Positions 1-64,000 of a stretch of 64,000 nucleotides of DNA are shown here, piece after piece. Within the stretch, counting starts at the first letter, position 1. Each line of letters starts with the position of its first letter. The notes below the pieces were generated by a model that was given only the letters and a program-made list of their open reading frames with translations, made no database searches and was not told where the DNA came from. Both the position numbers and the translations under genes were made by a program. The stretch comes from Sphyrna mokarran (lineage: Eukaryota): positions 32,550,001 to 32,614,000 of the forward strand of contig JAGIQG010000004.1 of NCBI GenBank assembly GCA_024679065.1, read 5' to 3'.

Positions 1-149
1 TGTTGCCCAACTATTTCTAACCTTTGCACATTGCATCTTAAGTCCTGAAGGTAGCTGCCCAATGCTGCGCAGATTTTTAAGGGCATCAATTGGATAGAGT
101 AATCATCCTTTATCTTTGCCAGTAATGCTACTAGGCCATTCAACCCATT

Positions 150-287
150 AAAGCTGAACCAGATAAGGAGGAAAATGGGATCAGAATATTGAATTTGATG
201 ATCAGCCATGATGAAAATGAATGGAAAAGCAGATTTGAAAGGCCAAGTGATCTACTCCTGCTTCTATTTTCTATGTTTCTATGTTTA
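150..287 (+). mobile_element. CR1-type LINE 3' tail fragment
   Basis: GATCAGCCATGAT...GGCCAAGTGATCTACTCCTGCTTC followed by a TTTCTATG-repeat tail. Confidence 0.65.
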
Positions 288-304
288 CCTGACAGCCAGA
301 TTCT

Positions 305-550
305 GGCCTCAGGTGACTGCCGTGTGGAGTTTGCATGTTCTCCCTGTGTCTGCTCCGGTTTCCTTCCACTGTCCAAAGATGTGTAGGTTAAGTGAATTGG
401 CCATGCTAAATTGCACCTCGGTGTCTGAAGTTATATTGTTTAGGGGGATTTAGTGGGGTAAACACATGTGGTTATGGGATAAACCAGGGTATGAGTGCAG
501 ATTCGACGGGCTGATTGGCCTTCTTATGCACTATAAGGGTTCTATGATTT
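305..550 (+). mobile_element. V-SINE (HE1-like), head-truncated, CR1-type tail (type A)
   Basis: V-domain GTGTGGAGTTTGCATGTTCTCCC...TCCAAAGATGTG; ends GGGTTCTATGATT. Confidence 0.8.
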
Positions 551-1283
551 TAAGCCATGCATTATAACCCTGAGCTCAAAAGCTATTCAAATTCTGAAAC
601 AAGGTGCAAGTATTGAGCTTCCCTGCATCAATAAAGTGCACGCACCAAAATCCTACTGCCTCGCCCACCACAGAATAAGAACGGGTGAGGGGCGGACAAT
701 GGAACTGTCCATTGACCTTGGTCAGGAATTTCCAGTCTTGCTCAAGCGAGGCTGTAAAACCCCACCCAAGGTGGCTCAGGACTGACTGAGAACTATGTTC
801 AACTTCAATTTTGCAAACTTCAGGCAATGAACGCCCTGAGGATGAGTGAGTTAAGCTTCTCTCACTTACTATCTTGCAACAGTCGAGATGTAATGGGGAA
901 AAAAAAACACCTATCTAAATGTTAATGATGAACAGATAGCACTTGAAAACCATTAAAATAAGTGTTTATGCAGCTCATACAGGAAAACAGAAATTATTCT
1001 GAAGTGCGCAAACCATGAAGAATTAGGCTAGCACGGGCAGATTTAACCAAATTTGATTCAAATGAAACATCTATCCTAATTATCACACACAGGGATGGCT
1101 GCAAAGGTGATTTTCAATTTGTAAAAATAGCACATATTTGCATGAAAAACTAGATTGGCAGCAGCACCTCACCACTACCTCTCTTAGCCCACTTGCTGTC
1201 TCTGAAGTAGCAGACTGTTTATGTGACATCCAAAGCTCGATGAGCAGAAATTTCCTGTTGATAAGTATTGGAAGGAGAGAAGC

Positions 1284-2030
1284 CATGGGCTCGGATTCTC
1301 TAGCACTAATAATGCTAAATCTGTCACCATCTGCAGTCTTGACAGTTGCGATGGGCGGGTTTTTTCAGTTTTGGGGTAAGCACGGCCAGAAAATCCCACT
1401 CCTAATGTCTCTACACGCACAACTAAATGCAGAAATCCAAAGCTGTGGTCAGCTATTCTCTACTTCGTTGCATGACATGCTGTTGAATTCCCCACAGAAG
1501 GGAAATCACTTAATTTGATGTGAGCTTCCATCATGAAAATTCCTGAAAAAGTTATGCCTTGTTAAATGATGTGTAACTTCTTTTTAACAGCAGAAAGTCA
1601 TAATTATTGCTGAGCAATCACTCTGACTCTGAGAAACTAATTTGATATTAGTGGGCTGTCAAATTTCTCCATAATGATCAAATAAATTTAGATTTAAAAT
1701 AATAAAAGAAATTTGCAAGCTTGTTTATGATATTTCAGCTTCTGCCTTAATCCCAGATGTATGTTCCAATCTTTACTTTGCTCTCTATTAAGTCATTGAA
1801 ATGTCAAGGGTAATCCATGATTCTACATAATGGTTTACTAACTTTCAGATTCTTCAACATGATTAGCTGTTTAGCTAACTGGAAGGCATCACTACCACTG
1901 GATACTCTTTCAGCTGATGCCAGAATGAATCCATGACAGGAAAGGTGAAATCTATGCCACTGAGATCACGTCCTTGAAGGGCTGTTGTGAGTGCCATCAC
2001 TTTGCAATGATTGCAAAATCCAAGCCCATG
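1284..2030. mobile_element. Non-autonomous TIR DNA transposon (Harbinger-like MITE), with a short nested MITE at about 1352-1400
   Basis: CATGGGCTCGGATT at 1284 vs reverse complement of AATCCAAGCCCATG ending at 2030 (13/14 match). Confidence 0.6.
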
Positions 2031-2059
2031 TCTTCAGTTTGGCCACAAATTCTGCTCCT

Positions 2060-3110
2060 TGACCATAGACTTCATCCCTCTCTTGACAAATGTCTGAGGT
2101 TGAACCCCAGTCTGTTCGCAATCTTGGATGTTGTTTCTGACACCAAAATGAGCTCTTGAGTTTGTATCTGGGCCATCATCAAGTCTGCCTACTTCCACCT
2201 CTCTAGCATTGCCTGACTCCACTCAGCTGGTTTCCAGCTAAACCCCTCATTCATTCTTTTGTTCAATCGTGGGACATGGGAATCACTGGCTGGACGTATT
2301 GATTGCCCATCCCTAGTTGTCTATGAGAAGGTGATGGTAAGCCTCCTTCTTGAAATGTTGCACTTCATGGGCTGTGGGTTGACCCACAATGCTGTAAGGC
2401 AGGGAATTCCAGGATTTTGACCGAGCGACTATGAAGCAACGGCAATACATTTCCAAGTCAGCATGATGAGTGGCTTGGGGAGGAATTTACAAATGGTGAT
2501 GTTCTCATGTATCTGTTGCCTCTGTCCTTCTAGATAGAAGTGATTGTGTGTTTGGAACATGCTGTCTAAGGATCTTTGGTGAGTTTCTGCAGTGCGCCTT
2601 GTAGATAGTACATAGTGCTGCTACCGAGTATCAGTGGTGAAGGGAGAGGATGTGGTGCCAGTCAAGACAGCTACTTTGGCCAAAACGGTGTCAAGGTTCT
2701 TGAGTATTGTTGGAGCTCCAGGTTCAGCTATTCCAGTGTTCATATCATTGTAGCTCGACATCCTTATTTCACGCTCCATAAATTTAAGCACATCCAAAGC
2801 TCTGCTGCCTCTATTTTAACACATAGCAAGTCCTATTCATCCATCACCCTGAGCTTACTGACCTCATTGACTCCTGGTTAGGTGACTCTTCAATTATATA
2901 ATCAGCAACCCTTCCAAATCCTCCAAGCAACCCCTTCAAATCCCTCCAAGACCTTGCCTTTCAATATCACTATATCGCCTGTCAACCCACTCCACCAACT
3001 CATCTACTTTCCTCCATTTCGGGTCTCTTGCACATCCCCAATTTTAATCACTCCACTGTTGGTGATCATATCTTCAGCTGCTGAGATCCTAAGCTTTGGA
3101 ATCCCCATTG
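2060..3110 (+). mobile_element. Decayed L2-clade LINE ORF2 C-terminus, interrupted by a nested LINE tail
   Basis: Recognisable VRNL.., AYFHL..IA, KHIQSSAASILT..K...IT motifs with frameshifts. Confidence 0.7.
2250..2720 (-). mobile_element. 3' end of a CR1/L2-group LINE nested in the L2 remnant
   Basis: Reverse complement of the ...TTCAAGAAGG...CTAGGGATGGGCAAT...CCAGCCAGTGA tail also seen at 29760-29870, 52490-52590 and 58305-58370. Confidence 0.7.
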
Positions 3111-4771
3111 CTATTGTCAGGAAATGAGATCATAAATTGGTGAAGTAGGACAATTTGCCACAATTCATAAAGCAAAGAACAAGGCATGAAAGTTTTCAAA
3201 AACTGCTGTGCCAGATAATCCAACCAAGAAAAGCTAATTTAGTATCATTCTATGAAGTAAGATTGATTGTACAATCTATCTATGTCAAAGCTAACCATAA
3301 TTTTGTAATTTTCTATAAATCCTGAAAAATCCTATAGAATTCAATAAATTCTATAAATAATTTTCTAACCTGTAATTTTCTATAAATCCAAACGACACAT
3401 CTGATATCAGCTACATTTGGTAGCTTTGATTAAACCAAACTAAAGGGAAGCACATAGCATTTATATCGTCCTAAACCAAACAGTCCTTGGTTGAGGGAAT
3501 ATGAGACTGGGAGGGAGCAGCCTCATTGTACATTGTAAAATACTGTGCAATTAATTTTTCTATTTGCATTTGAGGAATTAAGCATGTCAGTAATATTCTT
3601 AATGTGCATCGTAAACATTAAGGCATCTGTCGATTGTACTGCCGTTGCAACTACGGCTTAAATCTCCTGGAATATGTTTACCAGCAGATTAGTTAATGGG
3701 TTCCAGGAGGTATAAATAGGAATGATAATTCAATTGATGGTAATTCTATGACAAGGCTAGAAGTCACATAAATCTTACTTGCTTACTGGTTCATTTTGCC
3801 TTGACGAATGGCTCAATTTCCGGACCAGATCGCCATCAAACCCTCCTTGTATAATCTTGTTATATGACAGCTTAATAAAAACCAATCTAAATACTGAATG
3901 ACTTCTTGGGATCAAAAAAGTTGTTTTATGATTGCATAATTTCCTAAGTTTTCACTTTGGTCATCATTTTTGGTTAATTAGACACTGAAGATTTATAATT
4001 ACCACTAATTATGCAGAAGTACTGCAGTGCTGCAAGGTATGAAATGGCTACAATTACAGTGGGTGCTTGCTCCAGATGCCTGTGATATATTCATACTTCA
4101 TTGCGTAAATGCTAAACTCCAATATTTGTATTAAATCTATTTCATATTTCCCCTTAATGACAAAAGTAATTAACTGAATCATATGGAAAACTGAATAACA
4201 GGGGGTTTTAATCATGCAGCAAGTATTCAGCACATTACAGGGTCATCGCAGTTATCAATATGTGACAAGTTAATGCTTCTTAATTATGAAAGCAGCAGTA
4301 AAGCAATTAAGCAAAAGTGTGGGATTAACATAATCCCTTGACTGCTGCAGTCAGTCTGGAAATATGTACTAGATAACAGACATGCCTTTATCATGTGCTG
4401 AGTTTAATCAGTTTTGAAATGACAGTTAACAAAATCACATTTTAAGCGAATTTTTGCCTTTAGAGTAATAGATAATGTGACGTGCCATTACCACAAGATA
4501 GGAACGTGGATCCAATATTTAGCAATGGATAAACAAGAGAGTTTTAATGCCAATGATTCAGTCAGATTATTTAATAACGATTGCTGTGTTCTGCATTCCA
4601 CTCAGATAAATGCCAAGCCTTACCAGATAATTCATTCAAATTAGTTGCAGTTTACTTGCCAATGAACTATTTTTCATGTCTATTATTGCCCACTGTTTTG
4701 CTGAGTGTTTGGTGAGCTAATTGTCCAGTTGACTATCCATCATGAATTTGTGTTGTAAACAATTTGCTTAT

Positions 4772-5070
4772 GGCATGGCAAAGTGGTTAGCACTGCTGCA
4801 TTTAAGCGCCAGGGACCCACGTTCAATTCCTAGCTTGGATCACTGTCTGTGTGGAGTCTGCACATTCTCCTCGTGTCTGCATGGATTTCCTCTGGGTGCT
4901 CCAATTTCCTCCCACAGTCCAAAAGATGTGCTGATTAGCATTGGTCATTGCTAAAATTCTCTCTCAGTGTAGCAGAACAGGCATCAGAGTGTAGCAACTA
5001 GGTGATTCTCACAGTAACTTCATTGCAGTGTTGATGTAAGCCTACTTGTGACACTATTAAATAAATAAAA
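4772..5070 (+). mobile_element. V-SINE, type B tail
   Basis: tRNA-like head (GTGGTTAGCACTGCTGC...GTTCAATTCC), V-domain, tail CACAGTAACTTCATTGCAGTGTT...CCTACTTGTGACACTATTAAATAAAT. Confidence 0.85.
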
Positions 5071-5606
5071 TTAATTTGTGTCCAATGATTTGTCCAAAAC
5101 CAGGACTTTTTTTCCAGTCATGGTTTGGCACATTAACTTTTAAATGAAAAACAAAATTAGATTTTAAAAAACAATGAAATATATTTAAACAATTAACTAA
5201 TTAGAATGTTATTGATCCTGGGGGCATTGTATTCATGTCAAGTCCAAGGGAAAAGAAACTGCATGCCATGTAATCCAGAGCTATTCACTGCACTAAAGAA
5301 CTATGTGCTTTGTTAAGTTACATTAAAATGGTTTAATATTATATTCAGAATCACCCTCTAAATTATGGTCATAAAAATGGGGGGAACAAATGGGTCAGGT
5401 AGTTTAGCTAAATACTCACTTGAAACACTTTTTAAAATTAAAATTATTAATCACACTTCACCAACCTCCTGATCAATGATCATAAGTGTTCAAATAAATA
5501 CTGAGGAGTGTCAACAATGTTAACGAACACAGAAATCTTATCCAATGTACATAAGCAAATCTCTTCATCCGCAGTAAGAAATAATTCATTGTAATCCCAA
5601 AGCTGC

Positions 5607-5726
5607 AATCAGGTACTGCCTGATTCAAGTCATTTTAGCTTCTAGTTACTGAGGATAACAGAAAAATCAGGTACTATCTGATTCAAGTCATTTTAGCTTT
5701 TAGGTACTGAGGACAACAGAAAAATC
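5607..5726. repeat. Tandem duplication, two copies of a 58-bp unit
   Basis: AATCAGGTACT..CTGATTCAAGTCATTTTAGCTT.TAG.TACTGAGGA.AACAGAAA starts at 5607 and again at 5665. Confidence 0.9.
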
Positions 5727-6229
5727 CAAAAGCAGAAAAGTTTCCAAGATCAATCCAGCCAATTCCAAAGACCAAAACCATTCCTCCAAATGTCCTTTGC
5801 TCTTCCTAAATGTTTTCAGTGCTAAAACATCATAGCCTTGATCTTACCAAATCGTCATGCCTGTCAATCAATGTGATAAGCCTGTAACATAACGTGAGAG
5901 GCCAAAAATCCGATTTGAGCCAGGCTATCTTCCTGGCTATGTTTTGCTGGTGAAGGGATGTAGAGGTGGGTGCTAGTTAAGATGCTGTTTTGGAGAGCCA
6001 GTGAAGACTCAGTGGGCCAAATGGCATATTTCTGCAATGTAAGATTTCTATGGGATTCTATGGATGTCTTAGACACAGACGCCAAAGCCATACACAAAAT
6101 TGCAAGTGTGTGGTTTTATACTAGATGCTGGTGGACAGTCTATCAGAGGAGATAGAGACAGAAAGGTCAAGGATGGGAAGACAAGTGTCAAGAGATTGAC
6201 CGTGTGAAGGTGATAGACTGTCCACCTGT

Positions 6230-6537
6230 ATACCCCAACTATAATGATCAAGAGCAGTATTAATGTTAATATTAAAGGCTTAGACATAATGCCGTTGTGA
6301 CAAGAATAGTATAAATGAGATTGTTCAGTAGAGAATCCATGAACACATTGGAAATGCTTGAAAAGAGCTCATTTATTAATGCTTTCTGTAACATTCAAAG
6401 CCTCTTGGGGCAAATCTTCCAGTCCTACCGGCTCTGAGGCAGCCGGATCATGCAAGGGAGCGAAGCATGGAAAGGTCCATTTACTTCAGGCAGGATATTC
6501 TGGTTTCAAGGCGAGTGTGGTCGGAAAATCCCACTCT
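6230..6537 (+). repeat. Local duplication copy A (unique flank plus MITE); partner at 8151-8478
   Basis: Colinear with 8151-8455 (ACTATAATGATCAA...AGTATAAATGAGATTGTTCAGTAGAGAA...GGATATTCTGGTTTCAAGGCGAGTGTG). Confidence 0.9.
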
Positions 6538-6541
6538 TTGA

Positions 6542-6665
6542 AAGGAAACCCACGCAGGCATGGGGAGAACGTGCAGATTCAACACAGACAGTGGGCTAAG
6601 CGAGGAATCAAACCCAGGTCCCTGGCGCTCTGAGGCAGCATTGCTAACCTCTCAACTACTGTGTC
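6542..6665 (-). mobile_element. V-SINE head fragment
   Basis: GGAAACCCACGCAG...GGAATCAAACCCAGGTCCCTGGCGCT..GAGGCAGC..TGCTAACC. Confidence 0.8.
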
Positions 6666-6669
6666 GTCT

Positions 6670-7972
6670 CAGCGTATCTCCCTTCTTCTCCAATTGTGGT
6701 TTTCCACCCACTGTGGTTGATAGGGATCTCAACCATGTCAGACCCATCTCTTGGGCCACTTCTCTCACCCAATTCCCTTCCTCGTAGAACCAGAATAGAG
6801 TCCTCCTTGCCTTCATTTTTCACCCCACCATATTCAAAGGATCATTCTCCACCATTTCTGCCAACTCCTGTCAAAGCATTCAGAGCAGGCAAGGGCAGAA
6901 TATGGAAAAGCCCATTAATCTCAGGCAGGATATTCCAGTTTCAAGGCAAATGCGGCTGGAAAATCCCACTCCTTGATTTTCTATGAAATCAACTCAATAA
7001 ATCTTCCCCTCACTCCCCCGTCAGCATTTCACAAGAACCATTCTCTCTGGGACACCCTGGTCTAGTCTTCCATCACATTCAACACCTCACCCCCCCAACT
7101 CACGGCACTTTCCCAAACAATCAAGGTGCAACAGCAGTCCCTTTACCTCTTCACCATCCCAGGGCCAAAACATTCCCTCCAGGTGAAGCACATGCATCTC
7201 CTTTAATCTGATCTATTGCATTCATTGCTCCCAGTGTGGTCTACTCTACATCATAGAGACCAAATGCAGAACTAGGTGACCACTTTGCAGAACACTTTTG
7301 GTCCTCCCACGAGCAGGATCCAGACCTTTCTGTTATTTGTCACTTCGACACGTCACCTTGCTCTCATGTCGACATCTCGTCCTTGGCCTTTTGCAATGCT
7401 CCAATGAACCACAACACAAAGTGGAGAAACAGCATCTCATTTTCCAGCTGGGCATTTTACAGCCTTCTGGACTGAGTTCAACAACTTCAGAGCATGAACT
7501 CTCCCCTCTATCTCATTTCCATTTATTTTATTTAATTTCTTATTTTTATCCATTTTTATCACTTTTCATGCTTACTTCTATTTTGCCACTTCTCTAATCT
7601 CGCTCTCCATCTTATTGCCATATTCACACCCCCACCTTTCAGGGCAACTGCCACATCCCTCAAGGCAGTTCCTTAACAATCTGTACCTCTGTTCTGCTAT
7701 TCTTGCATTCTGATCATTTAATGGACAAATTTTAGCAGTTTGCTCAGCCTTTATCATCACTATTCACATTCCCTTTGTCCGATTACAACCCCCCTCAATC
7801 TTGATAATACAAATCTTGTCTGATTTTCTTTGCTCTCAGTCCTGACAAAGGGTCATCCAGACTATGATATGTTACGTCTATTCTCTCCCCATAGATGCTG
7901 TCAGACCTACTGAGATTTTCCAGCATTTTCTGTTTTTGTTTCAGATTCCAGCATCCACAATATTCTGCCTTC
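6670..7972 (+). mobile_element. Decayed Penelope-like element (second family): RT C-terminus/GIY-YIG remnant plus terminal repeat
   Basis: Translates near 7205-7295 to NLIYCIHCSQCGLLYIIETKCR..GDHFAEH (GIY-YIG); terminal repeat with a decayed hammerhead core CTGACAAAGGGTCATCCAGAC at about 7842. Confidence 0.8.
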
Positions 7973-8150
7973 ATAGTTGGCAGCCTTAAATGATTGACCA
8001 TTATCTTGGCGAGTTCTCCTTCACCTACAAGCGTGTCAAATATGGCATCAGTGCCACTCACTTCTCCAGGTTCATCCCTCTGAAGTGAACAGTTTACAAT
8101 GTAAATAAAATTGGTTCCAGTACAAACAAAATTCTGGGATCTCTTTCCAG

Positions 8151-8478
8151 ACAATCCTACTATAATGATCAAATGCAGTATTAATATTAATATTAAAGAC
8201 TTAGATGTTATGCCCTTATGACAAAGACAGTATAAATGAGATTGTTCAGTAGAGAAACCATGAGCACATAGGAAATGCTTGAAATGAGCTAATTTACTAA
8301 TGCTTTCTGCAACACTCAAAGCTTATTGGGGCGAATCTTCCAGCTCCGCACACCACGGCAATCGGAACAGGCAAGGGAGCGGAGCATGAAAAGGTCCATC
8401 AACTTCAGGCTGGATATTCTGGTTTCAAGGCGAGTGTGACTGGAAAATGCCACTCCTTGATTTTCTATGAAATCAACT
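8151..8478 (+). repeat. Local duplication copy B (unique flank plus MITE)
   Basis: Colinear with 6230-6537; 3' 29 bp identical to 6966-6994. Confidence 0.9.
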
Positions 8479-8524
8479 ACCTTATTTTTAGTCACATGAA
8501 CTATGACAACTAGTAGTGTTTGCT

Positions 8525-8642
8525 CTACATCTTTGGACTATGGGAGGAAAACCAGAGTATCCAGAGGAAACCCACACAAACATGGGGAGAACATGCAGAC
8601 TCCACACAGACAGTGCCCTAAGCCAGGAATCGAACCTGGGTT
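8525..8642 (-). mobile_element. V-SINE fragment
   Basis: ACATCTTTGGACTATGGGAGGAAA...CAGACTCCACACAGACAG...GGAATCGAACC. Confidence 0.8.
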
Positions 8643-9689
8643 CAATTGACTTCCTCCATATTTTTGTCAAATGCTGTTACAAATATTGAATCTAGTTCTC
8701 ACTTGAAACCAAACAGCAAATCAATTAATTTTATTCACCGTTCATCTTTACTTGTTATTTGTTGTGGTTAATTCTATATGATAACAGAATGTAATTTGAT
8801 AGAAGTGGTAAAATCAAATTTAATGTCGTAAAAGATATGAGTTTAAGTGACTTTCTTATGTTAGTTAAACTCATATTCGATTTTGAAATTCTTGTACGCT
8901 TTGTGCAACTTATGGGTCTTAATTCTAAAGTTGTGCTTAGCTTAAGGGCCTTGTAATTAGTTCTGTTTTGTATAAAATATAGGAGAAGATGGCATAGTAG
9001 CATAGAATGTCTCTTTTACAATCATTTAAACTCGCAGCATACAAAAGATTAATTCAGATAGAAATTAGCATGAAGAAGTTAACTCTAATGCTTCATGCTA
9101 CATTCATTTGGGTGGTTTCTGGTGACTGGTTGACATTTGGCTGGTTAGGTTCATTGCCTGCTTGTGGCCTAATGGAGGGCAGATATGGCTGTGCGGCTTC
9201 CATACTGGTGGCTGGATGTGCCTGACAGATTGTAGAGCTATTTTAATCTGTGTGGGTCAGCTACTCACTGGATAAACTCATTCACCCATCAGTGAAATGT
9301 GCTCTCTATTTTAATTGTCTATTGAAGTAGAATGCAGATCATTCTGCATATAACTCAAAATTGAAATGACATCAAGCATTGTTTCTTTCTGCCAATGTGG
9401 GCGGGGGGGGCGATCTTACAACCTCATCACCTGTTTTTTTGGCAAGGTGAGGGGAGGTCAAAAAATCAGGAGTGAGTGGACGATTGGGAATGACGCCTAT
9501 TTTCACACCCATTCCTATTGTACCAAAAATAAATCTGGCTGCGGTGTACCTCACCCAAAATGGGCAAAATATTAGTATGATCAGCACATTACAATCACAA
9601 GTCTCCCACCTCACTTATCTTAACACCTTAACGACTTCGTTGGGGGCAACCTCATACCAACAAGTAAAACACTTGCTCCATAAAACTTA

Positions 9690-10327
9690 TGGAGCAAGCT
9701 TACGGTGTACTGGCCTTCATTCATCGAGGGATTGAGTTCAGGAGTCAGGAGGTAATGCTGCAGCTTTATAGGACCCTTGTCAGACCACACTTGGAGTACT
9801 GTGCGCAGTTCTGGTCGCCTCACTATAGGAAGGACGTGGAAGCTATTGAAAGGGTGCGGAGGAGATTTACAAGGATGTTGCCTGGATTGGGAGGCATGCC
9901 TTATGAAGACAGGTTGAGGGAGCTGGGACTGTTCTCCCTGGAGAGACGAAGGTTGAGAGGCGACCTGATAGAGGTTTACAAGATGTTGAGAGGAATAGAT
10001 AGGGTGGACTCTCAGACACTATTTCCCAGGGCTGAAATGGTCGCGACGAGAGGGCACAGATTTAAGGTGCAGGGAAGCAAGTACAGAGGGGATGCTAGGG
10101 GAAAGTTTTTCACTCAGAGGGTGGTGAGTGAATGGAATCGGCTGCCGTCGGTGGTGGTCGAGGCGAACTCGCTGAGGTCTTTTAAAAGACTTCTGGATGA
10201 GTATATGGGATCCAATGGGATTGGGGGTTATAGATAGGTCTATGGCTGGGTAGGTTTTTGATGTGTTCGGCACAACTTGTGGGCCGAAGGGCCTGTTTCT
10301 GCTGTAGTGTTCTATGTTCTATGTTCT
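9690..10327 (+). mobile_element. CR1 (HER1-like) LINE 3' fragment, open ORF2 C-terminus (ORF 9689-10237)
   Basis: LYRTLVRPHLEYCAQFWSP, LFSLERRRLRGDLIE, FFTQRVV..WN.LP; (TTCTATG)n tail; probable TSD ATAAAAC at 9680-9686 and 10328-10334. Confidence 0.95.
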
Positions 10328-11171
10328 ATAAAACAATACTGCAGGCACACTGCAATATTGAGGGTGAGCGAGGAGATAAATCGCTCTGGGGGGAGAGAGG
10401 GTGAAGGGGCCACGGAAGCACCACAGAGCAACCCACAAGTCTCACCACTAACTTGACCCACAGAGGTGACAACCTCTAGGGTGGTAAACAGTGATGTGGG
10501 AACCTGTGCCAAGAAACTGGTGCTGGCCTCAGATGTTTGCCCATCCTCAGAGTGTCTGGACAGGAGCAGTGGGTTGGGGATGGATGCAATGCCAGATGGG
10601 GCCAGGCGCATTGCAACACAGGACACAAGGTTAAGTGCAAAGGAGGAGAGAAATTGAGGCTGCATACAATTTACTTGAGATATCACAAACAATTGGAGGG
10701 TTGGAAGGTGCTCAAGTCCATGGCGCAGCTCAACCTGGCTGTGAGAAATGATATATTCATCATCCTGCCCCACCAGATCGGAGTGCCTGCTCCTTGAACG
10801 GGGTGAGGATTTTTAAATGGGGCACAGAACCCCCTGTGTTTCCTATTCTCGATTATGGACATTTTTCTCCTGTAGGGACAGAAGGAGGCATGTAAAGGCT
10901 GATGGCAGGAAGCCTGCAGGGTGTTGGGGGTTGTGTGGCGACTTGTGGGGGAGGGCGGGGGAGGGGAGTGGTGCTGAAGGCAAATGCTAAGGAGTTAGGG
11001 ACTGGAAACTTGCAGGTGTCAGGGGCTGAGCCTCAGAGGGCAGGGGTTGTGTGGTGATTTGGGGTGAGGATGGGGTGATTGCTGGAGACAGGTGATAGGA
11101 AGCCTGCAGAGTGTCTAGGACTATGCCCAGAGTAGGGGTCACATAGAGGGACAGTGCCATGACAGGATGCG

Positions 11172-11385
11172 TACTCACCCTTGCTGCCCAAATGGAATCA
11201 TTCAGTTTCTTCCTGCACTAAGTGGCCAATTCGCATGCACTGATTGCCACTACAACAACCTCCCAGGCCGCTTTGCCTTGCACTGCCTTGGAACAACTCC
11301 CATTGGTGGGGAGTAAGCAGTCCCTCCTCTCCTTCACTGCATCCAGGAGATGTGACATGAGAATCTGGGAGCTGCGCTTCAGACA
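11172..11385 (-). pseudogene. Harbinger-associated Myb/SANT DNA-binding domain exon remnant
   Basis: Minus strand reads AAPRFS..LLDAVKERRDCLLP...AAWEVV...*CRKKLND.IWAAR, then a GTGAGT donor; has a stop and a frameshift. Confidence 0.75.
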
Positions 11386-11639
11386 CCCATCTTCCTGCTC
11401 TTCCTACCTGTCTGTCCATCCTTGAGGCCTAGATACAGGTCTCCCATGTTAGGACAGGTCAGCTGCAGGCAGTTTGGGTGAGTCATGTGCCCATTAGGGA
11501 ATTCCAGCAAAATTACATGCACTTTGCTTTGTTGCACTGAAGAGGAAGCCAAGCAAGAGTTGCAGATGTGCTGATGGTGGAGTGGGGTAGGGGGTTTGCA
11601 GGAACGTGGTAATCTTGGGGGGTTAAGGGGGGGGACAAT

Positions 11640-11960
11640 GACAGGGAAACTCTGCCAATGTGGGGGCACAGATGACAGAGTGGGGAATGGAAGGCTTCAT
11701 TGGGAAAGGGGTGAGAGAGAGACTTTGCAATCCGAGGGAGGGGGATAAGGAACATTTTGCAATCGAGTGGGGAGGGGGTCACTCTGCAAATAGGGAGTGG
11801 CATTGAGAGACATTCTGCAATCAGGAAGTGGGGCATAGAGGGAAATTGTGCAAGGCATGTCAGGGTGGTGCCCTTGGGGGAGGTCAATAATATGGGGGAG
11901 AATCTCCAATGTCTGTGCAATGGAGAGAGAGACTGTGTCCGTGACGAAGGGATACTGGGA
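11640..11960. repeat. Degenerate subterminal tandem repeats (about 30-35 bp) inside the Harbinger-derived element
   Basis: Recurrent (A/T)CT(C/T)TGCAAT...GGGAG(T/G)GGG units. Confidence 0.55.
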
Positions 11961-14619
11961 GAGAGTTGTCATTTTGTTGCTTTCTGCACACATGCACGTT
12001 TTGGGCTGCCGGCTTTTGGGTGATTTAAACCCCTTCTCCAGTTCCTACACCTACTGGCGAGATATATCTGAAGGATTTTTTTATTGCGTAAAGTGCGGAT
12101 CTGAAACTCATTCTGGACTGAGGATGTTTTCATAAGATCACCCTCAAGATGTCAGGTATGTCCTCAGACCATTGCTCCCTTCCACCCATTCCCCAAACCC
12201 CTCCTACCTACAAAGAAAAATTGTTTTGTACTGATGCACCACTAGTCAGCATCAAAAAGGCAGACGCTGACCATAATTATAGTTCATTTGTCAAGAATGC
12301 TTGTAATACATTTATAAAACATTAAAAAGATTAAGTTAAGAAAATGAAATGAAGTATTTTCAAAGCAAAACTTCTGCTTTCAGCATTTGTTACTTATTTT
12401 GTTTTTGGAAATTTTGCAGTTTGCAACCTTTTCAAAGAGTGGCCTCCTTTTGTGGCAATAGCATTGCTTAGAACTTACACTGCACCATGGCTGTGGTACA
12501 TGAATACATATCTGCAAAAGCAATTGCAAAGCCACTGAATGTGCAATGCAAGATGTTACCATAAAATTACGTAAATACAAACATAGATATATTGTAATAT
12601 ATAATATATAAACATAGATATTTGTAAATACAAATATAGATATATGCACATAGATTTTAAATAAAAGTGAGAATGCTTTTCAGGCTAGAACCTTTTGGCT
12701 GTATGAAAGTATTAATGAGATCCTGCAGACAGTTTTTCCTAGCTGGTTTAAGTTCCCTGGAATTGAGGCTACTATACAAAAGTAATGAATTATCCGAGGT
12801 TGGCATATCATTCAAGCTCTGCAAAGTATCCTTACTAGAAAAAAAGCACCATAGTATCAATGTGCTAATTATAGTTCTGAAATATTTATGGGTTTTTCCT
12901 ATAACAGTACTTTTTAACATATTCCCTAAGAAAATTAGAAAATTGAAGTGCACTCTCCACTTGATTTTTCAGGTTTAAAGTAATTTGTTTTGCTTCTGAT
13001 GCCTTTTAGCATCCTTTATATGCAGCTGCTACTGAAGGCTTATCATGGCAATTTTTTTACAATTAGAATTCATTACAACATCCCTCAGAATTATTTCCCT
13101 AAGTGGACAATAAACAGGTCCCCCCCACAGTGGCTCCATTATTAACTGTGTTGTTTGGTGTGATGTGATGCTGATTAATAGAGAAAAGGCAGGCACCAGG
13201 TTCAATTGTTAGTCCCTGATCAGCCAGGTCAGCGGTAGCAGAGCTTGTATTAGTGTTTCTAGCTGGAAAGAGTAAAATAACTCAGAGTTCCAAATTGAAT
13301 TTTGGGTTTTACAATTCACAGAGGAATGTTCATTATTCTCTGATCTGTTTATAGTGTTTTGGTTTGGTTCAGAATTGCAATACACCTGGAAAGGTTTATA
13401 ATAAGCATTCCTGCAGTAACTAATCCATTTTTCTATAGTGAAATGATCATATCAGTATAAATGCTTTCTAATTTTGTACAGATGTAATTTATCCATAATC
13501 CAATGTATTGGATTTTCACTTCATCTTTAAAAAGATTCAGGCACTGGCAGGAATTATAATATTTTATAAAAATGCAACTGTTGAACTTTATGATATGGAC
13601 AGAAGAGATGTAAGGTAACTTCTTCCTTTTTCTGCTCTTGACTGACCACAACAAAATATACTTTTGAGCCATTGAGTGTTGTGACATTAAAGAACAGATA
13701 CAAAAAAGGCTATCTTGTAAGGTAAAATCAAGAGAAAGGAGAAACATCTATTTCTCATAACATTCCAAATAATAGTTGCAACAAGTACACTAGATAAACA
13801 CAGACACATACACGCACAAAATCATGCACACACACACACAAACAGAAGAAAGAAAGATTTGCAAAGATATAACAGCACTTAAATTACTTGAAGGGTAAAA
13901 GAATAAGTCACTTCTTTAAACAGTCCTTAAGATGGTGATTGAAACATTGCAGGCCCAAAGAATACTTTCTTTGTTCACTGGAGACAATAGAAGCTGGAAA
14001 TTTCTCGCTTTTCCAAGCAAAGTTTTGACTGAGGTCTTGTAGTTACTATTTATAATTTTCTGGGTAAAACGATTAGCACCATGCCACTGCCTGAGATAAC
14101 TTTGTTTACAAGGGTCCTGGCAAGAGATAGCTTCCCTCTGGTCTTTGTATCCCAGACTGACACAGTGGGCTGCCCTTGTGGATTAATAAGGTATTTTCAA
14201 TCACAAGTTAAGCAGCAACAGTAATGTTGTTTTCCATTGTCCGTACAATGTATTGATAGCTAAGCAATTTTCCACACAATGGAGGATGTTTGATACAATC
14301 TGACCCACTTGTGATAAATTGGCTTCTTCATTCCCTCTTTGTTAGATTACACTTCTGCAGACATCAAGTGGTGGGTGTCCATTATGTTTGAGTTTCTATC
14401 AACATTCAGACAGCATTACCTATAAGTTCCACAAATATCTTGTTGCAGCCTGATTCTGTTCAATGGAAGGTCCTCCACAAGAATGTTTACATTTTAATTA
14501 TAAAATAGAGGCCTGTTCAGATACGAGTTATGATGTAGAGATGCCGGCGTTGGACTGGGGTAAACTCAGTAAAGTTCTACAACACCAATTTTAAATCCAA
14601 CCAATTTATTTGATAGTAA

Positions 14620-14660
14620 ATCTGCGAGCTTTCGACACTATGTGCCTTCGTCAGGCAAAT
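14620..14660 (-). ncRNA. Minimal type-I hammerhead ribozyme in the Penelope terminal repeat
   Basis: Minus strand ATTTGC-CTGACGA-A-GGCAC-ATA-GTGTC-GAAA-GCTC-GCAGAT: full core, 6-bp stem I, 5-bp stem II, palindromic AGCT helix III, CUC cleavage triplet. Confidence 0.8.
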
Positions 14661-14874
14661 GCAGTGTTCTGATCTGCAGAGGCACTCATATCCACACAGA
14701 CAGTTACAGATTGCTGATTAGAATGCGAATCCTTACATCTAACCTGCTATTCAAGTGTTAAAGTGGCTAACAATGTGTGTGAAGGGAATCCTGAGCATTG
14801 GTTAGAGAATTGTGTATTTTCTCCAGACAGCACAGTAAGTGAGGTTTTTTGCTAATCCAGGCAAGTTACGGGGG

Positions 14875-16020
14875 TTACAAATAGTGTGACATGAAGCCAA
14901 GATCCCTGTAAAGACTGTCCTCATGTGTGTGGAACTTGGCTATCAGTCTCTGCTCAGCAACTCTGCGCTGTCGTGTGTCACGAAGGCTCCCTTGAAGAAC
15001 ATTTACCCACAGGTTGGAGACCGAATGCCCATGACTGCTGAAGTGTTCGCCCACAGGAAGGGAACTGTTTTGCCTGGTGATTGTTGAGCGATGCTCATTC
15101 ATCCGCTGTTGTAGTGTCTGCATGGTCTCCCCAATGTACCATGCTTCGGGACATCCTTTCTTGCAACGTATTAGGTAGACAACGTTGGCCGAGTTGCAAG
15201 AGTATGTACCGTGCACCTGGTGAATGGTATCCTCACGTTTGATGATGTCGTCCATGTCTATGATCCGGCATGTCTTGCAGAGGTTGCTGTGGCAGGGTTG
15301 TGTGGTATTGTGGTCACTGTTCTCCTGAAGGTTGGGTAGTTTGCTGCGAACAATGATCTGTTTGAGGTTGTGCGGTTGTCTGAAAGCAAGAAGTGGGGGG
15401 GTGGGGATGGCCCTAGCGAGATGTTCATCGTCATCAATGACATGTTGAAGACTCCGGAGAAGATGTCGTAGCTTCTCCGCTCCGGGGAAGTACTGGACAA
15501 CAAAGGGTACTCTGTCCACCTTGTCCCGTGTTCGTCTTCTGAGGAGGTCAGTGCGGTTTATCGCTGTGGCACGTTGGAACTGTCGATTGATGAGTCGAGC
15601 GCCATATCCTGTTCTCACGAGGGCATCCTTCAGCGTCTGGAGGTGTCTGTCACGATCCTCCTCATCTGAGCAAATTCTGTGTATACGGAGGGCTTGTCCA
15701 TAGGGAATGGCTTCTTTAACGTGTCTAGGGTGGAAGCTGGAGAAGTGGAGCATTGTGAGGTTGTCTGTCGGTTTGCGGTACAGTGAGGTGCTGAGGTGAC
15801 CGTCCTTGATGGAGATGCGTGTGTCCAAGAATGCAACTGATTCTGGAGAATAGTCCATGGTGAGTCTGATGGTGGGATGGAACTTGTTGATATCATCATA
15901 CAGTTGTTTCAATGATTGTTCACCATGAGTCCAAAGGAAAAAGATGTCATCAATGTATCTAGTATATAACCTTGGTTGAAGATCTCGTGTAGTGAAGAAG
16001 TCTTGTTCGAACCTGTGCAT
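14875..16020 (-). CDS. Penelope ORF fragment: RT C-terminal half, Cys-rich linker, GIY-YIG endonuclease (N-terminally truncated)
   Basis: RYIDDIF, FLD, LYRKPTD, C..C.C linker (CHSNLCKTC), NVVYLIRC...WYIGET...RMNEH...AEQRLI; 381 codons with no stop. Confidence 0.9.
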   Translation of the reverse strand: MHRFEQDFFTTRDLQPRLYTRYIDDIFFLWTHGEQSLKQLYDDINKFHPTIRLTMDYSPESVAFLDTRISIKDGHLSTSLYRKPTDNLTMLHFSSFHPRHVKEAIPYGQALRIHRICSDEEDRDRHLQTLKDALVRTGYGARLINRQFQRATAINRTDLLRRRTRDKVDRVPFVVQYFPGAEKLRHLLRSLQHVIDDDEHLARAIPTPPLLAFRQPHNLKQIIVRSKLPNLQENSDHNTTQPCHSNLCKTCRIIDMDDIIKREDTIHQVHGTYSCNSANVVYLIRCKKGCPEAWYIGETMQTLQQRMNEHRSTITRQNSSLPVGEHFSSHGHSVSNLWVNVLQGSLRDTRQRRVAEQRLIAKFHTHEDSLYRDLGFMSHYL

Positions 16021-16539
16021 GAAGATACGAGTTAACCATTGTCTGCATGAAAACTACAAAGAAAATCACCTGATTCCTCTGGAACCCTTTTTGTTAAGGT
16101 AAATTGTCCATTAAATGTTATCTTTTTCAAAACAAAGGTAAAGTTTTCATCTTCCAAACACATTTTACGAGTATAGGCGTGACTACAATGTCAAGAATCA
16201 AGAATCAAAGGAGATTATAACAAGAAAAAGGGATCATTATTGTTAATATCCCTCTTTAATAGATCTTTATTCACCCATTTTCTCATAACATCTCTGAATC
16301 ATTTCCCTCTCTAGAAATCAGCAATTGACCTCTGAGCCTTTTTATTTTGCATTAGATTTTAGCTCCCCTGATAACTTGTATCCTAGTTTATTACCATTTG
16401 CATGTAATAACTATCTTTTATCTTCTTTCTTAAAATTCTATTTTTTGTACATATTTGAACCCTTTGATATACTGACAATTTGCCAAGATCAGTTTTGTCA
16501 ATCCCTTTGTAATCTTAAAAACATTAAATTGATTAAACT

Positions 16540-16850
16540 TGGGTGACATAGTGACACAGTGTTTAACAGTACCACCTCATAGCAACAGGGATCCAGGTTC
16601 AATTCCAGCTCTGAGTCACTGAGTGTGTGGAGTCTGCACATTGTCCCCATTTCTGCATGGGTTTCCTCCACGTGCTCCAGTTTCCTCCCATAAGTTGATG
16701 GGCCATGCTAAAATGATACTAGTGTCAGGAGATAAGTAGAATAAATATGTGGGGTTACAGGAATAAGGCCTAGTTGGGATTGTGATCAGTGCAGACTCAA
16801 TGGGCTGAATGGCTGTCTTCTGCACTATAGGGATTCTGTGATTCTATGAT
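16540..16850 (+). mobile_element. V-SINE type A
   Basis: tRNA-like head, V-domain, tail GGGATTCTGTGATTCTATGA. Confidence 0.85.
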
Positions 16851-17324
16851 CGTCTTAAACATTTTTTGGTAAAGTATACAAACCCAACACACATAACAGT
16901 ATCTTACAAAAATAGCAGAATGTCTTTTTATTGGCTCCAGGAGGTGGATGGGGAGGGGCTGGGGGGAGTATCTCTGGCAAGTGTAGAATTTATTACCCTT
17001 ATACCTAATTGCTGTCACATTTAAAAAACACTATTAATATAGTGAAATGTCCAAGTCAGCAATATCAAACACAAACATTACTTTAATCCACTTTACTGTA
17101 TTGCTTAAATTCCTGATACCCAACATCATATTCCCAATAGAAAAGAAGAAAGGTTTTGAGTTGAACTTTATTAATGATCGTTTTCAATTAATTCTTACCT
17201 ATTTTAAATGTTCTAACTATGTTCTTTCAGCAAAAAAAAGTTTTTTTATTCTCCAAAGGTTGAAAGCAGTACAAGTCAATCAGCAGCTAGTGACAATTTT
17301 GATAACAAGTAGTTAGGTTGATGT

Positions 17325-18058
17325 TTGGTTTGATTTATTTTTGTCACATACAGTGAGAAGTATTGTTTCTTGCACGTTATACAGACAAAAGGTACCATTC
17401 ATAGAGAAGCAAAGGAAAGGGCACAGAAAGTAATGTTACAGTCAAAGTCATGGTGCAGAAAAAGATCAATGGAGATAGGTCCGTTCAAAACTTTGATGGA
17501 AGCAGTGAAGAAGCTGTTCTTGAGTCAGTTGATACGTGACCTCAGACTTTTGCATCTTTTTCCAACAGAAGAAGGTGGAAGAGAGAATGTCTGGGATGTA
17601 TGGGGTCCTTGATTATGCTGATTGCTTTTCCAAGGCAGCAGGAAGCGAAGACAGTCAATGAATGGGAGATTGGTTTGTGTGATGGACTGAGCTTCATGCA
17701 TGGTCCTTGTAGTTTCTTGTTGTCTTGGATAGAGCAGGAGCCATTTAAAGCTGTAATACAAGCAGAGAGAACACTTTCTATGGTGCATCTATAAAAGTTG
17801 TGAGAATTGTAACGGACATGCCAAATTTCCTTAGCCTCATGAGAAAATAGAGTATTTGTGGGCTTTCCTAACTATAGCGCCAGTGTGGAGGGGCCAGGAC
17901 ATGTTGTTGGTGATCAGGACACCTAAAAACTTGAAGCTCTCAACCATTCTCACTTCATCCCCATTGATGTAAACAGGGATATGTCCTCCACTATGCTTCC
18001 TAAAATCAATGACTATCTCCTTCGTTTTGCTGACATTGAGAGAGAGATTATTGTCATG
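17325..18058 (-). mobile_element. Rex1/Babar-clade LINE 3' fragment
   Basis: Minus strand PVYINGDEVRMVESFKFLGVLIT...W...NFYRCTIESVLSACITA; 3' end TGTGACAAAAATAAATCAAACCAAA. Confidence 0.8.
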
Positions 18059-19358
18059 ATATTTTCATTAGTTTTTTGCAGAAAATCCAAACTTTTGTAC
18101 ATCTATCTCTAAAATAATTTGATAAAGATACTGACATTTCAATATGTTCCATTAAACAATTATTCCTTTGCATATCTCCCTCACCCAAGCTATCCATAGT
18201 TTTGTGCAATCACTGGCATAGCTAGACCAGAAAACCTCTTGAGAAGAGATGAACAACTGGGGAATTATTAAACAACATTAAGAAGTTCACTGTGTTACGA
18301 ATCCTCTGTTTTCTAACGATGGGCACCTCGGTTTCCAGGAATGAACATTAGGCAGGTTTTCAGCTTGCATTGGGGGAATAAAAGTGCAGGGCAGCCACCT
18401 GATAAAGGAACGGCTGTTTCATTTCCATTTAAATCAAGGAAAAAGATCAGGTAGTTTCTAACATGGGTGATTGCAATGCCAGTCTTCAACACCAAAAGCA
18501 AGGTAAAATCTATCCATTAAATTCAAAGCATAATGACATGATTTAAAACACAAAAATTAAACTAGCAACAGTGCTTAAACAGGCTGTTCCATCAATGGCA
18601 TAATAGTGCAAGACTGCTCCGGTCTTTGCCTTCATGAACAATTTTAATTTATCATTAGATTTTAGTATCTACTAAATACTCATTCTGATTAAAATTGATT
18701 ATAGAGTAAAATACTGTCGATAAGGTTATTTATGGGAGACAAATGCAAGCCAAGTTGAAGCAAAATTGTTACATGTGATATGGGGGGGATGTTTAAGCAA
18801 ACGTTGAATATATCAGATATCATAGTTTATACGAGAACGTTAGAATGAGGCAATAATCCCTACATTATTTTACAATATTACTTTATGGAAAGTAAAATCC
18901 TTAAAGTGACCTTTTTGGATTGGAACCATGCAAAGCATGCAAGAGAATCAAAGTCAGGAGCAAGTGAATCAATTCATTTGTGGATGATTCAAATACATTT
19001 CTTCCTGTATGAGGTGAACAAAAATGCCATTATTAATTTAGGTAATTAGTTCACTTTGAAACTAATATCCAACACAGTCAAGAACCTGTCCCCTGTGTCC
19101 TAAGATCTGTCTTGAAATCTGAAATCCTAGAACACTGTGATGAAAGGTCACTTCTAGATGTGCTCCATATTGGTTGTTATATAATGCTCTTGATTTCAAT
19201 TATCAACACCTTTTATGCAAAAAAAGCCCAATGAATCAGAAATGAAATTAAGAATTAATTCTTCCTTTATTAACTTCTGCTAGTGATTATTTTTCATACA
19301 GCTGATATAAATTATGTCTGTAATCTATGCACCAGACAGGTCTGATAAATGAGCATAT

Positions 19359-21438
19359 TGGCCTGAATTTTCGCTCAGAGTTGGGACATTTCCCAACTTC
19401 ACAAGCCTGACTTAGGAGATCGTACCCTGGAAATTGGGGTTTATGTCCTAGAGTGGTAGGATTCTCTAGGGGTTGAGCTGGGAAACTGGAGGACAAGTGT
19501 GGAGGCTGATGTTTGGGTGGAAGTGGACAGGATAGTAGGCCTGCTACACCATCTGGCAGATTTTTTTTAGAAAGCTTTAAAACACAAAACGTCTCTCATC
19601 CCTCACACATACTCCATTCATTTCCCATGCCTTTAACCCATGCTATCTCACTTAGACCCATTGCACATTGACCCTCATACCCAGCATGCCAAACTATGAT
19701 CCTTCATCTTAATGGTTTTTATAGCCCTTGTGCCAACTTAGTGCTGGTCCTTGCCCCCTCACCCACCCACTTTGCACATACATCTACCACGCTAACTGAC
19801 TCAGTATCCACCATAGGCAGGCATCAGGAGCCATGCTGGTATTGAATAAAGTTCTAAACATCTATTGCAGACCTAATTAAAAGAATCTCTCATTCAGGAT
19901 AAACTCATTCTCTAAAATTACATTCCTTCAACTAAATAATTCCCTGTAACAACAATTATTCCACCCTAGTGTTTAATCCATTATTTTTAAAAAATTGGAA
20001 TTCATAATCCTACTTCAAATAACTTGGAACTGTCAATAAGACGGTGAAATGGAAAGCATCCCACCGCGACAATAGAAGGTTGTAAAATCAGCCATGCAGC
20101 ACATTTTCAGTAATAACAACTCTCATGCTTGTGTCAACAGAGTGAAATAGTACATACATTTTTCAAAAGGTTTAAAGGGCAGAGCAAAATGTAATGTTTG
20201 CTTCACAATTGCTTTTGACACTTAACAGTTTTGATAGTTCATCTTTACACAGCTACTGTTCCTCTTAACATTTTTAATAGATTTGATAGTTTCTAGTGAC
20301 ATTTTTATCAGTTAGAATCATAGAATCCCACAGCACAGAAAGACGCCATTCGGCCCATCGAGTCTGCACCAACAACAATTCCACCCACGTCCTATCCCCA
20401 TATCTCTACATATTTACCCATTAATCCCTCTAACCTATGCATCTCAGGATATCAAGGGGCAATTTAGAATGGCCAATCAACTTAGCCCACATATCTATTG
20501 ACTGTGGGAGGAAACTGAAGCACCCAGAGGAAACCCACGCAGACACAGGGAGAATGTGCAAACTCCATACAGACAGTGACCCGAGCTAGGATTCAAACCT
20601 AGGCCTCTGGAGCTGTGAAGCAGCAATGCTAACTACTGTGCTACTATGCCATACAGTTTTCACAGTTCATCCTGACAGCTTTCGTGATTGTTCCAATGGG
20701 TTTATGATATTTTTACACACATTCAGGTCCACTTTTAACAATCCGGAAAGGTAGCTTACCTCTTCCAAAGGTATTCCAAAAACATACCCAGTGTGTTGGC
20801 CTCGCTAAAAAGGTACCCAACTTCCCCAAATAATTCTGCAAAGTTTAAACCTGCTCCTACCAGATCAAATGTGCACACATCGACCTGAATTTTACTCCAT
20901 CCCAGGCAGGATTTGAGATGGTGGGGAGATGGTGGGTTCATGAAATTGCATGGATGGGATTCCTTCTGGGATCCCATCTGCCCCCACTCAGATGTGATTT
21001 TACAATGGGTTGAGCAGGGCCTTTGCCTTTATTAAGGCCCTTAAATGGTCACTTAAGACTTTTTTCTGCTCAGCCTCAATTTTCAGGCTGATGGGCACCA
21101 GATACCTATGGGTGGGAAATAAAAGAAATAACATTTCCAATCTCATTCTGGAAGGTGGGGTGGCACTTCCATCAGAAAATCCTCCTGACAAGGGCACTAA
21201 TGCCTCACAGACTGGATACCTATGCTGTTTTAAATCAGCACTGCTTTCATAAAATGTGTATGTACATATCCTGGCCTGGACCCATTCCCCCCAACCAAAG
21301 ATGGTATATGCTGTGCTTAGATGTGGCACTTCCGTATTTTGGCCTCTTCCACTATTTTTGCAGTGTCAGAGAGTGGATTATCATTGATATTTGCTTACAA
21401 AGTCACAGAGTTCATTTCCGCTGTGAAAATTCAGGCCA
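19359..21438. mobile_element. Non-autonomous TIR DNA element (Harbinger-like), possibly composite
   Basis: Perfect 14-bp TIR TGGCCTGAATTTTC (19359) / GAAAATTCAGGCCA (21425-21438); a second TIR-like GACCTGAATTTT at 20882. Confidence 0.65.
20314..20652 (-). mobile_element. V-SINE type A, full length
   Basis: AGAATCATAGAATCCC tail through V-domain to GCTAACTACTGTGCTAC head. Confidence 0.9.
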
Positions 21439-22089
21439 TGCACCTAAAAAAACTATATATCTACATTTAACTATTGACAATACACTGTAAGTATGTCTAC
21501 ATGGCCTTACTATGTATCACACACTGATGTTGTATAGAAATATAGGACTGGGTTGAATTACTTCAGGTATCCAGTCCTGTCAAGTTTCTTCAGTATTTTA
21601 TATGTTTCAATATGATCATCGCTTATTCTTCTCAATTCAAGCTCTGCAAAATGTCCTTTATTGATGTAGATAAGTTACAGCTGTGGGTTTCAACATCTCT
21701 GGAAAACTGAGGTAATGAAGGCTAACAAAAGCCAGGACAAAAGATAACTGAAAGTGAACAATGCATTGACTTTTAGCTGAGGGCTTAGTAACCCGATCTT
21801 TCAGATATAACATTAGGGACGCTGGAGTGGAATGTGAAAGATTAGCCATTCTGCTTGTATGCTGAGCAAGTGTAATGTAACTTTTCCCAAAATTTTCATA
21901 TTTTTGCATCCACTATCTGTCAGTATTATTCCTGTAATATATGTCATTCTTATTTCTTTTTTACTGGTAGATTCTCCGGACTAGCCATTTCAGATTTTTT
22001 GGCAGCATACATCTTAGTAGTTTCCAAGCAGTTACTTCTCTTTTGAACCGAAACTCCTCTTCAACTTTGATGTGATTTCACTCAGTGAC

Positions 22090-22250
22090 TATCGCTGTGC
22101 TGTGCAGATACATGGATTTGGGCATGTGTCTGTGGGAGTTTGCGCATACTCCCTGTGCTTGCATGGGGTTTCTTCGGGTGCTCCGGTTTCCTCCCACATC
22201 CCAAAGATGTGCTCTTAGGCTAATTGGCAAAACAAATTCTCCCTAAATTG
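22090..22250 (+). mobile_element. V-SINE fragment
   Basis: V-domain GGGTGCTCCGGTTTCCTCCCACATCCCAAAGATGTG. Confidence 0.7.
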
Positions 22251-22264
22251 TCTCAAATTTGGTT

Positions 22265-22392
22265 TTTAATCCATAGATCTATAAACGTGGACAGGGATCA
22301 CGGATAGAGGTGGGAACATCAGGGTGGCAGCGTGGGCTCGTTGGGCCGAAGGGCCTGTTTCCCATGCTGTTTTGTTCTTTGTTCTTTGTTCT
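22265..22392 (+). mobile_element. CR1-type 3' tail with (TTGTTCT)n terminus
   Basis: GGGCCGAAGGGCCTGTTT..ATGCTGT followed by TTGTTCT repeats. Confidence 0.7.
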
Positions 22393-22927
22393 GAAACTAT
22401 CAAGATGGTGAAGTATGATGAAAAACGTAGCAATGGAAAACTGTTCCTCAAGATTCTTATTAAATACACAGATAGTGCATGCTAAATGCAAGATTTTAAC
22501 ACAGTTCTAGTTAATATCCCATGGTGTTTCTCATGAAATGTCAGAGGCATCAAAGCAAACGGATCTTATGTGGCTTTGCTTACGTGCACCGCACCTTAAG
22601 CATTTTATAATGGCTTCTCACTGAAGATTGTATTATGTTTTAAGATATTCCATCTATTATAGTCTTGCTCACAGAGAAATGTGAACAAATAAATTTGGTT
22701 CTTTTACTATAACATGATATGGATGATTAGAAATGAATTTGCGTAACATTGCTCATTGTAAGTTGGAGGATGTGGTTTGTAAGGAAACAAGAATTGTTTG
22801 CTGTACTGCAGATGTGTTGTTATAACATGTTTGAGATGGCATGAGGAGTAGTTGGAATGTTAGTTTATGGATAGTCTAGAGTAAGTAATAGATTATACAG
22901 AAATTTAAATAAAATTAATTAGTTGAA

Positions 22928-23135
22928 GGAACAGTGGCACCATAGTTAGCACTGCTGCCTCACAAAGCCAGAGACCCAAGTTTGATTCTCAGCTTGGATC
23001 ACTGTCTATGTGGAATTTGCACGTTCTCCTTAGGTCTGCATGGTTTCCTCCAGGTAGTCCGGTTTCCTCCCATGATCCAAAGATATGCATATAGGTGGAT
23101 TGGCCGTGCTAAATTGTCTCTTAGTATCAGAGGAG
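22928..23135 (+). mobile_element. V-SINE, tail-truncated
   Basis: GTTAGCACTGCTGCCTCAC head plus V-domain. Confidence 0.8.
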
Positions 23136-23627
23136 GTAATGACATACAAGATATAGTGACATAAAAGCCGGCAAAAAAAAATCTTTTTTTAGCTTTTCAG
23201 TTATATATCATAATCCAGGCAAGGGAAAAGACTCCAGGAAGAGCTACAAAATTGCAAGTACAATTACCACAGAGAGTGGTAAGCCTGAGAAATTCACTAC
23301 CACAGAAAGCAGTTGAAACCAAAACATTATTTGTTTTCAAGAGTTAGATTTAGCTCCTGGTGTAAAGAAATCAGTGAAGGGGGAACACAGGAACAGGCTA
23401 TTGAGTTGGACGATTGGCCGTGATCATAATGAATGATGGAGCAGGTTTGAAGAGCAGGTTCATTCCTGCTCCTGTTTTTCTCTCTTTCCACATTTCTAAA
23501 AACTGGCCCAAGATTACACTGCAGTAGGGCCTCACTCACCCAATCTTCCAACTCAATGTTGAGGTAAAGATGGGAGGCCTGCTCTCCAGCAGTGCATGGG
23601 AAAGACCTCTGTTGCCTCCATTAAATA

Positions 23628-23980
23628 TTCATAGAATCAATGGAAACCTTACAATACAGAAAGAGGCCATTTGGCCCATTGAGTTTGCATAGAACATAAT
23701 CCCAACCAGGCCCTACCCCCATATCCCTATATATTTTACTCACTAATCCTTCTAGTCTATGCATCTCAGGACACTAAGGGACAATTTTAGCATGGCCAGT
23801 CAACCTAACCCACACATCTTTGGATTGAGAAAGGAAACCGGAACATCCAGAGGAAACCCAAGCAGACACAAGGAGAATTGCAAACTCCACACAGATAATG
23901 AGCCAAGCCGGGAATTGAATCTAGGTCCCTGGAGCTGTAAAGCAGCAGTACTAACCACTGTGCTAGCATGCCACTGTGCC
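23628..23980 (-). mobile_element. V-SINE type A
   Basis: Reverse-complement tail, V-domain and tRNA-like head. Confidence 0.85.
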
Positions 23981-26900
23981 CAAATATTGCCCCTGGAATG
24001 GGACACAAAGGTTGGACTTAGTGGCAAGTGTACTACCAGAGTCATAGCTGACACATAACTAATTTTTCACTTAGCACAGTCTCTCTACTGCATCCGTTGA
24101 ATTCGCAGCCCCATGATTTTCTGTCCATTAAAATTAATAAACAGAAAATTGTTGCGAATTTCTTGATACCACCTCTCAGTGCAGTGATTTTCTCAGGAAG
24201 CACCCAAGATTTGACATTTTTGTATGGCAGCATAATCACATTGGTTCTTCCAACATGTTGCGCCATAGAATGACAGAGCAGTGGAACACTGAGAGCTTGT
24301 CAGTGAGATTGGAAACTTGATATCTAATGAACGCATTGATGAGAAGTTGGGCACTTTGTCACAAGGAGAAACTAAAGGTCAGCAAGGCCAGTGTGTATAG
24401 CTTTCATCGTCTACTAACAGCAGTACAATAAGGCTATTGGCAGAAGACTGTCAGAACTTATCATTGTAAATTGTTATCTGACAATGATGAACAGAGGGTT
24501 CAGAGAAGCAATGTCCCAGCAACTCTATTTTGCCAGTGGTGGGGACCAATGTGTTCACCTTGTGTCATTAATTTGTTTCAGAGTTCCATGGGGACAATCA
24601 TAAAAATGACTTGGTGCCCTGTGTACAGCTGCAGTCTACACTGAACAAACATATTGACCAAGACAGCAGCTCATTACATCTGTTCTCCATGAACAGAGGA
24701 ACAGCAGCAAACACAACATGACTTTCTTGAGACTGCCAGCTTCGGGATTCTACTGGTTCTATTTTTCTGAGATAGCCAAGTTTGCACATTGGGATTGTTG
24801 CATGACAAACCCTCCTTTTGATCTTTAATACTGAGCTTCATCTGGCTCATCACCTTCTCATGGCACGAAGCCCACTGCATGAGCTGGGTAAACAGCAGGA
24901 AGAGCTCTTTGGCAGCCCGTCTCCAGCTTATCCCTTTGGGATTGCAACAGTGCTGTGTGATATTAGTGAGAGGCACATTAATCTGCTCATCTGAAACTCT
25001 TCTCACTACAATTGAAGACGTTAATCCACACGTTGTAAATGTGTCAATGCCTTTCCTAAAATAATGGAGTAAGAAATGTCATACAAATGTGCTTTTTGCT
25101 GATATCACATCTGGATTTCATTCACTGAGTGCTGTCAACGAGATCATTTATAAACAAAAAAAAATCAGTAAATTAATGTCTATAATGTGGTTCTCCACAC
25201 AAAACTCTTTTAGACCCATCAGAAATGTAACTGGTGCAGCGCACCATTTTTCACACTTCAAGCTGCCTGGTCTTGCATAATTGTCACTTCATAGCTGTGA
25301 AACATCTTAGATTTCTGACAAAACGAGTGAGCCCATTCATCCCTCAAAACAATTGCATTTTAATAGACTGGTGATTTCGAGTTATTTTCATTTAAAACTG
25401 TCACTGACATGCATCAAAACTATTTATAAGCATAAATTCTTGTCAATCATGGCAAACTGTAGTTTCAGTCAAGTGCTCCTTGCAATCACTGTAACTAATG
25501 ACTGCTCCAGGTTTACATATTTTTTGGCAACCTGCAAGTGCTCATTTTCCACACAAAATGTCTAGAAATCAGAAGCATCCTTTTTCTGGATGACAAGTAT
25601 ACTCACTAAATTTAAATCAACAGATTTGAACCAAATCCCCATAAAACACACAGGTAACAATTACACCATCCATAATTTCGAATAGTATCTAAAGAGCTTT
25701 GGTACATTCTGGGAAACCTACACAGAATCATTTTGTGCTGATGTGCCTTCCTCAGCTGTTTGTAAAAAGGTTGCATTGTCATAACTCATGCACTGATTTG
25801 TAATGCATGCATCTAATTTAATAATAAGGGCAGAAATGGAATAGTCAATCAGATCATTCTCACTAAAACCATGTTTTTTCTTTACTCCTACTTATTCAGT
25901 ACTCGCGCAGCCCACACAGCACTATTTTCTCACAAGGCAGCTGGTGGGAGACCTGTTCCTGAACTCTGCAAATCACAAATGTCAGGGGATATATGAGAAC
26001 AGCCCAGATTGAACTGCACACAGATTTTCTCCCTCAGTTGGTTAGATCGACTAATTTGCCATATGGCCCACAAGTGTGAACTTGTAACTGAGCGTTTTTA
26101 TAGACTGATATCCTACCTGGTGAGTCACTAAGTTATAGCCTGCAACAGGTTTCTTACTGTGCTGTAGCTTTTATTTCAGTTCATTATTTGGGACTTGGGT
26201 ATTGTTGGCTGGGCTAGCATTTATTGCCTATCTATGGGAGCAGTTAAGAGTCAGCCATATTGCCATAGGCCTGGGGTCATTTGTAGGCCAGGCTTGATAA
26301 GAATGGCTGATTTTCTTCCCTAGAGATCCTTGGTGAACTAGATGGGTTTTTACAACAATTGACAATGATTTTATGGTCATCATTAGACTTTTAATTCCTG
26401 ATTTTTTTTTAAATTGAATTCAAATTTCACTAGCTGTCATAATGGGATTTGAACTTGGGTCCGTGGAGCATTACACCAGGTCTCTGAATTGCTAGCTCAG
26501 AGAGAATACCATTACTCCACTGCCTCCTTCTTGGCTCAGTTGAAGCTCTTCTCACTTCCCAATTACGAGGCACTAATTTGTTCATCGGTTTTCAGGCAGT
26601 ACTTGAACATGCAGCTACAGAAACCAGATTCCCAGTGCATTTTTTCAGCTGTACTGATGTCCTGGCATATTTTCCCCTAGTTATCAAAAATACCTGCTTG
26701 AATATGAGCAGATGTACTTAACCAAAGCAGGAACAGCATGATGCTGATGCTCCAGGTCACATTTTTCATTATCAGTGCCTGCTCTGGATTTAAACATTGT
26801 CTGCAGACAGCCAGAATCGAGGAATGCTGAGGACTATAAAATTTGGAAAGTGAGGCAAACAAAATGCTGCCGGACTTTCTGAGGAAGATTAAAGAACATG

Positions 26901-27112
26901 TTTTCATTTGAACATCTGTCTGATCTTTAAGCTGCTGCCAGAATTGAAATCCTAAAGCAGCAGCTAGTCCTCCCGCTCCTTGTTTGGAAATTCCTTCCCG
27001 AAAACACGCAATTTAACACACCCTGGAAAATGTGCCTGGGTTTTGCATCAAGCACACCAGATGGTGAGGGGGTGGTGGTGGGGTGCAGAGGTGAGATCAT
27101 GGCCACCTCAAC

Positions 27113-27318
27113 TTGCAGTAGCAGCTACACTCACAAGAAATAGCTTGGCTTGGTGGTTCGTGTACTTTGAGATTTCTGCAGATTAACTAGGTTAACCTTG
27201 CCAATATGGCAGTAGACAGTTACATTGTCAGACATGCTACATTACAGAGGAGATGTTAAATCTGCAATCTGTCCCAAAACTTCAAGTGGATGCTAAGTCC
27301 TATTTGAATAAGAGCAGG
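27113..27318. repeat. Diverged ~200-bp duplicate, copy 1 (partner 28579-28782)
   Basis: Shared blocks AGCAGCTA, CAAGAAATAGC, TGTACTTTG, CAGATTAAC, ATGGCAGTAG.CAGTTA.ATTGTCAGA, TCAAGTGGATGCT. Confidence 0.85.
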
Positions 27319-27751
27319 TATTTTGTCCAAGACTTTGGCCGACATTTCTCTCTCAACCCAAACCACAAAAAAAAACTGACCGGTGATTTATATGATTGCT
27401 ACTTGTGGGATGTTGTTGTGTACAAAAAGGCTGCTGAAGGTGCCTACATAAATATCCATTAGCTTTCAATCTTAAGGTTGCTAGTTTTAAAATAGTTCAG
27501 GTAACTGGGGATTTTTCATTGTAGAAATACAGACTTTGAGAAGCAGTGACTGAGATATTTTAAACCAATGAAAAGAAATAGATTAAGAAGCACAGATCTT
27601 TTAAAATGGTTAGGCAGGGCTATACTAAGAACATTGGTACAAAGTATTGAATCAGACACCAGCTAGTGATCCTATTTGCAGAGAGCTAATGTGAATGGAG
27701 AAAATGTCAAATTATAAAAATGTAGGGGGTGTTTAGTGTTACTTGTGACAC

Positions 27752-28090
27752 TGGCCGACCAGGTGGCACAGTGGTTAGCACTACTGCCTCACAGCACCAG
27801 GGACCTGGGTTCGATTCATGGCTTGGGTCACTGTGTGGAGCTTGTACATTCTACGTGTACATTCTGCCTGGGTTTTCTTTGGTGCTCAGGTTTCCTAACA
27901 CAGTCCAAAGATGTGCAGATTAGGTGCATTGACCATGTTAAATTGCCCTTTAGTGCTCAGGGATGTGTAGGTTAGCAGGGTACACATGTGGGGTTACAGG
28001 GATAGGGCCTAGGTGGGATTGTTGTCAGTGCAGACTCGATGGGCCGAAGGTCCTTCTTCTGCACTGTAGGGTTTCTATAATTTCTATGAT
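27752..28090 (+). mobile_element. V-SINE type A
   Basis: GGTGGCACAGTGGTTAGCAC head; GTGCAGACTCGATGGGCCGAAGG...TTCTATGA tail. Confidence 0.9.
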
Positions 28091-28578
28091 CAGCTTAGCT
28101 TCCTTAATGTGCTTGATCAGCTTTAGAATCTGAAACATTGGTTAGGGAGAGAGAATGAAATCAGTTGCAATGTTTAAGAAAGGGACTTTTCCAGCCCCAT
28201 CATGGTGGCAGCCAGCATGAGAGATTTGGCCAAAAATTCATTCACTTTCAACGGGACTGGATGATTTCAGCACGGGCAAGGCTGGAAAATCCCACCCTGT
28301 GTTTCTCGTGTTTAACTGAGGAAAACCGTAGCTCATCCAAGACTAGGTGACATTGGAAAAGCAGTCTAATGGTGCAGAAAGAGTGACCAAGTTAAGAGAG
28401 GTGATGGAGAGGTATGACTGGATGTATTAGTCATATCTACATGAACAAGAAATGTACACCAAGCACCGATCCTTCAGGGACATTGGGGGTCATCCTATAG
28501 AGCTGGGAAAAGAAAGCTTTGCTACAGATGTTCTAGATATAGAAAAGGGCAGAAGCCACAGAATATATGAGGTGTGCA

Positions 28579-28782
28579 TTCCAACAGCAGCTATACTTGC
28601 AAGAAATAGCCTGGCCTCATGGTTGATGTACTTTGCCATTTCCACAGATTAACAAAGTTAATCTCTCCAATGGCAGTAGTCAGTTATATTGTCAGAAGTG
28701 CTGTAATATAGTCAAGATGCTAAACCTGCAGTCTGCCCCAGAACATCAAGTGGATGCTCAGCACCATTTGAACAGAAACAAG
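28579..28782. repeat. Diverged ~200-bp duplicate, copy 2
   Basis: Colinear with 27113-27318. Confidence 0.85.
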
Positions 28783-28904
28783 AAGCAAATAGTTCCACAA
28801 GTGTTCAAAGTAATAGTCTCCATTTCTTAAAATAGCAGGAATATGTTTGAATTCTTTCAAAGAATTCATTTAGTTTTGTCTTAGACAAGTATAGTGTCTC
28901 AAAC

Positions 28905-29875
28905 CCAGAACTTAGAAGGACAAAGGTAGCAGATAAGTGGGAACACCACCACCAGCAATTTCCCCTCCAAAGTACTCACCATCCTGACTTGGAAATATAC
29001 CGCTGTTCCTTCACAGTCACTGGGTCAAAGTCCTGGAATTCCCTCCCTAATGGTGAAGTAGGGAAAAGGTGAATGCATTTTGTACCTGAAGGGAAAGGGT
29101 TAATGGATTCTGTACCTAGAATATGTCACAAACATAACTTTTCATCATGACTGATCTTCTCACTCTTACACTGCTCCTGGCAGTAATATAAGTTATTTGA
29201 TCATGTGTTACATGCTTTAACTCTCATTTTTTTATAAAGACAGAGAGTTTAATGTGCTGTTACTTCGTAGACTTTTCAAATCTTACCTGTTTATATTAGT
29301 TGGATATTGTTACACAGATGGAGTTTACGATACTGGCTTTTGACAGCTGCTGATGGCAGATAGCAATACCGGCTTTTAACAGGAAAACTCCCACTGGGAC
29401 AGCCACGATCGCACAAGTAACTTCAAAGACAGGAATGCCGGTATTGCTGCAGAAAGGTTTTGAATCGTAATTGTGTGTCATGATTACAGCTGCCAGCTGG
29501 ACTGTAATTCCTCATTAACTCTGGGGCTGCATCACAACCCAGGGAGGAAGACCCGAAGGTCTGGCCGGAAATAGAACTTTGAATAGTGATTGACACTAAG
29601 AGTCATGATGTATAAATGCCCATTTGTGTTTGTGTTCTTTGAGAAGTCTGTAGTCCTATTTCTCCCAAGGCTCTGGAATAGACCCCAGAGTTTTGAAATA
29701 AAAACCACTGTATTTTGACTCACTAACAGTCCGAGGTATTATTTTATCTACAACAGTATGTAGACTGCAGTGATTCAAGAAGGCAGCTAACTGCCACTTT
29801 CTCAAGGGCAACTAGGGATGGGCAATAAATGCTGGCCAGCCAGTGACGCCCATGTCCTACAAATAATTTAAAAAA
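28905..29875 (+). mobile_element. CR1/L2-group LINE 3' end, split by a ~700-bp insert
   Basis: ...GTCCTGGAATTCCCTCCCTAA | insert | GACTGCAGTGATTCAAGAAGGCAGC...GGGATGGGCAATAAATGCTGGCC. Confidence 0.75.
29054..29755 (+). mobile_element. Candidate solo LTR
   Basis: TG...CA ends with imperfect inverted repeat (TGAAGTAGGGAAAA / TTTTATCTACAACA), TATAAA at 29611, AATAAA at 29697; interrupts a LINE tail; no clean TSD. Confidence 0.6.
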
Positions 29876-29979
29876 CCTCAAGACGAAGACTGTGCCAGAT
29901 TTCAGATCTCACTCAATTTCCGGTAAGGCAATTCAGCCCATGAGTGGTGTGGGTCAAGAATTGCTCAGAACATAATCAT

Positions 29980-30120
29980 AACAGCTCTGATGAAGGATCA
30001 TCCAGATTTGAAATGTTGGCTCTGTTCTCGGTCTGCAGATGCTGTCAGACCTGCTGAGAATTTCCAGCATTTTTCGGTTTTTATTTCAGATGCCAGCGTC
30101 CACCATATTTTGCCTTTATT
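29980..30120 (+). mobile_element. Solo Penelope-like terminal repeat (same family as 7840-7972) with CpG-decayed hammerhead
   Basis: AGCT-CTGATGA-A-GGATC-ATCCA-GATTT-GAAA-TGTT-GGCT then AGATGCTGTCAGACCTGCTGAG. Confidence 0.75.
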
Positions 30121-31863
30121 CTGGTTAGTGAGTATAATTGGCTTTGCTGACAAACTGAAGGAATTGACTGGTGGCTGAATGATTTCATCTATATGTTCAT
30201 TGCCGTTATGCCTCTCCTCTGGAGTTGACATGGTCAGTTATGAACTCACGGCTACCCTCCCCCTTCATCTCCACATTTCAATGGATCCTGCAGCCCATGT
30301 TTATTGGATACCCATGCAAAGCATGAGCTCAGGCTTCATCTCCCAGTATTCTCCAAGAAAACAGAAGCCCAGTAGCCGAGGAATGCAACCTCAGGATGGG
30401 TAAATCCAAAACTTGACTTTCTTCCTGTCTCAGTGCTGAATCCTCTCCCCTTCAGGGCCTAACTCTCCCCTCCTACCCTTCTAAAGGATGTTGCCTCTCC
30501 CGCCTCCTCAGCATCTTTCCTTCCTCTGTTGTGTCATCTCTCTAACTTCTTGCCCCCCCCCCACTCTGCCTCTGCTCCCTGTCATCTCTGTCCCAGTCAC
30601 CAGTATTTCTCTCTCGCCTCTCAGCCCATTGCCTGTGACCACCTTCAAACTCAGAGAACCTGTTGGTGCCATCCCAGCACCCCTTCATCTATCCCCCCCG
30701 CCACCTGAAGATACTTTGCTGGTGTCCCCTCTCCCTTTCAAATGCACTCTCTCCCATGATTTTCAGCAGCGGCCCATGTCAAATTGCGTGCTTACCTCCA
30801 AATGTCCCTCGGAGATAAGCTTGCCAAGTTCCTGATTTTAAAATCTGTCATACATAGCGCCATCATAACATCATGGCACCATGGGCTGATTTTCCATTGT
30901 GGGGAGGGGGGGGTAATATTTGCTATGGAGAGACCCAATAATATGTTGGGTGTATACAGATAGGGTTTCTAACGTTGTGTAGTGAGAACTCTGTTAAGTC
31001 ATTGGCTGGGAAAGGGAACAAACGCTATCAGAAATTCCACTGGTACAAATCGTGTTTTAAGACTGTTATGATATTTTACTCCCCCGTCACCATTTATACT
31101 CACTGCAAACAGGGGCACAAAATGCCAACAAATATGTCGGCACCACTGCATTAACATTTAATAATCTGTTACCTCGATACAAGTGCATTAGGCAATAGTA
31201 ATCTGTTCCTGCAATTTCTGCCTCAGACTGCAATTTTATTCTCGTGTACTGTAACAATGCTTTGCAATTTAGACTATTATTGCATTGCATCGTATTCAAT
31301 TGCTGAAATTGGATCAATCTTACAGCATTGCAACAGGTTAGATTTATCTGCTATATTGAATTCTCTAAACTAATTTATTCAGCGCAAAAATAATATTCTT
31401 GAAAGTATCAATCAGCAAATAATCGGTGACCTCGGTGTTGTATTGACTGCTTATACTAGAGCTAGTCCCAAATTAATCAGCTCTTTGTATACTGGAGCAC
31501 AACCATGTTATATTTATTTAAACCTGAATCATTGTGTTTCCCTGCACAATAGAATTACTTAATTAGATGCATAATGGGAGTCTAGTTCACTCTCATGCTC
31601 AAGATTTCACAGTATTAAGGAGAAATGGATGCTTGTAGCGTGGGTAATCTCAAAAATTCTTGATATAAAATACATCATTTTCAACCAATGTATTTTGTTG
31701 TATTGGGACTAAGAGAAAAGTCACTTTGCAACATCTTTGACAGAGCAGACAGAATGACTATATTATTCACACAAGGTCATATTCAGTCAGTCTCACAATC
31801 CCTTATGTGAAGAGAAAATGAATCCAAAAATTCCAATGGCGTGAACAATCACCTGAACATCCT

Positions 31864-34167
31864 AGGCCAGCATTTTCAAAGATATTAGAACACTTACGTT
31901 GGGATTTACCGGCCATGCTCACCCCAAGACCGGAAAATTCCACCTTAGGTCAATGGACATTTGCGTGGTCCTGTCCTGCTTGCAATGACAGTTGGGATGG
32001 GAAGTTTCTGCTCTTGGTCTCCAAAGGGAGAATTCCATGCTCAGTCCCGTGGCATTGGGAATGGGGAGTGTTTGCCACTAGGAAGGCCGGCGGGAAAACA
32101 CGCCAAATCTTCTGGCCCCAACCTCTTTAATTATGCACCCAGGTGCTTTACATTGTATTCAGCAGCAGTGCATAGTCTGCCATCATGTCCGGCTGCCATT
32201 TTGAAATGGCGCCAACATCACTGATTCACTTTACAAGGAAGAAGGTGGACCCCCTGAAAATAAAGCTAGATATCCAGGAGCATGCCTGAGAGCAAAGGTG
32301 GACCAGGAACGTTGAGGCTGGAAGATGGAACCTCCAGGACACTGACTCTGGAAGGTCCACCTGCTGATGCTGCCTCCAACCACTGTGGTGTTCCTAAGTC
32401 CAGGATTGCTGATGGTCTCCATCCCAGACTCCAGAGACATCGCCATGCATTGTTCAGAAGTCCCGACACCTGTAGCTACATTTTATAAATGTATTTCAAG
32501 CCAACATGTTTTCCCACTGGCATCACTAAGAATCTAGGAGTCAGGTCTTCATCAAATGGGATTCAAGTCGGTTTTTCAAGGACTTTCCTCTTTCCATGGT
32601 CAGCATCAATGGAAAATCCCATGGTAAATTTAACCAGCCTGTAAGCGATTTCTAGGCCTCCTAGCAAACTCTCCCCCAAAACCCACCGTCAAACCCCCCA
32701 GTGGGGATTTGGGAGAATTCTGCCTTAATCTGTAGAATATTAATCCATTCTCTACATTTTGCTGTTTTAACTGAGTTGGCACTAAACTGAAGTCACAGAA
32801 ACAAAAATATAAAATCAGAAACAATTAGCAGCCAAAATAAATGCATAACTACCAAAGCACAAAAACCATGTTAAGAACTTGCTAGTGATAGTCAAAAAAT
32901 ATCACATTGGTCCCGAGACAGTGGGCTGAATGTTGTCAGTGAGGATGAAGTCTCACGAGTCAGAAAGTCTATCACAGACTGGCATCAACCTTATTTGCAT
33001 ACAATTTATGAAGATCTGACTTCCAATGCTAGATATTTCGCAAGGTCAGAGGAGCAGGATGGAGTAATGTGGCATGCAGGACCCAGGGTGATATACTTCC
33101 AGCAGCAGCCAATAAAGGATAGCAGCCCATCGCAAAGTCCGCTGGTCAAATCAAAGAGCTGGCGACTCAGCAGCCTCCACAGCTGGGGCAGCCACTGCTG
33201 AGGCTGCTGCCCAGGGAGAAGCATCTTTGGAGAGCAGATAAGCGTGTCAGGGCAAGCCAGACTCAGGTAGACAACCCAGCTCTTGAAGGGAATGGATCAC
33301 AGTGCACTGGCAGCATCATCACTATGGAGATAGCCATTGCCACATGAAGTTTCCTTTACGCACCGTGGAGTTTCCATGCAGAACTCATTGGAAAATGGTT
33401 AGTTTTTACCCAGGAAGAGCCGTCATGATCCTTTGTCTTCCATTTGCCTTCCATCATTCAACTGCCTTATCTACCTCCTTGTCCCTTTGCCTGCCAACAT
33501 ACCCTCTTGCCCTTCCCCATCCTGGTCCTGGCACAGCCCTCCTTCCACATTGCCCTCCTTGTCGTTTCACACCCACCTCCAGTCGAACTTCAGTCCATTG
33601 GAGTGGAGACTGCACAAGCCCCACAGCACCATGCTGTTCAGACAGAAGCAGGTGTAGCATTTGGAGCAGGAGAGCCCTGAACTCCCAAACCCTGGGCACA
33701 ATACTGATCTGAGTTGGTGAAATAGGGGATTCATGGGTTCAGCAGCACAGTGCCATCCATCAAGACTAGCTCAGCATGGAGTTGGAGGATAGGAACCAGA
33801 CTGCCCCAGCAAAACAGAGTTCAGTCTTTCAGGAACATGCAATGCCATGGCAGGTACGCTATATATGCTGTACTCACCTCAAAGGCTCATTCTTGTTTAC
33901 ATCTCAAAGAGTTTGAGACTGATATAATTCCTGCTGGCGTGACACAAGATTGGAAGGCATGACAAGTTTCTGGCAGGCAGCTATGAGATGCAATTGAATG
34001 CAAATTATCTTCACGCTGCCAGGGAGTGAGAGAATCAACCCGCCATTGGGAGAACTTCAAACTCTTTTTATGCCGACAGATTTCTGACTTTTCAGCTCCT
34101 GTTGGGTTCTCTGCTCCCGCCTGTCCACCACCAAACCCATCATAGACGGGATGGGAGAATTCCGCCC
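31864..34167. mobile_element. Cluster of Harbinger-type non-autonomous elements and MITEs
   Basis: Repeated GG(C/G)..(G/A)ATT(T/C)T and GAATTC..CC termini at about 31864, 31900, 32119, 32724, 32922 and 34167; GC-richer interiors. Confidence 0.45.
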
Positions 34168-35164
34168 TTACTCTTCTTTTCTGTCCCTTCTGTTCAGCAG
34201 AAATAGATGTCAACTGCTCATATCCCTGCTACTCTGACAGCTGAACTTCTCCTGGCTGATACCCTTTAGGTTTTGGAGCCCGTGAGAGTGCCATCAAAGA
34301 CTGCTCCAACTGCAGTGATGCAGAGTAGGCACTGCCATCAGCAGAAGAGGCAGCATGCAGAGTGCTGTTTTGGGGAAGGATAAGCTGGGTGTGCAATCGA
34401 AGTATTTTGAGTGCAGTCCCCAGTTACATGATTCCTTTTTCCAGCTTTTAGAATCCACAGTGGCCAAAAGACAAAAAGATCTGTTTTTTGGTGACAAGAA
34501 ATTATATAATTATAGCAATTTTTATGATTTGTTGTGAAACACAAAAGCTTGTAGGCCATTTCAAGTAGGTGGAATTATTAGACTTCAAGTGGGCAGAAAC
34601 ATTATTGTTCTCTTAATTTACCTTCTCCTATCGTCAAGACTGTGGACTAATACATTTGTATCAAAATATAAATGTGACCTCAGTATTTCATGCAGTTAGT
34701 GTGCGTAATGCAGATTGAATCCACACTAACAAAGCCTGACTTCACTAGATTATGTACACAGGAAATGAAGCAAAGGGCTACGGCAAGGCTTTGCAAACTA
34801 TTTTCCAATGTGGCCCCATGTTAACTCACTATGTCATGTCTTCTCAAAGACAACTGGGGATGGGGAACTGTCCTGGCCCATCAGAATAGACAGCACATAA
34901 ACTTCGCGCTGTATTGGATGATTTCAGTCTGCAGCCCAACATGACTTGCTGCTAAGGCTGGCAGCACATACAACTAGGAGCCAAACGTAGTGCAATGTGA
35001 GCAAGGGCTCCAACTTTTAAAGGCAAGAGGCTGTTGACTATCACTGCCACAAATGGAGAGAATGGAATGGATTTAAGGCTTATGAATATCTCCAACTATT
35101 CAGCTATGGCAAGTACAGCATGGCAAAATAGTTCAACATGATGTTCTACCCGCCTTCTTGCAGG

Positions 35165-35455
35165 TAAAGTTTAAGTTTATTTATTTGTATTATAAATAGG
35201 TTTACATTAACACTGCAATGAAGTTACTGTGAAAATCCCTTAGTTGCCACACTCCAATGCTTGTTGGGAGAATTTAGCATGGCCAATGCACCTAACCAAT
35301 ACATCTTTCGGACTATGGGAGGAAACTGGAACACCTGTGGGTGGGATCCATATAGTCACAGAGAGAACAAGCAGACTCTGCACAAATAGTGCTCCAAGCC
35401 AGGAAACGAACCTAGGTCCCTGGCGCTGTGAGGCAGCAGTGCTAATTGCTGTGCC
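35165..35455 (-). mobile_element. V-SINE type B
   Basis: AAAGTTTAAGTTTATTTATT...TTACATTAACACTGCAATGAAGTTACTGTGAAAATCCC, V-domain, head. Confidence 0.85.
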
Positions 35456-35814
35456 AAAGTTGAACTACAGAGAATGCCTTTGTTCTTTGTGCCCAATAGA
35501 TGAGATACTGTTCAATATTATGGAACAGACTGGAACACAGCCTATAGCATTTGGCATCACCAAGAGTATTCATGCTATATTCCTGTCTAATGCTCCATTC
35601 TCAACCTCCATTTCACCGTCATCTGAGTCATCTGGCATGAAGTCTATTTTGAGTTTTGAAATGCAACATTCTTACATGTTGTATCTAGCTTGTTGTAGTC
35701 ATGTGATTACTGCCACAAGGGTTCCTCTACAAGCAACTATTTTACGTGTTCAATAAAGACTTTATACTAAGGAACACTGAAATTTTGAACTCAAAATAAA
35801 GTCCTAAGTTGCTG

Positions 35815-36075
35815 ATTGTGTGATCATGGACTTATTGCTCTCCCTTCTATCCCTGTACCCCTATATATTTATTCTGCTAATCCCCCTGACACTAAGGAGC
35901 AATTTAGCACGGTCATTCAATCTAATCCACACATCTTTGGACGGTTGGAGGAAACCAGAGCACCTGAAGGAAATCCACACAGATATGGGGAAAATGTATG
36001 CGCTCCGCACGAACAGTGATCCAAGCTGGGAATTGAACCTGGCTCTCTGTGAGCAGCAGTGAAACACTGTGCCAC
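35815..36075 (-). mobile_element. V-SINE type A fragment
   Basis: CCCCCTGACACTAAGG..CAATTTAGCA, V-domain, GGGAATTGAACC. Confidence 0.8.
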
Positions 36076-37317
36076 ATGATCACCCCAGCTGCATTCTCTA
36101 TGTATGCACAACTGCACAATAAAGGGGCCATGCATTTAAACAAATCACTCAAGCACTCTAAAGAAAGAAAGGAGATATTGGTCATGACTAACCAGCCAAT
36201 CCAGAGGGAAATAATAGCTCATTTGTTCGAACCCCAGAGGGTGAGGTCACAGACTAGTTCTGCTACAGGGGCTTCAAATAAGGGGCTTTGATGGTGTAGA
36301 GTAGGACAATATTGAAGAATATGCACATCGAAACCAGACTTCTGTCAGGGAGCAGGGGGGTGCCCAGCTCCCTGGCATCACACAGAGCTTAGAATCCATT
36401 TGCTCCAGTGTGAAAGTGGTGATCAGCTCTGCAACAGCACCTACTGAATCAGCTGTGTTATAGCATTGAACAGCCGCTGTCTCAGATTCCAACACAGCAC
36501 AGGCAGAAGCCATCGCAATGATAATGGAAAGGCAGGCAAATATCATGAGAAGCTTGCTTGCTGCCATGCAGATTCAGGATGTTGCTGTCATGGTTATAGA
36601 TCTCTGTGCTCAAAAGGGTCATGAAGGTTCTCTCAGAGGTGCTGTCCACCAAGAGATTACGAGCATTGCTGAGGAGTAGCTCATGAACTGCGAGTGGCCT
36701 CAAGAAACCCCAAATCTGCTGAATCCTCAGAATGACAGCATTTCTGCTTTTATCATTGTCACTTTGCCAGCATCTTTGGTGTTGCCTCTCAGGCAGACAG
36801 TCCAGATCGCTGCCACCCATGCCAGTCAGTGAAGACAGGTCTTTAAAACCCAGAGACACCTCCTGCAGCCCCCAATGAAGGTCAGCAGTCATGTTGCAGC
36901 CACTGGGATAATACTGCTTGGAAGCACAAAGCCAGGTAAAATACACACGCAAGGCAGTTCTAACACAATGCATGAGTATAAATAGTTCTTTCATTTGTTT
37001 AATTGCATGTGTTGTTCAATGAGGATGTTAATGGAAAGATTTTTGTTGGATATCAAGGGACCCCTGTGATAGGCCACCTCAGAGTGATAGAATGGTGAGC
37101 AACAGTCCATGGTATAAACTGAAGCCTGAGCTGGTGTTGGTAGGCAACACAGCTGAGTGAATGATTCCAGGATGCATTCTCCTTGCCTCTTCCTCCTCCT
37201 TTTGATGTGGCCTTCAGATTCCTGGTAGCAATTGTCTACACCCCCAGTGATGGCAGTGTTATGGAGGATGCAGCAGACTACTATGAATTCAAATGGCCAT
37301 TTCTTTTTGTATCAAAG

Positions 37318-37665
37318 AGAATCATGGAATAGAATCATAGAATCCCTATAGTGTGGAAGAGGCCATTCAGCTCATTGAAACTGCGCCAACTCTCTGACAG
37401 AACATTTTAACCATGTCCTCTACTCTGGCCCATTCCCATAACCCATTCAACTAACCTACACACCTTGGGACACTAAGGGGCAACTTAGATGGCCAATCCA
37501 CCTAACCTGTACATCTTTGGACTATGGGAGAAAACCGGAGCATCCGGAGAAAACCTACGCAGAACAGGGAGAATGTACAAACTCTGCACAGTTACCCTAG
37601 GCCAGAATTGAACCCAGATCCCTAGAGGTATGAGGCAGCACTGCTAACTACTGGACCATGGTGCC
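37318..37665 (-). mobile_element. V-SINE type A nested in Harbinger remnant
   Basis: AGAATCATAGAATCCC tail, V-domain, head. Confidence 0.9.
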
Positions 37666-37960
37666 ATCCCCAGAAAAATTCCAAGCATCAGAGGCATTGA
37701 TTATGCACAACAATGGTCAGATCAATGATGCTCTTGGTTGTTCCAATTTACTCCCGCTAGCTTCATCTGATCAAGTGGTTGGGGGAGTCATCAACCATGG
37801 ATACAGGAAGTAGGTTACTTCTTGAGCAGCACCCTGTGATTGTGCTTGAAAGGGCTATGAATAGCCTAGCTGCCTGATTCAGAATGAAGGCATCGTAGTT
37901 GCGATCAGGAATATGGGTATACGTCAACATGATGTACTGTGCATGGTTACCTACAAACTG

Positions 37961-38123
37961 GGTAAGAAGTCTGACAACACCAGGTTTGAATCCAACCAAT
38001 TTATTTGATAGTAAACTCGCAAGCTTTCGACTCTATGGCCTTCGTCAGGCGAATGAGGTGTTCTGGTCCCCAACAGCACACATACCAGCACAGATTGTTT
38101 ACAGATTACTGATCTCTACATCA
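37961..38123. mobile_element. Penelope terminal-repeat mini-insert with internal inversion
   Basis: 13-bp TSD TACCTACAAACTG (37948-37960 and 38124-38136); body homologous to 14565-14720; last 12 bp ATCTCTACATCA are the element terminus in the opposite orientation. Confidence 0.9.
38015..38054 (-). ncRNA. Minimal type-I hammerhead ribozyme (second copy)
   Basis: Minus strand ATTCGC-CTGACGA-A-GGC-CATAGA-GTC-GAAA-GCTT-GCGAGT; intact core, 6-bp stem I, short stem II. Confidence 0.7.
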
Positions 38124-39974
38124 TACCTACAAACTGCACATTGCAGTGACACCTTGCAGTTTCTGTGACATTTCCCATTGATGTGGGAGCCTACAGAGCC
38201 ACATGCATGCAGTTAATGGTGCGCTGTACCACCAGGAGTTGCACTCTATGGAAGAAGTACTGGCCTGTTGATCCTGCTTCTCTTTGGTAATGGTCTGACG
38301 AAATTACTGAGAGAACTTTGCTAACAGCAAGGTAGCATTTAACTAAATGTCAAAAAGTGAACCACAGACATGTCCCTGCCACAATGTAATATCCTCTCCC
38401 AATGCCCCAATTCTTTTATTATTTAGAAGGCTTCATCAATCCAATTGGCATCGATCTCCCAGACTGAGCATTTCATTATCACAGATTCTACTCGCAGCAG
38501 AATCCATGGACAGTGGCTTACGTTTTATTGCATTTTGCTGGTTATTTAAGGAGCATTTAATTGCTTTTCTTGAGATTTTGCAGTGACTACTGGAATCTGT
38601 TAGCTCCCAATGACTTTATTGCATCACTGTGTTGCAGAAGAGAAAACCTGTAGTCACATATAAAAAAAGTGTTTCCAGAACTGATATTATTCCTGACCAC
38701 AAGCGTCATCTCATTTTTTTTATATAAATTTAAATTGAAATGCATAAAAAGTAAAACAAAAATTCCATCACATAATCTTAGAAAAATATATTCATACTAT
38801 TGACTGAAAAGATTACTGAATAGATTTCAGAAATGTCTCATTGATAGATTATTTTTTCAGCCAGAGGTTATTATTATGTGAAATGCAGCAAAACCTCAGC
38901 TCAGTGCTGAATTGTTAGCTTGACTGCACGATCCAGCCCTCAATCCACAGCCATCTGACTTGAAAGTGAGTGCGTGGCTGACTGAGGCATACAGATACGT
39001 ACCACCATGCGATATCATCAGCTTCATAAACATGACCAACGCTGCAGACAAGAAGACAAGTACGTCAAAGGTTTTTTGGCCTGTACTTTCAATGAGAGTT
39101 GCAATTCAGCTCTACCATTCTGCCCACTGAACACTTAGTATTTGCTTTTACTGAAGATTTGTCAGAGAGGTATACGTGTTCTGTCGGGTTTGCTTTTTTG
39201 CACAATTGTCATTCTTTTTTGCTTAATAAGAGAGTAACGGAACAAAAGATACAATTAAAAGTGAATTGATTAAAATATCACACTTACTGAAACGCAAAAT
39301 TAAGTTTCATATTTTGCTTTCTCAAAGTGTGTAGTAGGCTTGGCCAAGCCAAATCAATATCCACAGAAGACAGAGAAGTCCATTATATATACAAGAGAGT
39401 CTCCTTTGCAAGGTCACTGAGAGTTGTTTATTTTAAGAAACAGCCTCTATTGTCACTTGTGCAGTCTATATTTTGCCACAGAATTGATCCTAATCACAGT
39501 GGTAACTGGCTGTCCCAGTGATATGCTACACATGCAACTTCTGAAGGGCATTTCCTCAAGATGTGAACATTTTGGGATCTGAGAGCTGTGAATCCCTTTC
39601 TCAAGGCTGCTAAAAAAGCTTTTCTCTTAGCTTCCTCAAAAGTTCAAGAGTAAAACTCTTTCTATGTCAATGGACTGAGCTACTGGGATTGCTGCTGAAG
39701 ATGTCGTTGACAATACCATACTGTCAGGAGATTGCAAACATAAATAACTGTTCATCAACTGACACAAACCACTTTCTAATGCAAATGGAAATCTGGAATA
39801 AAACGGAAAATGGAGGAATGGCTCAGAGCTGCTGGGTATTTCCAGCATTTTCCATTTTTATTCCAACCCCCAACTGCCTTGTGCAGAAAACAAATTGCTT
39901 TTCAGCACAGACCATGGTTATTATTTTCTACTTCCGGATTCACTAAATTGCAAATGTCCACATGTTAAGATAAA

Positions 39975-41140
39975 TGAGTGGAAAGTCATGGGCTGCCAAG
40001 CACAGAAGCAGGTACTAAAGGAACTGGCTATGGAAGTGTGGATACATTGGCTATCGTCTTCCAACATTCTGTAAATTCCGAAACAGTCCTGGCATATTGG
40101 AGGACAGCAAATGTAACCTCAGTATTTAAAAACGGAAGAAGGGAGGAAAAAAAACCACAGGTAAATACAGATCGGTTGGCCTGTCATCAGTAGTAGGGAA
40201 AATACTAGAATCCATTATAAAGGAGGCAATAACATTACCCTTAGAAAACATCAACAGAATTAGACAAAGTCAAGTGGCAGTCAAGTCATTAGGCAGTCAA
40301 GTGGATAAAGTTGTTAAGAAGGCTTATGGAGTCTTAGCTTTTATTGGTAGGGGGATTGAATTTAGGAGCCGCAGCATCATGTTGCAGCTGTACAAAACTC
40401 TAGTGCGGCCGCACTTGGAGTATTGTGTGCAGTTCTGGTCGCCACATTATAAGAAAGATGTGGAGGCATTGGAGAGGGTACAGAGGAGGTTTACCAGGAT
40501 GTTGCCTGGTATGGAGGGCAGGTCCTATGAAGAGAGGTTGAAGGATTTGAGGTTGTTTTCGTTAGAAAGGAGGCGGCTAAGAGGGGATCTTATTGAAGCA
40601 TATAAGATGATTAGAGGTTTAGATAGGGTGGACAGTGATAGCTTTTTCCTAGGATGGAGAAAGCTAGCACGAGGGGACACAGCTTTAAATTAAGGGGTAT
40701 GAGTTATAGGACGGATATCAGAGGTAGGTTCTTTACTCAAAGAGTGATTAGGGAGTGGAATGCCCTGCCTGCAGCTGTTGTAGATGCGCCAAGTTTGGTG
40801 GCGTTTAAGAGGTTAGTTGATAAGTATATGGAAGAGAAGGGAATGGTTTAGTTAGGAGGGGCATTGCTTTTTATTTTGGTCGGCACAACATCGAAGGCCG
40901 AAGGGCCTGTTCTGTGCTGTATTGTTCTATGTTCTATGTTCTATGTTCTATGTCAACATGGATTTATGAAAGGGAAACCATCTTTGACATACCTACTGGA
41001 GTTTTTTAAGGTGTAACTAGTAGAATAGATAAGAGTGGATGTGATGTATTTGAATTTTCAGAACGCTTTTAAATGAGGCCCCACATTGGTTAATGTTCAA
41101 AATTAAAGCACATGTGATTGGGGTAATACGTTGGCATCGA
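39975..41140 (+). mobile_element. Old CR1 RT fragment, split by a young CR1
   Basis: WRTANVTSVFK...SVVGKILESIIK...IRQSQ | HGFMKGK...VDVMYLNF. Confidence 0.8.
40274..40952 (+). mobile_element. Young CR1 3' fragment
   Basis: ORF2 C-terminus (ORFs 40274-40693 and 40654-40851, 1-nt frameshift near 40642), (TTCTATG)4 tail, GTCAA target duplication. Confidence 0.95.
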
Positions 41141-41144
41141 TGGC

Positions 41145-41720
41145 TTTGAGGAACTCCTGCAGTGATATCCTGGGGCCAAGACGGTTGGCCTCCAACAACC
41201 ACAATCATCTTCCTTGCAAAATATGACTCCAGCCAGTGAAGAATTTTCCCCTTGATTCCGAATTGACTTAAATTTTTCTAGGTCTCCTTGATACTACATC
41301 TTGATTTTAAGAATGGTCATTCTAACTTGAGGCCAGTTCTTCCTTGTTTCGACCGAGGAGGTCAGAAGTTAAATGACTGGCAGAACCCAAACTAAGCATC
41401 TGCGAGCAGGTTATTGCTGTGTTATTGCCATTTGATAGCACTGTCTTCAACACCTTCCATCATCTTGCTGATGAATAAGAGCAGGCTGGTGTATGATAAT
41501 TAGACTGATTGGATTTCTCCTGCATTTTGTGGACAAGATATAGCTGGACAATTTTCCATATTCCAGGGGTATACAAGGTCATGAGATTACAGATTATGGA
41601 TAGGCACAATTCTGCTGCTGATAATAATCCATTGTCTCTCCTGGTTATCTAGCCTTGAGGTGGTAGATCTGTTTTGAATCTACTCCATTTTAGAACAGGG
41701 CTATACTGTATGTGGTCACA
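41145..41720 (-). mobile_element. Decayed CR1/L2-group LINE RT fragments
   Basis: Minus strand VVVGGQ.S..QDITAGVPQ; PISLII...SKMMEGVEDSAIK; a related plus-strand piece lies at 43250-43450. Confidence 0.6.
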
Positions 41721-41949
41721 CAACACAATTTACAGTATTCTCAATGTGAAGTCAGAGCTTCTTCTCCACAAGGATTTGTGGTGGTCACTTCATGGATAAA
41801 TGGTAAACACAAACTACTCTGTGTTAAATGGACATCAGCTGAGAACAAAGGTAACCACCAGCTGCACCAAGAGCATCAGGATCTGTACCTTTAGCAAAGA
41901 GATGCAGTTTATTGGAAGCCACACCAACTATACAGTGAAGTTTCCTCAA

Positions 41950-43080
41950 CACACTTGAAGACCACAGTGTCAGGAAGCTCAGTGTACCATTGCAGACAGT
42001 GGCAGAGATTTGCAGTTCTGCTGGAATAAGACCTGCTGCCAAGTGGACCTAGCGGTCATGCTTTATCAGTGGATATCAAAGAACCTCCTGGCATTTTTCC
42101 AGGGCTCTGCCAGTAACATTTGCTGGATTTTACAGCCTTTCATAGACAACTCTTTGGCAGAAGCAGCAATGATGCAAATATTTTCTGCAATGCCAAAGTT
42201 AGAATGAACCCGCTTAGGCTGCTTTCATGGTGCAGGATGTCACTAACTGCACATACAGGGCAATTAAATCAGTCAGGAGTGTTTATCAACTACATGAACC
42301 TCCATCAGTGTGTAACTGGTGTACAACCAGAACAACATCTTTCTGCAAGTATCTTCAGGATTCTTGCATAACTACAATAAGTTTTTATCCAGCAGCAACC
42401 CACTCTCCCCAGAATGTCTGTGCAAGGAGGCAGAGCTATCAGCCGCTAAGAAACAAAGGCTTGCCACTTAAAGCATAGCTAGTGATAATGAGCAGCATGG
42501 TAGCCCAGTGGTTAGCACTGCTGTCTCACAGTGTCAGGGACCCATGTTCAATTCCAGTTTTGGGTCACTGTTTCTGAGGAGTTTGTACATTCTTCCCGTG
42601 TCTGTGGGAGTTCCCTTTGAGTGCTCTGGTTTCTTCCCACGATCCAAAGATGTACGGGTTAGGTTGATTGGCCATGCTAAATTAACCCTAGTGTAAGGAG
42701 ATTAGCAGGGTAAATATGAGATGCTACAGGAATAGGGCCTGGATGGGATTGTAGTCAGTGCAGACTCAATGGGCCGATTGGCCTCCTTCTGTACTGAAGG
42801 AATTCTATGACTCTCAGGAAAACTGAGGAATGAGATCCAGGAGAGTGAACGCTGTGTGACCACCATGTGTTATCAAACAAATGGTTCATGTGAACAGATC
42901 TGAAAATGTCCTCCAGAGTCTCCAGAATGATTATGGTGTGCCGCTCTCTGCACAGCTTTGCGAGTGGAACAAGACGCCTCTTCAAGCAATTCTGAGGAAG
43001 AGGAAGCTGATGCTGCCAACACATTACTGTCTGAGATACCCTCACTTCTGTGAGGTTCATTCAGGTTCCACTAATTCACA
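41950..43080 (+). pseudogene. Highly decayed Harbinger transposase remnant (SINE nested at 42490-42810)
   Basis: NCTYRAIK..VFINY..LVYNQNNIFLQV; later MIMVCRSLHSFA and an acidic tail. Confidence 0.5.
42490..42810 (+). mobile_element. V-SINE type A
   Basis: Head, V-domain and GGAATTCTATGA tail. Confidence 0.9.
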
Positions 43081-44170
43081 CATCTGACAGCCACATGCAT
43101 TTTCCCTATCACCTACCACACTGCTCCGCAAATATCACCAACACAAAACAGTCCTGCATCCATGCACTCCAGAACTTGCTGCACCCCTAGACAAGCTGTA
43201 CCAGTATAGTTACAACATCTACCCTACTATGTGAAAATTGCGCAGATATGCCCTGTCCACAAAATGAAGGACAAATCCAATCAGATCAATTATTGTCCAT
43301 CAGTTTACTCTCGAATATCGGCAAGGTGATGGAAAATGCTGGAGACAGTGCTATCAAATGGCAACTAAACATCAATAACCTGTTCACAGTTGCTCATTTT
43401 GAAGTTTGCCCAGCACTTGGCTCCTGACCTTATTAAAGCTTTGCTTCAAACAACTATCTGTCTAAATGATCCCATTAAAGGGTGAGTATCTGACATGGTG
43501 CATGGATCACGTGTGTCCTTTGACAGGAGAAGCTCAGGAGGGCTCATCTCCTCTGCAGTAAGATGCAGCCAGTGGGCCACTTCATGTAGAAAGCTATGTG
43601 GGAGTTTTATTTTGAATCGAGATTAGAAAACCTGTCATTATTATGCACAGGCCCATATTTCACTTTGTGCTGACATCAAATCAATAAGACTGAATGTTTT
43701 ACACCATATGGTTGTCTGGTATTTAAATCTGTCACCAGGTAGCTGGGATACTCCCAGCTCTATGCACACAGAGAGCCAACTGTCTTTCACATCCTTGTCC
43801 ACACTTGTTAGCTATAAAATTCATGGAAAGGAACCTCTGATTCTTTGTCTTCCTTGATGTTCAATGCTCGCATCACCTATAAGGGAGCAAAGGAGAGGTT
43901 TCTAAATGGAAGTTATGGGCAGCATGGTGACACAGTGGTTAGCATTGCTGCCTCACAGCACCAGAGACCCAGGTTCAATTTTAGCCTTGAGTGACTGTGT
44001 GGACTTTGTACATTCTCTCCGTGTCTGCGTGGGTTTCCTCCAGATGCTCTGGTTTCCTCCCACAGTCCAAAGATGTGCAGGTTATTTAGATTGGCCATGC
44101 TATCTTGCCCCTTAGTGTCCAAAGATGTGTAGATTAGATGAGTTAGTGGAGTAAATAACTCCACTAGTTG

Positions 44171-46752
44171 GTGGAGTAAACAGGAGAGGAGAGGTCACCC
44201 TGTTGGGAGTCTTTTATAGACCTCCTAAAAGTTCTAGAGAGGTAGAGGAAAGGATTGCAAAGTCGATCCTGGACAGGAGTGAAAGTAATAGGGTAATTGT
44301 TATGGGGGACTTTAACTTTACTAATATTGATTGGAATAGCTATAGCTCTAGCTCGTTAGAGGGGTCAGTTTTTGTACAAAGTGTGCAGGAAGGTTTTTTG
44401 ACTCAGTATGTAGATAGGCCAACTAGAGGTGAGGCTACATTGGATTTGGTGCTGGGCAATGAGCCAGACCAGGTGTTAGGCTTGGAAGTTGGTGAACATT
44501 TTGGTGATAGTGACCACAATTCGGTTACGTTCACCTTAGTGATGGATAGGGATAGGCATGAAGCTGGGGGCAGTAGTTATAGCTGGGGGAAGGGTAATTA
44601 TGAGGCCATAAGGAGAGAATTAGGGTGCATAGGTTGGACTAGGAAACTACAGGGACTGGGAACATCTGAAATGTGGAGCTTATTCAAGGAGCAGCTACTG
44701 CGAGTCCTTGATAAGTATGTCCCTGTCAGGCAAGGAGGAAATGGTCGAGTAAGGGAACCATGGTGTACTAAAAAAGTTAATTCGCTGGTTAAAAGGAAAA
44801 AGGAGGCTTATGTCAGGATGAGGCTTGAAGGCTCAGTTAGTGCAATGGATAGCTATAGATTAGCCAGGAGGGAGCTAAAGAGTGAGTTGAGGAGAGCTAA
44901 AAGGGGACACGAGAAGACTTTGGCTGATAGGATCAAGGAGAATCCTAAAGCTTTCTTTAGATATGTTAAGAATAGAAGATTGGTTAGGGCAAGATTAGGG
45001 CCAGTCAGAGACAGCAGTGGGAAGTTGTGCGTGGAGCCTGAAGAGATTGGAGAGGCACTGAACAAATATTTCTCTTCGGTATTCACGCAGGGAGATGTAA
45101 ATGTAGTTGTGGAGAACACTGGGATACAGGGTTGCAAACTGGAAAGTATTGAAGTAGATAAGGAGGATGTGCTAGATATTCTTGAGGGTTTGAAGTTAGA
45201 TAAGTCCCCTGGGCCGGACGGGATTTACCCTAGGATTCTCTGGGAGACGAGAGAGGCGATTGCAGAGCCTCTGGCTCTGATCTTCAGGTCGTCGTTGGTT
45301 ACGGGTATAGTGCCGGAAGACTGGAGGATAGCGAATGTGGTCCCATTGTTCAAGAAGGGGAAGAGAGCCTTCCAGGGAATTATAGGCCGTGAGTCTTACT
45401 TCTGTTGTGGGCAAAGTATTGGAGAGAATTATTAGGGATAGGATTTATAGTTATTTAGAGAGAAATGAATTGATTGGGGATAGTCAGCATGGTTTTGTGA
45501 AGGGTAGGTCGTGCCTTACTAACCTTATTGATTTTTTTGAAAAAGTGACCAAAGAGGTGGATGGGGGTAAGGCAGTTGATGTGGTATATATGGACTTTAG
45601 TAAGGCGTTCGATAAGGTGGCCCAGGGAAGGCTTCTGCAGAAAATGCAGATGTATGGGATAGAGGGTGATTTAGCTAATTGGATTAGGAATTGGCTAGCA
45701 GATAGAAGACAGGAGGTGGTGGTTGATGGGAGATATTCATCGTGGAGTTCGGTTACTAATGGTGTACCTCAGGGATCTGTTTTGGGGCCCCTGCTGTTTG
45801 TAATTTTTATAAATGATCTGGATGAGGGTATTGAAGGATGGATTAGTAAATTTGCGTATGACACCAAAGTCGGTGGAGTGGTAGATAGTGAAGAGGGGTG
45901 TTATAGTTTGCAGAGAGACTTGGACAAGTTGCAGAGCTGGGCCGAGAGGTGGCAGATGGAGTTTAATGCGGAAAAGTGTGAGGTAATTCACTTTGGCAGG
46001 AATAACAAATGTGTAGAGTATAGGGCTAATGGTAGGACTCTTAATAGTGTGGAAGAACAGAGGGATCTTGGTGCATATGTGCATAGATCCCTGAAAGTTG
46101 GCAATCAAGTCAATAAGGTTGTTAAGAAGGCATACGGAGTCTTAGCTTTTATTGGTAGGTGGATTGAATTTCGGAGCCGCAACGTCATGTTGCAACTGTA
46201 CAAAACTCTAGTGTGGACGCACTTGGAGTATTGTGTACAGTTCTGGTCCCTGCATTATAAGAAAGATGTGGAGGCATTGGAGAGGGTACAGAGGAGGTTT
46301 ACCAGGATGTTGCCTGGTATGGAGGGCAGGTCTTATGAGGAGAGGCTGAGGGATTTGAGGTTGTTTTCGTTAGAAAGAAGGCGGCTAAGAGGAGACCTTA
46401 TTGAAACATATAAGATGATTAGAGGTTTAGATAGGGTGGACAGTGATAGCCTTTTTCCTAGGATGGAGAAAGCAAGCACGAGGGGACATAGCTTTAAATT
46501 AAGGGGTGGTGGTTTTAGGACAGATGTCAGAAGTAGGTTCTTTACCCAGAGGGTGGTAAGGGTATGGAATGCCCTGCCTGTGTCAGTTGTAGATGTGCCA
46601 AGTTTGGTGGCGTTTAAGAGGTTAGTAGATAAATTTATGGATGAAAAGGGAATGGTCTAGGTTAGAGGGTCACTGCTTGTTCCTAATTGGTCGGCGCAAC
46701 ATCGAGGGCCAAAGGACCTGCTCTGCGCTGTGATGTTCTATGTTCTATGTTC
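44171..46752 (+). mobile_element. CR1 (HER1-like) LINE, 2.6 kb, 5'-truncated within the endonuclease
   Basis: ORF2 plus 3' UTR plus (TTCTATG)n tail. Confidence 0.97.
44203..46660 (+). pseudogene. CR1 ORF2 (APE endonuclease C-terminus + reverse transcriptase), disabled
   Basis: YRPP, GDFN, LDL, SDH (APE); KSPGPDGI, QHGF, DFSKAFDKV, GVPQGSVLGP; two 1-nt deletions at about 45367-45389; catalytic FADD reads FAYD at 45851-45862. Confidence 0.93.
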
Positions 46753-47184
46753 TAAATATGTGGGGTTATGACAATAGGGCCTGGGCCTGTAGGAGTCAAT
46801 GCAGACTTAATGGATCAAAAGGCCTCTTTCTGCACTTTAAGGATTCTATGATGGCATATTTTCAACAAATGGATAGAATACATACAGTGAGATTGACTGT
46901 AAGAGAGGCATAGAAAAAGAAAGTGGAATAGTGGCAGTGGTGGGTGGTAAAATGGGCTTGTGAAGAACTACATAGACACAGAGAGATAAGTGTAACTGAA
47001 AGATAAATTGATATGTATATCAATCTGCATGTGAATGACCATTGAGCTCACCTTTCATTGCTTATTTGGGTAATTATCAGGCCACCATATTGCATCCAGA
47101 AAGCACCTAGATTCTGCTGCTGACCACCTCCTCCTAGTTCCAACCACTCCCTCTTGGTGTCCCTGGCTTTTTCTCCCCCATCAT

Positions 47185-47408
47185 CATAGAACATAGAACA
47201 TAGAACATAGAACAATACAGCACAGAACAGGCCCTTCGGCCTTCGATGTTGTGCCGACCAAAATAAAAAGCAATGCCCCTCCTAACTAAACCATTCCCTT
47301 CTCATCCATATACTTATCAACTAACCTCTTAAACGCCACCAAACTTGGCGCATCTACAACAGCTGCAGGCAGGGCATTCCACTCCCTAATCACTCTTTGA
47401 GTAAAGAA
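47185..47408 (-). mobile_element. Young CR1 3' end (224 bp)
   Basis: (CATAGAA)4 then reverse complement of 40729-40952, with one mismatch by eye. Confidence 0.95.
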
Positions 47409-50400
47409 TCAGGTAGTCATGTGTCCCTTTAGATCATCACCAGACTAGTCACATATCCAGGGAAGGATCACTGAACTGAACCTTCCCAATTCCATTCTCC
47501 CCTTCTCCTCTTGACTCCCTACTCCAAACTCCTCCACATTGCATGTTTAATATCCCTTTAAATGCTGGAGTTGAAAACATATTATGCAAGTCATCATCCT
47601 GCCTGCCAATGCTAATTGACCAGAAAACTTGGAAATGCAGAGATTGAGTTGAAATGCCATTCACAGACTCACTGTACTGACTTCTGGGTTTCCTGTGCAC
47701 TGCCGGCACCCCTACCCCACACCACTCCCACATATAAACACATTAATGTCCAGCCTTTGGTGATTTGGCTCATGGGCATTCCCTTGTGTTGTAATTTCTT
47801 TTTGCCACACTTCAATGCACATATTACCTGCACAAAAGTACTTTCTGATATATTCTGTCACATTGACTAAACTTCTGCAAACATCAGGTTTATTGTATTT
47901 ATACATTGGGTGAAACATTAAATAATGGTTCCATGGAACTATTAGAAGAACAACAGGGACATTTTCAGCAATCTGGACAATATTGCTCAATTAACTAACA
48001 AAACCTAATGATAAATAATTTACTAGATCATTCAGCTCTGAATCCGATGCAGTCTTATACTGAGCATAATTGCTGAGATTGCCAATATCAGTCACTGAAC
48101 TTTAAAACATTTGCTGCATGTATTTCACTGTCACACATTTCTAGTATATGCACATACTGCACTATATACATTCAGGTGTAAATTCAACAATAGCTTTCCA
48201 TCATCTTGATACATGTTCTGTACTGCAGCTTTGTAGTCAGATCCTTGTCTTAAACTTTGGCCTGTAGTTAATGCAACTTGGCAGCAGTTGACACAGAATT
48301 CAAATTTTTTCTGTCCCATATTTCCAACATAGTGAAGGTGGTCATCTTGCCACCTCAAACATGACCTGCTATTTCTCCAAAAAGAATTTTAACAGTGGCA
48401 TGGTAAACATGTTGAAAAATGCTTCTTTCACCTCACCCCATAAATGCAATGTCTCAAATCTAGCTGTTCAAAAATCAGAGTTGCATGAAAACCAGACACT
48501 TTTATAATCTTCCATGCATCAATTTAATTGTGTAATTTAAAAAAAACACTTATCTGGATATTTTGGCATGAAGCTACATTGGCACAGTATGGCTCCAGAC
48601 TAGTTATCCATTTTGCACGCTGCTCTATCCTGTGTTCCAAATGACTTTTGACCCCACCTGACCCCAGCTTGACCCAAACTGCCCAAAAAATTGCCTGCCT
48701 CGAAACCTGGCAATCCAAAATCAGGGACACCCTCAGTCATGAGTGTACCAGATACAAGGCACTCCGTCTATCTATAACTCAAATATGGTAGAATCTTTGC
48801 AATGGGATTATCAAACTTCTCATTGTTTATGCCAATCAGATGATTTGTAAAAGTAGACATATGATTAAAGCAGAAATATGATTGTCTATATTTTCTCATT
48901 CCCAATAATAAAGGCACATTCAAGAAATTTTAGATTTGAAGGCTGCACTTTTTCGTTATTTTACGTCCCTTTAGTAAAAAGGAAATAATTATGGCTTTTA
49001 TGCAATCATAAAGGAAATTTTCAAGAAAAATGATTCAAAGAAATTTTACATCATTATTGTTTGCTTAATTTCAATATTTTTGATTTCTTCCCAGCAGAGC
49101 AATGAAAAATAAACCAAATAGTGGGATTAGGCTACCTCGAATTTTAAAGCTATTTAGGAGATAGATAGATGCTGGTTAATTCTCATCGTTTATGTCCCTG
49201 AGCAATAATGCATGATTTAGTGCTTTCTCACAAGCTCATTTACCCCTAGCATTAGGTTAAACCATCCAATGAAAGTCTGGATGTAATCAAGCAAATTAAA
49301 CAGCTTAACAACTGGAAATTAAACACTTGACCTTTCTCAAGGACTCCGACTTGCATTCTACACTGTAAAAACTGAGGCAAAATGCAAAAAAGCCCACAGT
49401 TCAGAAACCTTGAATTTCTTAGAAATGAAAGAATTCAGTGGAAAGGAAATAATTCTTTCCTTTTCTGCAAAAGAACAAATATATTAATCAGGTGTTGAAA
49501 TGCTATAGTTAAAGTTGCCATCAAGGAAACTTCTGAAAATCCAGAGCTCTTCAGTGACCTATTGGTCATACCTTAAGAAGGCTGACAGACTGAAAATCAC
49601 GTTAAATACAGAGCAGATCTGTGGGAATAAACAGCCATACTTTAACCGTTCAAGATTCAAAGGGCAGCATATCCATTAAATCTTCCAACGCCGGTAAATT
49701 GTTTCTCCACTTTATGTGTAATCACTAAACTCGTGTAACATAAACCTGTAATCTGTGAATACCACAAATACATCATCTAAAACAACACATAACCTGGGAT
49801 GTGGTGCAAGGCATCTGGGATATTCAGTTTTAGCTTAACTTTGGATTCTTTGATTTGTTTATTGGTTGAAAGCTAGGTGCAATAAAGAATTACCTTCCTA
49901 TTTAACATGATATGTTATTTTAACCAACCTATCAAATTGGAAAGTGGCAAGATCGGACACAATGTTGGTTTTACTCACTATCTATTGAGTAATAATGCAT
50001 GCTAAATTCACAGCCCACCTGATCCTGGCTGCTTCCAGTTTGCAAGTTAGGCTAAAATTGCCTCAGTGTTGGTTGATCACTCTTCATGACAACCATGATT
50101 TTATGCATTAAGCAGGTGGTTTTACAGCCTGATCACCTTCGAGCTGCTCCCCCTTTAACTGCACTGCCATTTATCTGGGCTGCTGGGGACCAGGCCTGAT
50201 ACACACTGGCTCATCTGCACCAATGGAGGAATTTTCCTAGGCCAAAAAGTAACAGGACTTGAACCCAAGGCCTTTCAGCTCTGAGGCAGGAACACTGCCA
50301 AGTGTCAAGTGTCTCCCATGGGCTTCCCTCTGGTCTCCTCAATTATTTTCGAATATGGTCCCCATTCCCCCCCGCCTCTCATTCCACCCCCCCCCACCCC

Positions 50401-50997
50401 CCACACCCACAATGCTCTTGGGCTGCAACTGGAAGGCTACATCCATTTTGCTGGCTGTCAGTGAAATGCCAATGGCCTGGTAAAATAACCCTTAATAGGG
50501 CCTAGGCATATTTAAATTGGTTATCTGTGGGCAGCACAATCCTGTTTCCACCTTCCCTGACAATGGAACACGATAAGGAAGCTGATCCACCATGGCTCCC
50601 TACAATTTAACTGACTTTCAACTGCTAATACCTTCCCCCCCCACCACACCACCTTCCCTTCCGTACCCCCAAGCCACCCCTACTCCCCCCCAGCCTTGTT
50701 CCTCCCTCAAGAAGGCTCATATAATTCTGCCCTTTAACTCTGTTTCTGTCTCTACAGATGCCGCTGACCTGTTGAGCATTTCCCAGCGTTTTCTGTTTTT
50801 AATTTACCAGATTGATAGCAAGGATGAAGAATTGTAGTTTTGTGGAGAGACTGGAGAAGCTGGGAGCATTCTTTGGCGGTTAGAGAACGGTAATAGCGGA
50901 CTTGATAAAGGTGTTCAAAACCATAAGCGGTTTTAATGGAGTTATGAGGCAGGGAAAGGTCAGCAATCAGAATATTAACACATTAGCTGCTGAATTT

Positions 50998-51270
50998 TGG
51001 TGGCACAGTGGTTAGCACTGCTGCCTCACCGAGCTAGGGATCCAGGTTCGATTCCCGATTTGTGCCACTGTCTGTGCAGAGTCTGAACATTCTCCCTGGG
51101 TCTGCGTGGGTTTCCTCCCACAATCCGAAAGATGTGCTGATTAGGTGCATTGGCCATGCTAACCTCTCCCTCAGTGTACCTGAAAAGGCAGTACAGTGTG
51201 GTGATTAGGGGATTTTCACAGTAACTTCATCGTTAATGTAAACCTATTTGTGACACTAATAAATAAATTT
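50998..51270 (+). mobile_element. V-SINE type B
   Basis: Head, V-domain, GGGGATTTTCACAGTAACTTCAT...TGTGACACTAATAAATAAA. Confidence 0.88.
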
Positions 51271-51534
51271 TTTAAAAAATGTATATACAGGACATCATGG
51301 AGCAGACATCACATTTTGGCTTAGATACAAAAATAAAATAATTATGGTTATGCTGTAAATAGCAGGCACAGTTCAGATCACAATTACTCAAATTTACCTA
51401 CTTAGAGAAATTTCTTTAGAGGAACAGGTAAAGAGCTAAATATCCCAAACATACTGCTAACCCCAGACTCCAAGGCCTATGGTCCAGGATTAACATTTCT
51501 CTCTGCACTATTTGTTGTGAATTTTAAAATGTCA

Positions 51535-51735
51535 CCACAGTTCCAGAGGATCATAGGCTGCTCTGCTCTTCGAGAGGGAGAGCTGCTTTAGGGAGATTTA
51601 ACCTGAGGGTCACCACAACTCAGGTAAGGGCAAGGTTGAGAAGACAGAGCCTTCATGAATATCTTCAGTCAGAATGGGAATTGAATCCACACTGTTGGGC
51701 ATCACTCTCTATGACAAACCATCAACTGAGTTAAT
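51535..51735 (-). mobile_element. Different tRNA-headed SINE-like repeat (no V-domain)
   Basis: GGGAATTGAA (box-B reverse complement) at 51676 and CAACTGAG head; body TTTAACCTGAGGGTCACCAC. Confidence 0.5.
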
Positions 51736-51967
51736 GCAACCTTCTAAAATGCTTGAAAGCAAAGGGTTAACCAAGTCATTCAGTTAGCAATGAGAAGGAT
51801 CTCATTCAAAATTCCATTACAAAAGCCAATCAGGTTTTCAACCTCCAAGTTATTCTTGCCATTTGTGAGAACTTATCCTTTCAGTCACCTCCTTTCTTCA
51901 AACCGAGTAAACTAACATGACTAGTCAATACTGCACAATTGCTTAGGAATTATTGATGGCAATATAA

Positions 51968-52290
51968 TGGGTGGCACAATGGCACAGTGGTCAGCATTGC
52001 TGCCTCACAGAGCCAGAGACCTTGTTTCAATTCCGTGGGTCACTGTCTGTATGGAGTCTGCACATTCTCCCTCTGTCTGCGCGGGTTTCCTGCATGTGCT
52101 CCAGTTTCCTCCCACAACCCAAAGTTGTGCAAATTAAGTTGATTGGCCATGCTAAATTGCCCCTTAGTGTCAGGGGGTTAGTAGGTAAAATAATTAGGGT
52201 TATGGGGCTAGGGCCTAGGTGGGATTGTGGTTGGTGGAGATTTGATAGGACAAATGGCCTCTCTCTACATTGTAGGAATTCTATAATCAA
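51968..52290 (+). mobile_element. V-SINE type A
   Basis: Head, V-domain, GGAATTCTAT tail. Confidence 0.88.
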
Positions 52291-52364
52291 TGATTCAATA
52301 ATTCCAATATTAAAAGTCACATCATTAAATGTGCTTTCACAACACTCCTCTGCCTACTATTTTA

Positions 52365-52452
52365 ATGATGTGGAGATGCCAGCATTGGACTGGGGTAAGC
52401 ACAGTAAGAAGTCTCACAACACCAAGTTAACCTGGTGTTGTGAGACTTTTTA
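52365..52452. mobile_element. Palindromic Penelope-terminus micro-insert
   Basis: TGATGTGGAGATGCCAGCATTGGACTGGGG terminus then hairpin AAGAAGTCTCACAACACCAAGTT/AACCTGGTGTTGTGAGACTTTTT; possible TACTAT duplication. Confidence 0.8.
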
Positions 52453-53254
52453 TGTACTATAATATACAGTGCTAACTGTTGAATATATGGGCTACAGTGG
52501 TTCAAGAAGGCAGGTCACCACCATTCTTCTCTTTGGCAATAAAAATGGTTGCCTAAATAATGATGCCCACATCTCGTGGAAGAATAAATAACAAAGAAAT
52601 ACATAATTATTAGTTTTCGACAAGCAAGGCAGCATGACTGGAGTAAAGAAGTGAGGTCATCTGAGGCAAAGATATGGGGAATTTTAAACCGAGGACAAAA
52701 AGATTTGGAAATAAATTCACTGAGACGCAGTGGTATTGGAACTTGATGTGGCGGGGAATTTGAGAGTTTAGGAATTTAAGGTATCAGAGACAAAAATAGG
52801 GCTGTCACGTTCAGCTTCATGCCTTGTCCAGTAGAGTGCTTTGATTTTTTTTTTGTGTGATAATTGTTACAGAATCATAATCCGTTATTGTCTAATAAAT
52901 TTTTGTAAAAATAAATGTAACCAGAGAAATTATACCCTAAATAGTTTGATATGTTGCTGCAATCTTTAAATCACTAATTATTTCGATTTTGTTGATTCCT
53001 GAATTTGCTGAACTGAGATTTGGACATGTATCTGGTTGGGCAGAGATCACTTCATACAGGATGCTGGTACTCAGTGTATTATCAGAGCCACTGTGAACTG
53101 CAAACTAGTTTGAATTACCTAAAGGAGTCAAGGAGGAGTTTCCCAGACACTGATTTTTTTTTCCCCAAGTTAGCCTGAACTTTTAACCTGCTTTTTCACC
53201 TTTCCATCATTGTTCATGTATTAAAATGAATCAGAGTTGATATGAGCATTGATT

Positions 53255-53530
53255 GATGGCAGCATCTGGACAGTGTCAGGGATTCGGGTTTGATTCCCAG
53301 TCTGGGTCAGTGTCTGTGAGGAATCTGTACATTCTCCCTGTGCCTGCATAAGTTTCCTTCAGGCATTCCAGTTTCCTCCCACAGTCTGCTGGTCAGGTAC
53401 ATTGGCCATGCTAAATTCTCCCTAAGTGTACCCGAACAGGTGCCTGAGTGTGGCGACTAGGGGATTTTCACAGTAACTTCACCGCAATATTAATGTAAGC
53501 CTACTTGTGACACTAATAAATAAACTTTAA
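53255..53530 (+). mobile_element. V-SINE type B
   Basis: V-domain, GTGTGGCGACTAGGGGATTTTCACAGTAACTTC...CCTACTTGTGACACTAATAAATAAACTTTA. Confidence 0.88.
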
Positions 53531-55770
53531 AAGCTTTAGATGATGATTCCAAACTGGCTAGAAGTTCCACCATGCTTTTAATATTAATATTGACTCAAAC
53601 AACAAGATGGCAGTGCTTAGAAAGGAGGCTCTATCTGGATGGGGAAATGGTACCCCTAATATAGTGGTCAGTCATGCTCGAGTGGCACAATTTGCCTCAA
53701 CTTCACTGACTGTAAATCAGGGGTGTCGAATGTATCAGTCATCTGCCTATTACCTCTTTCCACGGACCAGTTCTTCAGCCAGCATCAGGCCTCAGAGAGT
53801 GTGACCTAAGAGATAAGAGTGGCTGTGTTGTACCCATTGCTGGTCAACAGGGGCTTTTGGGCCAGAAGTCATCTGTAAAGGAGCAGAGTGACCCAGCAAA
53901 ACAGGCATTCTCTTTCACCTAATGCTTCTTGGTAATGGAGAGCTAGCAGGATATTAAGGATGACGAAGTATCTGCAAACAGAATGTGACCACCCAGGATC
54001 AGATAGCTTTCTAAAACTACATATTTTTGATTCATCTTCATCCCTCTCAATATATCATTGATGCCTGGTACAGAGGACGCTGCTGAAGAAATGGTCATAA
54101 TATCAGTTTAGGCACAGCGATGGAATGTATCTGTGCTGGGGTGGGAACATGAAGATCTAAGATGCCTCTTTCTATCTTTACCTCTTCTATTCTCTCTGTC
54201 TGTGATGTTGGTGCTGCATTGTAGTGACATGGGTTGTTATATTCCTATGCAATTCTTTCGTGTTGATTCTGCATAAGTACTCATAGCAAATTTCCGTAAG
54301 GACAATAAAGTGCCCTGAATTGAAAATTGAATTGAAATTGTATTTTCTGGCTGCTAGGCCAAATTGTCATATTTTATCCTATGGGCCTTCCTGCTTTAAT
54401 TAATGAATGTAGTAAGTGACTTGCCTCGAGCCAATTCATTCATTAAAATAAGTTGTTTACAGTGCAATTCCAATTAATCTCCTACTTGCTACAATTCCTT
54501 TAAATACTGTACAAGAATCACTGCACTTCACATCCAATGAACTCATTTGAAGGGCAATGGTACATTTTCGAGCAGAGCTAACGTACACTTGTGCAAATGA
54601 GTGTCCTTTCCATGAATAATAAAACCACTGTAAGAAGCTTATAAACGTAAATTCCTTAGAATTTCTCAAATGGTGATCACATTTCATACATTGTTTTCAT
54701 TGATAATTGAAGTTGTTTTTATTACTCTCTTCAGTTCCGTGTGAACCAGAACAGTCTTGCCAATGATTAGCATCACTTTCTGCTTGCAAAATGCTTATTT
54801 GAAAATCGATTTCTGACTTAAGAGTGCCTTAGTTTTACAGGATCAAATTTCTACAGGCGTTCTCTGATTCCATGTCAGAATTTCAGTGGAAGATTGGCCA
54901 AAGAAAAGGTGTGTGTGCTATCCCTTTGGAGTTTAAATGCTATTCCACTAAATGATGGGCAGGAGATTGAGAAAACCTTTGCAGGCATGTTTGGTATAGA
55001 TGTTGAATATTAGAAAGTGTTGTATTGCTGCTATTCTTAGCTTGTGATTTACTATTTGGACAGTAACATTTAACACCTATGACACAAAGTACAACTTAGT
55101 AACAATAAATGAAAAACCTCCTGTTCAGAAGGATCATTAAATGCATCCAGTTATAAGGATGGGCATTTGTACCTTTCATCTCTTGAGTAACTTCTTGCTT
55201 TGTTATTAAAAAAAATGGTTTGCCTTCTTTGTCACTTTTTAATAAATTATCTATAAATTCCTCTTCTAAGCTAAAAAAGATACCTCAACGACTCAATAAC
55301 TTCAGCCTTTGTGATGAAGTCGCTTTTAGTATTAAACATCACTTCAACGTGTGTTAATTTTAGACCCTTAAATTTGTAACTTCTTATTTCACAGAAGAAA
55401 ATGCTTCACTGAGAAAGTAATAAAAAAAAACAGCAGTTTTCTCTTAACCATGTTGTGGCAGTGTCCAACCTGTAATATCATCATGCAGGTAATGGCATAT
55501 TACCTGTTGTGGTCTCCTGTTGCTTTCCTCTGCAAGCTTCTCAATAAAAAGGTCCCAGCTGCAAGACCTTATTCATAATATTAAATATAACAGTGTTTTC
55601 AATCCAGTGCACTAGATAATGTGCTTCAATACTAACCATTTATATTTCATAGTGAAGTTAACAAGGAAACAAAAAGGCAAAATGTAAACAATAAGATATT
55701 ATAAAATAGATGTTGGTATAACACAATTCAAAAGAATGTTCAGAAGATTCTATTCATTAACTTCGTGAAT

Positions 55771-56345
55771 TGTAGAATCACTACTGTGCACATGAAGTCC
55801 ATTCAGTCCATTGAGATTGCACTGACTCTCTATCAGAACATCTTACGTAGGCCCACCCCCTGCCCTATCACTACAATCTCACACATTTATCTGGTAATCC
55901 CAATGGCTACACATTTTGAGATATAGTAAGGGACAATTTAGCATGATCAATCTACCTAAGCTGCACATCTTTGGATGACAGCCATGATGTGGAAATGTCA
56001 GCATTGGACTGGAGCGGGCACAGTAAGAAGTCTCACAAACCAGGTTGAAGTCCAAGTTTATTTGGAATCACGAGTTTTGGAGCACTGCTCCTTCTTCAGT
56101 TGACCCATCTGTGAAAGGAACAGCGCTCCAAAAGCTCGCGATTCCCAATACACTTGTTGGACTTTAACTTGGTATTGTGAGACTTCTCACTGTGCCCATC
56201 TTTGGACTGTGGGAAGAAACCGGAGCAGCTGGGAAAACGCATGCAGACACTGAATGTACAAACTCCACATTGACAGTCACCCAAGACAGGAATTGAACTC
56301 GGGTTCCCGGTGCTGTGAGGCAGTAGTGATAGACACTGTGCTGCC
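55771..56345 (-). mobile_element. V-SINE type A split by a Penelope mini-insert
   Basis: SINE halves flank 55976-56196. Confidence 0.85.
55976..56196. mobile_element. Inverted-dimer Penelope terminal-repeat insert with two decayed hammerheads
   Basis: 10-bp TSD CATCTTTGGA (55966-55975 and 56197-56206); arms of about 85 bp in inverted orientation around 56105. Confidence 0.9.
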
Positions 56346-56849
56346 CTGATATGTTAATATATTAACTCTCAGATTGATACAATTTTCCCATCACTTCAAA
56401 TTGCCTCTCACTGCATCAGGGTACAGTTTGCAAATTCTTAAAACTAGGGCAGTTTTACATTCTGATTTGGAGGTGGAATGGATCCAGGTTGGCATGTAGA
56501 TTCATATCATAGGCTACTGTGCCAACTCACTTGTCACTGTTCTGATTCTTGGCATGTTCGCTTAGAAGAGAGGATTGGCCTCTTTTAAGGAGAAGGGAGG
56601 GTGGGCGACATGGCCATTGGCCAATTCAAATCAATGGCCAATTAAGCTTTTAATGAGCGTGTTGACAGTTCGTTATGAACCAATTTAGAATTTTGTAGGG
56701 GTTGGGCCGCAGAAAAGCAATTGATGGAGTGCAGTCAGCATCCAGTGCGTCACTGATGAAGCAAGTAGAGAATCAGTGCCAGAGAAGGTTGTGCCTATCA
56801 CTGGTAGATTGGTCACTGTGATTTGTGCCATCATCCAAGAAGGCTTCAT

Positions 56850-57690
56850 TCTTCATGGTACTGCAAACTATGTCCTGTGAGCAGCTCTGAAATCTACTGT
56901 GGTCTCAAACATCTTCACTTCTGACTTAGTATCAAATGTTGACAGCAGGTTTTGGAGACATTTCTCAATGGCACCGTACCATTGCAACTCGCAGTTCACT
57001 GATGCCCTATTTGCAAAGTCAGGCAAATACACGTAATTTTAAAGAGATGAGGCCTCACAGGGACAGTGGGCAGTAAAGTTCTGGTCCATCGCAGAATTCC
57101 CACAGATGCAGGGTATCATCAATTGTATTTATGTGGCCATCAATGCACTGAGTGGCCGGCCAGTGAGATCCATTACTAGGAACGGCTTCCATTAGCTAAA
57201 CATTCAGCTGGTCTGCAATCTCAATAGCAGCTTTATGCACGTACAGCTGCCATGGTGCATTCATCTCTGGCAGCTCAGGATTCCATACCTCTTCATTCTC
57301 AGATATAAGGAATATTCCTTGAGATGGAGCCACACGGACACAACAAACAAAGGCATCTGCTCAGGACGAGCATCACTGGGCAGATTGTTAGCCTTCTGAA
57401 AATATCATTTGATTTCCTGAGCCAATAAGATGGTGCTCTGCAGTATACTCCAGGGCTCTCGTGCACCGTGCTGGTCAACCACACTCTCCAGACTATGGCT
57501 CTTGAAGGTGGGGAAACACTAGATTGACACAGCTCATCAGAGAACAAGGTAGATCTGGAAGAAGAGGACAAAGATACAGAGGAGAGCAGTGCTAAGGCTG
57601 GGCAGGAAGATTGCCCAGGTCAATCATAACTCGGATCAGGTTACTGAGAACAATAGAGCACATCTGATTCAGGCAAGTTTCACCTCTGCA
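56850..57690 (+). pseudogene. Harbinger transposase remnant
   Basis: FWSIAEFPQMQGIINCIYVAINAL...TRNGFH*LNIQLVCN...FMHV; GALQYTP; acidic tail. Confidence 0.85.
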
Positions 57691-59129
57691 AAATCAGCCA
57701 ACAAGTCTGCATGCTCTGGAACTCTCTGTGATCTGCTTGCAAAAACATAACCATTCAACACTCAAGCCTGAACAGTGCCATTCTTGCCATCATGGTGCTC
57801 ACCTGTCCAGTGGTTTCAGTGTCCGTGTTCCAGAACCATGCCTTTTCTCCTCCACTTCATCCCTCTTTTCCAGAATTTTCATTAAAGAATGGAAGCTCAC
57901 ACATCTGGGGTCATGGCTTAACATTTACAGTGTTGTTTATTATTCATTGTGCATAATCTGAAGTGAAATAAACCCCAATGACCCAATCAGTGCTCTGACT
58001 GACAGTGCCCCTCACTCTTGGTTACTTCTGCACGGCTCTTTCCTTGTGGCCTCAGTGAGGTGAAGGCAGCCTGCTCCCATGTTGGTGCTTGCGTTTGAGA
58101 CGTCTATGGCAGTGATCCTTGTTGTGGAGGTAAAGGGGCATCTCAAGAACCTGCAGTGCAGGTTTAAATACAAGACAAGATTCTATCAAGATCTGCAGCA
58201 CTGATGATCTCTCAAAGGGATCAAGAAGACTGATGATGAAGCTAGTGACAGCATCATATCAGATAACACCTTCATTCCCATCAATGACCACTTTCACAAT
58301 TGTAATTAGGGATGGGCAATAATTGCTGGCCTAACCAGCAAAGCCCATGTCCCTTGAATGAATAAAACAAATCTCAGCCATGAAGGGAAAGACCAATTAG
58401 GCCATAACTGGAACCCACCCTTTGTGGTCTGACTGATCAATGTGACAGAATGCAGCATGTACTCTGTGCATGTCAGTGAACCATTCTGCACAGTACAACC
58501 ACAGCTAGCTCTTCGTGAGGTTGGTCACTCTCGCAATGAAGGAGTTCATACATTCAAAGCCTTAAGCCTGGATGATGCACATGAGCTAAATGGAGTTTTC
58601 CATTCTCAGCCCATGACTCCGCATCGACCACAAATCTCATGCTGGTCAAAATCGAGTCACCTTGCTTGGAACTCCCAATGGCCCTGCATCTGCTCTCTAT
58701 TAACTATGGTCGTGTCTGTCCTCCATCCTCTAAGGGTGCCTCTGCTGCAGTCACTTCCTCCTGCATACAAGTGATTTGTTCCTCACCCGGTATTACCCTT
58801 TCTAGTCAAGCATGAGGATCCACCAATGTGAATGTATCCACACTGCTGGATGGTGCATTTACTGGCTAGGCCAATTCCATTTTATCTTTGGTCCTCACTG
58901 CTGATTCTGCAGTAATGCTCCCCCTCCTCTGTGGGAGACAAAAGAGGATCGTGAGAACTTACCTCGAATAATACAGGCTCTGCAGGACTGAAGCAATCCC
59001 AGGTAGCTGTGTCTTGGATTTGCTGCTGGACCTCAAAGAATGTAATCCAACTCCCTTTATCATCTACAGAATTCAACTTCTTTTCACCCTCTCCTCAAGC
59101 ATTCACACCCTTCTGTTACTTCTTTGTGT

Positions 59130-59720
59130 GGTGCCATGCTTCTGATATCCACCTCTTCCATTGCAATCAGGGCGGTGAGATGGGGTACATCTCCTGTGTG
59201 AGCCCTCTCTCCTGCAGCTTGCACCCTCTTATAGTAAGGCAATGCTAGCCTCTCCTACCAACAACAATGACCCATTGAAATAGGAAGCTGGATGTATCAG
59301 AACTGCCAGGTACCAACCACACTAGGACTTGGAGCCTTAATCAGGAATTACCCTGGGCACACAATTCTCCCATGTTCAGCAGCATTTCAATCTGCTTAAC
59401 CGGGAGTGCAGAACTGGAGACCTGGAGACTGTTGCACCCACCTTGTGCAGGGAAGAAGGTCATTAAACCTCTTGCAGCCCGGCACCCAGTTTCTCCTTTA
59501 TTTTATAGACATGGTGGCAGCCATTATTGTGGCAGCAGTTCTGCAAACCAATGGGAGGCAGAAGGCAGCTGAAGAGAAGCAGAGGCCTAGCTTCCTGGGC
59601 AGGACCATTCTGCACTCGAAAACTACTGCCACCTCCAGCCAGGCCTCCTTTGCTTAGCTGAGTGGCCTTCTCCTGACACCATCCGGAAACAATACCCCTC
59701 ACTACGCTCTCACTGCCGCT
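59130..59720 (-). pseudogene. Harbinger Myb/SANT partner gene remnant
   Basis: Minus strand VLFPDGVRRRP...KEAWLEVA...FNDLL; second exon ERAHTG..PHLTALIAMEE. Confidence 0.65.
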
Positions 59721-61689
59721 TACATTATCTTACAGGCTGTATCTGTGAACGATGGGATGGCCTTGCCCAGGATGCCAGCTCTCTGCTTCTCCTCCGCTGA
59801 ATTCTGACTTCTATTGAGTTGCAGGATAGCTGCTATAATAATGGCTGCCACCGTGTTATAAATCAGGCCTATATTTTAAACATCCCAAGCTTGTGTGACA
59901 ACTGCTGCTGATTGATCACCAAACCCACTCTCCAGCTAATTAGCTGCTGGTCCCAGTCAAAATTGTGGGTTATGACTAATACACCCTACCTCAAGCATGG
60001 GATTGGTGACAGGGCTCTGATCCCAAATGCAAAATCCTACCTTTAATCTCAGTACAAATAGTGTCAAATTCTGAGCAGGTCCAAACTGCAGAGCAGCACA
60101 CAAGAGGTTGAAGCTGTCAAAATACATTTCTTAGATGACCTTTCACTAGTCACCAGAGGGAGGCTATGTCTCGTGAATATAAAATAGGACTTCTAACAAA
60201 AGGAAAGACTCACATATCCCTCACATAGATTTTCTGTATCTGACACTTCTGGTCAATTTGCGAGAGCATGTGGCGAATGAAAAACAGCCATCAAAAGCAA
60301 CAATTCCAAAGCGGCAGCAGCAGTAGACGTTCTGCTTTGGATATGAATGCTGGGTAATTCACACACCAACACACCACTTATTACTCCGAAATCACAGAAA
60401 AAAAGTGCAGAAAGAGAGAGCATAATCGTCTATCTTGCTGTTAACAAGTGACACAGAAAGTTAGCATTTGAAAGAAATAGTAGTGTCATCGAGTAAGAGC
60501 GAGTTGTATGAAGTCAATGAGGATGATTATCAATGCTTAGACATTTCTACTTTCAACAAGTTGAAAATGAAATTGGGCCACTAGAGGTGAAAGGGCAGTG
60601 CCATCTATTCCATAACTTCTGTTTTGGAAGAATTAAACAGGTGACATATTTCTCCATCTTTAATAGATAGGGTCAGGTCTAATTGCATGCTGTTGGTTTC
60701 TCGCAGCTAATAAAAAGAAAACCACCTACAGTGGGTTTTTTTTTAACCTCCGCATTTAATGCACTTTTTAACCGATCACAAAGAGACATTTAAAAATGAA
60801 TGCACCATTCTCCCTTAAAACTTCTCATCAAGTATTTCACTCGCAGCTATTCTTGCCTCACATTCTTGGGATGTATCATTGTATGACAATATTCCCAGTA
60901 GCAGCCTACTGGCAGTATAGCTCAACAGGCAAGCTAATCTACATATGGCCGCTGGACCTGTTCAGCAGAGTAAGTTACAAAGACAAATTATGGTGTCAGA
61001 AGAAGAGCTCATTAAATTTTTATATCAGATTGTAGCGCTACCCTTGGTTCCCTAAGTGCTCATCCCTCTTGCTACCTCCTGGCTTCAAGCCCTCAGGGCC
61101 TCTGCAGAATTTGAAGGTGGTAAGTACAGCAATGATGACAAATGATGTATGCTTATTCTTACAGAGGCAAGACAAGTACAGCTTTGATTTGTGTCTGTGC
61201 GTGCATGAAATGTAAATCCTTAATCTTTCCAGAACATGGATAAGATAAACAATTAAAATGAACTGCGATGCCACAATTACATTTTCATTTGAAGTAGCAA
61301 TGCCATGAAATGAGTATTCATTTGTTATCTGACTGAATGTGTGTCTATGCATTATTAAAAATCCTTTGTAGGGCACAGACCTCCTGAACACACATCTTAC
61401 TTTGTATCTTTGGTTATGTCAACCTTCCTGGTTGCAAACTGTTACAACAACATTCCCATTTTGTTGTATTCATAGAGTTGCAAGCTCTGGAGGAATTTTC
61501 TTCAGTCTCTCCTCAAACTAGGTCATCATCCTGAGTGTAAAAAGAATTACATTCATCAATTGACCATGGCAGTGCTCTGGATAATTTATTCTTAAAACAA
61601 ACACAGATAATCAAATAAATTATAGCACCGGTGCATTTTATTGCCAGTTTTTCCACTGTAGGCGGCACTATGTTGATTGGGTCCTGGTG

Positions 61690-61900
61690 TTGTAAAGTAG
61701 CAGTGCTAAGCACTGTGCAGGTTAGGTTGATTGGCTTTGCTAAGTTGCCCCTTAGTATTCCAGAATGTTTAGGTTAGGTGGATTAGGGGGCTAAATGTTT
61801 GGCGTTGTGGGGCTAGTTGTGGGGAGTGGGATTGTTGGTGCAGACTCGATGGGCCAAATGGCCTCCTTCTACATTGTAGGGTTTCTGTGATTTCGATGAA
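61690..61900 (+). mobile_element. V-SINE type A 3' half
   Basis: GTGCAGGTTAGGTTGATTGGC...GTGCAGACTCGATGGGCCAAATGGCCTCCTTCT. Confidence 0.8.
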
Positions 61901-63940
61901 TTACTTAAGTTTCTGTGTGGCAATATTAGGAATATTTTATCGATTACTGTTCTTTTAGAAACATTCACAATTTGGCTAAAAATGCAAAGCAACAGAAATC
62001 TTCAAGACAATTAATGCTTCCACACATGGCAGCAAGAATTATTATGCCTTACTTCATACACCCTGTTTCCGAAAGTTACTTCACGCTATCCCAGAAAGTG
62101 TTAAAGAGTCCCTAATGGTGTGTTGTAACTAACGAAACAATTATCCAGTATGTTGCTTCTCATTAGCTGTCACGTAACTATTACAATCCAGCATAAGTCA
62201 TGTTAATTTAAATAGTGGGCTGAACAAGGATCATGACCCGCTCAGCAGTCTATCTTATCTCAACAATAGTTTAATATGCCGGGAGTGGATTGTCTGAACA
62301 TTGTACTGTATCACAGAAAGAACTATGAATTTCACAATCTCTCGATCACAGTCTTTGCCGCGAGCTTTTTCATATTTACTGCGGGAAGTATCTAATGAAA
62401 TCATTCTATAAAAACTAAAGAGCTGAAATTTTCTCTTAAACAAGAATAGAAGCGCCACTTTTCCTGATATGTCAAACACTTTGATTACTGTACTGTTGAA
62501 GGAGAAGGCCCATTAGACCATGTGCCTTAAAACAAACGATGCTCAGAGAGCAAAGACACTCAATTACAGTGGTTCGAAGCTTCTCCGTATATATTGCTGC
62601 TGCTGCTGATGCTGCTTGTAGCTACTCCTACCAGGAGATCAGCTGTCATGGTTTGTCATGCTCATCTGTCTTGCGTTATTCTTACACATTTACTGTGGCT
62701 CATCTGCAAACAATCTGTGACATCTATCATCCAAATAGACCTCAATTGACCCCTCTTCCTGCTGCCCTCCACTCTGCCCCCTGGAAGAGACCGCAGTAGT
62801 TTTTCAACTCTGATCAAATGGTTGAAATATTGACATTTCCAGAGTTTTGTTTGCTCTCACAGTTTCAAGAACTTCTTTATTTGTCTTATGGTTTGTATAT
62901 GGAATTTTTAGCTTTTACATTTCAAAGGCCTTATCCACTGATCTTACTGTCATGGTTTCTGAGGCACAAGGAAGCTGGATAGAGTGAAGCAGCTTCTGAA
63001 ATTTTTCCTTGTAACAAGCTTGGATTTTCATTTGGTTAACATAGCCTTCATCTTTACAAAATTCCTTCTGGCTATCCCTGTCATTCTTCTAATTTCAGCA
63101 TTGCATCTTCTGTTATCTTTTGTCCTAAATAAGCAAACTTATCTACTTGTTCCAGTGTGACACCATTCACGTCAATCTTCACTCTCACGTTTCTTATATT
63201 GCATTCCTTTATAAATATCATTATTTTTTGTTTTTCTGGCGTTCAGACTGAATTCATACTCTAATCTTCTGGATTTTACTAGATTTCTGATTTTTATGGG
63301 GCCTCTTCTGATCCTGAAGGTTGCGCTGTATTGTCAGTGTAAGTTTGAAAATAGAAATCAATACAATAATGAATAGTGTTAACATTTCAATCAATACATG
63401 GAGCACAACATCATTTTCAAATATGTCCAAAACTCTTTCCAATGGTCCTGAAATCAATGAGATGTAAATTGCAATTAGGTCATGCTCTGTAGATCAACCT
63501 ACCATCTTCCACCCTCTAGAAACTTGAACTCATCTAAAATTCTGCTATCTGTATCCTCACTCACACCATGTCTTGTTCATCCATCATTCATGTGTTCTGT
63601 GAGGGAATTATACTCGGTATTCAATTGTACTAATTGCGTTAACATTTAAAGGAATTACTTTCAATTATAGTCAGTGTTTAATGATGTTAACATTCCATTT
63701 TGTAACTACTGAGACCATCAAGGGACCTCAGGGTGATTAGTTTGATGCATTTTAAACAGTTTGTCTATTTAAAGAATTCAGGGACAAGCACTGATTTGGA
63801 CTAGAATCGCTACAGTTTGATTGGAAACCCCTTTTAACTCCTGATCTCAATCTCAATCAAGAAGCTACGTCGACTTTGCCAGAAATATAAACTTTGAATG
63901 CTTGGGACTGCTGACAAAGGATGCAAGCTTAATTTAATAT

Positions 63941-64000
63941 ATGATTTGATTTGATTTATTATTGTCACACATATTAGTATACAGTGAAAAGTATTGTTTC
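63941..64000 (-). mobile_element. Rex1/Babar-like LINE 3' terminus, runs off the window
   Basis: (ATTTG)n ATTTATTATTGTCACA...ATACAGTGAAAAGTATTGTTTC, matching 17325-17370. Confidence 0.75.

What the first reader, a model, noticed from the sequence alone, without database searches (positions are those of the whole stretch)
14620..14660. Intact minimal hammerhead ribozyme in a young shark Penelope element
Seen: the minus strand folds as stem I ATTTGC/GCAGAT, core CUGACGA, one extra A, stem II GGCAC/GTGTC, GAAA, then GCUC. Helix III is only the palindrome AGCU, too short to close in a monomer. Established: Penelope-like terminal repeats carry minimal type-I hammerheads with palindromic helix III that are thought to act as dimers (Cervera & De la Pena 2014). 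Inference: this copy could self-cleave after CUC, and could cut a minus-strand host pre-mRNA if it finds a partner motif.
Basis: partly seen in the sequence, partly recalled or inferred. Interest (0 to 1): 0.7.

Follow-up and report, generated by a model that had tools for sequence, protein, structure and literature searches.

The report
Hammerhead in truncated Penelope retrotransposon copy
This is a real copy of the small hammerhead RNA motif already known from Penelope-type jumping genes, one of about 27,000 in this genome; it sits alone in a young, truncated insertion where it is predicted to misfold, so it is likely an inert passenger rather than a cutter of host RNA.

Summary
Observation confirmed. 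A complete minimal type-I hammerhead (core, extra A, stems I and II, palindromic AGCU helix III) lies at 14660-14620 (-). It sits in the 3' pseudo-LTR of a 5'-truncated, Neptune-type Penelope-like element (16026-14531, 12-bp target-site duplication, 1.0% from sibling copies).

It is ordinary: 736 exact copies of its core and 27,320 motifs of this type in the genome (control 3). Stems covary between subfamilies, which points to selection in the active lineage, while dispersed copies decay.

Host pre-mRNA cleavage is unsupported. No host exon or flank transcript was found. The nearest same-strand partner is 23.4 kb away. With 14 or more upstream bases a competing hairpin is predicted to replace the ribozyme fold. 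The family's templates were mostly copied uncut: copies starting at the cut (about 0.6%) do not exceed a control site, whereas 14 of 98 start at the first bases of stem I.

The class has been in print since 2014, and this scan noted the theme before on other DNA (446 notes, 21 in this genome).

The parts
14620..14660 (-). Minimal type-I hammerhead motif; predicted scissile bond between 14626 (C17) and 14625
   Evidence: matches the min-HHR description in PMC4209133
14655..14660 (-). Stem I, 5' strand
14647..14654 (-). Core C3-A9 plus the extra A between 9 and 10.1
14634..14646 (-). Stem II (5 bp, closing G10.1-C11.1) with 3-nt loop
14627..14633 (-). G12-A13-A14-A15.1 and the AGCU palindrome (14630-14627) that would form helix III between two molecules
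14620..14625 (-). Stem I, 3' strand; 14623 is A here and G in 58 of 70 aligned copies (recurrent CpG-type change that turns U-G into U-A)
14531..16026 (-). 5'-truncated Penelope-like element, about half of a ~3.0 kb unit
14875..16023 (-). Open ORF fragment (382 aa): RT motif YIDD 15957-15946, C-X4-C-X2-C linker 15294-15268, GIY-YIG endonuclease 15183-15124
14531..14874 (-). 3' pseudo-LTR (3' UTR, hammerhead, leader); in other copies it continues directly into the ORF start codon, whose A is 14531, 94 nt downstream of the scissile bond
14531..14566 (-). Optional ~35-nt 'tail' (long-tail end); about half of the family's ends stop near 14566 instead
14519..14530 (.). Target-site duplication, copy at the 3' end (12 bp)
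16023..16034 (.). Target-site duplication, copy at the 5' end (12 bp, identical); 16023-16026 is also a 4-nt microhomology with the element
37974..38113 (-). 140-bp stub of a different subfamily (82% identical) with a second core-intact hammerhead at 38054-38015; nearest possible same-strand partner, 23.4 kb upstream

Best explanation
The motif is a minimal hammerhead carried in the end repeat of a young, 5'-truncated Penelope-like retrotransposon copy, and this lone copy is likely inert. In the active lineage the same motif lies 94 nt upstream of the start codon and again after the ORF (shown). It is inferred to cut tandem or read-through element transcripts slowly, when two motifs pair through their AGCU palindromes or when the element's own protein helps it fold. 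Reverse transcription is inferred to start in the tail downstream of the motif and usually to run through it uncut. This copy shows such a continuous template: it runs from the tail through the scissile bond 1.4 kb into the ORF, then was joined to the target by a 4-nt microhomology. After insertion the motif is expected to decay neutrally like its siblings.
For: Element anatomy, target-site duplication and 1.0% divergence. 736 exact 28-mers, control 0; 27,320 generic motifs, control 3. Across 16 motifs from several subfamilies, 93.1% of cells pair and 4 of 9 pairs change on both sides; covariation score 0.478 against 0.320 shuffled (0 of 500) and at most 0.219 for slid controls. 30 of 91 sampled copies that span the motif have a broken core. 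28 of 32 copies that join a pseudo-LTR to the ORF start run through the scissile bond, and none starts exactly at it. Stem pairing for this copy is 0.55-0.75 with 6-8 nt upstream of the core and 0.01 or less with 14 nt or more. The AGCU duplex is -2.5 kcal/mol. In print: a monomer of a schistosome min-HHR shows no cleavage and dimers little (PMC4209133); the anole element's HHR cleaves only with the element's protein, is not needed for insertion in vitro, and no RNA-seq reads end at its cut site (PMC11167929).
Against: No cleavage was measured. The change at 14623 makes this copy's stem I stronger than that of majority-type siblings (pairing 0.55-0.68 against 0.02-0.25 in the short context). 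ViennaRNA ignores the core's tertiary energy, co-transcriptional folding and proteins. Cleavage followed by re-ligation or circularisation would leave the same DNA sequence, so 'uncut template' cannot be told from 'cut and re-joined'. Core invariance in alignment A1 is partly built in, because 14 of its 16 rows were found with a core pattern and the two window rows with a core scan; only the stem covariation is informative, and relatedness inflates it (the count of pairs changed on both sides was reached by 170 of 500 shuffles). A host gene with very long introns could have been missed.
Confidence: 0.85

Rival explanations
1. One reading: this copy cleaves a minus-strand host pre-mRNA by pairing with a partner motif, for example the one at 38054-38015 in the same transcript, or an element RNA in trans.
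For: Both window motifs are core-intact, lie on the same strand and share the AGCU palindrome; all 27,320 counted motifs share it by construction of the pattern. The family is present in RNA-library contigs. This copy's stem I is strengthened.
Against: No host exon was found (0 of 385 ORFs pass a Pfam cutoff). No contig covers the unique flanks (contigs, weak). The partner is 23.4 kb away. The predicted heterodimer and homodimer minimum-energy folds are not the active topology (homodimer active-like -18.7 against -25.1 kcal/mol). The fold is predicted lost in read-through context. No further motif that fits was seen on the minus strand within 20 kb on either side of the window.
Confidence: 0.04
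2. The ribozyme routinely cuts the element RNA to unit length; the pieces are ligated into circles or bridged by template jumps, which gives the partial tandems and restores the cut site in every copy (model proposed in PMC4209133).
For: Upstream pseudo-LTRs of variable length, up to about 950 nt, precede the ORF, as more-than-unit copying would give. 7 of 10 loci recovered by a 'starts at the cut' pattern truly start at the scissile bond, 4 of them on both arms within 1 nt. Stem covariation shows selection.
Against: The estimated share of copies that start at the cut (about 25 of 3,981, 0.6%) is not above that at a control position 7 nt downstream (about 18-38 of at least 4,964, 0.4-0.8%). 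Arms of fold-back insertions often start at similar places anyway. Read-through of tandem donors explains the variable extensions equally well. The anole HHR was dispensable in vitro.
Confidence: 0.25
3. The motif is kept for folding or protein binding at the 5' end of the element RNA, or as a hitch-hiker, and not for cleavage.
For: 14 of 98 sampled ends start within 14657-14662, at the first bases of stem I, against 0.7 expected. PMC8557442 notes that Naiad elements thrive without canonical HHRs and that HHRs may simply parasitise PLEs.
Against: Catalytic positions and the helix-III palindrome are shared by tens of thousands of copies from many subfamilies whose stems differ. The anole motif does cleave, in a core-dependent way.
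Confidence: 0.12

Closest known systems
Minimal hammerheads (min-HHR) in pseudo-LTRs of metazoan Penelope-like elements (Cervera and De la Pena 2014, PMC4209133; parts 1-2 of 4 read)
   Same: Type I topology, full core, one extra nucleotide between 9 and 10.1, G10.1-C11.1, palindromic 15.2-16.2 with no loop 3, location in the pLTR, thousands of dispersed single copies in several consensus families, pairs on opposite strands 100-700 bp apart.
   Different: Stem II is 5 bp and stem I 6 bp here (7-8 and 4-5 bp in the schistosome families). The count here, 27,320 with a strict pattern, exceeds the about 4,000 (coelacanth) and 9,000 (Xenopus) given there. Cartilaginous fishes are not named in the parts read.
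Neptune-type EN+ Penelope-like elements (definition as in PMC8557442, passages read)
   Same: C-terminal GIY-YIG with two internal cysteines, CX2-5CxxC linker motif (here C-X4-C-X2-C), 5' truncation, partial tandems, inverted 5' arm, 30-40 bp tail on one end only.
   Different: No tree was built, so Nematis is not excluded by phylogeny. No microsatellite target at this insertion; it has a clean 12-bp duplication.
Poseidon element PAc of the green anole (Frangieh et al. 2024, PMC11167929; parts 1-2 of 4 read)
   Same: HHR near the ORF start; two 3' ends about 35 nt apart that define the tail; templates mostly unprocessed at the HHR.
   Different: In PAc the ORF starts in stem II and reverse transcription starts inside the ORF; here the start codon is 94 nt downstream of the cut and the long tail ends at it. 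Penelope/Poseidon elements lack the linker zinc-finger that this element has.
Non-LTR retrozymes (bioRxiv 10.64898/2026.07.22.740005; part 1 of 5 and passages read)
   Same: Type I HHR, related to PLE pLTRs, reported in one chondrichthyan.
   Different: Retrozymes are non-coding tandem arrays with a motif in each unit; this is a single motif in a coding, non-tandem copy.

Membership tests
PLE minimal type-I hammerhead (min-HHR) | Complete core C3 U4 G5 A6 N7 G8 A9 / G12 A13 A14 A15.1 / U16.1 H17 | tested here: met
PLE minimal type-I hammerhead (min-HHR) | [quoted passage not shown] | tested here: met
   A14647; G14646-C14634; G-C in 16 of 16 rows, fixed by the search pattern in 14 of them
PLE minimal type-I hammerhead (min-HHR) | Palindromic helix III without a closing loop | tested here: met
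   AGCU 14630-14627
PLE minimal type-I hammerhead (min-HHR) | Stems I and II with compensatory changes between families | tested here: met
   4 of 9 pairs change on both sides; 93.1% of cells paired against 84.4% shuffled and 17-43% slid
PLE minimal type-I hammerhead (min-HHR) | Located in the pLTR of a PLE | tested here: met
   downstream of the GIY-YIG ORF here; upstream of the ORF start, with the whole motif region present, in 24 of 32 junction copies
PLE minimal type-I hammerhead (min-HHR) | Self-cleavage as a dimer or with protein help | not testable with these tools
   needs an assay; the genomic footprint at the cut site was not above a control
Rfam hammerhead families | Match to a hammerhead covariance model | tested here: not met
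   none at E<=10; I infer that the missing helix III explains this
EN+ Penelope-like element, Neptune type | RT followed by a C-terminal GIY-YIG endonuclease with CCHH residues | tested here: met
   YIDD motif; Pfam GIY-YIG 22.9 bits, cutoff 22.6; cysteines and histidines seen in the translation. No Pfam RT hit on this truncated fragment.
EN+ Penelope-like element, Neptune type | CX2-5CxxC motif in the RT-EN linker | tested here: met
   15294-15268; definition from PMC8557442
EN+ Penelope-like element, Neptune type | Partial tandems, inverted 5' arms, one-sided 30-40 bp tail in the family | tested here: met
   34 of 36 divergent pairs have the long tail on exactly one arm, 2 on neither, none on both (one pair counted twice through a duplicated locus); partial tandems
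EN+ Penelope-like element, Neptune type | Placement in the Neptune group by RT phylogeny | not tested
   no reference PLE proteins were fetched
Non-LTR retrozyme | Non-coding tandem units, each with an HHR | tested here: not met
   single motif in a coding fragment
Domesticated intronic or UTR hammerhead (such as RECK, Clec2) | Lies in a host gene and is conserved at the orthologous site | tested here: inconclusive
   no host exon found; insertion only 1.0% diverged; orthologous loci not available

The most novel reading that the evidence does not exclude
The ribozyme is gated by the RNA's 5' end. The element's own transcript starts at the first bases of stem I, where 14 of 98 genomic copies begin, and only there can the hammerhead fold. 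With more upstream sequence, the 5' strand of stem I pairs with the 5' strand of stem II and buries the core. This would switch the ribozyme on in the element's RNA and off in read-through and host pre-mRNAs, and would explain how a vertebrate genome tolerates 27,000 core-intact hammerheads.
Probability: 0.12. Interest if true: 0.55.

Novelty: new member of a known kind. Interest (0 to 1): 0.16.

Why it matters
The single copy matters little. The family is useful as material: it is young (copies about 2% apart), has thousands of copies and many subfamilies with covarying stems, so the open question of what PLE hammerheads do can be put to it. The genomic record here says that most templates were copied without a lasting cut, and it points to a sharp RNA start at stem I that can be tested by cap sequencing and by cleavage assays with and without upstream sequence.

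Tried and rejected
Rfam scan: no hammerhead family matched.

Host gene: 385 of 385 non-repeat stop-to-stop ORFs of 45 aa or more were scanned against Pfam; 7 weak hits, all below the curated cutoffs, rejected as chance. Short exons, exons without a domain and non-coding genes would be missed, and the 20 kb fetched on each side were scanned for motifs only.

RNA: the run search gave 3 runs with small shares (0.05-0.10), all kept as contigs. Laid on 10400-16500 they cover only the element (8 of 30 bins) and show mostly other copies' letters. They show no strand, no ends and no transcription of this locus; the empty flanks are weak evidence.

Cleavage footprint: 10 pattern hits, of which 7 true starts and 3 four-base deletions. 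Controls: 6 hits at -2 (some may be cut-site starts by chance) and 13 at +7, 7 of them hairpins at a local palindrome. After scaling by my estimates of the chance that flanking letters fit each pattern (0.28, 0.45, 0.34), there is no clear excess at the cut. In the 99-end sample one event (a duplicated locus) starts 1 nt after the cut.

My first guess of a Poseidon-type element was dropped when the linker zinc-finger was seen. An 8-nt palindrome upstream (14680-14673) was rejected as a second dimer site because other subfamilies lack it. A first anchor pattern held a letter private to this copy and gave only 7 hits. Lunse et al. (PMC5785218) is not held and is known here only through a review passage. 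The sequence look-up in earlier findings gave nothing, nor did the look-up near this window.

Full report
Observation. The predicted cut lies between 14626 and 14625. A motif of this quality appeared in 1 of 200 shuffled windows. The same scan found a second motif on the same strand at 38054-38015. Rfam matched neither hammerhead model to the region 8000-22000.

The host element. The motif lies about 215 nt downstream of an open 382-aa frame (16023-14875) with the RT motif YIDD, a C-X4-C-X2-C linker and a GIY-YIG endonuclease. The linker motif marks Neptune and Nematis elements and is absent from Penelope/Poseidon (PMC8557442, passages); no tree was built. The copy runs from 16026 to 14531 between identical 12-bp duplications (16034-16023 and 14530-14519), with a 4-nt microhomology at the 5' joint. 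It differs from the majority of close copies at 15 of 1497 places, 6 of them CpG-type. A longer copy (L035) shows a unit of about 3.0 kb whose start codon follows the tail directly, so in the full element the motif sits 94 nt upstream of the start codon and again after the ORF. This copy has lost about half of the unit and has one motif only.

How common it is. The 28-nt core and stem II occur 736 times exactly (control 0). A generic pattern with the same core and palindrome occurs 27,320 times (control 3), about one per 100 kb. Subfamilies differ in stems I and II and in residue 17. On 16 motifs picked to span subfamilies (2 from the window, 14 of the 29 printed), 93.1% of cells pair, 4 of 9 pairs change on both sides, and the covariation score is 0.478 against 0.320 for shuffles (0 of 500) and at most 0.219 for slid partners. 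The number of pairs with changes on both sides was reached by 170 of 500 shuffles, and the rows were chosen by a core pattern, so the core's invariance there is not evidence. In an unselected sample anchored downstream of the motif, 61 of 91 copies that span it keep an intact core and 30 do not. I read this as selection in the transposing lineage and decay after insertion (inference).

Would this copy cut? In the 45-nt minimal context stems I and II pair with probability 0.62-0.76. Pairing falls from 0.68 with 6 nt upstream of the core to 0.55 (8 nt), 0.13 (12 nt) and 0.01 or less (14 nt and more), because the 5' strand of stem I pairs with the 5' strand of stem II. Two majority-type siblings reach only 0.02-0.25 even in the short context; this copy does better because of the G-to-A change at 14623, seen in 12 of 70 aligned copies. 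The median over 77 distinct motifs was 0.07 in the short context and 0 in longer ones. The AGCU duplex is worth -2.5 kcal/mol, and the active-like homodimer (-18.7) is less stable than the minimum-energy dimer (-25.1). These are equilibrium predictions without tertiary contacts or proteins. In print, a schistosome min-HHR did not cleave as a monomer and cleaved poorly as a dimer (PMC4209133), and the anole Poseidon HHR cleaved only with the element's protein and was not needed for insertion in vitro (PMC11167929).

Is there a host transcript? None was found. 0 of 385 non-repeat ORFs in the window pass a Pfam cutoff. Contigs of three runs cover only the repeat, not the unique flanks. Both tests are weak. 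The only same-strand partner seen is 23.4 kb away and belongs to another subfamily; the 20 kb on each side of the window gave no minus-strand motif.

What the family's ends record. Earlier AI notes suggested that copies start at the cut site or at the first letters of the motif, so I tested both. Among 99 ends from the first 68 Mb of one contig (98 after merging a duplicated locus), 61 run 129 nt or more upstream of the anchor. Of the 37 shorter ones, 14 start at 14657-14662 and 9 at 14670-14675, against 0.7 expected per 6 nt from the other 14. The windows were chosen after looking, and some starts are two arms of one insertion. One event starts 1 nt after the cut. Genome-wide, 7 of 10 pattern hits truly start at the scissile bond, 4 of them on both arms. 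Scaled up, this is about 25 of 3,981 copies (0.6%), no more than at a control position 7 nt downstream (13 hits, about 18-38 of at least 4,964). Of 32 copies that join a pseudo-LTR to the ORF start, 28 pass through the bond, 4 start downstream of it and none starts on it (chosen by likeness to L035). So the stem-I start is reproduced here, and the cleavage footprint is not shown. Of 36 divergent pairs, 34 carry the long tail on exactly one arm, the layout described in PMC8557442.

Mechanism. Shown: anatomy, copy number, stem covariation, a template continuous across the bond, and the clusters of 5' ends. Inferred: reverse transcription starts in the tail; the ribozyme works slowly as a dimer or with the element's protein on tandem transcripts; this lone copy does not fold or cut in a long transcript. 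Not separable from DNA alone: uncut templates versus cut and re-ligated ones.

Novelty. The class is published for fishes, coelacanth, Xenopus and reptiles. A search for 'hammerhead ribozyme', 'shark' and 'Penelope' gave one paper, which uses 'shark' only for the shape. A search for Penelope, hammerhead, transcription start and pLTR gave 3 holders, 2 listed, neither seen to describe 5'-end gating (I read passages of one for other terms and only the listing of the other). Subscription papers are not searched, and Lunse et al. was not available. A 2026 preprint reports retrozymes in one chondrichthyan. The scan itself holds 446 notes on this theme in at least 28 genomes and 21 in this genome. 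Verdict: a real, ordinary new member of a known kind; interest 0.16.

Noticed in passing
window 37974-38113 (-): 140-bp stub of a second subfamily with a core-intact hammerhead (U at position 17, 3-bp stem II); it starts at about the same place as many siblings, and 2,962 candidates were seen genome-wide.
   Followed up: partly
window 52365-52428 (-): Tail-only Penelope remnant whose two short arms form a small fold-back; no hammerhead.
   Followed up: no
G000 copies, equivalent of window 14657-14662 and 14670-14675: Two sharp clusters of 5' ends (14 and 9 of 98) upstream of the core; candidates for the element's RNA start.
   Followed up: partly
L239, L243, L245, L247: Insertions in which both arms start at the scissile bond within 1 nt; in L245 and L247 a run of A precedes the start.
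   Followed up: partly
L240, L241, L244: The same 4-nt deletion across the scissile bond in three copies of different subfamilies; a 2-nt microhomology could explain it.
   Followed up: no
L144, L187: Short duplications of about 11 nt that span the cut site, possibly template slips or jumps.
   Followed up: no
L160; L254, L256, L258, L263-L266: Hairpin insertions folded exactly at short palindromes, one at the AGCT of helix III and seven at a site 7 nt downstream of the cut.
   Followed up: partly
L121 and L123: The same two-armed insertion with the same flank at two places 0.84 Mb apart on one contig: a segmental duplication.
   Followed up: no
window 44155-46660 (+), 9668-10330 (+), 40130-40959 (+): CR1-type LINE copies by their translations (label recalled, not searched); the first is long, with endonuclease and RT in two frames.
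   Followed up: no
window 40729-40952 and 47185-47408: 224-bp perfect inverted repeat 6.2 kb apart within LINE ends; a very recent copy, a conversion or an assembly artefact.
   Followed up: no
window, e.g. 4782-4923, 16558-16699, 22941-23082, 42507-42648: Many copies of a SINE-like repeat on both strands.
   Followed up: no
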